A stretch of 62,308 nucleotides of DNA, counting the filler, from Sphacelaria rigidula (taxonomy: Eukaryota): assembly GCA_964200075.2 (NCBI GenBank). It is 9 parts of 9 records of this genome, joined end to end, with 100 filler letters (N's around TTAATTAATTAA, not from the genome) between each part and the next. Parts side by side here need not be neighbours in the genome. Positions count along the whole stretch, not along the records: positions 48,541 to 55,374 come from CAXNAA020017848.1; 8 more parts are not named here. The stretch is one strand, 5' to 3'. Of this stretch, positions 1 to 62,308 are shown piece by piece. Position 1 is the first letter of the stretch, and each line of letters opens with the position of its first letter. The notes below the pieces were generated by a model, which worked only from the letters and a program-made list of their open reading frames with translations, was not told the origin of the DNA and ran no database searches. The position numbers and the translations under genes are program-made.

Positions 1-507
1 CTTCTTTGTCAGGGCTTCTCATAATGAGGCGTCTGGCCCGGGGACGGGAGGGGAGGGTTCCAAAAGGGTCAAGAGTTTTATCCATGGTTGCTCCTACAAT
101 GAAGATGTCCAGCTCCTCCCTCGACAGTACACAACATGTTTCCCCGTCACTTGAGACTACACGGCAACGCACTGTCAGTACCATGGCGTAGCAACCTAAA
201 TCACTTCCCTCAGGCCGTGTCATATCAAGTTGTTTTGGTGTCGAAAACGTGCGGTCGAATTGAATTCGCTCGTTTCTGATTCGTCCACGATACTAATTTT
301 TCTCACATGGTTGAGAACATGAATGCCGTGGACGTATCAGGTACGAGCAAATTTGATTCCACCGTACGTTTTCGAGTCAACAACAATTTGAAACGACACG
401 GCCTCACACGCACGTCCATCCATGGGCAAGTCATCCGTACAGGACCGCATTACAATGCAGTACTTCTCCGCACCTCACGCGAAGCACTCCATTCCGCCGG
501 TGGTACC

Positions 508-927
508 TTCCCGTAGTCATACGCCCCCTCAGCCGCCACGCCCTCCCCCCCTGTTGTTATGTTTGCTTCTGGCGTGTTGCTCTGCACGATACCACCACCA
601 ACTCCGTCGGATACCGAAGGCACACCGTCTTGCAGCAAATGCGACAGCGGGTCAGATCCGGCAGGCGGCTGCTGAGGTTGAGGGGGACGAGCGAAGAAAT
701 CCTGGGCACTGGGCAGCGACAGCTGCGGTTGGGAATATTGCGGCGGCAAAGGACGATTTAATGGCTCCGCCGTTATTGGTTGGCGGGTTGCAGGAGGTGA
801 CTGCATCGGAGACTTGGCGTCGAGGGGGTGGGTTGTTGGTTTCTGAAGCGAAGAGCCCGGGGTGGCTGGACGTGACGGTTGTGGGGGTTGATGGGCGAAG
901 CTTCCCGAGTTGATGAATGCCACCGGC
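508..927 (-). CDS. Probable internal exon of an unidentified eukaryotic Pro/Gln/Ser-rich protein
   Basis: Open frame PVAFINSGSFAHQPPQPSRP...GAYDYGK, preceded by a pyrimidine-rich ...ttgcttgtccag acceptor and followed by a GT. No recognisable domain; the donor site is uncertain. Confidence 0.35.
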
Positions 928-3900
928 CTGGACAAGCAACACAATGCGTGTATGAAAATGGAGATATGAAGGAACAGCAGGAATAGGGACATGCACAGTA
1001 GTAGTGCTCATGTCGTCGTCACTTCTTGCACGAGTTGTTCTGTAGTGTACGATATTCCGCCCGCGTTGTGCATCAAGAGCTCATCTGTGATATTGTACAT
1101 GTGCAATGAACATCCATCTCGCTTCATGAAGAGAAAGCAACCTGAGAGATCAAACCGCGGCAATCATGCCCTACACCACTTGTGGTGTGCGCACAGCAAG
1201 GGTTGCAACAGAATTCTCGGGTATACAATGTGTAGTCAGCATAATGTGGGTTTAACGCGGCTATGGTACCGTCAGGAACGGGTAAGAGCAACACCGACCA
1301 TATCAGCTGTTCGTTGTGGCCTATACTTGTGTCGTGCACGGTACCGTGCTTCTTTCACATAGTTCCAACAGCACTGGAATCGTGAAGTGTAAATATATTC
1401 ACATTTCTCACCCGGCAAATGGCGGGGTAGTGATGCTCCTGAGCGGCCCCTCCTGGCTGATCATGGCTGGTGGTTTTTGCTCATTGTCCTTGTCCATGTT
1501 CGATCAGAGCGTCTCAATCAACATTACATCTTGTGGTATCCCACTTGTTCCGCTCAGAGCGCCCATATCAACGAATGCTCTATGGGCTAGTCATTTTCCA
1601 CATCGACACGTTCAGCATACGGACTGTAAAAAGTTTTCAAGGGGTCGAAATCATTAAACGAATAATACACCCCATGCGCGCAAAGTGGCCCATAAATGAG
1701 AAAAAAAAAAAGTATATGTGACAAGAAAACGCCAGAACATACGCAGCTATCTGCCCAGCTCAGCCCGTAGACTCGACTGAACATCTTTTTGTCGGAGTGA
1801 TGCTTGCTTTTGTAATAGCCCGCCAATGCGAGTATCAATCAAGTAAGCCAAGTATCCATTATTTTCCTGCCAGAGAAACTACACCCTTAATATCATGTGT
1901 GCCTATAACCCGTGGAAGATGTGAAGTGATGTTCAATAAAATATCCTAAGCACTCCTCCTATTCAGTACAACGATTAGGCAAGAATGCAGTCGAGTTTAT
2001 CGACTTCGGGTCTGAAATATGAATTGAGTCTAATACAAACACCGGTATGCTTTGACGGCAAACTGAGTCTTTCGCCAGTCCCCTGGGGTGAGACCGCTCG
2101 AGAAGTTCGGGAAAAGATTGACTAAACACCATTTGTTGGATGAAAAAAATATTTGCGTTTCGAAAATTTTACCACGCGAATTGAATTCGATGGGTATATC
2201 TGAGTGCCTATGGTCCCTAACGCCGGTTACCTCCTCGCCCTCTGAAGGAAAGCCCAGCGCCGGCAAGCGGGTCTTTATCCCGGGCCGCGTTTGATTATAA
2301 TGCCTCCTTACAAGTTTTGAGGTGACACTCGTCTCTCTGCCCAGGACAGCACAGTCATCTCTCACCACGGATACATCTACGCGGGTTGGTGTTTTCTACC
2401 GACACTTGTTCAAATCTCTTCATCTACAATAGACCATCAGAGACATGACCAACAACGCGGACAAGGTGAACTCGGAGAGCGCGGATGAGTCTCCTATCGA
2501 AGAGGTGAAGTAGGGCTGAGTGAATTTCTCGTCGGTTTCATCCACAGCGAAAGAGTTGGTGCCGGTCCTTACGGAGCAGGTGGTGGAGATTCTTGCCGCG
2601 ATTCCTTTGTGGACCCAGATCGCGTTTTGTTCCAGCGTTTTTGCTCGCAGCTTGTTGTTCCCACCTGGTATGCCTCGTGCTGAACCATAGCATGCCTTCT
2701 CCCAAGTGATGATTGCGGTCGTTTTGCATGTCCTCTGTCAGTGTTCGGTAGTTTCGTAAGTTTCTGTTCACACCTCGCGTCAGTTGTCGGGGGTGGTTAC
2801 CTTCCAAAAGGCGCGTCGGCTGTTGTTTCTAGATCCACGTGTAGTGAGTCTTACAGATTTCCGTCAGTGCGCGTTGGAATTGACATATCTCAGGACACAT
2901 GTTCTCCACCAAAACAACGACACACCATCTTGACCGTGCTCCGGAATGTCCCACCTCATCTGCCTCATATAACCTGAGTGAAACTCTTTCCACATATTTG
3001 GCACGGATGAGTTGAAGCGGGGCGGAAGTATATTGATGCCCATGCCTGTTGCGGACTACTGTAATCCTCTACTTAGAGAGGGCGCCGTCGGATCAGGCTT
3101 GAGCATTTATGTGCAAGTTACAGGAACGGTTATTTCTCTACACAAGTGTAGATATTCATGTGTATGGTGGAGGGGTCCTTATGGTACTCCCGGAAGATGA
3201 GGATGCCATCGCACAGACTTGTCTTTTCAATGTGCGATTGCCTGCGACTACATGTTTTTTGCTCACCTCAGTCACCCAAAAATGCCGCTGGTGTTTGAGC
3301 GTTTGCATCATTGCTTGTGAAAGCATGTGAGTACTCTGTGCTGCGACTGACACCCCCGTCAAGTAGATTTTGTCCATCATGCGGTAACTGACTGTAAATC
3401 GTCCACGGGGCGAATCTTCCTGGTACCTCAGCGTACCGCGAAATTTCATCTTTGTAACTGGCACCCAATTATTGTCTCCACACTGAAAAAAAATGCTCCT
3501 CCTGACCACGGGCTGGATTGATGCAATCAGCTAATATGAGATACTCGATTAATCAATCAATTAGTAGGAAAGGAAGAACATTCCGATATTTGATATTTGC
3601 GTAGTACTCTGTACTGGGCATGTGATCCGGACGCCTTCTGTGGTCACAGGCTAGCTCCCCAATATAGGGGAAACAAAAATAAAATCACACAGACGTGATA
3701 CCAAAGAAAAACAAGAAACGAACGAAGAATGAAATGAGGGGAAAAAGATGCCGCCACCCCCCCAAGTTCCGATGCCGTATGCGACCATTCGGGCTACTGG
3801 AGGCAGGGCTCATTGGTCCACTCAACATGCGAAACCAAACAGGAAGGGAGCCAAACTCAAGAACCACGATCACCAGCCAAAGCAATGAGAATCGCAGAGT

Positions 3901-4199
3901 TCTATCCTCGTACCACTGTCGTCCCTCCCTTGTCCAAAAAATGAAATTCAACCAACCATCCAACCATTACATTCTCAAACAATCTTCGTGAATTACTTAA
4001 TTTAAATATACTGTTCTCCCCGTTGAACTCGGGGGAGCTACTTCTCACCGGTTTTCGTGGCGTCGCTCTTCTTATTTTTTCTTTANNNNNNNNNTGGGAA
4101 GGCGAGCCTACGTCTGTGACCACGGGTTCGCGAGATCGGACTAATGCGCGGAAATAATAATAATGAAAAACTATATTGTTATATATTATATATTTATAG

Positions 4200-4650
4200 G
4201 GTTGACAAGAACACTGCATTACAAAACACACCACCTCGGGGGGAGGGGTGCGTGAAAGTCAGAAACTATTGTAGCAGGAGTCTGTCGAGAGAAATTTTAC
4301 GGACACGGAGCCCCCCCCCCCCCGCACCTCCGGGAGGGCATTTTTTTCAATTGTCATGGTTTTTTACTTTTTTGTGTGATTTTTTTTGTTGAAAACGTGG
4401 GAAAATACTGATCAACACTGACGACCGAAGAATCTAGCGGGCTTTGCGAGGTTCGTATATTTGCTTCTGCTCCTTGCCCGCACTGTCCAATTAATGTAAT
4501 CATGGTAGGTGACGAGCTTGGGGGGGCGGTATGTCCGCCATCTCAGCAGTCTCCATGCCGAGAATCTCTGTACACGGCAGCTGACCGTATCCGCCAACGG
4601 ATCGACAAAAAAAATGGGGACAGTAGGCTGGGTGTCCCCCCCCCCTCAAA
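4200..4650 (+). repeat. Dispersed non-coding repeat; homologous inverted copy at about 18120-18610
   Basis: catggtaggtgacgagcttggggggcggtatgtccgccatctcagc...tctctgtacacggcagctga and gtctgtcgagagaaa...ggacacggagccccc match the reverse complement of contig 3 sequence. Confidence 0.8.
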
Positions 4651-4774
4651 AACTCGAATTTTCGATCTCGGGCCGTACGCGTCCCGAAATGTATGTTTCA
4701 CAGACCCTTGATTATAGCAGGAAGAAATACTTCAAGGGGAAATGATGAGAGGTCCTGCCACTTCCGCCATGTTC

Positions 4775-6755
4775 AGTTCGGTACACGCTGGTTACGCGTT
4801 CTTTCATCCCCACCCTGCTCCCCTTGAAGCTCCCGTTTAATCGCACCTTGTCGGCTGGTCTCTTCCTCGATTTTGTGACGACAGGCCATGAACTTCTCCG
4901 ATCCCTGCAGCATCCCCCTTCCTTCTTTGCTACTGAAGGCCAGAGAGCATTTCCAACTCCGAGCGTCTGTCGGTTGTCTGTAGAGCCGTTCGTGGCTCCG
5001 AAAGCTTGAAAATCGTCTCGCAGGCACTTCAGCCATTTTTGCTCAGGGTACCCTGGTCATGGATCCTCCTTCCCCCCCCCCACGAGTGTTCAAAATATCA
5101 GTCGCTTCGGTAGTCGTCCGTCTGGCTGTCTAGCTAGGGCTCCCGTAAACAGCAGTCGCCGTTGCTGGACGATGGCTTCAGCACTTTGGCATCCGGTCTT
5201 GAGGGCTGGGCGTGCGATAACTGTCGGTATGTGCCTCGCACTCGGCGGTATCCGATAACTCGCAGGAGGAGTCGGTAGTGTAGATTCTGCAGCAACCAGT
5301 AGTGCTCGCGGCGCGGGGCCCACGTCATGCATCCGTCCAGTAGGGCCTCCATCGCCCCTGCCTTCAGCAATCGGACCTTCAGTCTCCACGATGCTTTCGA
5401 TCGATCAAGAGCTCTGGGGGAAACTTTCTAATGCACGCTCACGCGGCTCTGCTCCGGTTGTTGATTTCTTGTGTGAGGTCGCAATCTTCGGCGAGCCCAC
5501 CCAAGTATCACAACTTCGTGGTTTGTTCGTACTTCTGGCCCGCTGCTTCGATGACCAGTGGTGAAGGTGGTGTTGGTGGCTCCCCCTTCTGTGGCGATGT
5601 TTCCGGTACTCGCAGTACAGTCCTAGTCTTCTTCTCTGACACCGTCAGTCCGGAGGCCCCAAACACGCGTACTAAAACGGTCGTCATCCTCGCCAGGCCG
5701 CCAGGGGATTTTGAGACGACTGCTATGTCATCGGCAAATAGCATTCTCAACACCGCTCTTCGTACGCGTTCCAGAGGTGTTTCCGCCTCACTCACGGTCC
5801 CCTCGTCGGGATGTTACCATGTCCTTGAGGATGATGTCCTCGCTAAATCGCACGAGAAATATCTCGAGCGCCGCATCGGGAACGATATGGAACAGCAGTG
5901 GGGACAACACATACCATTACCGTAGTCCCTGAGTGACCTAGAACTACTCGGAGAGCTCCCCGTCGCTCATGCGCACGCGGGCCTGCATGCCATCGTGGAA
6001 TTGGCGAATAACTGCCATCATCTCGTTCGGAATATCAGCTCGGGCGAGCACTTGCCATAGAAGCTCCCGGTCGACCTAATCGTGGGCCTTTTGGAGGTCG
6101 ACGAAGTACATGTACAATATTTTTCTCCGTCGTCGTCCCAATTCCTGGAGTCGGCGCACCACAAACAATATGATGACGGTGCATCGATCAGGTCGGAAGC
6201 CGCACCGTTCTTCCGGCATTATCCTGTGGACTTCGAAGTAGTCGCCAAGGCGGTCGCGGTTGACCACTATTTTCAAGAGCACCTTCCCTGCGTGCGACAC
6301 CAGTGAGATTCCCTGCTAGTTGCTACAGTTGTAGCGGTCCGATTTCTTGTAGAGCACTTTCATCGTAGCGTATTTCCACTCCTGCGGCACCTCACCTCCG
6401 TTCCACACCTGAACGAGAATGGCATGGAAGCGTTCGGTAACGATGGGCTCGGCTCGGTCGCCGATCTTGAGTAGTGCTGCAGGGAGGGAGTCGTGTCCCG
6501 GTGCTTTCCAGTTTTGCATCCCCCAGGCTGCTTGTATGGTCTTATCCAGCGTTGGTGCTGACTCAAGCGGTACCGAATCTCAGGTAGGTGGTTCTGTCGG
6601 TCGCTGCTTCACTTCCTCGATGATTGGGTCGTGAGCGGTTTGATGTTGAGCAGGGTTCGGAAAAAACTCGTGCATCGCCTCAGGATCTCGATGCTGCTCG
6701 TCAGTAGAATCCCGTTCTAGTCCTTGATAAACTGCTGCCCCCCTGATTGCCTACT
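4775..6755 (-). mobile_element. Degenerate RTE-like non-LTR retrotransposon, reverse transcriptase region (frameshifted)
   Basis: Successive minus-strand fragments: KAPGHDSLPAALLK, VPQEWKYATMKVLYKKSDR, GISLVSHAGKVLLKIV, CGFRPDR, FVDLQKAHD, MLFADDIAVVS, GLTVSEKKT, RRLLFTGALARQPDGRLPKRL. Confidence 0.92.
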
Positions 6756-6835
6756 GTCAAGGAAATGTAATGAGCTACGGAAAGAAAGTAATGAGCGCCA
6801 GAATGTTGGAGTTGTCTCTATTAGGAGTAGGAACG

Positions 6836-6935
6836 NNNNNNNNNNNNNNNNNNNNNNNNNNNNNNNNNNNNNNNNNNNNTTAATTAATTAANNNNNNNNN
6901 NNNNNNNNNNNNNNNNNNNNNNNNNNNNNNNNNNN
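6836..6935. other. Artificial contig linker (44N-TTAATTAATTAA-44N); identical linkers at 13771-13870, 20705-20804, 27639-27738, 34573-34672, 41507-41606, 48441-48540, 55375-55474
   Basis: Eight identical 100-bp spacers with a six-frame stop cassette separate nine segments of 6835/6834 bp. Confidence 0.99.
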
Positions 6936-7025
6936 AATTAAGGAGGAGAGAAAAGGCCAAACTAGAAGTATAGAGTAATGCCTAGTACGTTCCCCCCCCC
7001 CCCCCCCCCGAGGGAGTGCTTCACA

Positions 7026-7654
7026 GGTGGAGATCCCCATGTAGGATGAACAAGGTTGGGATATTCACTCAAGCCCAGAGACGCGGTCAAAGATGAGAAA
7101 GTTACCGGGTTCCATGGGTGCAGTCGAGAACTGGGAGCAGCCGATTCTCAGGGCAGCCGAAACGGGCCTCTATCCCGTATCTTCCAGCAACATAGAAGTG
7201 TGAATGGAGTTCCCCCTTTCATTTCCCGCGGTACCGGATCGATTGCCCTGGTCCGGACTTCATAGGTTATACCCGGTAAAACACCTGGCGAATCTATCAA
7301 GGGGGGGTGTTACAGGGTGGATGGTGACCCTGTACAAAAGATTAAGGCGAACTCCGATCGCGGCACTCCCTTCCTGCAGCCTAATCATGAAAGGGAGAAT
7401 ATGGAAGTATAAATGCGTGGGAACACCTCCCTGTGATCAGAACGATCAGAGACGCAATTCCGAATCAACCCAAAGACGAATCATTATAAATCGTCTCCCG
7501 ATAATTACATTGCACTTGTCCTTTGCTGACCGCTGACGACACCACCTTCCGCCAAGGATCGACCTACATGCTGAGCACGGTGCTTGCGTGCATCATCCCC
7601 ACTGCGATAGGGCTAACACAGGCGAGGTCTAACCGTTACTATAGGATCTCCACC
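7026..7654. mobile_element. Putative solo LTR or short element bounded by an 11-bp inverted repeat
   Basis: GGTGGAGATCC (7026-7036) and GGATCTCCACC (7644-7654) are perfect reverse complements; the start resembles the TGTGGAGATC LTR start at 10561. No clear target-site duplication. Confidence 0.45.
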
Positions 7655-8214
7655 GTAAACTTGCCATTACAGAGTAATGTAGTCACGGCAATTATATAGG
7701 GTCATGGATGCCTTGCGTAGAACGCATGTTCCCAACTAGTAGACTATCCTCCACATCTAACGTGTGCGCAACCCATGCTTGTGTAACAGTTCCACCTGTG
7801 ACGAAGTGGAAGTGGAACAGGAGGGATTCGACAGCAGTGACTTCGACCCAGACTCCCAATGAAAGGCCAACCAGTTGTGGGCTCCCCTGATCACTAATAA
7901 TGGTAGTAGAATCGCTCTTGAGATTGTACCGTCCTCGTTTCTCCCAGCCAAGTCTGGCGACGACTGATAGGACACTGTAATGCGTTAAAGGACCGCGTAC
8001 TTAGGGGATCGCATCCGCATATCAACACCGATATGGTTATGGTTATGGTTAGGTTTAGGATTACGGCTGGGGTTAGAGTCAGAGACGTGGTCCCTGCAGG
8101 GACTGGCCCGATTCGTAAATCGATCCCGAGATGTTTTGAACTACGATGCGGTCCCCCAAGCACGCGGTCCTCCCACGCACTACAACACTGCCACGCAAGC
8201 GGCTATAAAGAAGG

Positions 8215-8870
8215 AAATAAGCTCATCATGCAATTCTATGGTTTGAAGATGGAGTTCGGGGAACACGCTCGGAAGTATCTACTTAGAACTGATCGCCTCG
8301 TTCGAGAACATAAGCGCGTCGGAAGGCCCGTCGACAAAAAATATATCGACGTCGTAGTAATCATATAGGGGCTGACGAGCCAGTACGACGCGGAGACTCA
8401 AACTCTCGAAAGTTCAGCCAACTGGCCCGATCGAGACTGGATCGAACGAACGATCCTCAACCAATAAGATCGTCTCGAGGGAGAAAAGACTGCTGCTGCA
8501 GGCTCACACGCACTGGTAACTACAAACTCGGGTAGCGACATATCTACTTCCTTCTGCGTCCTCTGCTCCAAGCCCGTGTACGACACAATATCTTGCCGCA
8601 AATTTCAAGTGAGAGCCCGCAACCGAGGCGGAGGACGAAGCTCTAACCGCCGGGAGAGCAATACGACAGGGAGGAACAACACTGAAGACCGCAAGACACC
8701 CAACTCGGGATGTTTCTTTCACGAATGGCCACACAAAATTTCCGAGTGTACGAATAGTCCCAAGAATGCAGGCGCGAAAGGCCGTCAGCAAGGCATGATG
8801 GTGACTACGGAATCGACAGGCGCCGTGGGCGACGGACTGGTGGCCAAGGCTTCTGCACTGGGCCGCGGAC
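8215..8870 (+). pseudogene. Degenerate copia-type LTR retrotransposon gag
   Basis: LIMQFYGLKMEFGEHARKYLLRTDRLV...DVVVII*GLTSQYDAETQTLE resembles the UBN2/Retrotran_gag_2 pattern, followed by decayed knuckles CVLCSKPVYDTISC and CFFHEWPHKISEC; in-frame stops present. Confidence 0.65.
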
Positions 8871-9393
8871 TCACGCCCTACGAGCTCCGGTATTGCCAGA
8901 AACCTTCCTTCACCGGGATTCTTTTGTTCGGCACCGCCGGCTACTCACGCCGGCACAATCCGCCACACAAGCTGGCCCCGCGCGGAAAGAAATGCATGAC
9001 TACGTATCGCGAGGAAATTCATCGGCCACCTTCTACGGTTCCTACCGTCACCGGGAGTCTCACGACCTCCACATCGACTGACACCAGTTTACTAGACAAG
9101 TGTGCGGGGCACACTAGATATTTTGAGCCAGGGTAAATAAGGCAACACCTACTCCACCGGTCGAGGCGCTCATGTCGAGCACAAACAAGACGTTGCTCGG
9201 ACGCCAGGGACACCAGGGCTGTTCAAGGAGTGCAGTAGCAGGTGAAACGTATGGGCCATGTGCACAATAAATGCAATGTTATCCACGAGAACGACCACCA
9301 GCTCCCGAGTTTGACCGACTCGACGAGTATTTCCTAGGCAAAACATTACCCCTACCCCAACTTGACCGTCCGGAAGTAACGAAACCAAGAATT

Positions 9394-9582
9394 GAACGTT
9401 ACGTCGTTGACAAGGTGGTGGGCCACAAACGAGGTCCGGGAAGAAAGAGCCATCAAAATTACAAGTACCGTCTCCGTCTTCAAGGCTACGGGCCGTCAGA
9501 AGACTTAGAGTACCGAGCGAACGAGATACCACAATGTCAACAAGTCATAAACGCGTATCGAATGAAACACGAGTTGAAATAA
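9394..9582 (+). CDS. Chromodomain (retrotransposon integrase C-terminus type), remnant
   Basis: ERYVVDKVVGHKRG...YKYRLRLQGYGPSEDLEYRANEIPQCQQVINAY fits the chromodomain pattern Y-V-x-x-V...H...Y-x-x-x-x-x-GY...D. Confidence 0.75.
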   Translation, partial: ERYVVDKVVGHKRGPGRKSHQNYKYRLRLQGYGPSEDLEYRANEIPQCQQVINAYRMKHELK

Positions 9583-9980
9583 TACGCGCTAATTTGACTC
9601 GCCATCTCAAAATTCGGAAAAAAAAAAGAAACATTCAAGGCGAGCTAGAACAAAAATCGGGTCATTCTTACACGACTAACAAATGTCTGGACAAAAAAAA
9701 ACGCACATCAAATCAAATCAAGTTGAACAATACGCGCTAACATGACTCGCCGTCCGCAAAATTCGCGAATATATATATATATATAAGGCGAGCTGAAGTA
9801 ATTGTTCGTGTCAGCCCTACACGACTAACATAACATTCAGACATAAACGCGTCTCAAATCAATTCAAGATTGGATAGTACGCGCTAACTTGACTCGCCGT
9901 CTCAAAACCCGGAGAAAAGAGGCAAAATTATGAGGCGAGCTGAAATACATAAAATCGTGTCATACCTACACGATTAACAA
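9551..9980 (+). repeat. Three tandem ~148-bp units, each containing three short inverted repeats
   Basis: tacgcgctaa recurs at 9583, 9731 and 9878; ctcgcc/ggcgag and tcgtgt/acacga pairs recur in each unit. Confidence 0.9.
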
Positions 9981-11329
9981 TAATATCGAGAGAGATCTCA
10001 CGATCGAATACGGGTCGACGATAAAGAGAGATTTGGTCTTTGAATCGAGCTCATATCGGCATAAAGCGAACTTACAAGCTGACAAGGATTACCGTAAAAG
10101 CTTTTTCACCTCCGAGCAAAATGCTCCGAGGAACGAAGAGCACATTCTTACCACTGCTGTCTCCGATATCAACCTCTCCCTTGTTACCTCATATTATCAC
10201 ACGGCCACCATATAGCTCAACCCCTTTGCAAGTCATGAGCGGACCTCATGGGAACAGACCGTCGGATACGGTGATATGTGCAGATCGTCCAGCTGATCGC
10301 CGAACGAGACTTGCACGAAATTGAAAGAAAAACTATTTATTTTCCCGTTTTTTTACGCGAGCCTGTAGGAGAACGTCGATAAAATGTACTGGTCAGTTTC
10401 TCTCAACACCCAGTACAGAATATTTGACACGTTCGACTACACGCCACTGTAAACGTATCTCAGAAGCACATAAAAATTAGACTCCCAAACATATCATTCT
10501 CCCGAATGCCCGCCATGAGCCTTCACAGATGGACTCGAGGCACAACAAAGGGGGGGGTGATGTGGAGATCGCCATTTGGGCATGTGCGGAGAGATTTCCT
10601 TATATGACGTTTAACCTAGTGAACGGCTGTTACATTAGTAGTACGCAGGAGCCCCGAAAGTCCCATATCTGTACAGCCAGATCTGGGACCTCAAAGCACC
10701 AGGGATCTTCCCAGCAAACTGCTGGCTATCCGTGGGGATGACTTCTAATTCTTCTTCGAGCTAACTCGCTCGTGCATGTCGAGCTTTCCCGAGTGATCTA
10801 CTTGCCTGCACCCCACGACTTACGGCCAATCCTTGACTACATAACACTAGGAAAATCATTGGCCACCTTCGTCGGTTCATACCGTCACCGGGAGTCTCAC
10901 GACCTAAACAGAACGGCTAGTTCATGTTATAACTGGATAATGGCGTCGATACTACAACAAAGTGGTTGTTGACTACACACCGAATTCAAAACTTTGAATC
11001 CCACACTGAAGTTGGATTATATGCTGGGAAGCAGTAACGCATACAAAGTGTCATAACTCAGCTTAGGGCGCATTTCATAACCCTAACGCTAAGCCTAACC
11101 CTCCCCCCAACGAAGGCATACGAATCACCCTCGGGCAAGGAGGCGACAAGGTGTTTCCTGAGCAAATTATGCGTTGCCAGCCCTCAAATTGGCGCCGCAG
11201 GCAGTGATATTAACACAAACGCGTTCGGCGCACGCGAGGAACACGCTGGGAGCACAGGCTCCCTTGGAGATCCGACTTTCAGTGTCTACAGTAAAACCAA
11301 GTTGGACCAACAAACCTCTACCAAGTGGT

Positions 11330-13730
11330 GAACTCTACTGACCCGGCCTGCCCTTGAACAACTGTGTATGAAGACGCCGATCTCTGCAGATCATTGCGCA
11401 TGTTGGAGGGGGTAGCGATGAACGTCGGGCACATCTCTCTGCAGACGCATACAGCTTTGCTGAATATGAGTATGTCGTCTAACCATACCTGAACTCCTTT
11501 ACCTATGAGGGTCCCCAGAGTTTGGAAAATACCTCTGGTGAAGCCGGAAGGGAGGTGGTTCAGCCCAAAGCTACACCTGTCGTACTTCCATAGTTGCCCG
11601 AGTGCATCTCTGAACGCTGCCTTGTGTTTATCGTTCTCCTCAATTTCGAATTGGGAGTACCCTGACGCGAGGTATTATTTGGAAAAGTATTTATTTCCAC
11701 TGAGTTCGTCGTGCATGCTTTCAATGTCCCCCAGACCCCCGCTGTCTCTTTTTCTGTGGGATCGCTCAGTTCCCTGTAGTCATGGTATACGCGGAGTGTG
11801 CCGTCTTTTTTCGGTACTGCGAGGGATCTCGCTGCCCACTCAAACTCTGATCGACGAATTATACCTCGTTGGTGAAGTGTTTTCACTTCCGCTTGAATTG
11901 CTTCTGTTTCGGCCGGGGAGAAGCGTCGCTACTTTGTCGCCACAGGTTTACATCGTTCATCTTTCAGTGGAATGCAGATCTTACCTTGACCACATGGTCA
12001 GATATTCTTGAGATCTGCTGGAAAATACCTTGATGGCGGAACTCGTCCAACAGTGTTAGAAGCTCTTGTTCCTCAGGACTGCTCAGTTGTTCAAGGTTGG
12101 ATCCATTGAGATTGGACATAATTGTGTCCTTGTTCATCTCTCTTCATTCCCTGGTGTCTGCGTCGGACGTTCGTGTCTGCATGGAGAGTGATATGTCATC
12201 CTCGCGGTTCACGGGGACAGATATACAACTTAGCGCGTTAAAGCATTCTTCATCATCGGTGTTGACCGCGACCACCTGTGCTATCTGCTGATTAGCCTTT
12301 ATGAGGCTTAGATTGGGGCTTCTGTTCACGAGCTTGCATACCACGGGTGTACCTGGCGCCCACCACTGGATACCTCTCGCTACACCTAGCACCGCACCTT
12401 TCTCCAAATAGTAATCCTCGGTAGGTGATATCAGTACCAGTTGCCGTACTTGGTAGATGGGCCCCTGGTGTGTCCCTTTATTGCTTTGCTAACAAAGCCT
12501 GGTAGTTGTAGCGGTGAGGATAAGGAAAGGGCCCACTGCAGCGTACCATCGTCTTCCCACAATGGTTTGTCCATGAATGTGTCACTGACTGTTTGGTCTG
12601 TGATCGTTGCGATAGAGGGAAGGAAAGCATCTAGCGGAGACGGGGGATACAGATCCGGTTCTTCGATCTGCTCTCCGGGTATGACTGCACAACATAACAT
12701 GTCCCACAACTCCTTGTTTACGTCATGTGTGTCCTCCGAATGATTCAACACTTCGATGTCTTCCGCTGCCAACGGGGTCACTCTTGATCGTGTATCATTC
12801 GGTGTGACTTCCTCGGCTACGTCAGGCATATTCCCCGAATCCTTCGACACTTGGGTACCTTCCGCTGCCAACGGGGTCGCACTTTATGGTGTATCATCTG
12901 GTGTGACTTCCTCGGCTACCTCAGACATATCCTCCGAACCATTCGACACTTGTTTGTCCCCCACTGTCAACGGGGTCGCACTTGATGGTGTGTTATTTGA
13001 TGTGAATGTTGAGCTACGATTGTCGAATGATATCCATGGTGCGTTGGGGTAGGGTGGGATCCCTGCTGTTGGCAAAATGATAGGACGCTCGAGTGTTTGC
13101 GGAAGAATGCTGCGCCAAGTACTAAAGAGTATGGAAAGCCCTTGACTACACGTACTGCTACGTTGCGTACTTTGTCTTCTGCGGGAAAGATGACTGGGGT
13201 TGTGAAAGAGCCGAAGATTTCTATTGGTGGTACCTTGTTTTGCTCTGGGTCCGCTACTCTCAACGCCCGTGCACCTCTCTTATCTAGTTTGTGATCAGGC
13301 GGTCCTCCCCACTTACAAATCGACTGGACATGTAGTTTCCTCCACCAGCTCCCGTGTCCAGTAGGACGGAGACAGGAAGTCGCATGCTCACTTGATGGGA
13401 GTGCCAGATTTTCGCCTGTACTCATACTTCGCTTTTGCGATTTTTGCTTGCGGCTAATCGTTCGGTGGCTGCAGCAAGTTCTTCCTCTCCATCCAGAACT
13501 GCTACGTCGTAATATTCGCTCCTTGTTGAACTCGTACCACTAGAGGGTTCGGAGCTGGTCCCTTGCGGGAGTTCTCCGGGAGCGAGGTGCTACCCGGGGT
13601 GCACCTTCAGGTGGTGTGTTCTGCGCCATCTTCGTGGTTGCTCTCTAATTCGAGTCCAGTAATCGCGGAAACAATTTCGAATTGTTCAGGGGTCATAGTG
13701 AGACGACGTGAAACACTTTCTACGATAGCC
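11330..13730 (-). mobile_element. Degenerate Ty3/gypsy pol fragment (protease, linker, RT); same family as 22690-27379
   Basis: VLLDTGAGG, VRVVKGFPYSLVLGAAFF, EKGAVLGVARGIQWW, WAARSLAVPKKDGTLRVYHDYREL and GVQVWLDDIL are collinear with the contig 4 element; many frameshifts. Confidence 0.92.
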
Positions 13731-14029
13731 CCCCCCCAAAAAGTGCATGGTTTTGGGAGGCAAAATCTTCNNNNNNNNNNNNNNNNNNNNNNNNNNNNNN
13801 NNNNNNNNNNNNNNTTAATTAATTAANNNNNNNNNNNNNNNNNNNNNNNNNNNNNNNNNNNNNNNNNNNNACCCCTCATGCGACTCGCCGAATACACCAC
13901 GGCGCTTCGCACATGGTGATTAACTACGCGCCTAGTCGGGCGAAAACCCGGCGTGCTCCGTCCCGGATGTGTAGGGATGCGAGGTCAGTGGAATGACGAC
14001 TATCGCATGCATGATGATGAGTACACCCA

Positions 14030-15830
14030 TGCTTAAGAAATTCGCATTTTTATTCTTGAGTTTAGCTACGCACTCCTTTACTCCATCTCTGGTAATATAT
14101 TTCTCCAATTTTTTCGAGCCACTCTCCTCCCGTTTTCACGTCTTCACATTTGCTTCTTCCCACTCGTTAATCTCGTTTTCGAATTCCGTGTTGAACTTCG
14201 TGTTAATTTTTGGTGTTCCTAGTTCACGGTAATGCTCGACCAGCAACTCTTTTCTCCCCTTCCTTCGAACTGCTGACCATTTTACCGTTCTGTGCCCGGG
14301 GTGTGGCTATCCCCTTATCTATGTGCCTTGCCTGGTTTCCCATAATCCCTTTTATCCCTACCCACATTTGTTTCATCCCGCCATCGAAATCTTCATTTGT
14401 TTTTCTCACTACGCCTTCCCAAACTTCCTAGTTATTCTTCTGTAACATATTTTTTACTTCCTTTCGAGCTTTGGTATCCTCCTCTCATCCTACCGTGCTT
14501 TTCCTCGACATCCATCTCGCGTGGGCCTCTCTCCTTACTCTGATAGCCTTTTTTACTTCCTCATCCCGCCACTTTACTTCTCTGTTGGATACTATCAGTT
14601 TCCTCCCTATGACTTTACTCGCTGTGTTCTTGACCTGTTGCTCCCACCCTTCGACAATCTTCGCTCCTGCCCGATTTCTTTCCATTTCGGTTTCAACTGT
14701 ACCTACGCGTTCCAACATATCGGAAACTTGCACTACATATCGACCGTCTCCTCTTGGAACTCTTCTTGCCGTTCTCTTCCATATCTAGTTTATCGATTCT
14801 CCATTTGTACAACTTCCCACCCCGCCTATTTCTTCTACCTCTCGTCTGTTGGCTTTCTGCCCGTATGAGGCAGTGATCTGTGGTTCCCGTCTTCCGCTCA
14901 TACATGTATTTTCATTTCTTCACTACTTCCATGCTCTACCGCTATATGGTCAAGAACGGAGCATTCTTTGTTTCCTTTGCATTTTCTCGTCCATGTCCAT
15001 TGCGCCTCTGGCTTTTGTGCTCCATCGTTCAGCGTCTTCATCTCGTTATGCTCAAGGAACTTGGGCATCTCTACCCCATTGGTGTTGTTCTTATCTCCCC
15101 CGTATTGCCCAATGATATCATCCTGTTGACCTGCTCTTCCAACCCTTGCATTGAAATCTCCCACTAACAGTACTTCTCCTTGCCTTTTGTACTCATGTAC
15201 ATCTGCTGCTACGTCTCCAAACCTACGCTGAATACCGTCCACTCTTCGATTCTGGGGGCATCTTGACTGATTGATTGATTGATTGATTGACTGTCGCACT
15301 TTAACTGACCCCCCAGGGGTCCAGCCGTGGTCTCACGATAGACGTACCCGGGGAAAACGAAACTGAAACACGCTCTGAGGGGAAAAAAAAGGAACGGAAA
15401 AAAACAGAAAAAAGAAACAGGGAACAGAAAAAGAAAGAAAAAGAAGGAGGGGTCGATGTAGATGTTCCCTGCGAAGAAGTCCTCCGTTCCCCGCTCTCCT
15501 GGTACCCTTATCTATATGCTCATGTCGAATTTCGTGTCATCGATCACTTCCAAAATGTCACACAGTGATACCTTGACTATAAACCCTACTCCCCTCGCTT
15601 CCCTGCTCTTGGATTTATGTCATTTCCGCTTTATTTCCCCTATCCATGCGTACTCTTCAACTTTGCATCCTATTTCTACCCCCTCTTCCTCCCATGACTC
15701 TTGAATTCCTACTGTGTCTAGATCGTGTTCACTCAGCTTGTTGCGATATCTCTTCTCGTTTGCGCTCATCTATGACGAATCCACACACATTCCACGATCC
15801 TATTCTCAAGTTTTTTCCGAATCATTATCT
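14030..15830 (-). mobile_element. Degenerate LINE ORF2 N-terminus: apurinic endonuclease domain and linker, truncated just before RT
   Basis: IGSWNVCGF, VGIQESW, GVGFIVK, NIY|MPPES, VLLVGDFNARVG, CSVLDHIAV, TDHCLI are the APE signature motifs in order. Confidence 0.9.
15262..15455 (-). mobile_element. Short retroposon 3' end with (AATC)n tail inserted in the LINE endonuclease
   Basis: Splits the NIY/MPPES motif; minus strand ends gagaccacggctgga...cagttaaagtgcgacagtc(aatc)n. Similar ends at about 3500-3561, 30316-30360 and 46245-46320. Confidence 0.7.
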
Positions 15831-17257
15831 GCCCTCTTGTCTCCTATCCTCCTCCCGTGTCTTTTACATCTACTTTCCCTAGCTTGATTGTTCTGCCCCT
15901 TGCCGGTTTGGACCCTGTTCATTTGCTTCGGGGCGCTGTGTCCCCTCTCCTTCCACTTCCGGGCATTTACCTGTTCCTGCCTCTCTTTCCCTCCGTTTGC
16001 CCATGCACTACGTCGTAGGTTTGTTATTCCGTTGACAATGCATACTCTCCATCCTACCCTTCTAAGCCATGCCGATACCTTACTTGGTTCTGTCCTTTCC
16101 CACTCCTTGCGCGCCCTCTGCTTCACTGTAACTCGAAGGTGTTCTCCCTCCCTCTCTACTTTTCCTCTTGCCAAACAGTATAATCCAACTTCATCGCGTT
16201 TTTTATAAACTCTATTCTCGTCATGTCGCGACGTACTCCGAGTACCAGCACTACTTGTACCTTTCTACTACCTTTCCCGACCAATCTTTACTCCGCCAGC
16301 AGCCCTTCTTACCGTCTCTCTCTCGGTCTCCTTCGAGGGAATCACCAGCGTGTTCATTTGAATTGCATTGGTGGGGTATCTTCGACGTACTGGGACATCC
16401 CAATCCTAGTCCTCGTTGGGGGTCTGGTTCCTTCCAGTGCTTTTACTGGCTCACCGACACTAAATGATGCCTCCAACATGGGCTCGTAGCCTGAAGCCAA
16501 GTTCAACACTTTGACACAAGTACCCCACGTTCGTGCCACGCGATCTTCATGGTGAACCATTCAGGCGTCCCACAGTCGTATCTTGTATCTTCTTGCCCCG
16601 CTGTTGCACTGGTTACTTTCCTCCAGGGAGGTCATTTTCACAGTGTAAGGTTCAAGGACGGCTTGCGTAACACAAGGTCTTACTCACACCAAGATGTCCC
16701 GTACATCACTTTTCCACTCCGTGTTTGATTCACCATGTGTCGCTACTCCACTGATGCTTCCGAGTAGACCTCCGCTGCCGAGAGCTTGGCCAACGATTCC
16801 CCCACACTTTGTACCAGCTTCTATCCTTCAAGATCTCAAGACGTCTACGTGCCGCTTGGTGCTCCTTCTCGCAGGTTATGTCGGTCATCGGTATGGTGTT
16901 TGTTTCATGAATGCAGTAGGCCTTGGCATTCATGGTATGCATTGTCCATCCCTTCCCTTCATCAGGCGCCTTTTGCACCTAATGTCGAAAATTTCGGTAA
17001 GGTTTTTAACGGGCATCTCATCACGAGACCGCAACCTCCGTGTGAATTTGACATGGAGAGGGTGATGACCATACCCTTTCTATACTGGTTATATCTTCTG
17101 TACTTCCGATTTGCATGTAAAGTGGTCAACCTTCACGCTGTTATTTACACGTCTAGGTTTTGGTTTTATTACTATATTACGTTTGTTGTGATATTGAGGG
17201 AGGATCTCGATTGTTTTCCGACTTGAAATGGGACAGTAGATCTGTTATTTTCCGCGG

Positions 17258-17790
17258 TTTCATGTCTATGTCCGGGCTGTGTTATGGTAGGTCAAAGAAA
17301 AGGAGGGTTCGCTTATCTATTTCATGTCCATGTCCGGGCTGTGTTATGGTAGGTTAGATCAAAAGAAAGTCAACTTCTCTATTTCATGTCCATGTCCGGG
17401 CTGTGTTACGGTAGGGTGAAGAAAAAAAAGTCAGCTTATCTAGTTCATGTCTATGTCCCGGCTGTGTTATCGTCGGTTGAAGAAAAGGGGGTTCGTTTCT
17501 CCATTATTTCGTGTCCATGTCTGGGCTGTGTCATGTGGGTGATATAAAAAGGAGGGTTAGCTTCTCTATTCCATGTCCATGTCCGGGCTGTGTTAGGATA
17601 GCTTAAAGAAAAAGGAGGATCAGCCCCTACATTTCACGTCTATGTCCGGGCTGTGTTATGTCAGGGCAATGTCCTGGCTGTTATGTTAGGGCAATGTCTG
17701 GGCTGTCTTGTGGTACGTTAAATAAAAAGGGGGGTTAGCTCCTCTTCTATTTCATGTCTATGTGCGGGCTGTGTTGTGGTAGTTGAAAAA
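17258..17790. repeat. Minisatellite, ~62-bp unit, about 8 full and 2 short copies
   Basis: ttcatgtcYatgtccgggctgtgttatggtag recurs at about 17259, 17321, 17383, 17444, 17508, 17569, 17633 and 17751. Confidence 0.92.
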
Positions 17791-19229
17791 AATGAAAGGG
17801 GAGAAATGTAGAGAGAGAGAAAAAAAGGAAAATACTAGGAAGGAAGGAAAAACAGAATGGCTAAGGAAAAGGAAGTAGTAAAATTAGGGGAAAAAATACT
17901 ATCTTCGATATAATATCATTTCTATGTTCATTTTGTGTGTTTTTAGGGGGATTCCACTGGGTTGTTGAGGTTCTTGAATGTTGTGTCCGTCGGTCCGGCA
18001 TATTCTTTGTCTAGTGGCGGTCCCCGGTATACGTATGGTGATGGCTTGCACACTTGTCTAGCTTTTGGTGGCTTGTTTTACAGCGCCGTTGCCTCTCGAC
18101 GCCAACCCAAGAGTCTACAGGTGAGGAGGAGGGGACACCCTGCCTGCTGTCCCCCAGTATATTGTCGAGGCGCTGGCGGACGCGATCAGCTGCCGTGTAC
18201 AGAGATTCTTGGAATGGAGAGCGCTGAGATGACGGACACACCGCCCCCTCAAGCTCATCACCTACCATGACTACATTTATGGAATCATGTTCCGTGTCGT
18301 GTGCCTCGACTACGTACCACTAGCAGTCCGGGTACATTTGGCGATGCTTGAGATAATGTGGCTACTTTGGCTACAGGCTGTCGCTCCCGTGCGCTCGTGT
18401 ATTTTACATGGATCTTTGTGAACATTTCTAAAACATTTACAAAACATTCGAAAAAACGAAATGTAAAAAATCACGACAATTTTCGAAACATTGCCCTCCA
18501 GGAAGAAGGTGGGGGGGGGGCTCCGTGTCCGAAACCTTTCTCTCGACAGACCCTTGGCAGAGCAAGTATTTTACATAATTTGCTAAGAACCACCCCCCTC
18601 ACCCCCTCGCCGTAACGCATGGTATAATGGTATACTTCCTCTGGTTCATAAGTCTGTGCAGTTATGGGCGCTGTATGGTTAGAGTACTCGCACGTTGACA
18701 TTTATCCCGTACCCAGGTGCGTTAGAATCGCAACGCGCATACCAACCTCACTGAAATAAAATAAAAATCGAAGGTGGTCTGCAACACCGAATACACGCTA
18801 AAATACTCCACATTTTGGCCCTTATTGGTCCAGGTATACCCCTGTTTTGACCGATTTTGGGCGTTTTTACGTCGAGCACTCGCGATTGCATGCTGAAAGT
18901 TTGTTAGATGGGGCGTGCGTAGGTCAACGTCACGGAGATATCCGAAATCAATGGTGGCTTTGCGATTTTCATTTTTTTTTTTCACATTTTCCCGCGATTT
19001 TTCGTGTTCCCGGGTCGCGTATGCTTGCTTGACTGGGAAATAGAGCGAAAAATGGCCATATTTTGACCGACTTACTTTTTCTCGGCCGCGAGGCTGCGCG
19101 GGTCAAGCACCCACGTGGTAGAAAGGTAGATGCTCTTGGCTAAAAAAACGCCAACGAATGCATTAAAAAAGAAAATCAAATTGGACATCATGAATGGCTC
19201 GTATTGATATAACTGCGTGCATGCTCCAG

Positions 19230-19456
19230 ATATCGAGGGGATAAAAAAAGGTGACAGAAATATTGAGGACGACTCCTCAGATCACGGCACGAGCGTAGCA
19301 GCTTCGGCTGTGGGGATGGTATATCCCGACTGGAGCGGAGCCCCTGATTGCGACAACTCGACAGTCATGTCGTGCGTTGGTAGGTGCTTCGAACCCGAGG
19401 TACTGGCGGCCATGCCCAACTCCCGCGCTTTCGACCTTGACGCGTCGTGCCCTGAG
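19230..19456 (+). CDS. Probable internal exon of a subtilisin-like (S8) serine peptidase containing the catalytic His motif
   Basis: ctccag acceptor and gag|gtgtgt donor flank IEGIKKGDRNIEDDSSDHGTSVAASAVG...CPE; HGTxVA is the S8 His motif. Asp and Ser motifs were not found in this contig. Confidence 0.6.
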
Positions 19457-19475
19457 GTGTGTGTGTGTGTGTCCC

Positions 19476-19528
<53 letters not shown>

Positions 19529-19582
19529 GTGTGTCTGTGCGTCTGTGTCTGTGTATCTGTGTCTGTATCTGTGTGTATCTCT
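19457..19582. repeat. Compound microsatellite (GT)n(CT)n(GTGTCT)n
   Basis: Directly visible. Confidence 0.95.
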
Positions 19583-19585
19583 ATA

Positions 19586-20020
19586 TTAGTGAGATTCAGA
19601 GTGTAACATCGGATTTAGAGTGAGACCCGAAACAATTGACTTTCCCATCAATTTTGACATCGACACAGTTCGAGGAGTAACGCGCCCAGCTGGTGAAGCG
19701 GTGGCTTTAATGAAAGCTGTCACCTACACGATCAATTTGACACATCACTTGATCGCAACGTCAGTTCATTGCAACAAAAGATCCCCTCTTTCAGGAAAAA
19801 ACGATTAGTGCCTGAAACAGTTTCAGTTCCGAAATGCCCCCCCAGGCGACGAAAAGCTTTTGTTCGGTATCTCAGCAACCAGACCGCCGAGTTCTTCGAA
19901 TGGGGTACTGTACGGTAGCTGCATGCACAGGATGTGTGCTCAATGAAAAAAAAAAGCTGCCTGTAAGGAACGCTAAAGCATCCACTCTGAAATCCGATAT
20001 TACGCTCTGAATCTCACGAA
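19586..20020. mobile_element. MITE with ~37-bp imperfect TIRs flanked by TA (Tc1/mariner-like)
   Basis: ta|ttagtgagattcagagtgtaacatcggatttagagtg versus cactctgaaatccgatattacgctctgaatctcacgaa|ta. Confidence 0.75.
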
Positions 20021-20149
20021 TATGGTGTTGTGTCTGTGTGTGCCTGTGTATCTGTACCTGCCTTCTATATATATATGTGTGTGTGTGTGCTTCCATGCGT
20101 GCTTGCTTTCCATGTTCTGCAGTTGTAGACCCTGGTGCGAATATGTGGT

Positions 20150-20312
20150 CTTACTCGCAGAAGGGAGGTGGATTACTAAAACAAAAGAAAAAAAAGTCCT
20201 GTGTTGGCCTTCCTCCTGTCTGTGTGACCCCGGCTGGTGCGCCCACATAATTCACCGAAAGGTGAAGACAGGCATCCAGAATAGATTGGTCGACAATACA
20301 CACACACACACC
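20150..20312 (+). mobile_element. 5'-truncated copy of the tRNA-derived SINE
   Basis: ccttcctcctgtctgtgtgaccccggctggtgcgcccacata...ccagaatagat matches 46560-46710; ends in a CA-rich tail. Confidence 0.75.
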
Positions 20313-20804
20313 GTGTCAACGTTTTCCCACGCTCCTCTCCTGTTGTATCGTCGCATTCTCGTTTTCTGTCATCGCAGAGAATTCCGTCGTCGTCGTCGTC
20401 GTTGATATTGTTGCTTTTTGTTGTTTTTTGTTGTTTTGTTTTTTGTTGGTGGTGGTGGTAACAGCCAATAATCGAAATTGAGGATGGAGCTTTTCGCTGA
20501 GAATGAGAACCCGGAGGATTGAAATCGTCGTATCCACATCGAATCTCGGAATATGGTTTCATTCCTTCCCCTACTGGTAGCTGTTGACAAGTGCTACACG
20601 TCACACTAATTGTGATTTCGATAACGGAAATGTTGGGGTCCTAGGTGAAAACAGCCGATCATCTATGTTGAGGATGGTGCTTTTCATTGAGGATGAGAAC
20701 CCGGNNNNNNNNNNNNNNNNNNNNNNNNNNNNNNNNNNNNNNNNNNNNTTAATTAATTAANNNNNNNNNNNNNNNNNNNNNNNNNNNNNNNNNNNNNNNN
20801 NNNN

Positions 20805-21130
20805 CGTCTTCCCTGCAAAAGAGAAATGCCACTTCAACCCCATATATCGTATGGACCCCATTTTCTAGGATTCACTTTTTATACCTGGCAGTCTCTTTCT
20901 CTGCATGTTCTTCAAGCTATATCGCCATCTCAATTTCCTCATGCCTTCTGTTTGTTTCGAGTACATCCCCAACTCTGCTCTCAAAACTGTATTACTCGTC
21001 GTTTTCGAACATCCAAGTATCTTCTTAGCTGCTGCCACCTGTACTGTTTCTAACTTTTACACCAATTTCACGTTCCACTCCCATACTTCTCCTGCATATT
21101 CCAGCTTTGGTACAATCACGTTCATCAGGA
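20805..21130 (-). mobile_element. LINE ORF2 C-terminal fragment; same family as 57190-59430
   Basis: IVPKLEYAGEVWE...KLETVQVAAAKKILGCSKTTSNTVLRAELGMY; nucleotide match to 57900-58030 and 58455-58550. Confidence 0.85.
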
Positions 21131-23021
21131 AAAGTTCGGCATCTGCACCGCCCAGCCAAGGCATAAAGTATGCCATCCCGCCCGAGCACGCCATGTCCCT
21201 CTGTCGTGCAGTGATGATCTGAACTTGTTCCCCATAGGTTCCTCATTCTGAGAGGATTTTGACGGAGCTGAGCAGCAAGCACAAGTGTTTGACGGCGGCA
21301 GACGCTTCGGGAGAGTGACGAGACGACGGAGACTACAAGGGATCTTCACGTGAGGACCTCCAGCAAGTGGCCCAGACGAGCGAGCGTATACATCAACGAA
21401 GCAGAGAAAAACATTATTATTGTACGAAGGAAAGCGCAGGAGACCGTTTCGTGCTGCACTACAGAAGCGAGCAGCAGTCTTGTATTTATTTATTTTTTAC
21501 GGAATAAGCAGTAGTTCAGTACTGTTTCTCTCTTTTCGTTGGAACAGCTGTGCAGTATTTTTTTTTCTACTTTTTTCGGGATTGTTTTTACTCGTGTTTT
21601 CCCGTCATCATGAGCTCGGTTATATATCTTGTCATCGTTTCCGTTTTTATTTCTTTACTCTTCATCGTTTGATTTTGAGTTTTGAGACATAGGCTCAACT
21701 TTTTTGCCTCGTTCTTTTTACGGGTCTGAATTTGTCCCTCTAACCCTCATATTTTTCTCTGTTCGGTTTTCTGGTCTGGATTCCATGCGTTTTTTTTTCT
21801 CTTCTGTTCCTGTTTCTCTTGCGTTCGTCGGACTTGATCCTCTTCTCGTGTCAGGCCCTTTTATTTGTTTCCATGGTTCATGATTTTTTTCTCTGTATCT
21901 TGGACCTGGGGTATCATTTCTACTTTTGTTTCATGTTTCATTTTTTTTTTTTCCTTCCTCTTTTATGTTGCGGGCCTGGTTTGTTCGTTCAATTCTACTT
22001 TTGGGTTTCTCTCTTCCCCTTCATGTTTTCGCGAGGTCGATCTTGCTCCGGTCTTTTCGCTTTTTCCGGTCTTGCATTCCATGGGGATTATTCGTCATTT
22101 GTTTTGCTTGCTTTTGTCGGTGAACGTTGATCCGACTTTCGGGCGCCCCACCCTTTTTATGTAGAAATATTCCTGCGTGAGCACTGCACAATAGGATGGG
22201 CGCCGAGTACCTGCTGGGACACTCTATCGTGACTGAACTGTTGATATACGATGTAGCCCTCCAGTGTCCAGCAGATCAGCGGGTACTGGTCGATAGGAGA
22301 AGAAGCGCGCAGCGCTCCCATTAGCCAGTAAACGCTTTCTTGGGTTATTTTTTGTGGGTCAGCTCTTTGCGAGTCCCGCACTACCCAGGATTGGCGTATC
22401 CAATCACGGGTGTCTGAGCGTCGTTACTATCTGAAAATAGTCACATACTATTTTCGGTAGTGTCTGTTCTCCACTTTAACTGAGATCCCGGAAAGACATC
22501 GCACATGCGAAAGCAGTCGCTATGATCTGAAAGGGCGTGAGAGATTTTTTCCCCCAAGCGATGAGCGTTTCCCTGAATACCAGGTTTTGCCCATCTTCTG
22601 ATTTCATGACGAGTTTTTCCCGCGCTTAACCCTAGCCCCGAAGTTCTGCAGTTTTCTCGTCTTTGACGTGATATTAGGCTGATGGCATCAAGATCCATTG
22701 GGAGCGAGAATGACGAACAGAGGGAACGTAGCTGAGAGAATTTTCTCCGACTTTGTTGGGAAACAGAAGCACTGCGTACCTAGACTCAACACCCACCTCA
22801 ATGATCTTATTGAACGAGACCCACCTCAATGATCTTATTGAACGAGCTCTCAGACTCCTCATCCCCTCTGTCCTGGACCAGTCTAGTCTGCAATCGATCA
22901 TGCATCACCAGGTAATGAGAGTGTCACTAGAACTACGACCCTTGCGGGTAGAAGCACAAGATCCATTGGGAGCGAGAATGACGAACAGAGGAAACGTACT
23001 GCGCGAATTTGTTTCGACTTT

Positions 23022-23810
23022 GTGAAGCTGTTGGGAAACAGAAGCACTGCGTACCTAGACTCAACACCCACCACCAAGCCTACCTCACGCAATACGTCTC
23101 GTGCAGCGTCCATCGCTGATGTCCGTGCCCTAATGGGACAGTCAAAACAAGATCTCGAGAAGGCACTCCTTGCCAGACACAACGCAATCGCAGCATGCAA
23201 CGTAGGTAGCGTGAACATACAGCCAAACCCGACCATCTGCTCTAATTCCGAACAAAGTATATGGCAATCGCCATGCCTATCGTGTCATCACTGCGCACCT
23301 ACATGCCAGACAGCAAATCCTACCTTGAGTTGTCACAACACAGTAGCAGCTTTTTCCAACCAACCCGCCTCAAAACCGGGTGAGCACGGTGTACCGTTCT
23401 CTGGGAAACCCCAACAATTCAATAACACCTCGCACACAAGTACATACCATGGAGGTCCCCCACCAACTACAACCCAGGGCCAAGTGGGCACTGCTACGGT
23501 CAGCAACCCACCTTCACCAGATTCTCCACGTACGGAGATCATCGATTTCTTGCGCAACGCACGAATTTGCTTTCGACACGCCTTTGGGGTAGAGTGCAGA
23601 CGCCCACGGTGCCCCTACATACACGAGGTAAATACCTTTCCGAGGGGCTTTTACTCTCAGACATACCGATCACAACCAGGAGGCGCGAAGCGCACACACC
23701 AAGCTGACGAATCAGAACAACCCAACAAAAAACCTCGCCGCATCACGGTAACCCCTGAGCAACTTGAAATGATTTCAGCTATTACCGGACTCGAATTTGA
23801 GAGCGATTAG
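23022..23810 (+). pseudogene. gag-like ORF (C-terminal part) with CCCH-type finger
   Basis: Open frame directly upstream of and overlapping the protease frame; contains CFRHAFGVECRRPRCPYIH. Confidence 0.6.
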
Positions 23811-25412
23811 GAAGACGGAGCAGAGCACACCACCTGAAGGTGCGCCCCGGGTAGTACCTCACTCCCGGGGAACCTCAACGCTGTGCCGTCACCAAAACCC
23901 TCCAGTAGTACGAATCCAGCAGGAAGCGAGGCTAGCCACGTACCAACGATCGAAGAAAGAGAAGAAGGCTGCGGCCGCCGAACGTATTGCCACAAACAAG
24001 AATCGCAAAGCACAAGTTTGGGTACAGGCAAAAATCTGGCATCCCCATAAGTTGAGCATGCGACTCCCTGTCTCTGTCCTGTTGGACACGGGTGCTGGTG
24101 GGGGAAACTACGTGTGCGGTACTTTCTGGCAGTCGATTTGTAAGTGGGGAGGAACACCGGATCGCCAACTAGATAAGAGAGGTGCAGGCGCGTTGAGGGC
24201 AGCAAACCCGGAGGAAAACCAGGTACCGCCGATGGAAATTCTAGGCTCCTCTACAATACCAGTCATCTTTCCCCCGGAAGATAAAGTACGCAACATCGCA
24301 GTACGTGTAGTCAAGGGCTTTCCATACGCCCTGGTACTGGGCGCTGCATTCTTTCCCAAAAACTCAAGCGTCCTATCATTTGACAAACATCAAGGCTTCT
24401 GCCCCACGCCCGACGCACCATGGATACCACTCGACACCCGTAGCTCGATACTCTCGCCTAATACTGAACCATCAAGTGCGACCCCGTTGGCTGCGAAAGA
24501 CATTCAAGCATCAAATGATTCGGAAAAAATGCCTGGCGTACCCGAAGGGGCCTCCACAGAAGCCGAGAGTGCCACGACAAATGGTACACCATCAGGATCG
24601 ACCCCGTTATCAGCAGAAGGTGTACAAGCGTCGAATGATTCGAAGGTCACACCTGACGTAGCCGAGGTATTATGGGGCACGTTCTGTGCTGTCATACCCG
24701 GGGAAGAAGTTGAAGTAACCAGAGCTGTTCCCCCCGTCTACACTAGACGCCTTCAACCCCTCCATCGCAACGATCACAGACAGGATAGTGAGCAACACAT
24801 TCATGGGTAAGGCAGTTTGGGAAGACGACGGTACTCTGCAGTGGGCATTCTCCCTACCCTCGCCGCTGCAACCACCAGGCTTTGTCAGCACAGCAGTAGA
24901 GGGACGCACCAAGGGTCCCCTCTCTCAAGTACGGCAACTGGTACTGATACTACCTACTGAGGATTACGATTTAGAGAAAGGTGCGGTGCTAGGCGTAGCG
25001 AGAGGTATTCAGTGGTTGGAGCCCGGTACACCCGTAGTATGCAAGATAGTGAACAGGAGCCCCAACCAGAGCCTCATCGAGGCAAGAAAACAGATAGCAC
25101 AGATAGTGGCGGTTAATATCGTTGACGAGGAACGCTTCCACGCGCTTTTCCTCCCATCGAACCCCGAAAACAGCGAGGACGACACATCACACTATACACA
25201 AGCATGGACTTCACATGAAGTCAACGAGGACGGAAAAGAGACGGACGAGAACACAATCATGTCTAATCTCAATGACGCCAACCTCGGACAGCTCAGCATC
25301 CCTGAAAAACAAAAGCTTTTAGCACTGCTAGACGAGTTCCGGCATCAAGGGATCTTCCCAGTAGACCCCAAAAAAGTCACGCCCCTGTGACCAAGGTAAG
25401 ATTCCCATTCTG

Positions 25413-26666
25413 TTGAGAGATGAACGATATAAACCTGTGGCAACGAAGCAGCGACGTTTTTCTCCCGCCGAAACTGAAGCAATACAAGCCGAAGTAGAAA
25501 AACTGTACCTACGAGGTATCATTCGTCGGTCAGAGTCGGAATGGGCAGCAAGATCACTCGCGGTACCAAAAAAAGACGGCGCACTACGCCTTTGCCATGA
25601 CTACAGGGAATTGAATGATCTCACGGAAACAGACAGCGGGGGTCTGGGGGACATCGAGAGCATGCACGACAGGCTAAGTGGTAACAAATATATTTCGACA
25701 TCAGATCTCGCCTCAGGGTACTTTCAACTCGAAATCGAGGAGAATGACAAACACAAAACAGCCTTCAGAGACGCCCTCGGCCAACTTTGGGAATACAACA
25801 GGTGTAGCTTTGGGTTGAAAAACCTCCCATCCGGCTTCACCAGAGGTATATCCAAAACCCTAGGCTCCATCATAGGTAAAGGAGTTCAGGTATGGTTGGA
25901 CGACATTCTCATCTTCAGCAAGACACTCTCTGAACACCTATACCTAATACGGAAAGTTATCTCGGGACTGTTGGAAGCAAAACACTCTGTCAACTTTGCG
26001 AAGTCGTCATGGTGCATGCCGAACCAGGAGTTCCTGGGGATGGCGATCGACCGCGAGGAAAGACGTTCGGCCCCATCCAAAATCGAGGCATTCAGTAAAC
26101 TCTCACCCTCGAACACGGTAAAAGAGCTACGGGCTTTCCTCGGCATGACCGGTTACATGCCATCTTTCGTCGACCATTACAGCATTATCGCGGCCCCCCT
26201 GACCGACGTCCCACGTGATCCTCGCTTTCAGTCAAAACGCGCTAGAAAACTGAAAATCCCTTGGGACGACGGAAAGCAACAAGCTTTCGAGAAGTTGAAG
26301 GAGGCACTCATATCCCCACCGGTTCAAGCATACCCCTTGTGGGAACACCCCTTCCCCCTACACACCGATGCAAGTATTTTGGGGGCTAGCGCGAAACTGT
26401 GCCAAACAATAGATGGCGCCGAGAAGGTAGTAGCATACGCTAGTCATCGGTTCTCGCGTACAGACTCACTGAGGGCAGCAACGCATCGAGAATGCATGGC
26501 CGCATTGTGGGCGACGGGGCACTTCAGACAATATATTACAGGTAGAAGATTTGATCTCGTTACAGATTGCAGCGCACTCCTCTGGCTACTCAGAAGTAGA
26601 GACCTCGAACCCAAATTACATCGATGGGCCCTACGATTGATGGAGTACGACATGACACTACGCTAG
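25413..26666 (+). pseudogene. Ty3/gypsy reverse transcriptase-RNase H
   Basis: 417-codon open frame with all RT and RNase H motifs, bounded by a frameshift upstream and a stop downstream. Confidence 0.95.
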
Positions 26667-27379
26667 AGAGCAGGCACATGCCACCAACTCCCCGATGCTT
26701 TATCCCGCTTATTTGGCAAAACCGCAGAAGGTACAAATGTTGACGACGCTTTTCCGGATGACTCCACCCTAAAATCCGACCGGTGCACGAAGGGCCCGCA
26801 AGGACGCGTCTTGGATGAAGTCCCCTTGAGCCAACTAGGGGAAGAGACAGGGATACTGGTGGGATCTGCTTTCATCACAGCGTTGTGGTCGATGACAGCC
26901 CCGACAGACAGCAAGGACTGCCCTACAAATGAATTCACACAGCAAGAACCTGGCCAGATATCTGACACACAAACCCATGAAGCGGAAGTAAGCGCAGCGA
27001 TGACTCAGCTGTCGGAAATGCCATTCGCCTGAGAAACGGTGGTAGCTTTGCATGATGACGTCCAACATGAACCACGCAGATCTAGCAGAGCCCGCGCCCG
27101 TTCTGTCAGACTCAAGGATTTCATAACCGACGAACCCATTTCCGTACCGCAGAGCATCCCCCCAACCCACACAGACTCTCAGCAGACACTGTCGAACAGC
27201 CAGGAATCGAGTCCCGTTATCGTCGAGGAACACAAGAACAACCGCTCCAGAAGTGACTCGCCCAATAGTCACGACTCAGTCATCAACAGAGCGATCAGTA
27301 CTCTATCTGATTTACCCAGCCTAATCGAGAACCAGAAAAACGACCCCTACCTGAGCCAGATCCGAGCTTCTCTAGAGCA

Positions 27380-27636
27380 ATGCTACGGTAGGGGTGCAAT
27401 TTTTTCGCGAAATTTTGTCTGGTTCAGGGGCTCCTAACGATTCTAGACGCGCAAGAATACGGGTCAGGGCATCCCCGTTTGCGGATTTATTCGGGATATC
27501 CCCAGCACATTGGAATACATTGAAATAGTAATCCTGGCGTACTCTCGCATATTTTTATAAGTCGTGTTTTGGATGAGATAAGGGGCTCCTAACAATTTTA
27601 ATCTCAGAAATTATTTCTGAACCCCTACCGTAGCAT
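27380..27636. mobile_element. MITE with perfect 16-bp inverted ends inserted at the start of the gypsy integrase
   Basis: ATGCTACGGTAGGGGT (27380-27395) and ACCCCTACCGTAGCAT (27621-27636). Confidence 0.85.
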
Positions 27637-30600
27637 CANNNNNNNNNNNNNNNNNNNNNNNNNNNNNNNNNNNNNNNNNNNNTTAATTAATTAANNNNNN
27701 NNNNNNNNNNNNNNNNNNNNNNNNNNNNNNNNNNNNNNTTTTATTATTTTAAACAAATATATATAAAAATTAAGAAAAAAAAAAAAAACTATATGTCAGT
27801 ACGGCACTGCACTGTTGTATAAACTGTACCGTGGCATATACTCAACCAACTGTATCGCAGTCTGCTGCGCTGACGGCAGCACGTTATCCTCACTGGAGGC
27901 AGTGTACGCTGTTTGGGTTACAAGGTCGAAACTAAAGGTTGCGTAGTACTTGCTGTCATATATACACAAGTATTCGATAGATGAGCAGAAAGCATTGCTG
28001 TCATAGTCACATCGACTACTACTATAGTGCATTCCTGATCACAAGAGAGCTCACAGAGGGGTCACTGCGATCTCCCAGGCCCCTCCTTTGCAGCAACGAA
28101 CGTTCGTTTCCGGTTGTATCGGGTCGGAACAGCACACCGCAGGCCATGCCTATACCCTATCCAACTCTTCACATGCGCTACGCGAGGCTGCCCATTCTTG
28201 ACAAGAAAAAGGCGCGAGAAGAACTTCGCATTTTGGAGAGGTGCTTTGTGCTGTGTACTATATTCTGTCAGCCCCGATGGTTGTTTCCACGGTGCAAATT
28301 CAAGCCAAGGGCGAAATATTGTCTTCAGTAAGAGTAAAATGGAGTTTCCTCGAGTTTGCTCAAAGCACCTCGAACATCGGCTTAACCGTCACAGCATCTC
28401 CGGGGTAGGATTATATCGGTACAAGTTCGGGCGTACTACTGACTATACGTGCCGTCTATAGCGGGCAATTCTCGGTCAAAGTTGCTGTTCTAACGTGCAT
28501 AAAACAGTCCTGCGCCAAAAGAAAATATATTTATCTATATTTTAGAACAGAATTGGAGCTCTTCTCACCCCCTCGCGCCCTGCTGCAACGCCCAACCCCG
28601 GATCTAGAGGTATGGACTTGTTGATTGTCGTCTGCATGACATGCCAGCAAAGTTTCAGGGCATAGAAGCGACGACAGCGCGCGCATGACCGTGCCTCCTG
28701 CCCTGAGCATCTCTACAGTCGATACCGGCATGTGTTTTCTATAGATTGCCATCATCCATCGGCGGCGGCAGAAATGATCTATGTTTGTTTGCGGGCACTT
28801 CAGCCTCCCAGGTGGTTACGATGCGGAAGTAAGAGCGCTATCACGTCGACCACGGTACACAGCATCTCGGCCGCCAGGAAATCGTTTTGAGGCCATACAG
28901 ACGGTATTGCCCAAAAATGGAATTCGCTTCGTCTAATTTGCTCGGGGAAGGAAAGTGGCTTTGCTCCGGTACATACACTGGCTGTGGTGTGCCCGACTGG
29001 TGCACCAAGTTTCACGTGGGTGCCTGCAGCGGCGGTCGAGAACTTCCACAATCAAAAATGAAGGGCAAACGTCGAAAATGGCACCGGTCAACCGTCGAAA
29101 GATACACCAGCTGCAGTTACGCCGCATAATCCTCGTACGAAACCATACTGGCGCAACCGCTGCGCCCCTGCGGCAGCACAGGAGAGATGGGGACAAGGGG
29201 ACAACCGTACTTGCCAGCACTGTAGATCTGGCTTCGCCACACCGCCCCGCCAACCGATATGCCATCAATCATGTCGGCATTAACAGGGCATGCGCATCTA
29301 GTGTTGTGTTCCTAATCCACACTGTATTGAGCTGCAGGCGACAGAATACTGTACACGACGGCGCTGCCGAGCATGGTACAGACAGTAGCTTTGTACAGTA
29401 GTAATCACATATCAGAAAAAGGGGTGTAGCACATTACACATTTTTCATACTGTGTTTTATGTGAAGTTTTCGGCGTTAAAGGCGGCGCAATTGGCTGTGC
29501 ACGGCATGCATGCACAAAAGTTTGTCGTGTTACTTGCTCGTTGAAGCAAATGACCTAATTCCTTTTTGTGTGGATTGAATACATCGTGCACTAGCCGGAA
29601 CGCGTCCTTTTGGCCTGGTGCCCTGAGCGTGGTCGCCACCTGTCGGCGTTGCATTGTGCACGAGATGCACCAATGAAGAGCACCACAATTCAGACCACCC
29701 CATGTGGGCAATCATCCCTATTTCAGCCAGAAATCTACATCCACGATCCCGCCTTGAGCAAAGCTTGCAAGCGATGCCACGTGTTGGGCCGATGCTCCCT
29801 TGTGTCGGGCCCGCTGCTCGTGTGAACTTTGTCTACTTCACGGCTGATATCAGTCGAATGCTGGTCAAATGGATATTCTATGCGAGCATGCCGGTATTGG
29901 ATTGTTTACTTTATTTTGACGCAGTACTGAAAACGAATGCCGACGCTTGTCGAATAGCCATTCATTCCACTCCGCAGGGGGCTGGGTGTAGAACATGACT
30001 AATATGTATGGTATACATCTTTCCTCGTATCGCCTAAGCAACCCCGCACCGTACACGAGGCCTCTCTTCAACTGTTGGGGTGTACCTGTGGGTGTTACGA
30101 ACCACTTCCACTTCTTTCACAAAGGACTCGCGTCAACTTGTCGACGCAAGCAGCAAATCTCACGTGAACACTCTCGGCCTCAACATAACCCTTGGACGGC
30201 GAGAGTAGATCATATGTTGGATCAGCATCAATCTCACTTGAAAAAATTATGCATGATCCAGACCAACCACCCTGGCGGTCCAATGGTAAAAAATCACCCG
30301 CATCGCAGTAATGATTCATTGATTGGCTGATTGATTGTCATGCATGAACCGGTGCCCTACGAATCCATTTGTGTTCTTGGAATACAGTAACGAGGGTAAA
30401 AAAAAGGAACAACCGCGAAAGAAAACTCGAGCACGAAACGAGGGAATATGGAGAGTACGAGAGGCACAGAACCGGGAGAATATTCGTTGTAATCACGAGT
30501 CGATCTCCGTTTCACCATTCCTTGCCCAGCAGAAAGGAATCGTCCGGGCTGATCACAAAGTTGAGAACGTTTGAAGCCGCACGCTTTTTGTTTTCAGCCT

Positions 30601-33236
30601 CCCAAAGCGCTTTGGTCTCCAACACAGACCATCATTGTACGATGCGGCTCGCCAGCAGATGCCGTTTGACATACATATGATTCGCAGAAAGCCTGCTCTC
30701 TGCCACAACGCCGTTTATCGTCATTGAGGTGGGGGCTGCGGCGTAGAAGGCTTTGGAAATAAAATGGAAAAGCGAGGTCTCGACAATAGCCACCAGGCGT
30801 AGCGCAGCCAAACAAGAACTGATTCCCGACAACAAAGCGTTGGTGAAGATCACACTGCAGGCTGTTCTCAGATCGGGGATCATTTTCCAGTCTTCAGCAA
30901 ATTTCAGCTCAACGACGGAACGATGAACTCTTGGAATTGTTGGATTCAATGTACCACCAACAAGCGACACAGGCCCTCGCTCGTGCTCACACTTTGTGTG
31001 CCGTCTTGTTCACCAACGCTATAACATCCGGCGACGATACCACGATCAAAAACGATAAAAAAAATAGGTCCCGTGTTCGTTACATGACAAGCGTCAAGGC
31101 ATGACAGATTTAGGTCACTTTGTCGCAAATTGTTGCAGTAACAAGCTGGACATGACACGTTTGCCCCGCGAGTAAGGGCTCCAGCGTTTGCTTGTGGTGC
31201 ATCGAATGGCAGTCTGTTGAAACGGCAGGAACCTCTGGAATAGTCCCCAACACTTGGCAAGGTAAAAGGGAGGAAACCTGATATTTACAGAAAATTTTAA
31301 ACCTTTTTCGAAGTCTTTTCTCGATCTGACCGATGGCTTTGTGCTTATATCAGTGAAGGGCTACGACGAAAAGGTCGCGAAGATGATTGCTGAATTATGC
31401 AGTGTTCCGCTGCAGCCATGAGTCGTGTAAAATATATCGGGGTACCATTGAATAGAAACGATAAGATCGAAGACACTAGATGGTTCATAAATCTCTCGAC
31501 TGGTTACAAGCATGGGTTTTGCGTGCGGGCAGGATATCCTGCATGCATGCCTCTGTCCTCCCCCGAGACCGCCGCCCGACTGAGATAGTTGTGTCGAGGT
31601 AAGTTAACGCCAACCAGCAAGAGAACGACACAACCACGCGTGGGAAGGAGTGACATGACCCACAGACTAGTCTGCGTGTTGATGCAGCACACAAACCAGC
31701 CAGTGGGCCATGTCGACAATGTTGAACATTAGGCTCAACCCTGTAGTGCAGAGTTCCGCCCCGTGCTGGGACCCAAACTCAACTCCGCAGCTGAAGAGTT
31801 TCACCCGAAGTTGGAGCACTGTCAAGTAAAACACGTCGATGGAGATGATACATGTCAGAGTACGTGCCAGATTCAGAGGACTGGAGCTAGCAGCCGCCGC
31901 GGGTTAGGACGGCTGCACCTTCCCGGAGAGTCCAGAACCCAAGGCACGTGACACGATTGAAGTGCCAAGGAAAACTCGAAACAAAAAGAAACTTGCGCGG
32001 ATGATTAGGACGAGGAACAGACCTCAGAGGAGGGCAAAACAGAGCAAAGGGTGAGATGTATAGATATAAACGCTAGAGCTAGGTCGCTTGTACACATCAT
32101 TGCCGGGAAAATAATCCTTCATAACGCCGAAATATTCGAGAAGCACGTACCTCAACATTTTCCTGATGTTGTTCTCTGCCACATTCCCTTTATTTCTCGA
32201 CCAGACAAGATGTGCAGTCCAGTCCCGGCTCACTCTACACCACAGAGTACTGTCTGTACTGTACTGCTGCAGTCTCTGTTGCTCTTGACTGCACTAAAAC
32301 ACGCACGCGTCCATTCCCGCACACACAACTCAGCGGCTGCACTAGGACATTGGGCGACCGTGACGTTGAACGTCCGCCACCGACCTGTGCTCGATTCCCC
32401 GTGGTATCACCAAGCCTCGATTTGCGGCCTGCTCCAGCAACAAGTGACCGGTCGATCTAGGATCGCAGTAGTAAAGTATGGTTCGTGACATATTTTGGCT
32501 TCAGTATACTTCGCATACTACGCCCCCCGTCCCCCACCAATTTCGCCAGCAGCACTGTTCGGCGGAAATATTGCTTCAAACTTGTCTTCGTTCTCAAAGA
32601 GTCAACTCTGAGACTGTGGCCGTTGACAGTCTCGCGAGTCTGTGGAGGATGATCTTTGTATGCATACATGGACGGAAAGCGTGATGGGCGCATGGCACGA
32701 GCTGAAAAATGTGTTCATCGGGCAACAGGCGTGCAGCAACCTTTTGTCAAGCTTCAAGTAGGAGGATTCACGTTCATCCTTCGTCCTCACCTACGATTCT
32801 GCTACTGGGCGCTGATTCTTCGTGCGTGCATCCATGGCCACATGTAGAGGTGGCACGACCACCGCTGCTGATTCGCTCTACTGACATGGCAATATGCTGT
32901 TGGCCGCGGCTTATTTTGCCCTTCTATTTTTTCGTCACAGTTTCAGCCCTTCCCCTCCCTACAGACTAGTCCGTGGTGAGTGATGGTAGCGATGGAGCTA
33001 CATCTTCCGCGGTACATGCCTGCCACTTTAGTATCGCAAATTGGATCAGCACTCCCGCCCTCCGTCCTCTCTCGTCAGACTTTCTTCGCTACTCGAGTCC
33101 TCACGTTTTATTTCAACCACGTCAATCAGATACTGCTCAGGACAACAATGCATATGATTGCATCTGCTGGGAATCGAAATTCTTATCCCGCTCTACGAGC
33201 TGGTTCAGATTGGACGCCCAAAATTCATTCCCCGGG

Positions 33237-33521
33237 ATTTCCTCACGCCGTTTTTTCGAGTTAGACCACAAAAAATTGCACACATGTTCTTGAGGGCACT
33301 ATCTAAAACTCGGAGACCGTTTTTTTTTTTTATTTATCATTAGTGTCGAGATAGTCGGGATCTGACCCCTGCCCCGGTCAAGTAGATCAACCGTGACCTT
33401 GGATAAAAAGCCACCACCAAAAAAGTTTTAAAAAAAAACGGTCTTCGAGTTTTGGATAGTGCCCTCCAGAACATGTGTGAACATTTTCTTGGTCTAACTC
33501 GAGAAAACGGCGTGAGGAAAT
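33237..33521. repeat. Fold-back inverted repeat with ~95-bp arms (MITE-like)
   Basis: atttcctcacgccgttttttcgagttagacca...gagggcactatc...gaccgtttttt versus aaaaaacggtc...gatagtgccctc...tggtctaactcgagaaaacggcgtgaggaaat. Confidence 0.85.
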
Positions 33522-34682
33522 GCCAAAACGTGCGCTGAAGTATAAAAAAGTCTGCATGCCCCCCTAATTACTTGATTGAAGTGTACTTTGCACGTTTTTT
33601 TACGTTGTTGTTACGGCAGACGACAATGACGCGTCAGTCTTTTGAGTTATCCCATCAAAATTGATACGAATGTTACTTGGGGATCAGAGAAGCGCGTGAA
33701 CTTTTCTTTTTGCGGAAGATTTTCTTGTACCGGCTTTCGGGGGTCCTCAGTCCGGGACCCCCGAAAGCCGGTCAAGGACGCACCTACACCCGTCGAAACA
33801 CCTCCCCAATGTTTTCATTTATTTCGCTGCGTCAACATCTACCAAGTTGCCAAGTTTGAGAAAAGATTGAATCCTTCCTTGGGGAGATATAAAGGGAAAC
33901 GTTGGCACTGGCTCTCCGTTCTTTAGCCCTTATATTTACAGGATCTTTTTCTTCTCAGGTTCCCTGGAGAACAACTACTGCCGTGATAAAAAAAATGTGG
34001 AGATTGAGCAGCGTTTTGGGTTGAAAAATCATGTTTTTAGTTCTAGACAGTTTGGAGGCCGCTGATTGGCCGAGACTACATTTTTGCCTATTGCTCCGTA
34101 CCCAACCCCTAATTCCGAAAAAATATGTCACTCTGTTGTGTTGCTCGTGGGAAACACAACGATATCGGTTTCGTGAAAATTGAGCTTGTATTGTGTTCGT
34201 TATCAGTTGGGGAATAAATTTAGGGTATTCAATCTGAACCAGCCTGTAACCGTTCATGGCATGTACTATTTTTATTCGGACTACTGGGGCGCGGCGCGTC
34301 GGTTTATGCACAAGCAACCATGACGCGCGGCATGACAGTGGCCACGGCCTTTGCTACACAGGATCCGTGTTTGTGCATAAAACATTTCATCCGCCCCTTC
34401 CCCCGAAGACTGCCTATTAATCGTCCAACTAGGATTCTGGCGGTTCAAAAGATGTTTGCACCCATTGATCAGTTCGCCACCAGCCTTTTGGGAGGGGGGG
34501 GGGGGGTACGCATGAACATGCATGCCATAGTAACCAGACCAGTCACTTCGCCTCCCTCCCATGCCAGGAGGGNNNNNNNNNNNNNNNNNNNNNNNNNNNN
34601 NNNNNNNNNNNNNNNNTTAATTAATTAANNNNNNNNNNNNNNNNNNNNNNNNNNNNNNNNNNNNNNNNNNNNATGCCTTGGT

Positions 34683-34709
34683 CGGGGTTAGGGTTAGGGT
34701 TAGCGTTAG
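34683..34709 (+). repeat. Short interstitial (TTAGGG)-like repeat
   Basis: ggggttagggttagggttagcgttag; related degenerate runs at about 8033-8080, 11080-11102 and 42822-42846. Confidence 0.6.
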
Positions 34710-36739
34710 AATTGGCAGCATCCTCATTGTACCAACCATTGTTTACGTACAGTTCGTCAGGTCGCCTCAAAAGCTGCAAAAACGACAGAATTTTCTTTCC
34801 CCCTCTCATGGGTTAGAAGCAACAATCAAGATCCAGCTTCAGTAAAATGTCCGTAAGTCATGAAAAGAACAACATGCCAACATACTTGTTCTTGATATGT
34901 GCTGTTCATTTACCATACCGAATTGGGAAGTCCTACTCTGGAAATTGAGGTGAACATGGGTGATTTTGAATCAAGGTCGGTCGGAAGTCGGAGCAGCATT
35001 TCGTAGGTCAATCACCAGCCCACTTTTCGTACTTGTGATTTGAACGTTCACGAGGAAGCCGCGGAGGCAAAACGAAAAATAAACAGGACACGTTTTTCTT
35101 GTTTGTTATTTCATGATTTAATTGCGTTTCAGTATAGTAAAAAACGTTTTTTCAAGAGAACGTCATGCACTCACCAACTGATAAAAATGAGGGCCCACGT
35201 TTTTTTCGTCTTCAGTAAGCCCTTGCGATTCTCTACACTCAGTTTCAAATCAGAACCTAAAACTTGAATGGATAAACTGAGATGAGGTCCAAAAACAACG
35301 TCCATTTCTCACTAAAACCTCTCTGAGTGTTAACAAAATGAAGAAAAAATCAAGAAGCTGAATAGTTTTGTTATTATTACTTCGACACGAGCGATTCTCC
35401 GTACCAAATTCCAAAGCATGATTATCAAAACTAAGACACGACAACGAGACATGATGCATTTAGTGCACCTGCTTGTGATTTACTGAGTTCAGTATCAAAT
35501 ATTATGTGCGCCATATCTCTGAACGAGTAATGAATTACGTGAAGTTGGCGGTATCGATCGTGTGCCCACGCTCCAGAGAATGTTTACACCACAACTCATC
35601 ATCATCCGCGGTATATATCGTTCGGGGTTTCATAGAAACGCTAGTATGGACCTTATCTCGGTAAAGTAAAGGAATACTCCACATGGCGTTCAACCCTTTT
35701 AGGACTTGGCCTCCAGAACGACCAATGAGGCTGGGTAGGAATGACGTGTCCTGCATATGCATGAAACAATTGCTCCATGTTGCTAAAAATCCACCCATGT
35801 ATGTAACCGCAGGGGGTTAGGAGGAAGACCGAAAGTTTCATCCAATCTATTTTCAGGTGCAGGTACCAACTCTACCGCAGTTCGGGTGTTGTGCGCATCA
35901 GGTGACGTAAAGATGTTTCAAGCAGTGTGAGCTGCCGTTGAGAGCTTTCAACAGGGTGTGGCGACCGCCGCCCGCCACTTGTGGCCTTCGATATTGTCCT
36001 CATGACCTTGCCACACAGCCCTTTGTGGTCGGGGTGGACCGCGATTTCCCTCCTTGTTGCGAGTCGCGAATTCTCTTCGAACGACATGGGCGTTGCGCCG
36101 CACATACAGTACAGTACACCTTTTCGAATGCAGCAGTAGCTGCCGCCGCATACTCCCTCACACGTTCTGGGCAGTTCTCCGCGACGGAGATCAGCTGCCT
36201 GTACACAGCAAGTTCGTTCCCGTCGACTACACACGATCTCGCCGCCGCTTGTACCGCCTCGACGGAGGAATACGCAGAACTCATGCCTCTAGCTCCGTCT
36301 CTCGTCCCACAGCGTTGCTAGATCCAGTCGCCTTGTTATCATGACCACATACACAGAATGGTGCATTTATTCCCGAATTTACCCCGAGCACCACGTGTAA
36401 GCGTAATCAACTAGGTTTTACTCTAGGATGGTGACCCAAAAAAAACTGTGGGAGTGGAGGTCGGGCTTATTTGAAACTCGAGAAAATGATGAAAAAAATC
36501 GGGAAACCGAGCCCCGACAACTTGGGGTTTCTTTTGCGTCGAAGGCTTTTTTGTGAGCCAGGGACAGGGTACACACACCAACTTGGCAGTGACATCACTC
36601 CCGGCGACAGCCCTCCCCCTCCCACTGGTTGTTCGGAACTGGTGGATAAATTCCGCCTCGCCGTGACTGGGTAGATCGCTCCCAGACTTGTTTATTACCC
36701 CTTGTGACTGAAGATCATGTCAAAAGGGTTATATCCGTG

Positions 36740-37300
36740 ACTGTGGACCTTACCCTTGGGCTGGCTCGTGGTTGAAGTCTGAACGAGCATTTTTCCGTAG
36801 GATAGTCAATTTTCATTCGAGCATAACAACCGATGGCTTGAAATAACCGTATGGATGGGGATCTCACGCTGGAGAAAACAATGAGGGAGGAAACATTTTC
36901 GTACTGAGTTATGCCTTAATATCCATGATTTTGGACGTTACCCTTGGGCTGGCTCGGGGTGAAATTCTGGACGAATATTCCACTGTAGAATAATCGTCAA
37001 ATGTGATTGGAATATCATAAACGATGGCTTAAAAGAACCATATGGATAAGGGTGTCACGCAGGAGAAAATAAGACGGAAAAATAATATTTTCGTAATGAT
37101 ATATGCCGTAATACCCATGATTTTGGACGTTACCCTTGGGCTGGCTCGCTGTAAATGTTTGACGAATATTCCACTGTAAAATCGTCCATTTTGATTGGAA
37201 TGTAACAACCGATGGCTGGCTTAAAAGAACCGTATGGATAAGGGTACCACGCAGGGGAAAACAAAACAGAAAAAATAATGTTTTGGTAATGAGTTATGCC
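36740..37300. repeat. Three tandem ~190-bp units
   Basis: ggacSttacccttgggctggctcg at about 36745, 36933 and 37124, with matching downstream aaccgatggctt...tatggat...cacgc...ttatgcc. Confidence 0.9.
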
Positions 37301-39119
37301 TCAGCCCTTTTGAAACCCGTTGGCGATTCTTGTTTTCGTGAATCGGCATCATTTTCAGTCATTTTCAAGTCAAAATGATGCCGAGTTACGAAAACGTAAA
37401 TCGTCTGTGGGTTCCCAAGGGGTTAATATCCACGTCACCAGTGGGCCGAATCAAGTGCTCGTTTACCCGAGGTGCCTCTCTCCAAATCTCCAATCTCGAA
37501 ATTGCGGGCGCTGATTCAAAATCTGAATGAATCTTTCAAACCGTCTGGTTCATGGGTGTCTACTGGAACTGGTTTTACGGTTTGATGCTCAGAAATCGGT
37601 TCGGAAAAAGTACTGCCCCGTGAAAACGTAGTGCTTCTTTTCGACATGTGCTACCGCAACTTGTGTTTGATTTCTGCATTTGCGACCGGCACCTGACGTA
37701 AGCTACACTCTTCAAGTGTTATTTGGTATATCCAAGTTACCAATGGGTCCCTAAGGGTTAATATAATACTGTATGCAGCTGGCTTGAAGGCTTTGGGAGC
37801 GCTACGAAACAGATGTTTGTTGAGGGGGTAACATATGTGTGCAGTTTTTTTCCCCATTGATTCACGTCCATCAATCGCTACCATAACAGGGTGTTTGCAA
37901 CATCCAGTCTTTGCTCTCAGCCATTTCAGGAGTCAACTTCCCAACCATCCGGAATTAAAAATGGTCCCCGATTTTTCGAACCTATTGAATAAAATATAGG
38001 AAAATCGATTCCGAAAAAATACGGAGGTGGTGAAAACTACGGCGGTTTTCCTCCCCCGAATCAATCCGAGCCGTGCACCCAGCTGAAAGCAAGGCACATG
38101 GTCTGGTGGAGCCTGTTTGCCTGATGATTCATCAACTTCCACGAGGTACTCAGGGTTTCTCTGCAAAGAAGTCATCAATACACACTTCGAGACCGCCTTG
38201 TAGGTCGTAACCGCTGCCAACAAACCAACCCCCGCCTCGAGCTGCCGAAGAAACTTTCAGCCTGTTGGCTGGCACCGTTAGGTGTACAAAACCATAGTTG
38301 CGTAGCGCCAGCGGCGAAAGTGTACAACTATACAAGCGTTCAAGATCAATTTCAATATAGAACGGTTTGGCTGCGAAGCACTTCATTTTATTCCATCCCT
38401 GCAAGCCCATAACTATGCTGGGTTTTGGGCTGGGATGCTCCTGGTAAAAGATTCGGATAATTCCTGTTCGAAAAATGAGTGTATGACCCAGATTACCCAC
38501 TCTGGCGGTCGGAGGGACAAGCTTGTTTTTGTTCGATGCTGCATCTCTTGAACAGTGTAATTTCCCGTCAACATAAGCCGGGTATAAGAAGCTGGGAAAG
38601 GGCGAGTGTTGAGGGTCACCCGTTATTCCACGCCTTTACGGGGGCGATTTTGTGCATGCATGTCCTTGGGCTTGGGGGACGCGAAATGTGGATGCCGTGT
38701 GTGAGGGATTTTCCCGATTTGTTCACATGCACGCAGGCGACACACATCCATATATTCATTCAGTGGCGCCGAAGACCCAGCCGCTCTCAAGCATAACATT
38801 CGAGTCACGGTATGCATGGCGTATGTCCAGCTGCACACAACACATCCCTATTGCTGTTTTTTTGCGTCTCGAACTTGCCTAATGAGAATCCCATCAGCAT
38901 GACGAAAAAAATGGAACCCAGAAATATCTCCGTATATGACTACCTTCACTTCTTTGCTACACATGTTGTGCAAACCTCGACAAACCACTTCTTCGGCTTA
39001 TAGGCAGAAGAAAAGGATTTTAAAAAAAACGACGAAGAAGGTTTGTTTGACTGTGCACTCGCCAGTATGAGCTGGGCTCACCTAAAAACGGAGCCGGCCA
39101 ATAGGCCAGCGAGGACCCT

Positions 39120-39430
39120 TATAATAATAGTTATACTACAATAATGGTGACAAGAAAATGTTCACAATAATGATAATCAAGTAATGAAACTATGTTATTG
39201 ATGATCACAAAAATGAAAATGAAATTATGCTGTGGATGACAATGAATGATAGTGGTGATTATAGTCATGATCATGACAAAAATAGGAAAATGAGTGAGGA
39301 AAAACAACATATCAACAACAACAACGACAATAATTATCACTAGTTGAAGTATGGAGCAGAGAGACCTTTACACTATCAATATATAGCCGATGAATATGAT
39401 AATCAAGCAATACATTCAACATAATGATGA
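39120..39430. repeat. Degenerate AT-rich trinucleotide low-complexity tract
   Basis: (ATA/ATG/ACA)n-like repeats. Confidence 0.7.
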
Positions 39431-40661
39431 CAATTCCGACACGCCCTGTGACGTCGAAAAAAAATGGGCCCCTGATACGATATATTTCCGAAATCGACGG
39501 GCAAAACGGTGTTGCGACAGTGGCACATCCTTCAGATGAGTGCGGCAAGAGCTGATGATAAGCTTAAAACGCCCCTACCTCGAGTTTGAACATTACGGGA
39601 TGTTCACGAGTTGGTCCAAGACAACATCCAAGGATCGGCCCGGGTAGGGAAACAAAGCGAGAATCGCGAAAAAATAGAACATGGAAACAAAGAAGAAAAT
39701 AAAGGACGAAAAAGAAGGAAAAGACAACAGAAGAATGGATAGGTAAATATTTCCGTATCCCTGATGAACGTCATGGGCGGAATGGTTGAACGGCCATGGT
39801 CGAAAGTGTTTCAAGCGGTAAAACGAAGAATATTCAAGGACAATGGCCTAGAGAAGGTATATCTTCTCGTTTTTCGCCCAAGAAAGGCACGAAAACGGAC
39901 CGGGAATGCGAGAACAGCTATACACACACTCCAGACCGTTTCGGCTCCGATTTCTTCACGCACATCAATCGGGGGGCTGCTTGGCACGTGGGCCCCGAAA
40001 AAAACACACACAAGAAAAAAAAACATGTTACTCGCGATATACGACCATGCGCGAAAGGAAGTCTTGCCTCCATAAACCACTCTTCTCCAGGCCAAATACC
40101 CACCAGGTATACTTGATGCAGAAATTATTTTTCAATCATACCTTATCAAGGCCAACAGTCGGCCGAGAGAGTACCCGTCCGGGGCCATCGCTTGTTACAC
40201 AGTACCTGATACGGCGCACTGCACACGAGAACGTCCACGCCAACTCCAACCATGGCGCCCACACATTCGGCTCTTTTCCCGCTCATTTCCCGTTCACGGA
40301 CACCACAAAGATCGCATCCCTGGCATCTCGGAAATAGTTCCCGAGTCTCTCTGCATCGACACAAGAACTGGGCTCGTAACTCACAACACATCGGCCTTTT
40401 GAGTGTGCGGGGGTTATGTACTGTAACATCGTACTGTCGCGATCTCGGGGCTGGTGTCAGGGTCAAGCTAGGCTCTTCCGTCACCAGCGAACGGTGATCA
40501 CATCATCGATGGTTGGTCCAAGAAACGGATAAGAAAATTCACGCATGTATAGATGAGGACAGTCCAGAAATAGCGTTCAGCCCTACAGGGTAAGATGGGC
40601 CCAACAAAATCATCCTGGAATGAAGTTGTACCACGAGCATGGATGACCAACCGCCATCTAA

Positions 40662-41030
40662 GGTGTGTGTCGTGTGTTGTGAACGTATCTATTCTGGACG
40701 CCAGTCTGCACTTTTCGGTGTATGTGGTGGGCGCATCAGCCGAGGTCACATTGGAGGAAGTCCAACGCCGCAGTTTTTCCCATTTCATTCGTTTTCAGTT
40801 CTCTACCTTCTTTTTGCGATGCCTGCCTTTTTTTAATCGCGAGAGGGGTTTCAGCGGTCCCTTTGTCCCTTTCCCTCGTGGACCGTGCGGTCGAATTTTG
40901 GGTACCCACGACGTATTCGATATCGACTATGGGCATGGTGTAAAAAAATATCCCAGATTGTGTGATTGCATCGAATTCGAACCCACGACCCAACCGTCGA
41001 AATGTGTCGAGGTTACCAGCTGAGTCACCC
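40662..41030 (-). mobile_element. tRNA-derived SINE, full-length copy
   Basis: Minus strand begins ggtgactcagctggtaacctcg (A-box-like) ... gggttcgaattc (B box); body homologous to 46352-46710. Confidence 0.8.
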
Positions 41031-42306
41031 AATAATCCTCATTATTCGTCAGTTCTACGCAGGGTTGCATATCGGACCGAGGATAAAGTTCGATAAATAT
41101 TCTCAGAATATCGAACGCCGATACCGATTTTTTTGTCGATATCCTGGATATGACACGATACGTATCGAGTATCGATATTCGATACGATACGGCTGTTTTG
41201 GTATAGTCGCAGTGTACAAGACCGAGTAGTACACTAGCACACTGGTACCCCCCCTCACTATTGCAGGTCGCATAAGATACCACATCCCTAGACAGAGTTT
41301 TAAAGCTCACTTACTCCTTGCCAGAGGCGATGCCAGGGCTGAACTGGGCGGTGTTGCAACCATCCCGTCGAGAGAAAGGAATTAAGCTTCGAAAATCGCT
41401 ACTGATGGTGTGTTATTTTAAGCATCAGGGATGCGATCTTTGTGGTGTCCGTGAACGGGAAATGAGCGGGAAAAGAGCCGAATGTGTGGGCGCCATGGTT
41501 GGAGTTNNNNNNNNNNNNNNNNNNNNNNNNNNNNNNNNNNNNNNNNNNNNTTAATTAATTAANNNNNNNNNNNNNNNNNNNNNNNNNNNNNNNNNNNNNN
41601 NNNNNNTATCGCCACTTCCAGAGACTGCCACGGCTTTTACACTGCCTCCTGAGTGTCTAACCAGCGAGCACTCTTGCGGGGGAAATCAAACTGATGGAGT
41701 TAGTCCGCGTTTGCGTAGGAATGAAAGAAAAAAAAGAAGCGCCACAGCAAACCCTAATCAAGGTCACAACAGCACCGGAAGCAAAAATTCGAACGTGTAC
41801 AAAAGTTCGCGGGGAAGGGCAATCAGTGCACAACCGACCTGAGAGTCCACTTCCTCAGTTCCGTCCGGCTCTCGAACTTTTCCCGTCTCCTCATCAAAAA
41901 CGAGCCACCGCTTGCCGAACTCCCTGGAAGAGTGGTCGCATGCTTCTTCCCAGTACGGGCTCTCTTTGCTAGAAGGATCCAGACACCTGATCGCGCGTGA
42001 AATATTACAGGTGGGTGCAGGGTGTCGTCACGAGTTGGTCTTCCCTAGTGCAGAATTTGTATCGGGATATGTTTTGGTGAGGACAAAGTTCTTCGCGTTG
42101 GTCAGGTTTGCTGGCGTGAGTTCTGATTTTTTTGGGTGTTGGTTCTGTCTTTTCGTATCGGTTCCATTTTTGGTGCTGGTTCCGTTTGTGGTTTTGGTTC
42201 TGAAAGCGGAAGGGTGGCAACATAATTTGAAAGTACGTGCGGGTGATGCAAAAAAGAACAGAAATCATGATGAAAACGCGAAACAAACGAACGTCACCCT
42301 TGAGTA

Positions 42307-42573
42307 ATGCTGCGGTAGGAGTTGCACGTTTTGTTTCTGGGTCTTCTTTTTGTAGGAGTCTAAGCGCATGGGGCTCTCACTGTGCAACCCACATCTCCGG
42401 GGACCAGACTCGCAGAAACATGGTGTTTGCACGGACGGGACTCTTCGCGAATCGGCATCATTTTCAGTCTCATTCAAGTAAAAATGATGCCGATTCGCGA
42501 AGAGTCCCGTCCAACACCTTGAGCAGACCCGAGAAACTTTTACGCTAGACTCGTGTAACCCCTACCGTAGCAT
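42307..42573. mobile_element. MITE with the same TIR type as 27380-27636, containing a 32-bp perfect hairpin
   Basis: atgctgcggtaggagttgcacg ... cgtgtaacccctaccgtagcat; stem 42433-42464/42481-42512. Confidence 0.75.
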
Positions 42574-43084
42574 TGCTGCCTGGAGTGGCCTGGTTGCCGA
42601 GACAAACTCCTATGTCACTCGAGGGTGAAACCATGAAACACGTGGCAGTGAACGCGACAGGAACACCAAGATATCCGTGGAACACCAAGCAAAAGCGCTC
42701 GTATCTTTCACACTTGGAACCGTAGCACCCCCCCCGTTTCCCTTCTGAGGCTTGACGTGAGGCTAGTTCACCGGCATTGGGCAACAAATGTCCATGGTTG
42801 GCACGTTGTAGAAGTATCGCTAGCCCGACCCCTAACCCCAACCCAACGCATACCGATAACCCTCGGGCAACCGCGGTCAGTATCATTTCCGAAGTAAAGT
42901 GCTGCCTTAATAGATCCCAGATAGACGTCTGTGGCACCGACTTCAACGGAAACGCGTTCTGCGCACGCGAGGAGCACAAGGGACTGTCAGCTCTACTAAA
43001 GATCCGATCCTAGTTGTACACAATCAAATCAAGTCATATATGAACAATGAACATTTGTAGCCAAACGCGGTTAACTTTACTGCT

Positions 43085-43600
43085 TGACGTCGGTCGACCA
43101 ACTACGCTGTAGAACATGCCATTCCCCGCATAAGCTAGGCAACGAGTGTAATGGGGGCTTCGTCGCTTGCGTTCACTTTGCGGTAACCGTGATGATGGCC
43201 AAGTTACATCATACTGTGCGGCGTGGAGAACTTCAACTCCGCGCAAAGGGAGAGATTGTATTACGCACCATGTATATATATGGTGAGACACCCATGAGGC
43301 AGTGAAACCCGTGGCTGTCTCTGGAAATGGCGATGCAAGAAAACAAAGCAACTCATCGTAGGCTGTCCTCCGTATAAAAGATAATCGGCATCCTTCGGGC
43401 CGAACAATCTTAGCAGGTCGCAGTTCACCCTTCATGGGACTCGCCGAACACATCACGGTGCTTTGTGCTCGGTGACTGATTGCGAGCTTGGTCCGATGAA
43501 TACCCGACGTGCTCCGTCCCGGCTTTGTAGGGAGACACGGTCAATGGTCTTTTGACTACGGCATGCAAGATCCCGAGTACTCCCCCCCTCCCCTCCCCCG
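43085..43600 (+). repeat. ~500-bp dispersed repeat family; further copies 44668-45190 (+), 47295-47790 (-), 47791-47935 (-, partial) and fragments at 13871-14030, 34495-34572, 41607-41665, 45255-45335, 60340-60500
   Basis: Shared blocks cccatgaggcagt..ggctgtctctggaaatggcga, catgcgactcgccgaacacatcacggcgctt, ggctttgtagggatgcgaggtcaatggtc...gcatgcaagat..gagtacNccccc. Confidence 0.9.
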
Positions 43601-46351
43601 GCAAATGTTCAGGACAAAACGGAGATAGTTTCATGCTGGTTCTCCGATTCTTGTCCAGTTCCTACACCTCCGACCTCACATGTCGGCACCTCACCACTGG
43701 TCAACACAAGATATATCGCACAATCGGTTTGGTGCAGCAACGCCCACCTCCGTTCCAGGGAATAAAAAAACACCGCCAGTGCGTGTACCACTGCATAATG
43801 TTCGTGACACCCATCTGCATTTCAGAACGGTCCTTGATACAATTTGGATATTGATTCGGTACAACTGCCATTAGAGTAGATGATATCCCAGTAAAGTGTA
43901 CACCGATGCGCTCCAGTGGTCTGTCGGACTGATACACAAACAGCCGGTTAGGACGACGGGGTCATGGGTTTGACTTTCGTATACGTGTTGTCAAAGAATC
44001 CGGTTTGCGCCGTTAAAAAACGTGGGGATGCAAGCAGCAAAAAAAATGACGATAGTCGACGCGGTTACAGAGTGCTGACTCGATCGACGACGTCAACATA
44101 ACAGGCATGTACCAGAAGAATCGGCGGATCTTTTGAGATCATGGACTAGTCCCAACCAAGGGGAGAACTTGGAAGCATGGTGGAAAAAAAAAAAACATAA
44201 CATGCGTACGAGTGGTACACCCCGTTGCCCCCTCGGGGCTGTCTCGGCCGATTGTGAGGATTTCGCAATACTGTGCTTGAGAATACGACAGTACATACCA
44301 GCCCCCTTGAATCACTGGAGAAATCGAAGAAGGCGCAGAGCTACGATCAGATCGTCACACATAGGTCGTGGTAAGACAGAAGCATGCTTGACCTTCACCT
44401 GAGGCACCCCGCGAGTGCTGATGAAGACGATATGAAGTTATTTTTCGTGCACACCTCTCACGCTTCCCTTCCTCGCGACGACTCGCCGCCTCAAGGGATC
44501 AACTCCTCTCTGCCCCCGAACACGCAGCACACAATCTAGATATTAACCCTTGAAAACCGGCTTGATCGCTGTGCAAGTCTCGAAACAACTCTTAGACGTG
44601 AAAAATACCACGTGAGAGACGAACCACTGAAGATCACGCCCTTTCATCTCCTTTCTCGGTCGATAACCCGGTGGCGTCCGTTGGCAATGACGCTGTTAAG
44701 TACGCCACCCACTGTATAAGCTATGCAACTAGGTTATACCGGTCTTTTTCGGGCGCTTGCGTTTTTGTTTGCGGCAACCATGATGGTGGTCGAGCTAGAT
44801 TATACTGCGCGGGATGGGGGAACCTCAATTCCGTGCAAAGGGGATGATAATACCACGTAGGTTTCAAATGATGGGGCACCCATTAGGCAGTGTGAAACCC
44901 ATGGCTGTCTCTGGAAATGGCGAAATTAGAAAACGAAACAACATACCGTAGGCTGTCACATGCAAGATGATCTGTACTCTTCGGGCCGAAGAATCTTAGC
45001 AGGATGCAGTCCACTCATCATGCAACTCGCCCAACACATCACGGCGCTTCTCGCTTGACGATTGATTGCGACCGTGGTCCAGCGAAAACCTGGCGTGCTC
45101 CACCCCAGCTTTGTAGGGATGCGAGGTCAACGGTCATACGACTACGGCAGACAAGATCATGAGGGTCCTGCCCCCCCTCTCACCCCCTGATTCTTTCGTG
45201 TTGGTGATTACGAGCCTTGTCAACCAAACCCCCGGCGCGATCTATCCCTACTCGACAGGAATGTGAGGTCAGTGGTGTTATGACTGCGGCATGCAAGACG
45301 ATGAGCACACTTCCCCCCTCCCCCCTGCCCCCCTTGAAACAAAAAGCAGATCTCTTCCTCTCTTGCATTGTTATATCCAGCGTTGGACCAGGGCATTTCA
45401 ACAACCCGCCGATTGTCATCGACACAAGCTAGCGTAGTTGGCAACTCGTGCAATCGCGTTTTTGGACGACTCAGCAAAGAAAAAAAAAAATACTCTTTTT
45501 GACTACCAGCGATGGTTCGAAACAATCGAACCCACTCGAGGTGCTTCGTGGACGGATCGGTTCCACCGCCGAAGGGGCGGCAACGACTGCATGCAGCGGA
45601 GAAAATATAACACCCGCGGTTGATGAACTTTTGGGGCCCGAAAACTCATTTCTGTACGCGAGGGTGGATATCTAGGGAGTGGCATACAACATACGCCTTT
45701 GAAATGCTGCAGAAAACGAAATACGACTAAAAAATGGCCGAGAAGTCATTACCCGGTCCGAGGGTGTTATCCAGCGGGTATATAGAGTTTCTCAATGCGA
45801 TACTCTGGATATGGCGCCATGAATGTCGACAAAATCATCACTTGATCAGAGGGTGTGATTCAGGGGGTGGTATGTAACATACCTCGATGCCCTGCTCTCG
45901 ACGCTGAAATGGTGCGAATAAATGGGTGAAACGTGGTCACCTAGTGGGGTTATTCAGGCGGTGGCAAACAAAGTCCCCCGATGCAAGGTTGGTGGCACCC
46001 ATATGGCGCCAGTACCCCGATGCAACACCGTAGATACCGAAATGGTGCCGAAAATCCCGAGAAGTTATCACCCGATCAAATGGTGTTATTCAGGGGATGG
46101 TAGAAATTAAGCACACCGACGGAACCCTGCAGGTCCCAATATGGTATCGAAACCCGTCGGAATTTCCGGGACTTATATTCAGGGAGGGACGGTATACAAC
46201 GTGCGGAGGCTAGAATGAGGCATACCTGGTGATCGATTTTTATACTTGACTGATCGATTGATTGTCAAACCAATAACTGACCCGCTGCGAGCCCAGCCGT
46301 CGTCTTAACATAGACACATCTACGAAAGGTGAATGAAAACAGATGGCACTC

Positions 46352-46710
46352 GTCACGGTGGCTCAGTTGGTAACCTCGTAACCTTCTGGCGGTTGAGTTG
46401 TGGGGTTCGATTCCCGCAGCGATCTGGGATTTTTTCTCACACCATNNNNNNNNNTCAACAGTGGAGAGCGACTATGTCGTGGGCACACAAAATTCGATTT
46501 AACGGTCGACGAAGGAAAGGGACTGATGAACTCCTCTCGCGATAAAAAAGAAAAAGGCAAGCACCGCAGAAGGAAGGTGAGGTACTAAAAACAAATGAAA
46601 AAGAAAAGTTGACCTTCCTCCTGTCTGATCCCGGCTGACGCGCCCACATATCCCGAAAGGGGCAGACTGGCGCCCAGAATATATGGGATGACAACAACCA
46701 ACACGCACTC
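46352..46710 (+). mobile_element. tRNA-derived SINE, full-length copy
   Basis: A box TGGCTCAGTTGG (46359-46370), B box GGTTCGATTCC (46404-46414), tRNA-unrelated body, CAA-rich tail; three copies in three contigs. Confidence 0.85.
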
Positions 46711-48540
46711 GCGTGTAGAGGGGAAAATAACTCGATGAAAAGGCGGGGAAAATGGAAAATGAAAGCACGCCACGAAACACGGCAAAACTGGAAGAAAAGC
46801 GACAAGATGACGCAGCAATGAAGAAGAAGGAAGAGGAAACCAACAGGCGAAGGATACCCCCATCGTGGTTTGAGCAAAATAGTCCTAATGTGGTACACCC
46901 CACCATCCAAAGGCGATGCGCTCATCCTGAGGACAACAGGAACCATTGCCGCCGTGGCCACCTCTCAGGAAGTCCGTACACCAGGCCGTGTTTGCCGTCA
47001 CGTCTCCGCCACTATCTGTATCTTGCAAAACCTGATACCATTATCATGTTCCAATCGCATAGTTTCAGGGGAAAATGAAACAGGACTGTGGGTGCAGAGG
47101 CGACTTGTTTTTTCGAAAAGGGGCCGGGAGGGAGTTGCGCTCAAATTTACAATATGTACCCGTGTGTCGACTGCAACGTGGCGCTATGTGGCAGAGTAGA
47201 TTTCCACTGTATCCCTGAGCGGAGCGAGCAAGGTTTGAATCATGTGTACGGGTTCTCTTTCGAGACGGAGGAGAGGAGGGGGAGGGGAGGAGGGCGTCTA
47301 GGAGGGGGAGGTGTACTCGTGGTCTTGCATGCCGTAGTCATATGATCATTGACCTCGCATCCCTACAAAGCCGAGATGGAGAACGTCGAGTTTTCGCCGG
47401 ACCAGACTCGCAATCAACCACCAAGCGCGAAGCCCCGCCATGTGCTCGGCGAGTCGCATGAAGAGTGAGCTGCATCCCGCTGAAATTGTTTAGCCTGAAT
47501 CGTACTGATTATCTTGCAGTGGATCTACAAGCGCCTACTCCACTTTCAGAGACAGCCATCTGTTACATACTGCCTCATGGGTGTCTCACCATGTAAACAC
47601 CACCTAGAAGGATCGCCCCCTTTGCATGAAGTTCAGGTTAACCATCCCGAACAGTAACACCTCGCTCCATCATCATGATTACCGCCAAAAAAAACGAAAG
47701 GGTAAAAAACCTTGAAACCCGATTGCCTAGCTGACGCAGTGAGTGGCGTGGTTTACGGCGTCGTTGCCAACCAACGCTTACCCCAGGGGTAGGGGGGTGG
47801 GGGGGGGGGTACTCATGATCATGCATGTAATAGTCATTAGACCTTTGACCTCGCATCCCTACAAAGCCGGAACGGGGCACGCCAGGTTTTCGCCGGAACA
47901 GGCTCGCACTCAATCACCGAGCGCGAAGCGTCGAGGGGGGGGGGGGGGGGGGGGGGGGAGAAAAAAAAGGTAGGGGGTGGACGGCGGAGCCCCCAACCAC
48001 AACAACAGTGGGGGNNNNNNNNNNCGCTCAGGGTGGGGGGTTCGGGCGGGGGATGGGCGCCCTAGAGGAGGGTCGAGGGGGGGGGGGGGGGGGGGGGGGG
48101 GGGAAACTAAAAGCGCGTTATGATGTGCACGGCTGAGCCCCGTACACCAACGAGTATTGGCGAGTGAGTGAGCCACGCATATCAATTCGTACTGGAGGAT
48201 GCGTACCTCGTGCACAACAACGACTGGACAATGACAACCAAAAAACGAAACGTACCTTTTCGCAAAATTGTTGCCTGACGTAGCATGGCTTCGGCACGCG
48301 ATCATACCGTTCGTCCAGGAGAAACACCTACGTTGGCCGTGTTGTCCGCGAGTGGGGAGGGAAGGGGGGGGGGGGGGGGGGGGGTTCTCTTTTTTTGTTT
48401 TCTTTTGGGTTTGTACACTTGCCCACCCCTCCTTTTCGGGNNNNNNNNNNNNNNNNNNNNNNNNNNNNNNNNNNNNNNNNNNNNTTAATTAATTAANNNN
48501 NNNNNNNNNNNNNNNNNNNNNNNNNNNNNNNNNNNNNNNN

Positions 48541-51500
48541 CACCCTCGACCGCCTCTTCACCCGCACCGCCGATCGCCGCGAGCCCACCCGGAGCGAAGA
48601 TCTCGGTGTCGAGAAGACGGTTGGGGACGTCATCGGTGCGGTGGTAGGCCCGTCGAGCCTCGACCACGGCTCGATCGATCGCCTCGGCGTCGAACCGGTC
48701 ACCGGTGAACTGCTGCGGGATCAGTCGGGTCTCGAACAGCTGGCCTCGGGACAGGCCGGTGATGATGACCGGAGCCCCGACCTCGACCGCACGGTTGGTC
48801 GCCAGCGTGTAGATCGCCTTGTAGCAACCGTTGCAGACGTTCGAGAACCGCTCGAGGCTGTCACGGAAGATCTCGTTCATGGCCGGGGTCGACATGAACT
48901 CGTGGTCGATGCCCAGATCGGCGGCCGACTGTCGGGCGTTGGCCTTCGCACCGTCGGAGATGAACCCGTTGTCGAGGGTGAGGGCGAGCACGTCGAAGCC
49001 GGCGTCGACCAGCTGGTAGAGGGCGTAGGTGGAGTCCTTGCCGCCGCTCAGCAGATGGATGGCGTCGTACGTGCCGGTGCGATCGGCCCGGGCCTTGTCT
49101 CGGATGGCGACGAGGTCGTCTCTCGTGCCGAAGTACGAGGCAGCCTGCACCTTCACTCGATCGTAGGAATGGCAGACGGTGCAGACTCCGTCGGCGTCGA
49201 AGCTGGTGCCGGGCACTCGTGACGACAGCCCGCAGCGCACGCAGTAGGTGACGTCGCCGGCGGCGATGATCTCCGACGGAGTCCAGACCCGAACGGCGGC
49301 GACCGAGATGGCGGGGTGGTCGGCGAGCGCCTGCTCGACCTCGCTGGGGTCGAGGCGAATACCACCGACCTTGACCTGTTCGTCAGCTCGACCCAGGTAG
49401 GTGAGGATCAGCTCACTCTCGGAAGGCGTGCTGCCGGAACCCTCGACCTCTTGTGGACGGCCGGGTGAGAGGCGCACGAGATCGCCCGATCGGTACCAGC
49501 GACGTCCGCCGAGTTCGACGAACGCTTCACCTCCGGCACCACCGAGGTAGCCGGTGGTGACCCCGGCATGGCTGATGTAGAGCTCGCCGACCGCGCCGAT
49601 GGGCACGAGCTGGCGATGACGGTCGAGGACGGCCAGCCGCACGCCGGGCGCCGGGCGACCGATCGGTACATCCGCGGTCGCCTCGAGTTCGGCGGGGTCG
49701 GCGCGGTGGATCATGCACCCCACGACGGCTTCGGTCGGCCCGTACTCGTTGAAGAGCACGAGGTGTGGTTGCCAGTCCCAGAGGCGGCGGGCCAGACGAC
49801 TGGTGAAGGCCTCGCCTCCGACGACGAGGGTGCGCAGGGCGTGGTCGGCCGGGATCCACCGCAACAACAGGTCGAGGTGCGAAGGGGTCGCCTTCGCCCA
49901 GGTGATGTCGGGACGCATGGCGATGGCTCGAACGGCGGCCGGGCCGTCGTCGGGAATCACCACGAGTCGCCCGCCGGCGAGCAGTGGGGCGAACAGGGTG
50001 GTCACGGTCAGGTCGAAGGTGAGCGCGGTGAAGAGCGCGGCGACCGGAGCGGGCTGCTCGACGAAGTACGACGAGCGAGCGAAGTCGATGTAGCCGGCGA
50101 GTCCCCACTGGGTGATCGGCACGCCCTTGGGCTCGCCGGTCGACCCCGAGGTGTACAGGAGGTACGCCTCGTCGTCGGGATCGATCGCCGGACGCTCGAC
50201 CTCGACCTCGACCTCGGGTTCGGCCTTCGTGGATGCCGCTGGATTCGCCTGCAACAGCTCGCTCGACTCGGTGACGGTCAGTACCGCGCCGGCACGCTCG
50301 ATCAGGGTGTCGAGACGAACTCGAGGTTGAGCGGGGTCGAGCGGCACGTACGAGGCACCGACGGTCATGACGGCGTAGATGGTGATGAGCGTCTCGACCG
50401 AGCGGCCCATCTCGATGGCGACTCGGTCGCCTCGGTTCACGCCGTGATCGGTCAGCGCTGCGGCCCGCTCGTCGACTCGTTGCCACAGTTCGACGCCGGT
50501 GAGCGGGTCACTGCCGTCGGCCGATTCGACGACGACGTCGGTCCGGGTGCTGACGGCGCTGCGGAGCTGTTCGACGACCGGGCCGGGAGGCTCGGTGGCT
50601 TCGGGGCCGGTCCCCCACTGCACGAGGCGAGCGAGTTCGTCGGCCGTGACGATCGAGCGTGCGCCGATCGGCTGATCGAGATCGCCCAGGAAGGTGTCGA
50701 GGACGGTGAGGAAGTGGTCGGGGGCGAGCTCGCCGTGTTGGGGGTCGGCGGCCGCTTCGTTGAGGTCGAGCGCGAGCTGCAGGCCGCCGTCGCCGTAGCC
50801 GGTGAGCTGGACTCGAAGCAGGTGAGTGGGGTCGGTGGCGCCGGGATGGATCCAGGTGGTCGTCGCCGGAATCGGGCCGAACGAGCCGTACCCCATGTTG
50901 GGGATCACGTTGACGACGGTCTCGAAGTCGGCCGGTGCGGTGCGGCCAAGCTCGGCGTTTCGGAGCGTGGTGAGGATCGAGCGGCCGATGCGTTTGTGCA
51001 GCGAACGGGCGGTGTCGTCGGGTTCGATCTCGATGTCGACGCCGAAGACGTCCATGACCGGACCGACCATGGATCGGGCATCGGGGGTCGAGCGGTTGTG
51101 GACCGGCATGCCGATGGCGAACCGATCGGCGCCGGTGAGGCGGTGGAGGTAGAGCGCCGCCGCGCTCATCATGAGCGTGGTCCAGCCCAGTTCGGGGCTC
51201 AGCATCCGCAGGTCTGCGGCCAACCGCTTCTCGGCCTGGGCCAACCGATCGGTGGCGGCGATCTCGACTCGGCGGCTGGCCGGTGTCGGCCGGGTCGGCG
51301 CCGAGTACAGGCGGCCGATCTTTGGGGCGTCGGGACGAGTCGACCAGAAGCGCTCGATCTTGTCTGCACGTTTCGACCCTGCGGCCGTCGTCGACTGCGC
51401 CGTGTCGGCGAGGCTGCGGTACCAGCGGTAGTAACTGACCTGCTCGGTCGGGGGCTCGCGGCCTTCGACCAGGGCGTGGTAGGTCTCGGCGACGGCGGCG

Positions 51501-51934
51501 AACACGAGGGCGGCCGAGGTGGCATCGGTGGCGATGTGATGGAAAGCCAGGTACCACGAGGTGGTGCCGTCGGGATGTCCGACGATGACCGAATCGGTGG
51601 GTCCGACCGAGAGGTCGATCGGGTGCTTGGCCCGTTCCGATGCCCAGTCGGCGACGGCATCTCGATCCAACGAGATCCGTTCACTGGTCGGCGAGGTGCC
51701 CGAGACCTGGGCGACGGCCACGCCGTCGACGTCGTCTACTCGGGTGCGGAGGGCGTCGAATCGCTTGGCGACGAGGGCGAAGGCGTCGGCGAGCACCGAC
51801 GCCTCGATCGGGCCGTCGAGATGCGACAGCAACGCCATGTTCTGGTGGCCGGCCTCCGGGCTGCGTCGCTGGGAGGCGAGCAGTGACCGCTGCATCGGCG
51901 AGAGTTGGGTGCCGATGCGGACCGGGGTGGTCAC
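48541..51934 (-). CDS. NRPS: condensation domain + Asn-type adenylation domain interrupted by a PP-loop (ANH-like) domain; 3' end cut by contig edge
   Basis: C motif FHHIATDA; A motifs YLLYTSGSTGEPKGV, FDLTVT, NEYGPTEAVVG, YRSGDL, GRADEQVKVGGIRLD; then CVRC...CTVC...LLSGGKDSTY...TLDNGF...VCNGC. Probable start GTG at 51934 overlaps the carrier-protein stop (GTGA). Confidence 0.93.
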
Positions 51935-52185
51935 GAGGGGGCCGCCAGTCGGTTCATGAAGGCCACCATGAGGTCGACGGTCTGGAAGTTCTCCAGGACC
52001 ACGTCGCCCGGGTCGATCTCGACCCCGACTCGCTCCTCGAGCCATTCGACGATCTGGACCACGCCGAGCGAATCGACGAGGCCCGTGAGGAGCAGATCGG
52101 TCGAACCCTCGACCTCGACGGAGGGGTCGAGGCTGATGTCGTCGTTGATGAGCGAGATCAGCTCGTTGTCAAGGTCTGCGCTCAC
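51931..52185 (-). CDS. Stand-alone acyl/peptidyl carrier protein (84 aa)
   Basis: LLLTGLVDSLGVVQIV phosphopantetheine site, ENFQTV C-terminal motif; GTG start overlaps the upstream stop, preceded by caggag. Confidence 0.93.
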   Translation of the reverse strand: MSADLDNELISLINDDISLDPSVEVEGSTDLLLTGLVDSLGVVQIVEWLEERVGVEIDPGDVVLENFQTVDLMVAFMNRLAAPS

Positions 52186-53726
52186 GCGTGCTCCTGCTGG
52201 AGTTCGGTCCGAACCAGTCGGACATCGATCTTGCCATTCGAGGTGGTCGGCATGGCTGGTCGGGCGGCAAATGACGAGGGCAGCGCGGCGGGCGAGACCC
52301 TCGAGGCGACCCACCGCCGAAGCGCTCGAGGATCGAATTCGGCGTCGTCGTGCATCACCACGACTGCCGCCAGCTGGTCGTTGCCGGCGTCTGGTCCGAC
52401 GACGGCGTGACGCACTCCCGGGGCCGAAGCCACGACCGCCTCGATCGATTCGAGTTCGAGGCGCACCCCGCGAACCTTGACCTGATGGTCACGGCGGCCA
52501 CGGAACCGAAGGGTGCCGTCGAGGTCGACCGTCACGAGGTCGCCGGTTCGATACCAGTCGGGTCCGTCGGCTCTCGGCATGCTGGTCAGTTCGTCGAGCT
52601 CGGGCTGCTCCCAGTAGCCGAGCATGCGGGTCGGGGCCGACACCACCAGTTCGCCGACCTCGTCGGCATCGTCGGCCAGCGGCGTCGTGCGGTCGGTTCC
52701 GACGATCAGGTAGTCGACGCCGATGGCCGGAAGTCCGATCGGTGTGTCGACCTCGTGGGGTGCCGGCGGCGCGATCAGATGGTGGTGGGTGATGGCGTTG
52801 ACCTCGGCCGGGCCGTAGACGTTGGTGATGAGCACGCCGGGGAAGGCCATCATCATCCGACGGAGGCCGGCGGTCGGGAACGGTTCGCCGGCGTAGGCGA
52901 TCGTGCGCAGCGGCGAGAAGTCTCGTTCGTCGAGCACGCCACGGTCGACGACCTGCTGGAACATGAATGGGACGCCGTACCAGATGGTGCAACGAGCGGC
53001 CGCTGCTCGTTCGGTGAAGGTTGCCGGGAACCGGAGTTCGGCCTCGGAGAAGATGGCCGACGAGCCCCCGACGTACGGCATGGCGTACAGCTCGAAGGTC
53101 GACATGTCGAAGTGCAGAGGCGTCAACGCCGCCAGGCGATCGCTGCGGGTCAGCCCGAACTCCTCGGCGGTCATCGCCGCGTAGGCCAGACCGCTGGCGT
53201 GGCTGTGCACGATCCCCTTGGGGACGCCGGTCGAACCCGAGGAGTAGATGATGTAGGCGGGAGCCTGGCCGGTCGAAGGTTCGGGCAGTTCGTCGGCCGA
53301 CGGCAGCTCCGGGCACTCGACGAACTCCTCGATCACCGCAAGCAGGTCGGGAACCGTCACGTCCAGGTCGAGCTTGACGGTCACCGACGGATCGCCGATG
53401 ACAGCCGAGGGTCGAGCGTTTGCGACCAGCGGCTGGAGCGCGGCGGCCGGAGCCAGCGGATCGATGGGCACCACGACGCCGCCGGCACGGTGGATGGCGT
53501 GGACCGCCATGAACGATTCGATGCTCTTGCGTCGGGCGACGATCACTCGATCACCGGGCTGCACACCGGCGGCGAGGAGGATGCGAGCACCGAGCGCCGT
53601 GCGCTCCTCGGCGTCGGCGTAGGACACCTCGATGAGGGTCCCGTCGTCTTCGTGGCCGACCAACACCGTGGCGTCGGGATGCCGTCGGGCAGTTTCGGAG
53701 ATGAGAGAGCCCAGGCTTGCGATCAC
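52182..53726 (-). CDS. Stand-alone amino-acid adenylation enzyme, L-proline:carrier-protein ligase-like (RedM/PltF type)
   Basis: YIIYSSGSTGVPKG, PLHFDMSTFELY, TIWYGVP, YAGEPFP, NVYGPAEVN, WYRTGDLV, GRRDHQVKVRG, SNGKID. Substrate assignment rests on motif similarity and context. Confidence 0.85.
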   Translation of the reverse strand: MIASLGSLISETARRHPDATVLVGHEDDGTLIEVSYADAEERTALGARILLAAGVQPGDRVIVARRKSIESFMAVHAIHRAGGVVVPIDPLAPAAALQPLVANARPSAVIGDPSVTVKLDLDVTVPDLLAVIEEFVECPELPSADELPEPSTGQAPAYIIYSSGSTGVPKGIVHSHASGLAYAAMTAEEFGLTRSDRLAALTPLHFDMSTFELYAMPYVGGSSAIFSEAELRFPATFTERAAAARCTIWYGVPFMFQQVVDRGVLDERDFSPLRTIAYAGEPFPTAGLRRMMMAFPGVLITNVYGPAEVNAITHHHLIAPPAPHEVDTPIGLPAIGVDYLIVGTDRTTPLADDADEVGELVVSAPTRMLGYWEQPELDELTSMPRADGPDWYRTGDLVTVDLDGTLRFRGRRDHQVKVRGVRLELESIEAVVASAPGVRHAVVGPDAGNDQLAAVVVMHDDAEFDPRALRRWVASRVSPAALPSSFAARPAMPTTSNGKIDVRLVRTELQQEHA

Positions 53727-53817
53727 CTACCCATGGTACGAAATCAGGAGCCTCGGTATGAGAGCAGTTTCGCCCCTCCCTCGAGTGTCGAGGCGTGCGC
53801 CATGCTTGAGTGAACCT
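53727..53817. promoter_or_regulatory. Short divergent intergenic region, expected to hold both promoters
   Basis: 91 bp between head-to-head genes; no promoter motif identified with confidence. Confidence 0.4.
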
Positions 53818-55068
53818 ATGGCAGCCCCCGAAATCACCCAAGACGCCGCGATCGATCTGCGAACGTCGTCTGCCGAGCCTGCCACTGTGACAGCCACGGT
53901 GAGTGTGCTCGACGCGATGCTCGACCTCGCCCATCCGGTGAAGATGGCCATGGCCGAACTCGCCGGCGGGTTCGCCATGCCTGCCGACACCGTGACGTTC
54001 GATCGTGAGGCGTGGAAGGCGGCGGCCGACGCCGGCGTGCTCGGTCTCCTCGTCGATCCGGCCCACGGGGGGCAGGGCCGCTCCATCGTCGAGGCGCTCC
54101 TTGCCTTCGAGGGGCTGGGCCTCGGCACCGACGCCCACGGCACCGTGTTCGCCCTCGCCTCGCAGGTGTTCGCCATGCAGCGAGCCCTCCAGGATTCGGG
54201 CACGCCTGAGCAGCTCGAACGCTGGTTGCCGTCGTTGGTCGACGGCTCTTCGATCGGCTCGTTCGCCATGACCGAACCCGATGCCGGGTCCGACACCGCC
54301 GGGATCACCACCCTGGCCACTCCCGTTTCCGGAGCAGCCGATCGGTGGACGCTGAGCGGCACGAAGACCTGGGTCACGCTTGCGCCCCAGTGTGACGTGA
54401 TCATCGTGTTCGCAACGACCGACCCGACCAAGGGCCGCTGGGCGCAGACTGCGTTCCTGCTCGGGTCCGATCGCGCCGGCATCTCGGTCGGCGAGGCCAT
54501 CCCGAAGTCGGGCTTGGCCGGTTGCCCGTTCGCCTCGGTGACGCTCACCGACGTCGAGGTGTCGAGTGATGACGTGCTCGGCAAGGTCGGTGCCGGCGGC
54601 AGTGTCTTCACCAGTGCGGTCGATGCCGAGCGGGCCTTTCTCTATGCCGCCCAGCTCGGGGCGATGGAGCGCACGCTCGACAAGACGATCCAGCGAGCTC
54701 GTACCCGTGAACAGTCGGGGCAGCAGATCGGCAAGTTCCAGGCGGTGTCACATCGCATCGCCGAGATGAAGCTGCGCCACGAGTCGGCTCGCCTGCTCGT
54801 CTACAAGGCGGCGGCGTTGCATGAGGCCGGCCGTTCGATCACGTTGGCCGGGGCGCTGGCCAAGCTGGCGAGTTCGGAGTCTGCGGTCGAGTCGGCAATC
54901 GACGCCATCCAGGTCCACGGGGCCGAGGGCTATACGCTCGCCGCCGGGATCGAGGCCGACCTGCGCAACGCCGTCGGCGGTCTGGCGTACTCGGGCACGA
55001 GCGACATCCAGCGCAACATCGTGGCCGGCCTGCTCGGCGTGGACCGGCCCCTGCGGAAGCAGCGATAG
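53818..55068 (+). CDS. Acyl-CoA dehydrogenase family protein, prolyl-carrier-protein dehydrogenase-like (RedW/PltE type)
   Basis: FAMTEPDAGSD, LSGTKTWVT, AERAFLYAAQLGAMER, REQSGQQIGKFQAVSHRIAEM, QVHGAEGY, YSGTSDIQRNIV. Start placed at ATG 53818 (uncertain). Confidence 0.9.
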   Translation: MAAPEITQDAAIDLRTSSAEPATVTATVSVLDAMLDLAHPVKMAMAELAGGFAMPADTVTFDREAWKAAADAGVLGLLVDPAHGGQGRSIVEALLAFEGLGLGTDAHGTVFALASQVFAMQRALQDSGTPEQLERWLPSLVDGSSIGSFAMTEPDAGSDTAGITTLATPVSGAADRWTLSGTKTWVTLAPQCDVIIVFATTDPTKGRWAQTAFLLGSDRAGISVGEAIPKSGLAGCPFASVTLTDVEVSSDDVLGKVGAGGSVFTSAVDAERAFLYAAQLGAMERTLDKTIQRARTREQSGQQIGKFQAVSHRIAEMKLRHESARLLVYKAAALHEAGRSITLAGALAKLASSESAVESAIDAIQVHGAEGYTLAAGIEADLRNAVGGLAYSGTSDIQRNIVAGLLGVDRPLRKQR

Positions 55069-55105
55069 GACAGCGCAAGCAGCGCCGCGTACGCGGCGCC
55101 GGCGT

Positions 55106-55374
55106 TCAGGCTCGGAAGAACCTGATGACTCGCTGAACGAGCGAGACCTGCGGAGCCTCGATGAACTCGACTGGCTCGCCGACGGGACGACCGGGTGCGA
55201 AGAGCGGCTTGACCAGAGGGCGCCGTTTGACGAAGAGCGCAGTGCGGATGTCGTCTGCGGTCACCTCGGCTGGGTGGAACAGTCCGACGGAGAGAGTCGA
55301 CGAGTCGGCGGGACCGACCGGCGTCATCGGGCGTTCCTGGACCGCTGCAGTCGGGTGCAGTTCGGTCTGGTCGT
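55106..55374 (-). CDS. C-terminal fragment of a bacterial hypothetical protein (convergent, 5' truncated)
   Basis: Open frame from the contig edge to a stop at 55106 (...QVSLVQRVIRFFRA); no motif. Confidence 0.45.
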
Positions 55375-55553
55375 NNNNNNNNNNNNNNNNNNNNNNNNNN
55401 NNNNNNNNNNNNNNNNNNTTAATTAATTAANNNNNNNNNNNNNNNNNNNNNNNNNNNNNNNNNNNNNNNNNNNNCATGCCACCTACAGGCGGTTCTTTCA
55501 TCGCACCGTCCAAAACAATTGGCTGCGGCATACGTAGAATTGATCAAAAATCA

Positions 55554-55608
<55 letters not shown>
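55554..55608. repeat. (GTT)n microsatellite
   Basis: Directly visible. Confidence 0.97.
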
Positions 55609-55609
<1 letters not shown>

Positions 55610-57189
55610 GTCATGGTATTGGCAGGGGCTAGTCTCGGGATCTCTCGGGCATACATGTCTCGAGTAAAGCAACGTTTGGATATGAATATTCGATTTGGCC
55701 GTTGAGAGACGCCAGTTTGTTGGAAGATCCAAATCGATGTTCTGAAGAGCAGTCGATGTGATACAAGTTGTATGGTTGATTGCCTTGTCTGCTGCGCATC
55801 GAGCGTTCATGTGCACAACAGCTAGCATTCCCGGAACGTTCGTTGGATGGAGGATTTTCTCTATCTGCTTTTCGATCCTTTTGCCATGACTAGATACGGA
55901 TATAGTTCCTGCGTAAGGTAGTCACACTGGTGTCCCGAGTGCCCACCATGAGCACTCATTTTCGGATCCAGGACATCATCAGCTTTGGCCACCGTTGCTC
56001 TGAGTTCCAAATGAGTCTTTAACAGTAAGCTCTATAGTAGTTTGGGGGAACTATTAGCTCTGGTTCGTATTGTAAACTACAAGAAATGAATAATTCATTT
56101 CTGTGAACATCTGGGTTTAAACTGTTACAGTGACAGCTCTGCATTGCAACCAGGCACATACGGCTCGAGCCTCTGTTCGTGAGAACATACAGGACAAAGG
56201 TGTAAGGTGGCTGCCTTCTAGGAGACGACTAGACCTCATTGTATGATATGTTGTTGTTTTTGTTGATGTGATGATGATGGCGATGATGACGATGATTATG
56301 TTGTCTGTGTAGAGCGGGCAACGCGAGTTCTAGGGCTTGGGTTGTTGCTGCGGCCGTCATGCCCCCTGTCGGTGCGTCGAGGATAAGTCAAGGACAAAGG
56401 AAATCTCGTCTGAAAGACTGGTATTCGTCTTGTCTACGCCTTCTCAGAAAAATGTCCGCGGTCCAAGGACGAAGAAGCCGCAGTTTCTTTACAAGAACCA
56501 CATATCTATCGCTACACACGCATAGCATGTCAGAAAATCGCTTCGCCCGTCAGCGGTCATGGAATGCGTGCATGCTTTCCTTGTAGTTGGCGGTTGCACG
56601 TGCTCATAACTTCGTTTACTGTAGCAGCCTGCTGCGACGATAGGCAGATTCGCTCGTTCTCTCCCATGATATCAATGCATTCACGCCAAGACGCCAACGA
56701 CAGCCTACTCCACTCTGTCGAATTGCTCCATCTTTCTATGGTCTTCACGCGCGCGTCCATGCAGCCTCAATTCACCGGCTGTGAATCTCTGTTCGGCGCC
56801 ATGAAGGAGGCGTGGCAGGTTTGTTGCCAGGTGAGCTTCGCCCGACGCGAGTAAATAGTTGATTTCCTTAATCGAAAGTTTCGTCGGCGCGTTCGAATGA
56901 CAGCAACACGCGGGGCAACGGTGGGTACATGCAACTGTAGGATATTGAGTGCCAACATCACAGCATGTCACGCTTGTTCTCCGCGCGCGGGGGGAGCGGA
57001 GGCGCGGCGGCGGCAGAGTTCTCTTTCAAGTGAACCTGTATGCGTACAAGTTGGCGTCGAGTGCAGGGCTCCTTAGGTCCTCCAAGTATGTGTAGGTGAC
57101 AGCATCATGGCCCAAGCATGTGAGAGGGGTGGAGGGGGTGCTGATTTGTTGCTTGGCTTAGTCGTTTGACCATTGACCACGCGCCTCCT

Positions 57190-59430
57190 TTCGAGACGGA
57201 ACACCGTTACTACTCCTTACAGAGACACCTCCATCATTTAGGCGCTCATTGCGTCTCTTCCATACACCACATAAAACCTTTGACGTATCTTATCCCCGTG
57301 CTGTTTCGCCGCCTCTGGCCACCATCTATCTCCTAGTGCAGCCATCATGTTTTCCCTATTGTCTGACGCACCAAACGATTTCATGCTACCTTCCTTTCCT
57401 TCCCCCATTTCCCCATCAAACACGTCCCGTCCCTCCTTGTATAGTTCACATTGTGCCACTATGTGAGTTCTACTCCATTGCTTCACCCCAGGGGCACTTC
57501 TGTGCATTTACTTCTCCCCCCTTTCGACCACTGGGGTACCTCTTTCTTGTTTCTGGCAGGTGCATGTCCCCCACCCGAAATCGCAGTTTCGAATTTTTCG
57601 CCTGGTCGATTGGGCCATGCAGATACTTTTTCTTCCCCATCCCCTCTCTCAACCCGCCGTATGTCAGGTGCTCCTCCTCGTGTATTTTCCGTCTTGGAGA
57701 TTAGTTTTCCCTGGTTTTTATCACGTGTCTTACTATTGTCTCATACCCCCCGCCTTCACCTATGGACATTTTCACGTCTTGGCTTCCTCCTGCCTCCTTT
57801 CATACGTTCTCGAATACTCTGTCCCACTCTTTTCCCGCTCGTATTTTCATCATTTTCTTTCATTCAACCCCATCCACTTTGACCAGCATTCTCCCTCTGT
57901 GTATGTTGTGTACGCTATATTGCGATTCAATTTCCTCATGTGTCTGTTAGTTTTAAGTGGGTATTTTCCCAATTCTGCTCTCAATGCTGTACTACGTTCC
58001 GTTTTTGAGTATCCAAGTATTTTCTCAACTACTAACAGACAATCCTATGAAATGAGGTTGTATGCTAAACTTATTATCGAGCCCAAACGAGTGCTTTCCC
58101 CACACTTGAACTGATGGTGCCCAATGACGTTTTTGTCGGCCCTATGCCCCTCGATCGTGTAGACACTTTTTCAGCGCATTTTACCGGTTCTGTAAGTTTA
58201 CAGCGCTGAGCGAAACCCTCATTTGCCCTGATTTTTATTTGTTTTGGGGGGGGGTTCGGGGAAATGAGGGTTTCGCTCAGCGCTGTAAGCTCACAGAGTC
58301 GGCAAAATGCGCTGAAGAAGTATCTAAATGATCGAGGGGCATAAGGTCGACAAAAACGTAATTGGGCATCGTCACTGTGAGTGCGGGGAAAGCACTCGTT
58401 TGATCTTCAGACTCATTTTGGCATAAAATCTCATTTTATTGAATTGCCGGTCAGCTGCTGCCATCTGTACTGTTTCCAACTTCTTCATCAACTTCGCGTT
58501 TCTCTTTCGTACTTCTTCTGCATCTAGCTTTGGTACAGTCACGTTCATCAGGATTCATCTCTTGATCCTGGTATCTAGGTGCGAGTGTCTGTGGATCACG
58601 TCCATCCTGCCTGTCTGTGCCTTACCCGTTTCTGTCACTTTACCCATGTGTGCATCCTGTTATAAGAACAGTGTTTTGAGATCTCTACGCCAAGGTATCT
58701 ATACCTACGATTGGTAATCACTCTTCTCCCCACTTCCATTTGAACTCCGCCGGGTTCTTCTTACCTTCGTTACATACAAGCACCGCGCATTTGTTCACGT
58801 TCGCTGCCACACTCCATTTCCTAGCGTATTGTAGCGCCTTTCCCGTTTTCTTCTGCAACCCTTCTGGTGTTTCTGATATCCTCATGGAATCATCCGCGAA
58901 CATCGATCCTGATACCGTATCTTTTCCCGCCTTGACCCTTTGCTTTGCCGCTCCTATTGCTCTCATGAGATTATCAACAAATACCTTGAATAAAGTGGGT
59001 GATAACGTACATCCTGGTGCAACTTGTGAACTTTCAAAATATTTGGACATTTTCCTGTCTAGTATCATAGCGCTTTTGGCACATTCTGTCATCTTCTTCG
59101 CCATTTTCTGCAATGTTCTTCTAACGCCAGTTTCCCACATCCTTTCCTACAGCCCATTTCTTGACACTGTGTTATAGGCCTTCTACAAGTTCAGAGAGAA
59201 ACAGTACGTTGCCAGCCCGGCGTCTTCCCTACCTTGAATTATCTCACCTAATATGGACACATGGTCTACTCAACTACGGTTTGGCCTATAATCTACTCGC
59301 GTTTCTCTGAGATTTTCCTCGTTTTCTAGCATCGTTATCACTCTTTCAGTCAGAATCTTACAGAGTGTTGTCCCTACGGTGCTCAGTGGGCTCATCCCTC
59401 TATGATTCCCTGGGTCAGCCTTATCTCCTC
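57190..59430 (-). mobile_element. Degenerate LINE reverse transcriptase and C-terminal region
   Basis: KADPGNHRGMSPLSTVG, KAYNTV, GCTLSPTLFKVFVD, MFADD, NVNKCAVL, C-terminal CP...HIVAQCELY zinc-finger-like remnant; many stops. Confidence 0.9.
58032..58454. mobile_element. Almost fully palindromic fold-back MITE inserted in the LINE
   Basis: ~200-bp arms (aaacgagtgctttcccc...cagcgctgagcgaaaccctcattt versus aaatgagggtttcgctcagcgctg...ggggaaagcactcgttt); the uninterrupted site is seen in the paralogous LINE at about 21020-21045. Confidence 0.9.
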
Positions 59431-61127
59431 ACTTGATAAGGTTTACTACTACTCGTGTGGGAGTGGGTGAGAGGCTCACCAGGACACTTGGCGAGTATGC
59501 CGGAGAAGGGATGTTGCTGGTGTGCCACGACTTTACCGGAAGCCGTATCTTCCCACCGCACGCACACAGGCACTGGGAGTTGAGCAGACCTTGCTTGTTC
59601 GCCCGGTCGCCCGATAGTCCACTATACGACCCCTCCTCGACTTCCTCGACTAACGCTCAATACCACCTCGGCCTACGCCAAAACCCGAGTCCACGCACTA
59701 AGCTCAAAGTGTAACGGGAAGCTTGCAGGTTAGACAAACCATTGAAGAAGTGCGTTGCGATGTGGATCGCTTTTACTGTTTGCTACCCATGGACGAACTA
59801 GTATTCCATTTCACCTGGCTGCGCATGTCGTGCGTCACTGACTGCCGCGATGTCATGATCGCAGCCGGCTCGGAAGGAGGTCTTGAATTTCACCAAGGTG
59901 GTAGTGAAGACCTTGGGGAACGTGAGCGACCTTCCAGTAATGCTGCAAAAGGTACGTGCTCGCGAAGTGAAACATCGTTGTGCCTGTGACAACAATCAAC
60001 ATGCGTCTTGTTGCAATCGCTTGACGGCTACACAGTTTAGATAGGTGATAAGCAACAACATTGCTTTTTTATGTTTGCACGCTTCGTGTTGAGTCTTGTA
60101 TTTCTTGTGTTGGACCAGATCGTAGCGAGTGGGTGTGGGGCAAGGCCGGAGGTGTGCATCGTAACGGCAGCTGCAACCGCAGTCTAGTGTGTGCGTGTGT
60201 GTGTGTCTGTCTGTCTATCATATTTCTCTACAGTGAGTAGACATATCTCGCCTGGCGGCATCGCCATCATAAGGCTGTAGGCCTGAATGAGACTTTTGAT
60301 TATGACACCCCCCTCCTTCCCGCCGCTGCTCCGTCTCGAAAGGGATGCGTGGTCAATGGTCAAACGGCCGAGGCAAGCAACACATGAAAACGCCCGCCCC
60401 TCCCCCCCCACTCCCTACCGGCTTTGTAGGGATGCGAGGTCAATGGTCTCATAACTATGGCATGCATGATCACGAGTACACCCCATCCGCCACCCCTGTC
60501 ACCCTCCGGCACACTGCAGCTCCCGACGAGGGAGTACTTTGCCTTTCAAGACAACAACAAGCATACGGATGATGTGTCCCTGGGTTTCTATCTTTCTCCC
60601 TTTCTCTGCCTTGTTATTGCCTTTCTGCATTTCTGCCTTGCTGCCTGCCCGCGTGCGCCGCCAATCCATCCATTCCTCTCTCTCGGTATCAAACTCTCGC
60701 CATATATCGCCCGTACGCGCGCACTTTCCAGAGTTTGACCGATGTCTGCGAGTTCAGCTGCCAGGAAATGGTGAACCCTTGCGCAACCTGCAGGATGAAA
60801 GCCAACATGAAGGTGAAGGGATCGTGTGTATGTAAACGATTCAGCCAACCTACACGAGAGTAGTGGCGCCGGGGGCTAGTCTCGAGGTGACTGGTACACT
60901 CAATGTATAGTGCAGCAGCATACAGGTGCTTAAATTTCAATGTACTCGAGTAGAGGAGAAAGTGTGGGCCACCAAGTGCTCCACGACTCACAGGTTCACG
61001 TGTTCTAGTAAACGTTTACACCTATGCTGCTAGGTACTATGTACTTGTATCGCGTAACACCGTAGCCGGTCGACCGTCCCAAAGCGCCCCAGAAACATAC
61101 TCTGAACGTACAAACAGACACTCGTAC

Positions 61128-61289
61128 TTGCCGCAGATCAACTTGTAACTCTGCTTCTGCCGAATCTGGAGTCGAAGTTGTCGTTTTGCCTTCTGCTGAA
61201 CGTTCCGTGTTCCCCGCCTCGCTTCCTGCCAACAAGCAGATGCACGTGAACGCCCCAAAGACCAGCACGATTGAGCGGGCGCCCGACAT
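61128..61289 (-). CDS. Possible first exon of a secreted eukaryotic protein
   Basis: MSGARSIVLVFGAFTCICLLAGSEA looks like a signal peptide; donor caa|gtacga; a candidate next exon VAQGFTISWQLNSQTSVKLWK follows a cctgcag acceptor near 60789. Confidence 0.4.
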
Positions 61290-62308
61290 ACTCCCGATCT
61301 TGCTCGGACGCTTCGAGGCGCAGATGTCGGGGTGAGATACGGACAGTTTTCAAACAGAAACGAGCACGAGTACAGCCAACGTCGCTGAGGCAACGTGATG
61401 ATATCGACCGTATTCCGCCATGCACGCATGACACGGCGTATCCCGTCACTCCAGCCTACACCGAGAAGTCGACACGTTGGTAGCATGTATTCCCATGAGC
61501 AATGTGGCAACGGCGTCTAGGTGCATCCCAAACCACGGTGTACTTAGTGCAGGGTGCTGTGATTTGTCGGCCGCACGCTTCTCGAGTGGGCGTCCTTCAC
61601 AACTTACCAGAGACTTCGTAATACGAAACGAAATACAGCTCAGTTCGAAGGTAACACTCGGATCCGATTTTCAGAGCCCGCGACGGTGCGTAACATCCAT
61701 CCCGCGTATCAGCAGCTCCATATTCACCGTCATCACGCTCACTTTTCTTCTGCCGCGCGCCCACAATTTAGGTCCGGCGCTTGGGCATGCAACAAGCTCC
61801 TTGAGGAAGTCAACTTCCCACTCAACGGACTTGCTTTCGGCGATTCGGCGAACGAGTCGACAGCAGCAGCACCAGAGAGTGAGTAACGCCCTAACGGGAA
61901 CGGTAGTGCGCTGTGGTCCACATTTGTCGATGGTTGCTGGGGATTGTTTTCGTCATGTCTGAGTAAACGCTCCCACCGGGAATATCCAAGGGCTTGTTCT
62001 GCAACATATTTTTCTGGTGTCGAACACGTACCCATCTGTGTCGGGGCGCGCACTCGCTGTGTTTCTCCCCGCACTCTCTCAACGAGTCATCTACAAATTT
62101 TGACCTTTCACTAATGGCGATCAGCGGATAGCGAGGCCACGCTGCCGTAGCACCCTTCGATTGTGCATCGGGGTGCGCAGACGTTGCCAGGCGAAAGGAT
62201 TTAGACAAGTATGCTTCTCCCGCCAGCAAGAGGTGTATCCCTGGGAAGGCCTGGTGAATATCTCGAGAATCGATGCATATTTTGTGGTCGGCAACAGCGC
62301 AGTTCAGG

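Follow-up and report, generated by a model that had tools for sequence, protein, structure and literature searches.

Sequence analysis of a 6,834-bp bacterial contig suggests that it encodes the first half of a small thiotemplate assembly line, in which a pyrrole-type starter unit would be joined to a modified asparagine; we give the full five-step reading a slightly better than even chance. The contig lies at positions 48541 to 55374 of the window, the whole 62,308-nt stretch of DNA that was analyzed. As we read the pathway, a stand-alone adenylation (A) enzyme would load an 84-aa carrier with L-proline or a closely similar cyclic substrate, and an ACAD-fold flavoenzyme would oxidize the carrier-bound prolyl group, with pyrrole-2-carboxyl-S-carrier as the most likely result. 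A starter-like condensation (C) domain would then pass the acyl group to asparagine, which the A domain of the same module would load, and an AMDH domain, inserted between motifs A8 and A9, would activate the Asn side-chain amide with ATP, mainly dehydrating it to beta-cyanoalanine or, alternatively, giving isoasparagine, by analogy with CysH acting without a CysJ-type hydroxylase. A histidine module would extend the chain before a thioesterase or another C domain releases it; since the NRPS runs off the contig end, these downstream steps are taken from relatives. The pathway chemistry is inferred throughout; what the sequence itself shows is the domain assignments.

Gene organization

An earlier note on this DNA had described genes for a free-standing A enzyme, a carrier, a C-A NRPS, and a divergent dehydrogenase, and all four were recovered with open reading frames and strong Pfam matches. 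Both GTGA overlaps that it had reported are present in the sequence: the 4 nt at 52185–52182 are common to the stop of the A gene and the GTG start of the carrier gene, and those at 51934–51931 to the carrier stop and the GTG start of the NRPS. The dehydrogenase gene (ATG at 53818) diverges from the stand-alone A gene (start at 53726) across a 91-bp intergenic spacer (53727–53817), in which a search for a sigma-70 consensus found none. For the NRPS and the dehydrogenase, the longest-ORF starts (52045 and 53632, respectively) are over-extended.

The stand-alone A enzyme and its carrier

The stand-alone A enzyme (514 aa; 52182–53726, minus strand; code D-M-F-Y-A-A-V-A-I-K) matched AMP-binding (2e-68) and AMP-binding_C in Pfam, and its top single-domain solved match was PltF, at 200.4 bits; the 270.8 bits obtained with LgrA combine the scores of two domains (103.2 and 165.2). 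The free-standing carrier protein (84 aa; 51931–52185, minus strand), whose gene starts and stops within the two overlaps, matched PP-binding (9e-7) and has its phosphopantetheine Ser (52069–52071) in a DSLG motif.

Judged from its sequence, the proline specificity of the A enzyme is not secure. Its code, DMFYAAVAI, agrees with the published consensus of stand-alone proline enzymes, L(L/F)YLALVC, at 3 of 8 positions (F239, Y278, and A301) and with the modular proline pattern at 2 of 8, and the commonest code of its family reaches 4 of 8 with the stand-alone consensus. Two of the three positions named as proline contacts in the CcbC study (236, 301, and 330) differ here, 236 being M and 330 being A. 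The enzyme may instead load a substituted proline, pipecolate, or another amino acid, which the flavoenzyme would desaturate, and the starter would not be pyrrole-2-carboxylate. We consider this unlikely. In its favor, besides the poor agreement of the code, positions 299 and 330 hold small residues, which points to a larger pocket; the CcbC/LmbC study associated alkyl-proline use with a smaller residue at the equivalent of position 330; and codes vary within the family, with 30 different ones among 57 sequences. Against it, most family codes retain the F239-Y278 pair, PltF heads the single-domain solved matches, and the flavoenzyme that accompanies the A enzyme falls among the prolyl-carrier dehydrogenases. 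Furthermore, 13 of the 80 related loci carry a cyclodeaminase gene that scores best as ornithine cyclodeaminase, an enzyme that makes proline, although its score of 184 is below the cut-off of 350; no cyclodeaminase was found on the contig or in loci L001 and L002. The proposal that the trio converts proline to pyrrolyl-carrier is supported by the dehydrogenase grouping and the PltF match, and is weakened by an A code with only 3 of 8 consensus residues.

The flavoenzyme

The 416-aa ACAD-fold flavoenzyme (53818–55068, plus strand) is nearest to prolyl-carrier-protein dehydrogenases, and all three ACAD domains were matched in Pfam (4e-33, 6e-21, and 3e-14). Its best NCBIfam models were the RedW prolyl-PCP dehydrogenase (314.7 bits) and PigA (306.4 bits), followed by the next family at 204.3 bits; these scores are far under the equivalog cut-offs of 650 (RedW) and 500 (PigA). 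With its best solved matches, AnaB, 6cxt, and PigA, it shares a YSGTS motif (54988–55002), where ordinary ACADs have YEGT, and a conserved Glu, here within DAERAF (54622–54639). Grouping with RedW, PigA, AnaB, and 6cxt, the enzyme bears out the identity that had been proposed for it.

How far the enzyme would oxidize its substrate is a separate question, because sequence does not separate four-electron oxidation to pyrrole, as originally claimed for the trio, from two-electron, AnaB-like oxidation to pyrroline. AnaB, of anatoxin-a biosynthesis, stops after a two-electron oxidation, and a flavoenzyme halting there in the same assembly line would give a dehydroprolyl or 1-pyrroline-5-carboxyl starter. 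AnaB (4irn) is indeed the top match among solved sequences (8e-73, 249 bits), ahead of the pyrrole-forming 6cxt (1.6e-65, 225 bits) and PigA, which appears twice (~1e-63, 218 bits). However, the score gaps among these structures are small, and the pyrrole-forming RedW and PigA models match all 41 members of the dehydrogenase family (best E values, 1.6e-113 and 1.9e-106) and are the best family matches in every one; the AcrC model matches 37 of the 41, reaching 2.7e-83. In AnaB-type clusters, moreover, the acyl group is handed to a PKS rather than to a C domain. We consider early halting improbable and retain pyrrole-2-carboxyl as the favored starter.

With its A enzyme, small carrier, and flavoenzyme of the ACAD fold as three separate proteins, the system resembles PltF/PltL/PltE, RedM/RedO/RedW, PigI/PigG/PigA, Bmp, and AnaC/AnaD/AnaB. 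It differs from these known cassettes in scoring well under the equivalog cut-offs, in its divergent A code, and in the fate of the acyl group, which would pass to an NRPS C domain, whereas the best-known pyrrolyl cassettes deliver it to a PKS or first to a halogenase. In annotated relatives, no halogenase was found near the cluster.

The NRPS module and its starter-like C domain

The NRPS (48541–51934, minus strand; P0001 in the protein collection used) begins at the GTG at 51934 and retains 1,131 aa, comprising a C domain, an A domain through motif A8, and an embedded AMDH-type domain; the contig end cuts it within the embedded domain, and approximately the last third of AMDH, motifs A9–A10, and the carrier domain are lost. 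Pfam matches were Condensation (7e-35), AMP-binding (3e-62), and a QueC-type PP-loop (6e-6).

The C domain (50951–51907, minus strand), with the His motif HHIATDA at 51521–51541, resembles starter C domains, in agreement with its earlier assignment: although similarity is modest, its best solved matches were 7c1k/7c1h/7c1p, presumably the starter C domain of the rhizomide synthetase RzmA, and C1 of CDA synthetase I (1e-15 to 3e-12). It is the first domain of its synthetase and would be supplied by the free-standing carrier. Those relatives take fatty acyl donors, whereas the C domain here would accept a heteroaromatic one.

The adenylation core (motifs A1–A8; 49292–50524, minus strand; A8 at 49334–49393) has the code D-L-T-K-V-G-E-V-G, which is of the Asn/AlbIV type and upholds the designation as an Asn module. 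The pattern DLTK[VIL]GE[VI]G occurs in 72 of the 80 loci, and PMC12283262 gives DLTKIGEVGK for the beta-cyanoalanine module of albicidin.

The embedded AMDH domain

The embedded domain (48605–49258, minus strand; approximately the first two thirds) is an AMDH-type PP-loop domain of the amide dehydratase/aminomutase family of CysH and AlbIV. It contains a four-Cys ribbon (49229–49246 and 49172–49189), SGGKDS (49031–49048), and CNGC (48824–48844). By manual count against the CysH AMDH sequence in the supplement of PMC7966384, ~109 of 214 positions (~51%) are identical. The suggested AlbIV/CysH-like domain proved to be a true homologue of the CysH AMDH; more than 1,500 homologues were found. For AMDH, both activities, dehydratase and aminomutase, and the dependence on CysJ are experimental findings of PMC7966384.

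As with CysH and AlbIV, a PP-loop domain (~340 aa in full, with SGGKD(S)) is inserted after A8 of an Asn-type A domain. Those two proteins are free-standing A-T modules, and what they make is shuttled in trans, whereas the AMDH here belongs to a regular C-A-T elongation module that would be acylated directly by the starter unit. The partners also differ, a pyrrole-type starter and His in place of para-aminobenzoates, and no CysJ/CysQ-type hydroxylase or methyltransferase was observed in the relatives; for the CysJ-like hydroxylase, the flanks inspected were those of L002, L004, L068, L029, L044, L014, and L011.

The structural model (pLDDT 85.4) adopts a PP-loop ATP-pyrophosphatase fold, with the amidotransferase 8wex (6e-7) as first match, followed by LarE, TtuA, NAD synthetase, and QueC. 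With these enzymes (WbuX/8wex, QueC, LarE, TtuA, and NAD/GMP synthetases) AMDH shares the fold and the SGGxDS loop, and it is remote in sequence from WbuX (E = 1e-23 over half the model) and QueC (6e-6). WbuX/QueC-type enzymes activate a carbonyl oxygen; AMDH differs in acting on a carrier-bound amino acid and in being embedded in an adenylation domain. QueC converts an amide to a nitrile with ATP, which provides a mechanistic precedent for AMDH.

Conservation and predicted product

The combination is not a one-off: of 59 related loci that could be evaluated, 48 have the trio next to the same NRPS, with an identical arrangement in 34 of the 48. Nearly all are from Acidimicrobiales MAGs, all are metagenome bins, and they are 65 to 75% identical at best. 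As had been supposed, no characterized pathway of this kind came to light: a literature search for a pyrrole-type starter trio with an AMDH Asn module found no paper describing it. The assembly line is widely conserved yet uncharacterized; what is new is the combination, its component types being already known, and the cluster family is a good lead for genome mining.

Of 64 loci that could be evaluated for it, 59 have a histidine-type module next, the nearest relative, L002, among them; DSALIAEVWK is listed as a His signature in PMC12283262. A thioesterase terminus was seen in L044, L060, L014, and L029. The product would be more than the acyl-Asn first envisaged, since the relatives' line extends beyond it to His. 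The product would most likely begin pyrrole-2-carbonyl-(beta-cyanoalanine or isoasparagine)-His, and the minimal product expected of thioesterase-type relatives is N-(pyrrole-2-carbonyl)-beta-cyanoalanyl-histidine (calculated C15H16N6O4, 344.12 Da; amide form, 362.13 Da).

Origin and setting of the contig

The contig is a single bacterial piece with 62 to 71% GC, compared with ~48% (about 42 to 53%) in the neighboring pieces, and is collinear with the Acidimicrobiales MAG locus L002 over contig positions 65 to 6544 (74.5% nucleotide identity). The cluster is bacterial, as previously stated, and its source is most likely an uncultured actinobacterium of the Acidimicrobiales type. The 64 nt at the contig end (48541–48604, minus strand; approximately the last 21 codons of the NRPS) matched nothing in the relatives in any frame and are probably an assembly-end artifact. 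At the other end, a gene lacking its 5' part (55106–55374, minus strand; 88 codons) had no family match and is not conserved in L001 or L002.

It is highly improbable that these are neighboring genes that share no pathway, or a dead or chimeric remnant (assembly artifact or contaminant) without coherent function: the piece is unplaced and 6.8 kb long within a concatenated record, its last 64 nt are unmatched, and its NRPS is incomplete, but all four genes have intact frames and strong family matches, the three minus-strand genes are joined by 4-nt overlaps, the collinearity with L002 is extensive, and the gene set recurs across many different bins (48 of 59 loci).

Eight 100-bp linkers (N44 + TTAATTAATTAA + N44) are spaced regularly at 6,934 bp in the window. 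One (48441–48540) parts the contig from the preceding piece and another (55375–55474) joins it to the following one; because these linkers are synthetic, 48541–55374 has no physical linkage to anything outside. One neighboring piece looks eukaryotic, since it carries a retroelement RT-RNase H.

Four genes and a putative starter cassette

Each of the four genes proposed in the earlier note proved to be real and gave Pfam matches. The NRPS matched Condensation (7e-35), AMP-binding (3e-62), and a QueC-type PP-loop family (6e-6), and the 84-aa free carrier protein matched PP-binding (9e-7). The stand-alone adenylation (A) enzyme matched AMP-binding (2e-68) together with the C-terminal subdomain, while Acyl-CoA_dh_N, _M, and _1 all matched the dehydrogenase, giving the three-domain acyl-CoA dehydrogenase fold. 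Both claimed GTGA overlaps are in the sequence, one at 52185-52182, where the stop of the A enzyme meets the start of the carrier, and the other at 51934-51931, where the carrier stops and the NRPS starts, and 91 bp separate the dehydrogenase ATG (53818) from the divergent start of the A enzyme (53726). The NRPS, which is P0001 in our protein collection and lies on a 6,834 bp contig, is cut short at 48541 by the contig end, which falls within the embedded PP-loop domain of the CysH/AlbIV kind (AMDH). The observation as a whole (genes, overlaps, and embedded domain) was confirmed, and the interpretation placed on it was supported in part, its proline specificity being not secure. The mechanism that we consider most likely, with slightly better than even confidence, is an assembly line in which a pyrrole starter cassette feeds Asn(AMDH) and then His.

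Substrate of the stand-alone A enzyme

The best single-domain solved match of the stand-alone A enzyme was PltF, the L-proline-carrier ligase (200.4 bits, against 186 for Txo2 and 165.2 for LgrA A2). LgrA, at 270.8 bits, was rejected as the nearest solved relative, since this score sums two domain matches (103.2 + 165.2). Using a MAFFT alignment anchored on the core motifs, we read the ten-residue code of the window enzyme as D-M-F-Y-A-A-V-A-I-K. Its inner eight residues, MFYAAVAI, are identical at 3 of 8 positions to L(L/F)YLALVC, the consensus given for stand-alone proline enzymes in the accessible text of PMC3874040, and of the three residues that contact proline in CcbC according to the same text, two (236 and 330) are different in the window enzyme. 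Against this consensus, QFYLGVQC, the code seen most often in the family (16 of 57 sequences), scored 4/8, and the best member scored 5/8. L066, one of 80 related loci that we numbered in other genomes, encodes an A enzyme with a more proline-like code, yet this is a generic A domain whose solved matches are dominated by LgrA.

An ornithine-cyclodeaminase-family gene interrupts or adjoins the cassette in 13 of the 80 related loci (L004 8979-10025 and 12 more). Its best match is ornithine cyclodeaminase, below the cut-off (184 versus 350), and such an enzyme would supply proline from ornithine, so its presence in these loci is supporting context for the proline reading; no such gene was found on the window contig or in its two nearest relatives, L001 and L002. 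Judged by the nearest relatives (RedW/PigA for the dehydrogenase and PltF for the A enzyme), the trio of dehydrogenase, A enzyme, and carrier would convert proline to a pyrrolyl-carrier, and the match of the A code at only 3 of 8 positions weakens this reading. Proline is our best guess for the substrate, not a secure assignment. A starter other than proline, which the divergent code would favor and these same relatives speak against, appears unlikely.

RedW and PigA as the best family matches of the dehydrogenase

The two best NCBIfam families of the dehydrogenase were RedW, an L-prolyl-PCP dehydrogenase (314.7 bits), and PigA (306.4 bits), with the next family at 204.3, and both scores fall far below the equivalog cut-offs (650 and 500, respectively). 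The four best solved relatives were AnaB (8e-73), 6cxt (1.6e-65), and two PigA entries (~1e-63). In the window enzyme YSGTS replaces the usual ACAD YEGT, and the conserved Glu of an earlier helix lies in DAERAF; both sites line up with their counterparts in AnaB, 6cxt, and PigA. We take the Ser of YSGTS and this Glu to be active-site residues.

Across the family, RedW (best 1.6e-113) and PigA (best 1.9e-106) matched 41 of 41 members of a dehydrogenase set, which leaves out nine further loci with a stop inside the tblastn range, and the AcrC model came behind them, matching 37 of the 41 (best 2.7e-83). A plasmid tblastn for annotated prolyl-carrier dehydrogenases returned just generic 'acyl-CoA dehydrogenase family protein' entries at ≤43% identity. 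We also weighed an AnaB-like two-electron oxidation by the flavoenzyme. AnaB is the best solved match, and RedW and PigA lead the family models; we judge such an oxidation distinctly unlikely and favor the pyrrole starter.

A predicted starter C domain and an Asn module with an embedded AMDH domain

The first C domain is also the first domain of the synthetase and carries an intact HHxxxD motif (HHIATDA, 51521-51541). Its best solved matches were 7c1k, 7c1h, and 7c1p (~1e-15), followed by CDA synthetase I C1 (3e-12), and we take all of these to be starter C domains that receive their acyl groups from free carriers. Together with the leading position and the intact motif, these matches bear out, as far as sequence comparison goes, the starter C domain suggested earlier. 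The A-domain code of the NRPS is D-L-T-K-V-G-E-V-G, and 72 of the 80 loci share it, the fifth residue being V or I. The accessible text of PMC12283262 gives DLTKIGEVGK for the β-cyanoalanine module of albicidin (the code strings are absent from its supplement), and this likeness agrees with the predicted Asn module.

The AMDH-type domain starts ~30 residues past motif A8, inside this A domain with its Asn-predicting code. It contains two CxxC pairs, SGGKDS (49031-49048), and CNGC, all of them invariant when compared with 31 homologues of 51 to 68% identity, so that the alignment shows the PP-loop ATP-binding motif SGGKDS unchanged in 32 of 32 sequences. In full-length relatives the embedded domain spans ~340 residues, with A9, A10, and a carrier domain coming after it, whereas the window domain is incomplete, keeping ~215 conserved residues and missing at the contig end about the last 120 that are present in relatives and in CysH. 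In a by-eye alignment with a single gap, ~109 of 214 residues (manual count) were identical to the CysH AMDH as given in the supplement of PMC7966384, which, with SGGKDS and the Asn-type A domain, substantiates the AlbIV/CysH-like assignment. The 342-residue insertion of AlbIV is described as an adenine-nucleotide alpha-hydrolase in the accessible text of PMC12283262.

In NCBIfam, the embedded domain matched the N-acetyl-sugar amidotransferase family of WbuX (1.2e-23). The fragment was also modeled with AlphaFold (pLDDT 85.4), and a structure search with this model retrieved the amidotransferase 8wex (6e-7), then LarE, TtuA, NAD and GMP synthetases, and QueC, which are PP-loop ATP pyrophosphatases. 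Since enzymes of these types adenylate a carbonyl oxygen, the side-chain amide of Asn could well be activated at the expense of ATP. Experiments reported in the accessible text of PMC7966384, on CysH alone, showed that its AMDH dehydrates carrier-bound Asn to β-cyanoalanine or, once CysJ has β-hydroxylated it, isomerizes it to isoasparagine; the same text mentions numerous AMDH homologues in Asn-type A domains of uncharacterized clusters. No CysJ-like gene was seen in seven relatives with annotated flanks, which would make the nitrile the likelier outcome here. An Asp/Asn beta-hydroxylase Pfam match in L004 was rejected as a CysJ analogue, since in NCBIfam it falls among the lipid hydroxylases of the OlsC/LpxO type and is confined to 1 of the 80 loci.

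Related loci and the predicted full assembly line

More than 1,500 homologues of the embedded domain were retrieved, and those nearest to it (60 to 70% identity) are in Acidimicrobiia bins. Scanning of species-representative genomes yielded the 80 loci, nearly all in Acidimicrobiales or Ilumatobacteraceae MAGs. Positions 65 to 6544 of the contig run collinear with L002 at 74.5% nucleotide identity, and the proteins share 82% (dehydrogenase), 71% (A enzyme), and 76% (carrier) identity. L002, the nearest full-length relative, comes from a long-contig bin, and its NRPS (11200-20200) is split over several frames; it appears to contain frameshifts, and its gene models are unsafe at face value.

The cassette could be evaluated in 59 loci, those with 4 kb or more of sequence ahead of the NRPS. 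The dehydrogenase is encoded beside the stand-alone A enzyme and the free carrier, all three with the NRPS, in 48 of these, including 34 in the exact window arrangement; 7 are partial, and 4 have neither the A enzyme nor the dehydrogenase. Thus, the system, which had been supposed near-unique, is widespread in an uncultured lineage, and the idea of an incoherent fragment, suggested by a truncated NRPS on a short contig, is highly improbable against an arrangement kept this often. L016, L018, L020, and L027 carry the C-A(AMDH) NRPS and a HupE-like gene and have no stand-alone A enzyme or dehydrogenase within 4 to 10 kb upstream, where the sole carrier-like match has the opposite orientation; another starter may prime the Asn(AMDH)-His line of these loci. 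In many loci a gap of ~1.1 kb between the dehydrogenase and the A enzyme was considered as the place of an extra gene; in L029 this is not so, the gap there reflecting N-terminal extensions unaligned by tblastn, and in L055 the gap is filled by the cyclodeaminase gene.

A second A domain with the code DS[AV]L[IVM]AEVW lies downstream in 59 of 64 evaluable loci, L002 included; this count by code replaces one by tblastn score (26/64), which was an undercount. DSALIAEVWK is listed as a histidine signature in the accessible text of PMC12283262. Gene calls in the high-GC relatives were filtered by GC1 > GC2 against antisense ORFs; L068 16540-18099 was such an antisense call, its true content being the His-module gene. 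The lines end in T-TE in L044, L060, L014, and L029 and in a further C domain in L004. The family line would thus run from the starter through Asn(AMDH) and His to release, with the window carrying the first half. In L006, a third A domain with another code (DAE-IGTVV) follows the His module near 14934, so some family members would make a longer peptide.

Metal-linked neighbors and a possible metallophore

A HupE/UreJ_2 membrane protein of ~460 aa is encoded in 48 of the 80 loci, usually adjoining the cluster (L004 4368-5747, L068 6371-7786, L044 6822-8201, L014 8349-9824, and 44 further loci), and L029 encodes a NicO/RcnA-like Ni/Co transporter (20508-22493). Neither gene was found within reach in the window contig, L001, or L002. 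These neighbors hint at a product with a metal-related role.

The ATCUN (amino-terminal Cu/Ni) motif of proteins is a four-nitrogen chelate with 5,5,6-membered rings. By its chemistry, a pyrrole N, two backbone amide N, and the imidazole of a third-position His would form an ATCUN-like 5,5,6 chelate. A reading in which the family product is a small metallophore of a novel type, N-(pyrrole-2-carbonyl)-X-His with X as β-cyanoalanine, fits with the His-type module in 59 of 64 loci, the TE-ended three-unit lines (L044, L060, L014, and L029), and the HupE/NicO neighbors, and we put it forward tentatively, as an improbable one. It is weaker for the window fragment, because in its own sub-clade (L001 and L002) no HupE gene is seen in the vicinity and the line closes with another C domain in place of a TE. 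If true, the compound would help uncultured Acidimicrobiia to handle nickel, cobalt, or copper. The idea of an ATCUN-like metal binder that bears a nitrile is testable, and the TE-type relatives offer a compact five-gene target for heterologous expression. With this testable metal-binding hypothesis, the family of the fragment is a solid genome-mining lead.

Novelty of the combination

Taken singly, the parts (a cassette turning proline into pyrrole, an Asn module bearing AMDH, and a His module) belong to known kinds. Their combination, with AMDH sitting in line (in cis), is what appears to be new here, and it recurs across dozens of uncultured Acidimicrobiales genomes. To our knowledge, AMDH has so far been studied only in trans-acting stand-alone modules, and the Acidimicrobiales have almost no known natural products. 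In literature mostly outside subscription journals, we found no characterized pathway with this combination, in agreement with the earlier note; no joint report on Acidimicrobiia, nonribosomal, pyrrole, and gene cluster; and no report joining pyrrole-2-carbox* with cyanoalanine or isoasparagine. In the same literature, 'AMDH domain' retrieved the cystobactamid paper and its author correction and no other, and the specificity codes of the family were not found, the related item being a 2025 code survey.

Make-up of the window

Eight identical synthetic 100-bp linkers (44 N, TTAATTAATTAA, 44 N), at 6836-6935, 13771-13870, 20705-20804, 27639-27738, 34573-34672, 41507-41606, 48441-48540, and 55375-55474, divide the window into nine pieces of 6,834 to 6,835 bp, and the four genes fill exactly one of them, 48541-55374. 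The window looks like unplaced contigs ordered by length and strung together, and since the pieces are joined by linkers, their adjacency has no biological meaning. With synthetic linkers on both sides, the bacterial contig is unlinked to any neighboring piece, and physical linkage to the neighbors, or a horizontal transfer into a eukaryote, was ruled out on this ground. Its surroundings thus speak neither for nor against the alga-associated origin proposed in the earlier note. In practical terms, the genome record should treat 48541-55374 as a bacterial piece, separate from its eukaryote-like surroundings.

At the contig end, the last 64 nt (48541-48604, ~21 NRPS codons) are unlike every relative in all three frames, while the preceding NRPS sequence is 60 to 70% identical to relatives, and this end is probably a mis-assembly or contig-end artefact. 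At the other end lies the 3′ end of a gene (55106-55374, minus strand, 88 codons), convergent with the dehydrogenase, which gave no Pfam or NCBIfam match and to which nothing corresponds at this site in L001 or L002. An Rfam scan of the window gave no match, and none was found in a promoter and terminator consensus scan of the bacterial contig.

The GC content of the bacterial piece is 62 to 71%, versus ~42 to 53% in its neighbors. Piece 20805-27638 contains a reverse transcriptase and RNase H ORF (25413-26663, plus strand; RVT_1 4e-19, RT_RNaseH 2e-25), preceded on the same strand by three ORFs without a family match. By its domains it looks like an LTR-type retroelement, which suggests that the low-GC neighbors are eukaryotic. 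The neighboring pieces also contain long G runs and a (TGT)n microsatellite (47930-48110, 48360-48390, and 55550-55610), as well as short N gaps of 9 to 10 bases at 4086, 46446, and 48015, low-complexity features that are typical of draft eukaryote contigs.
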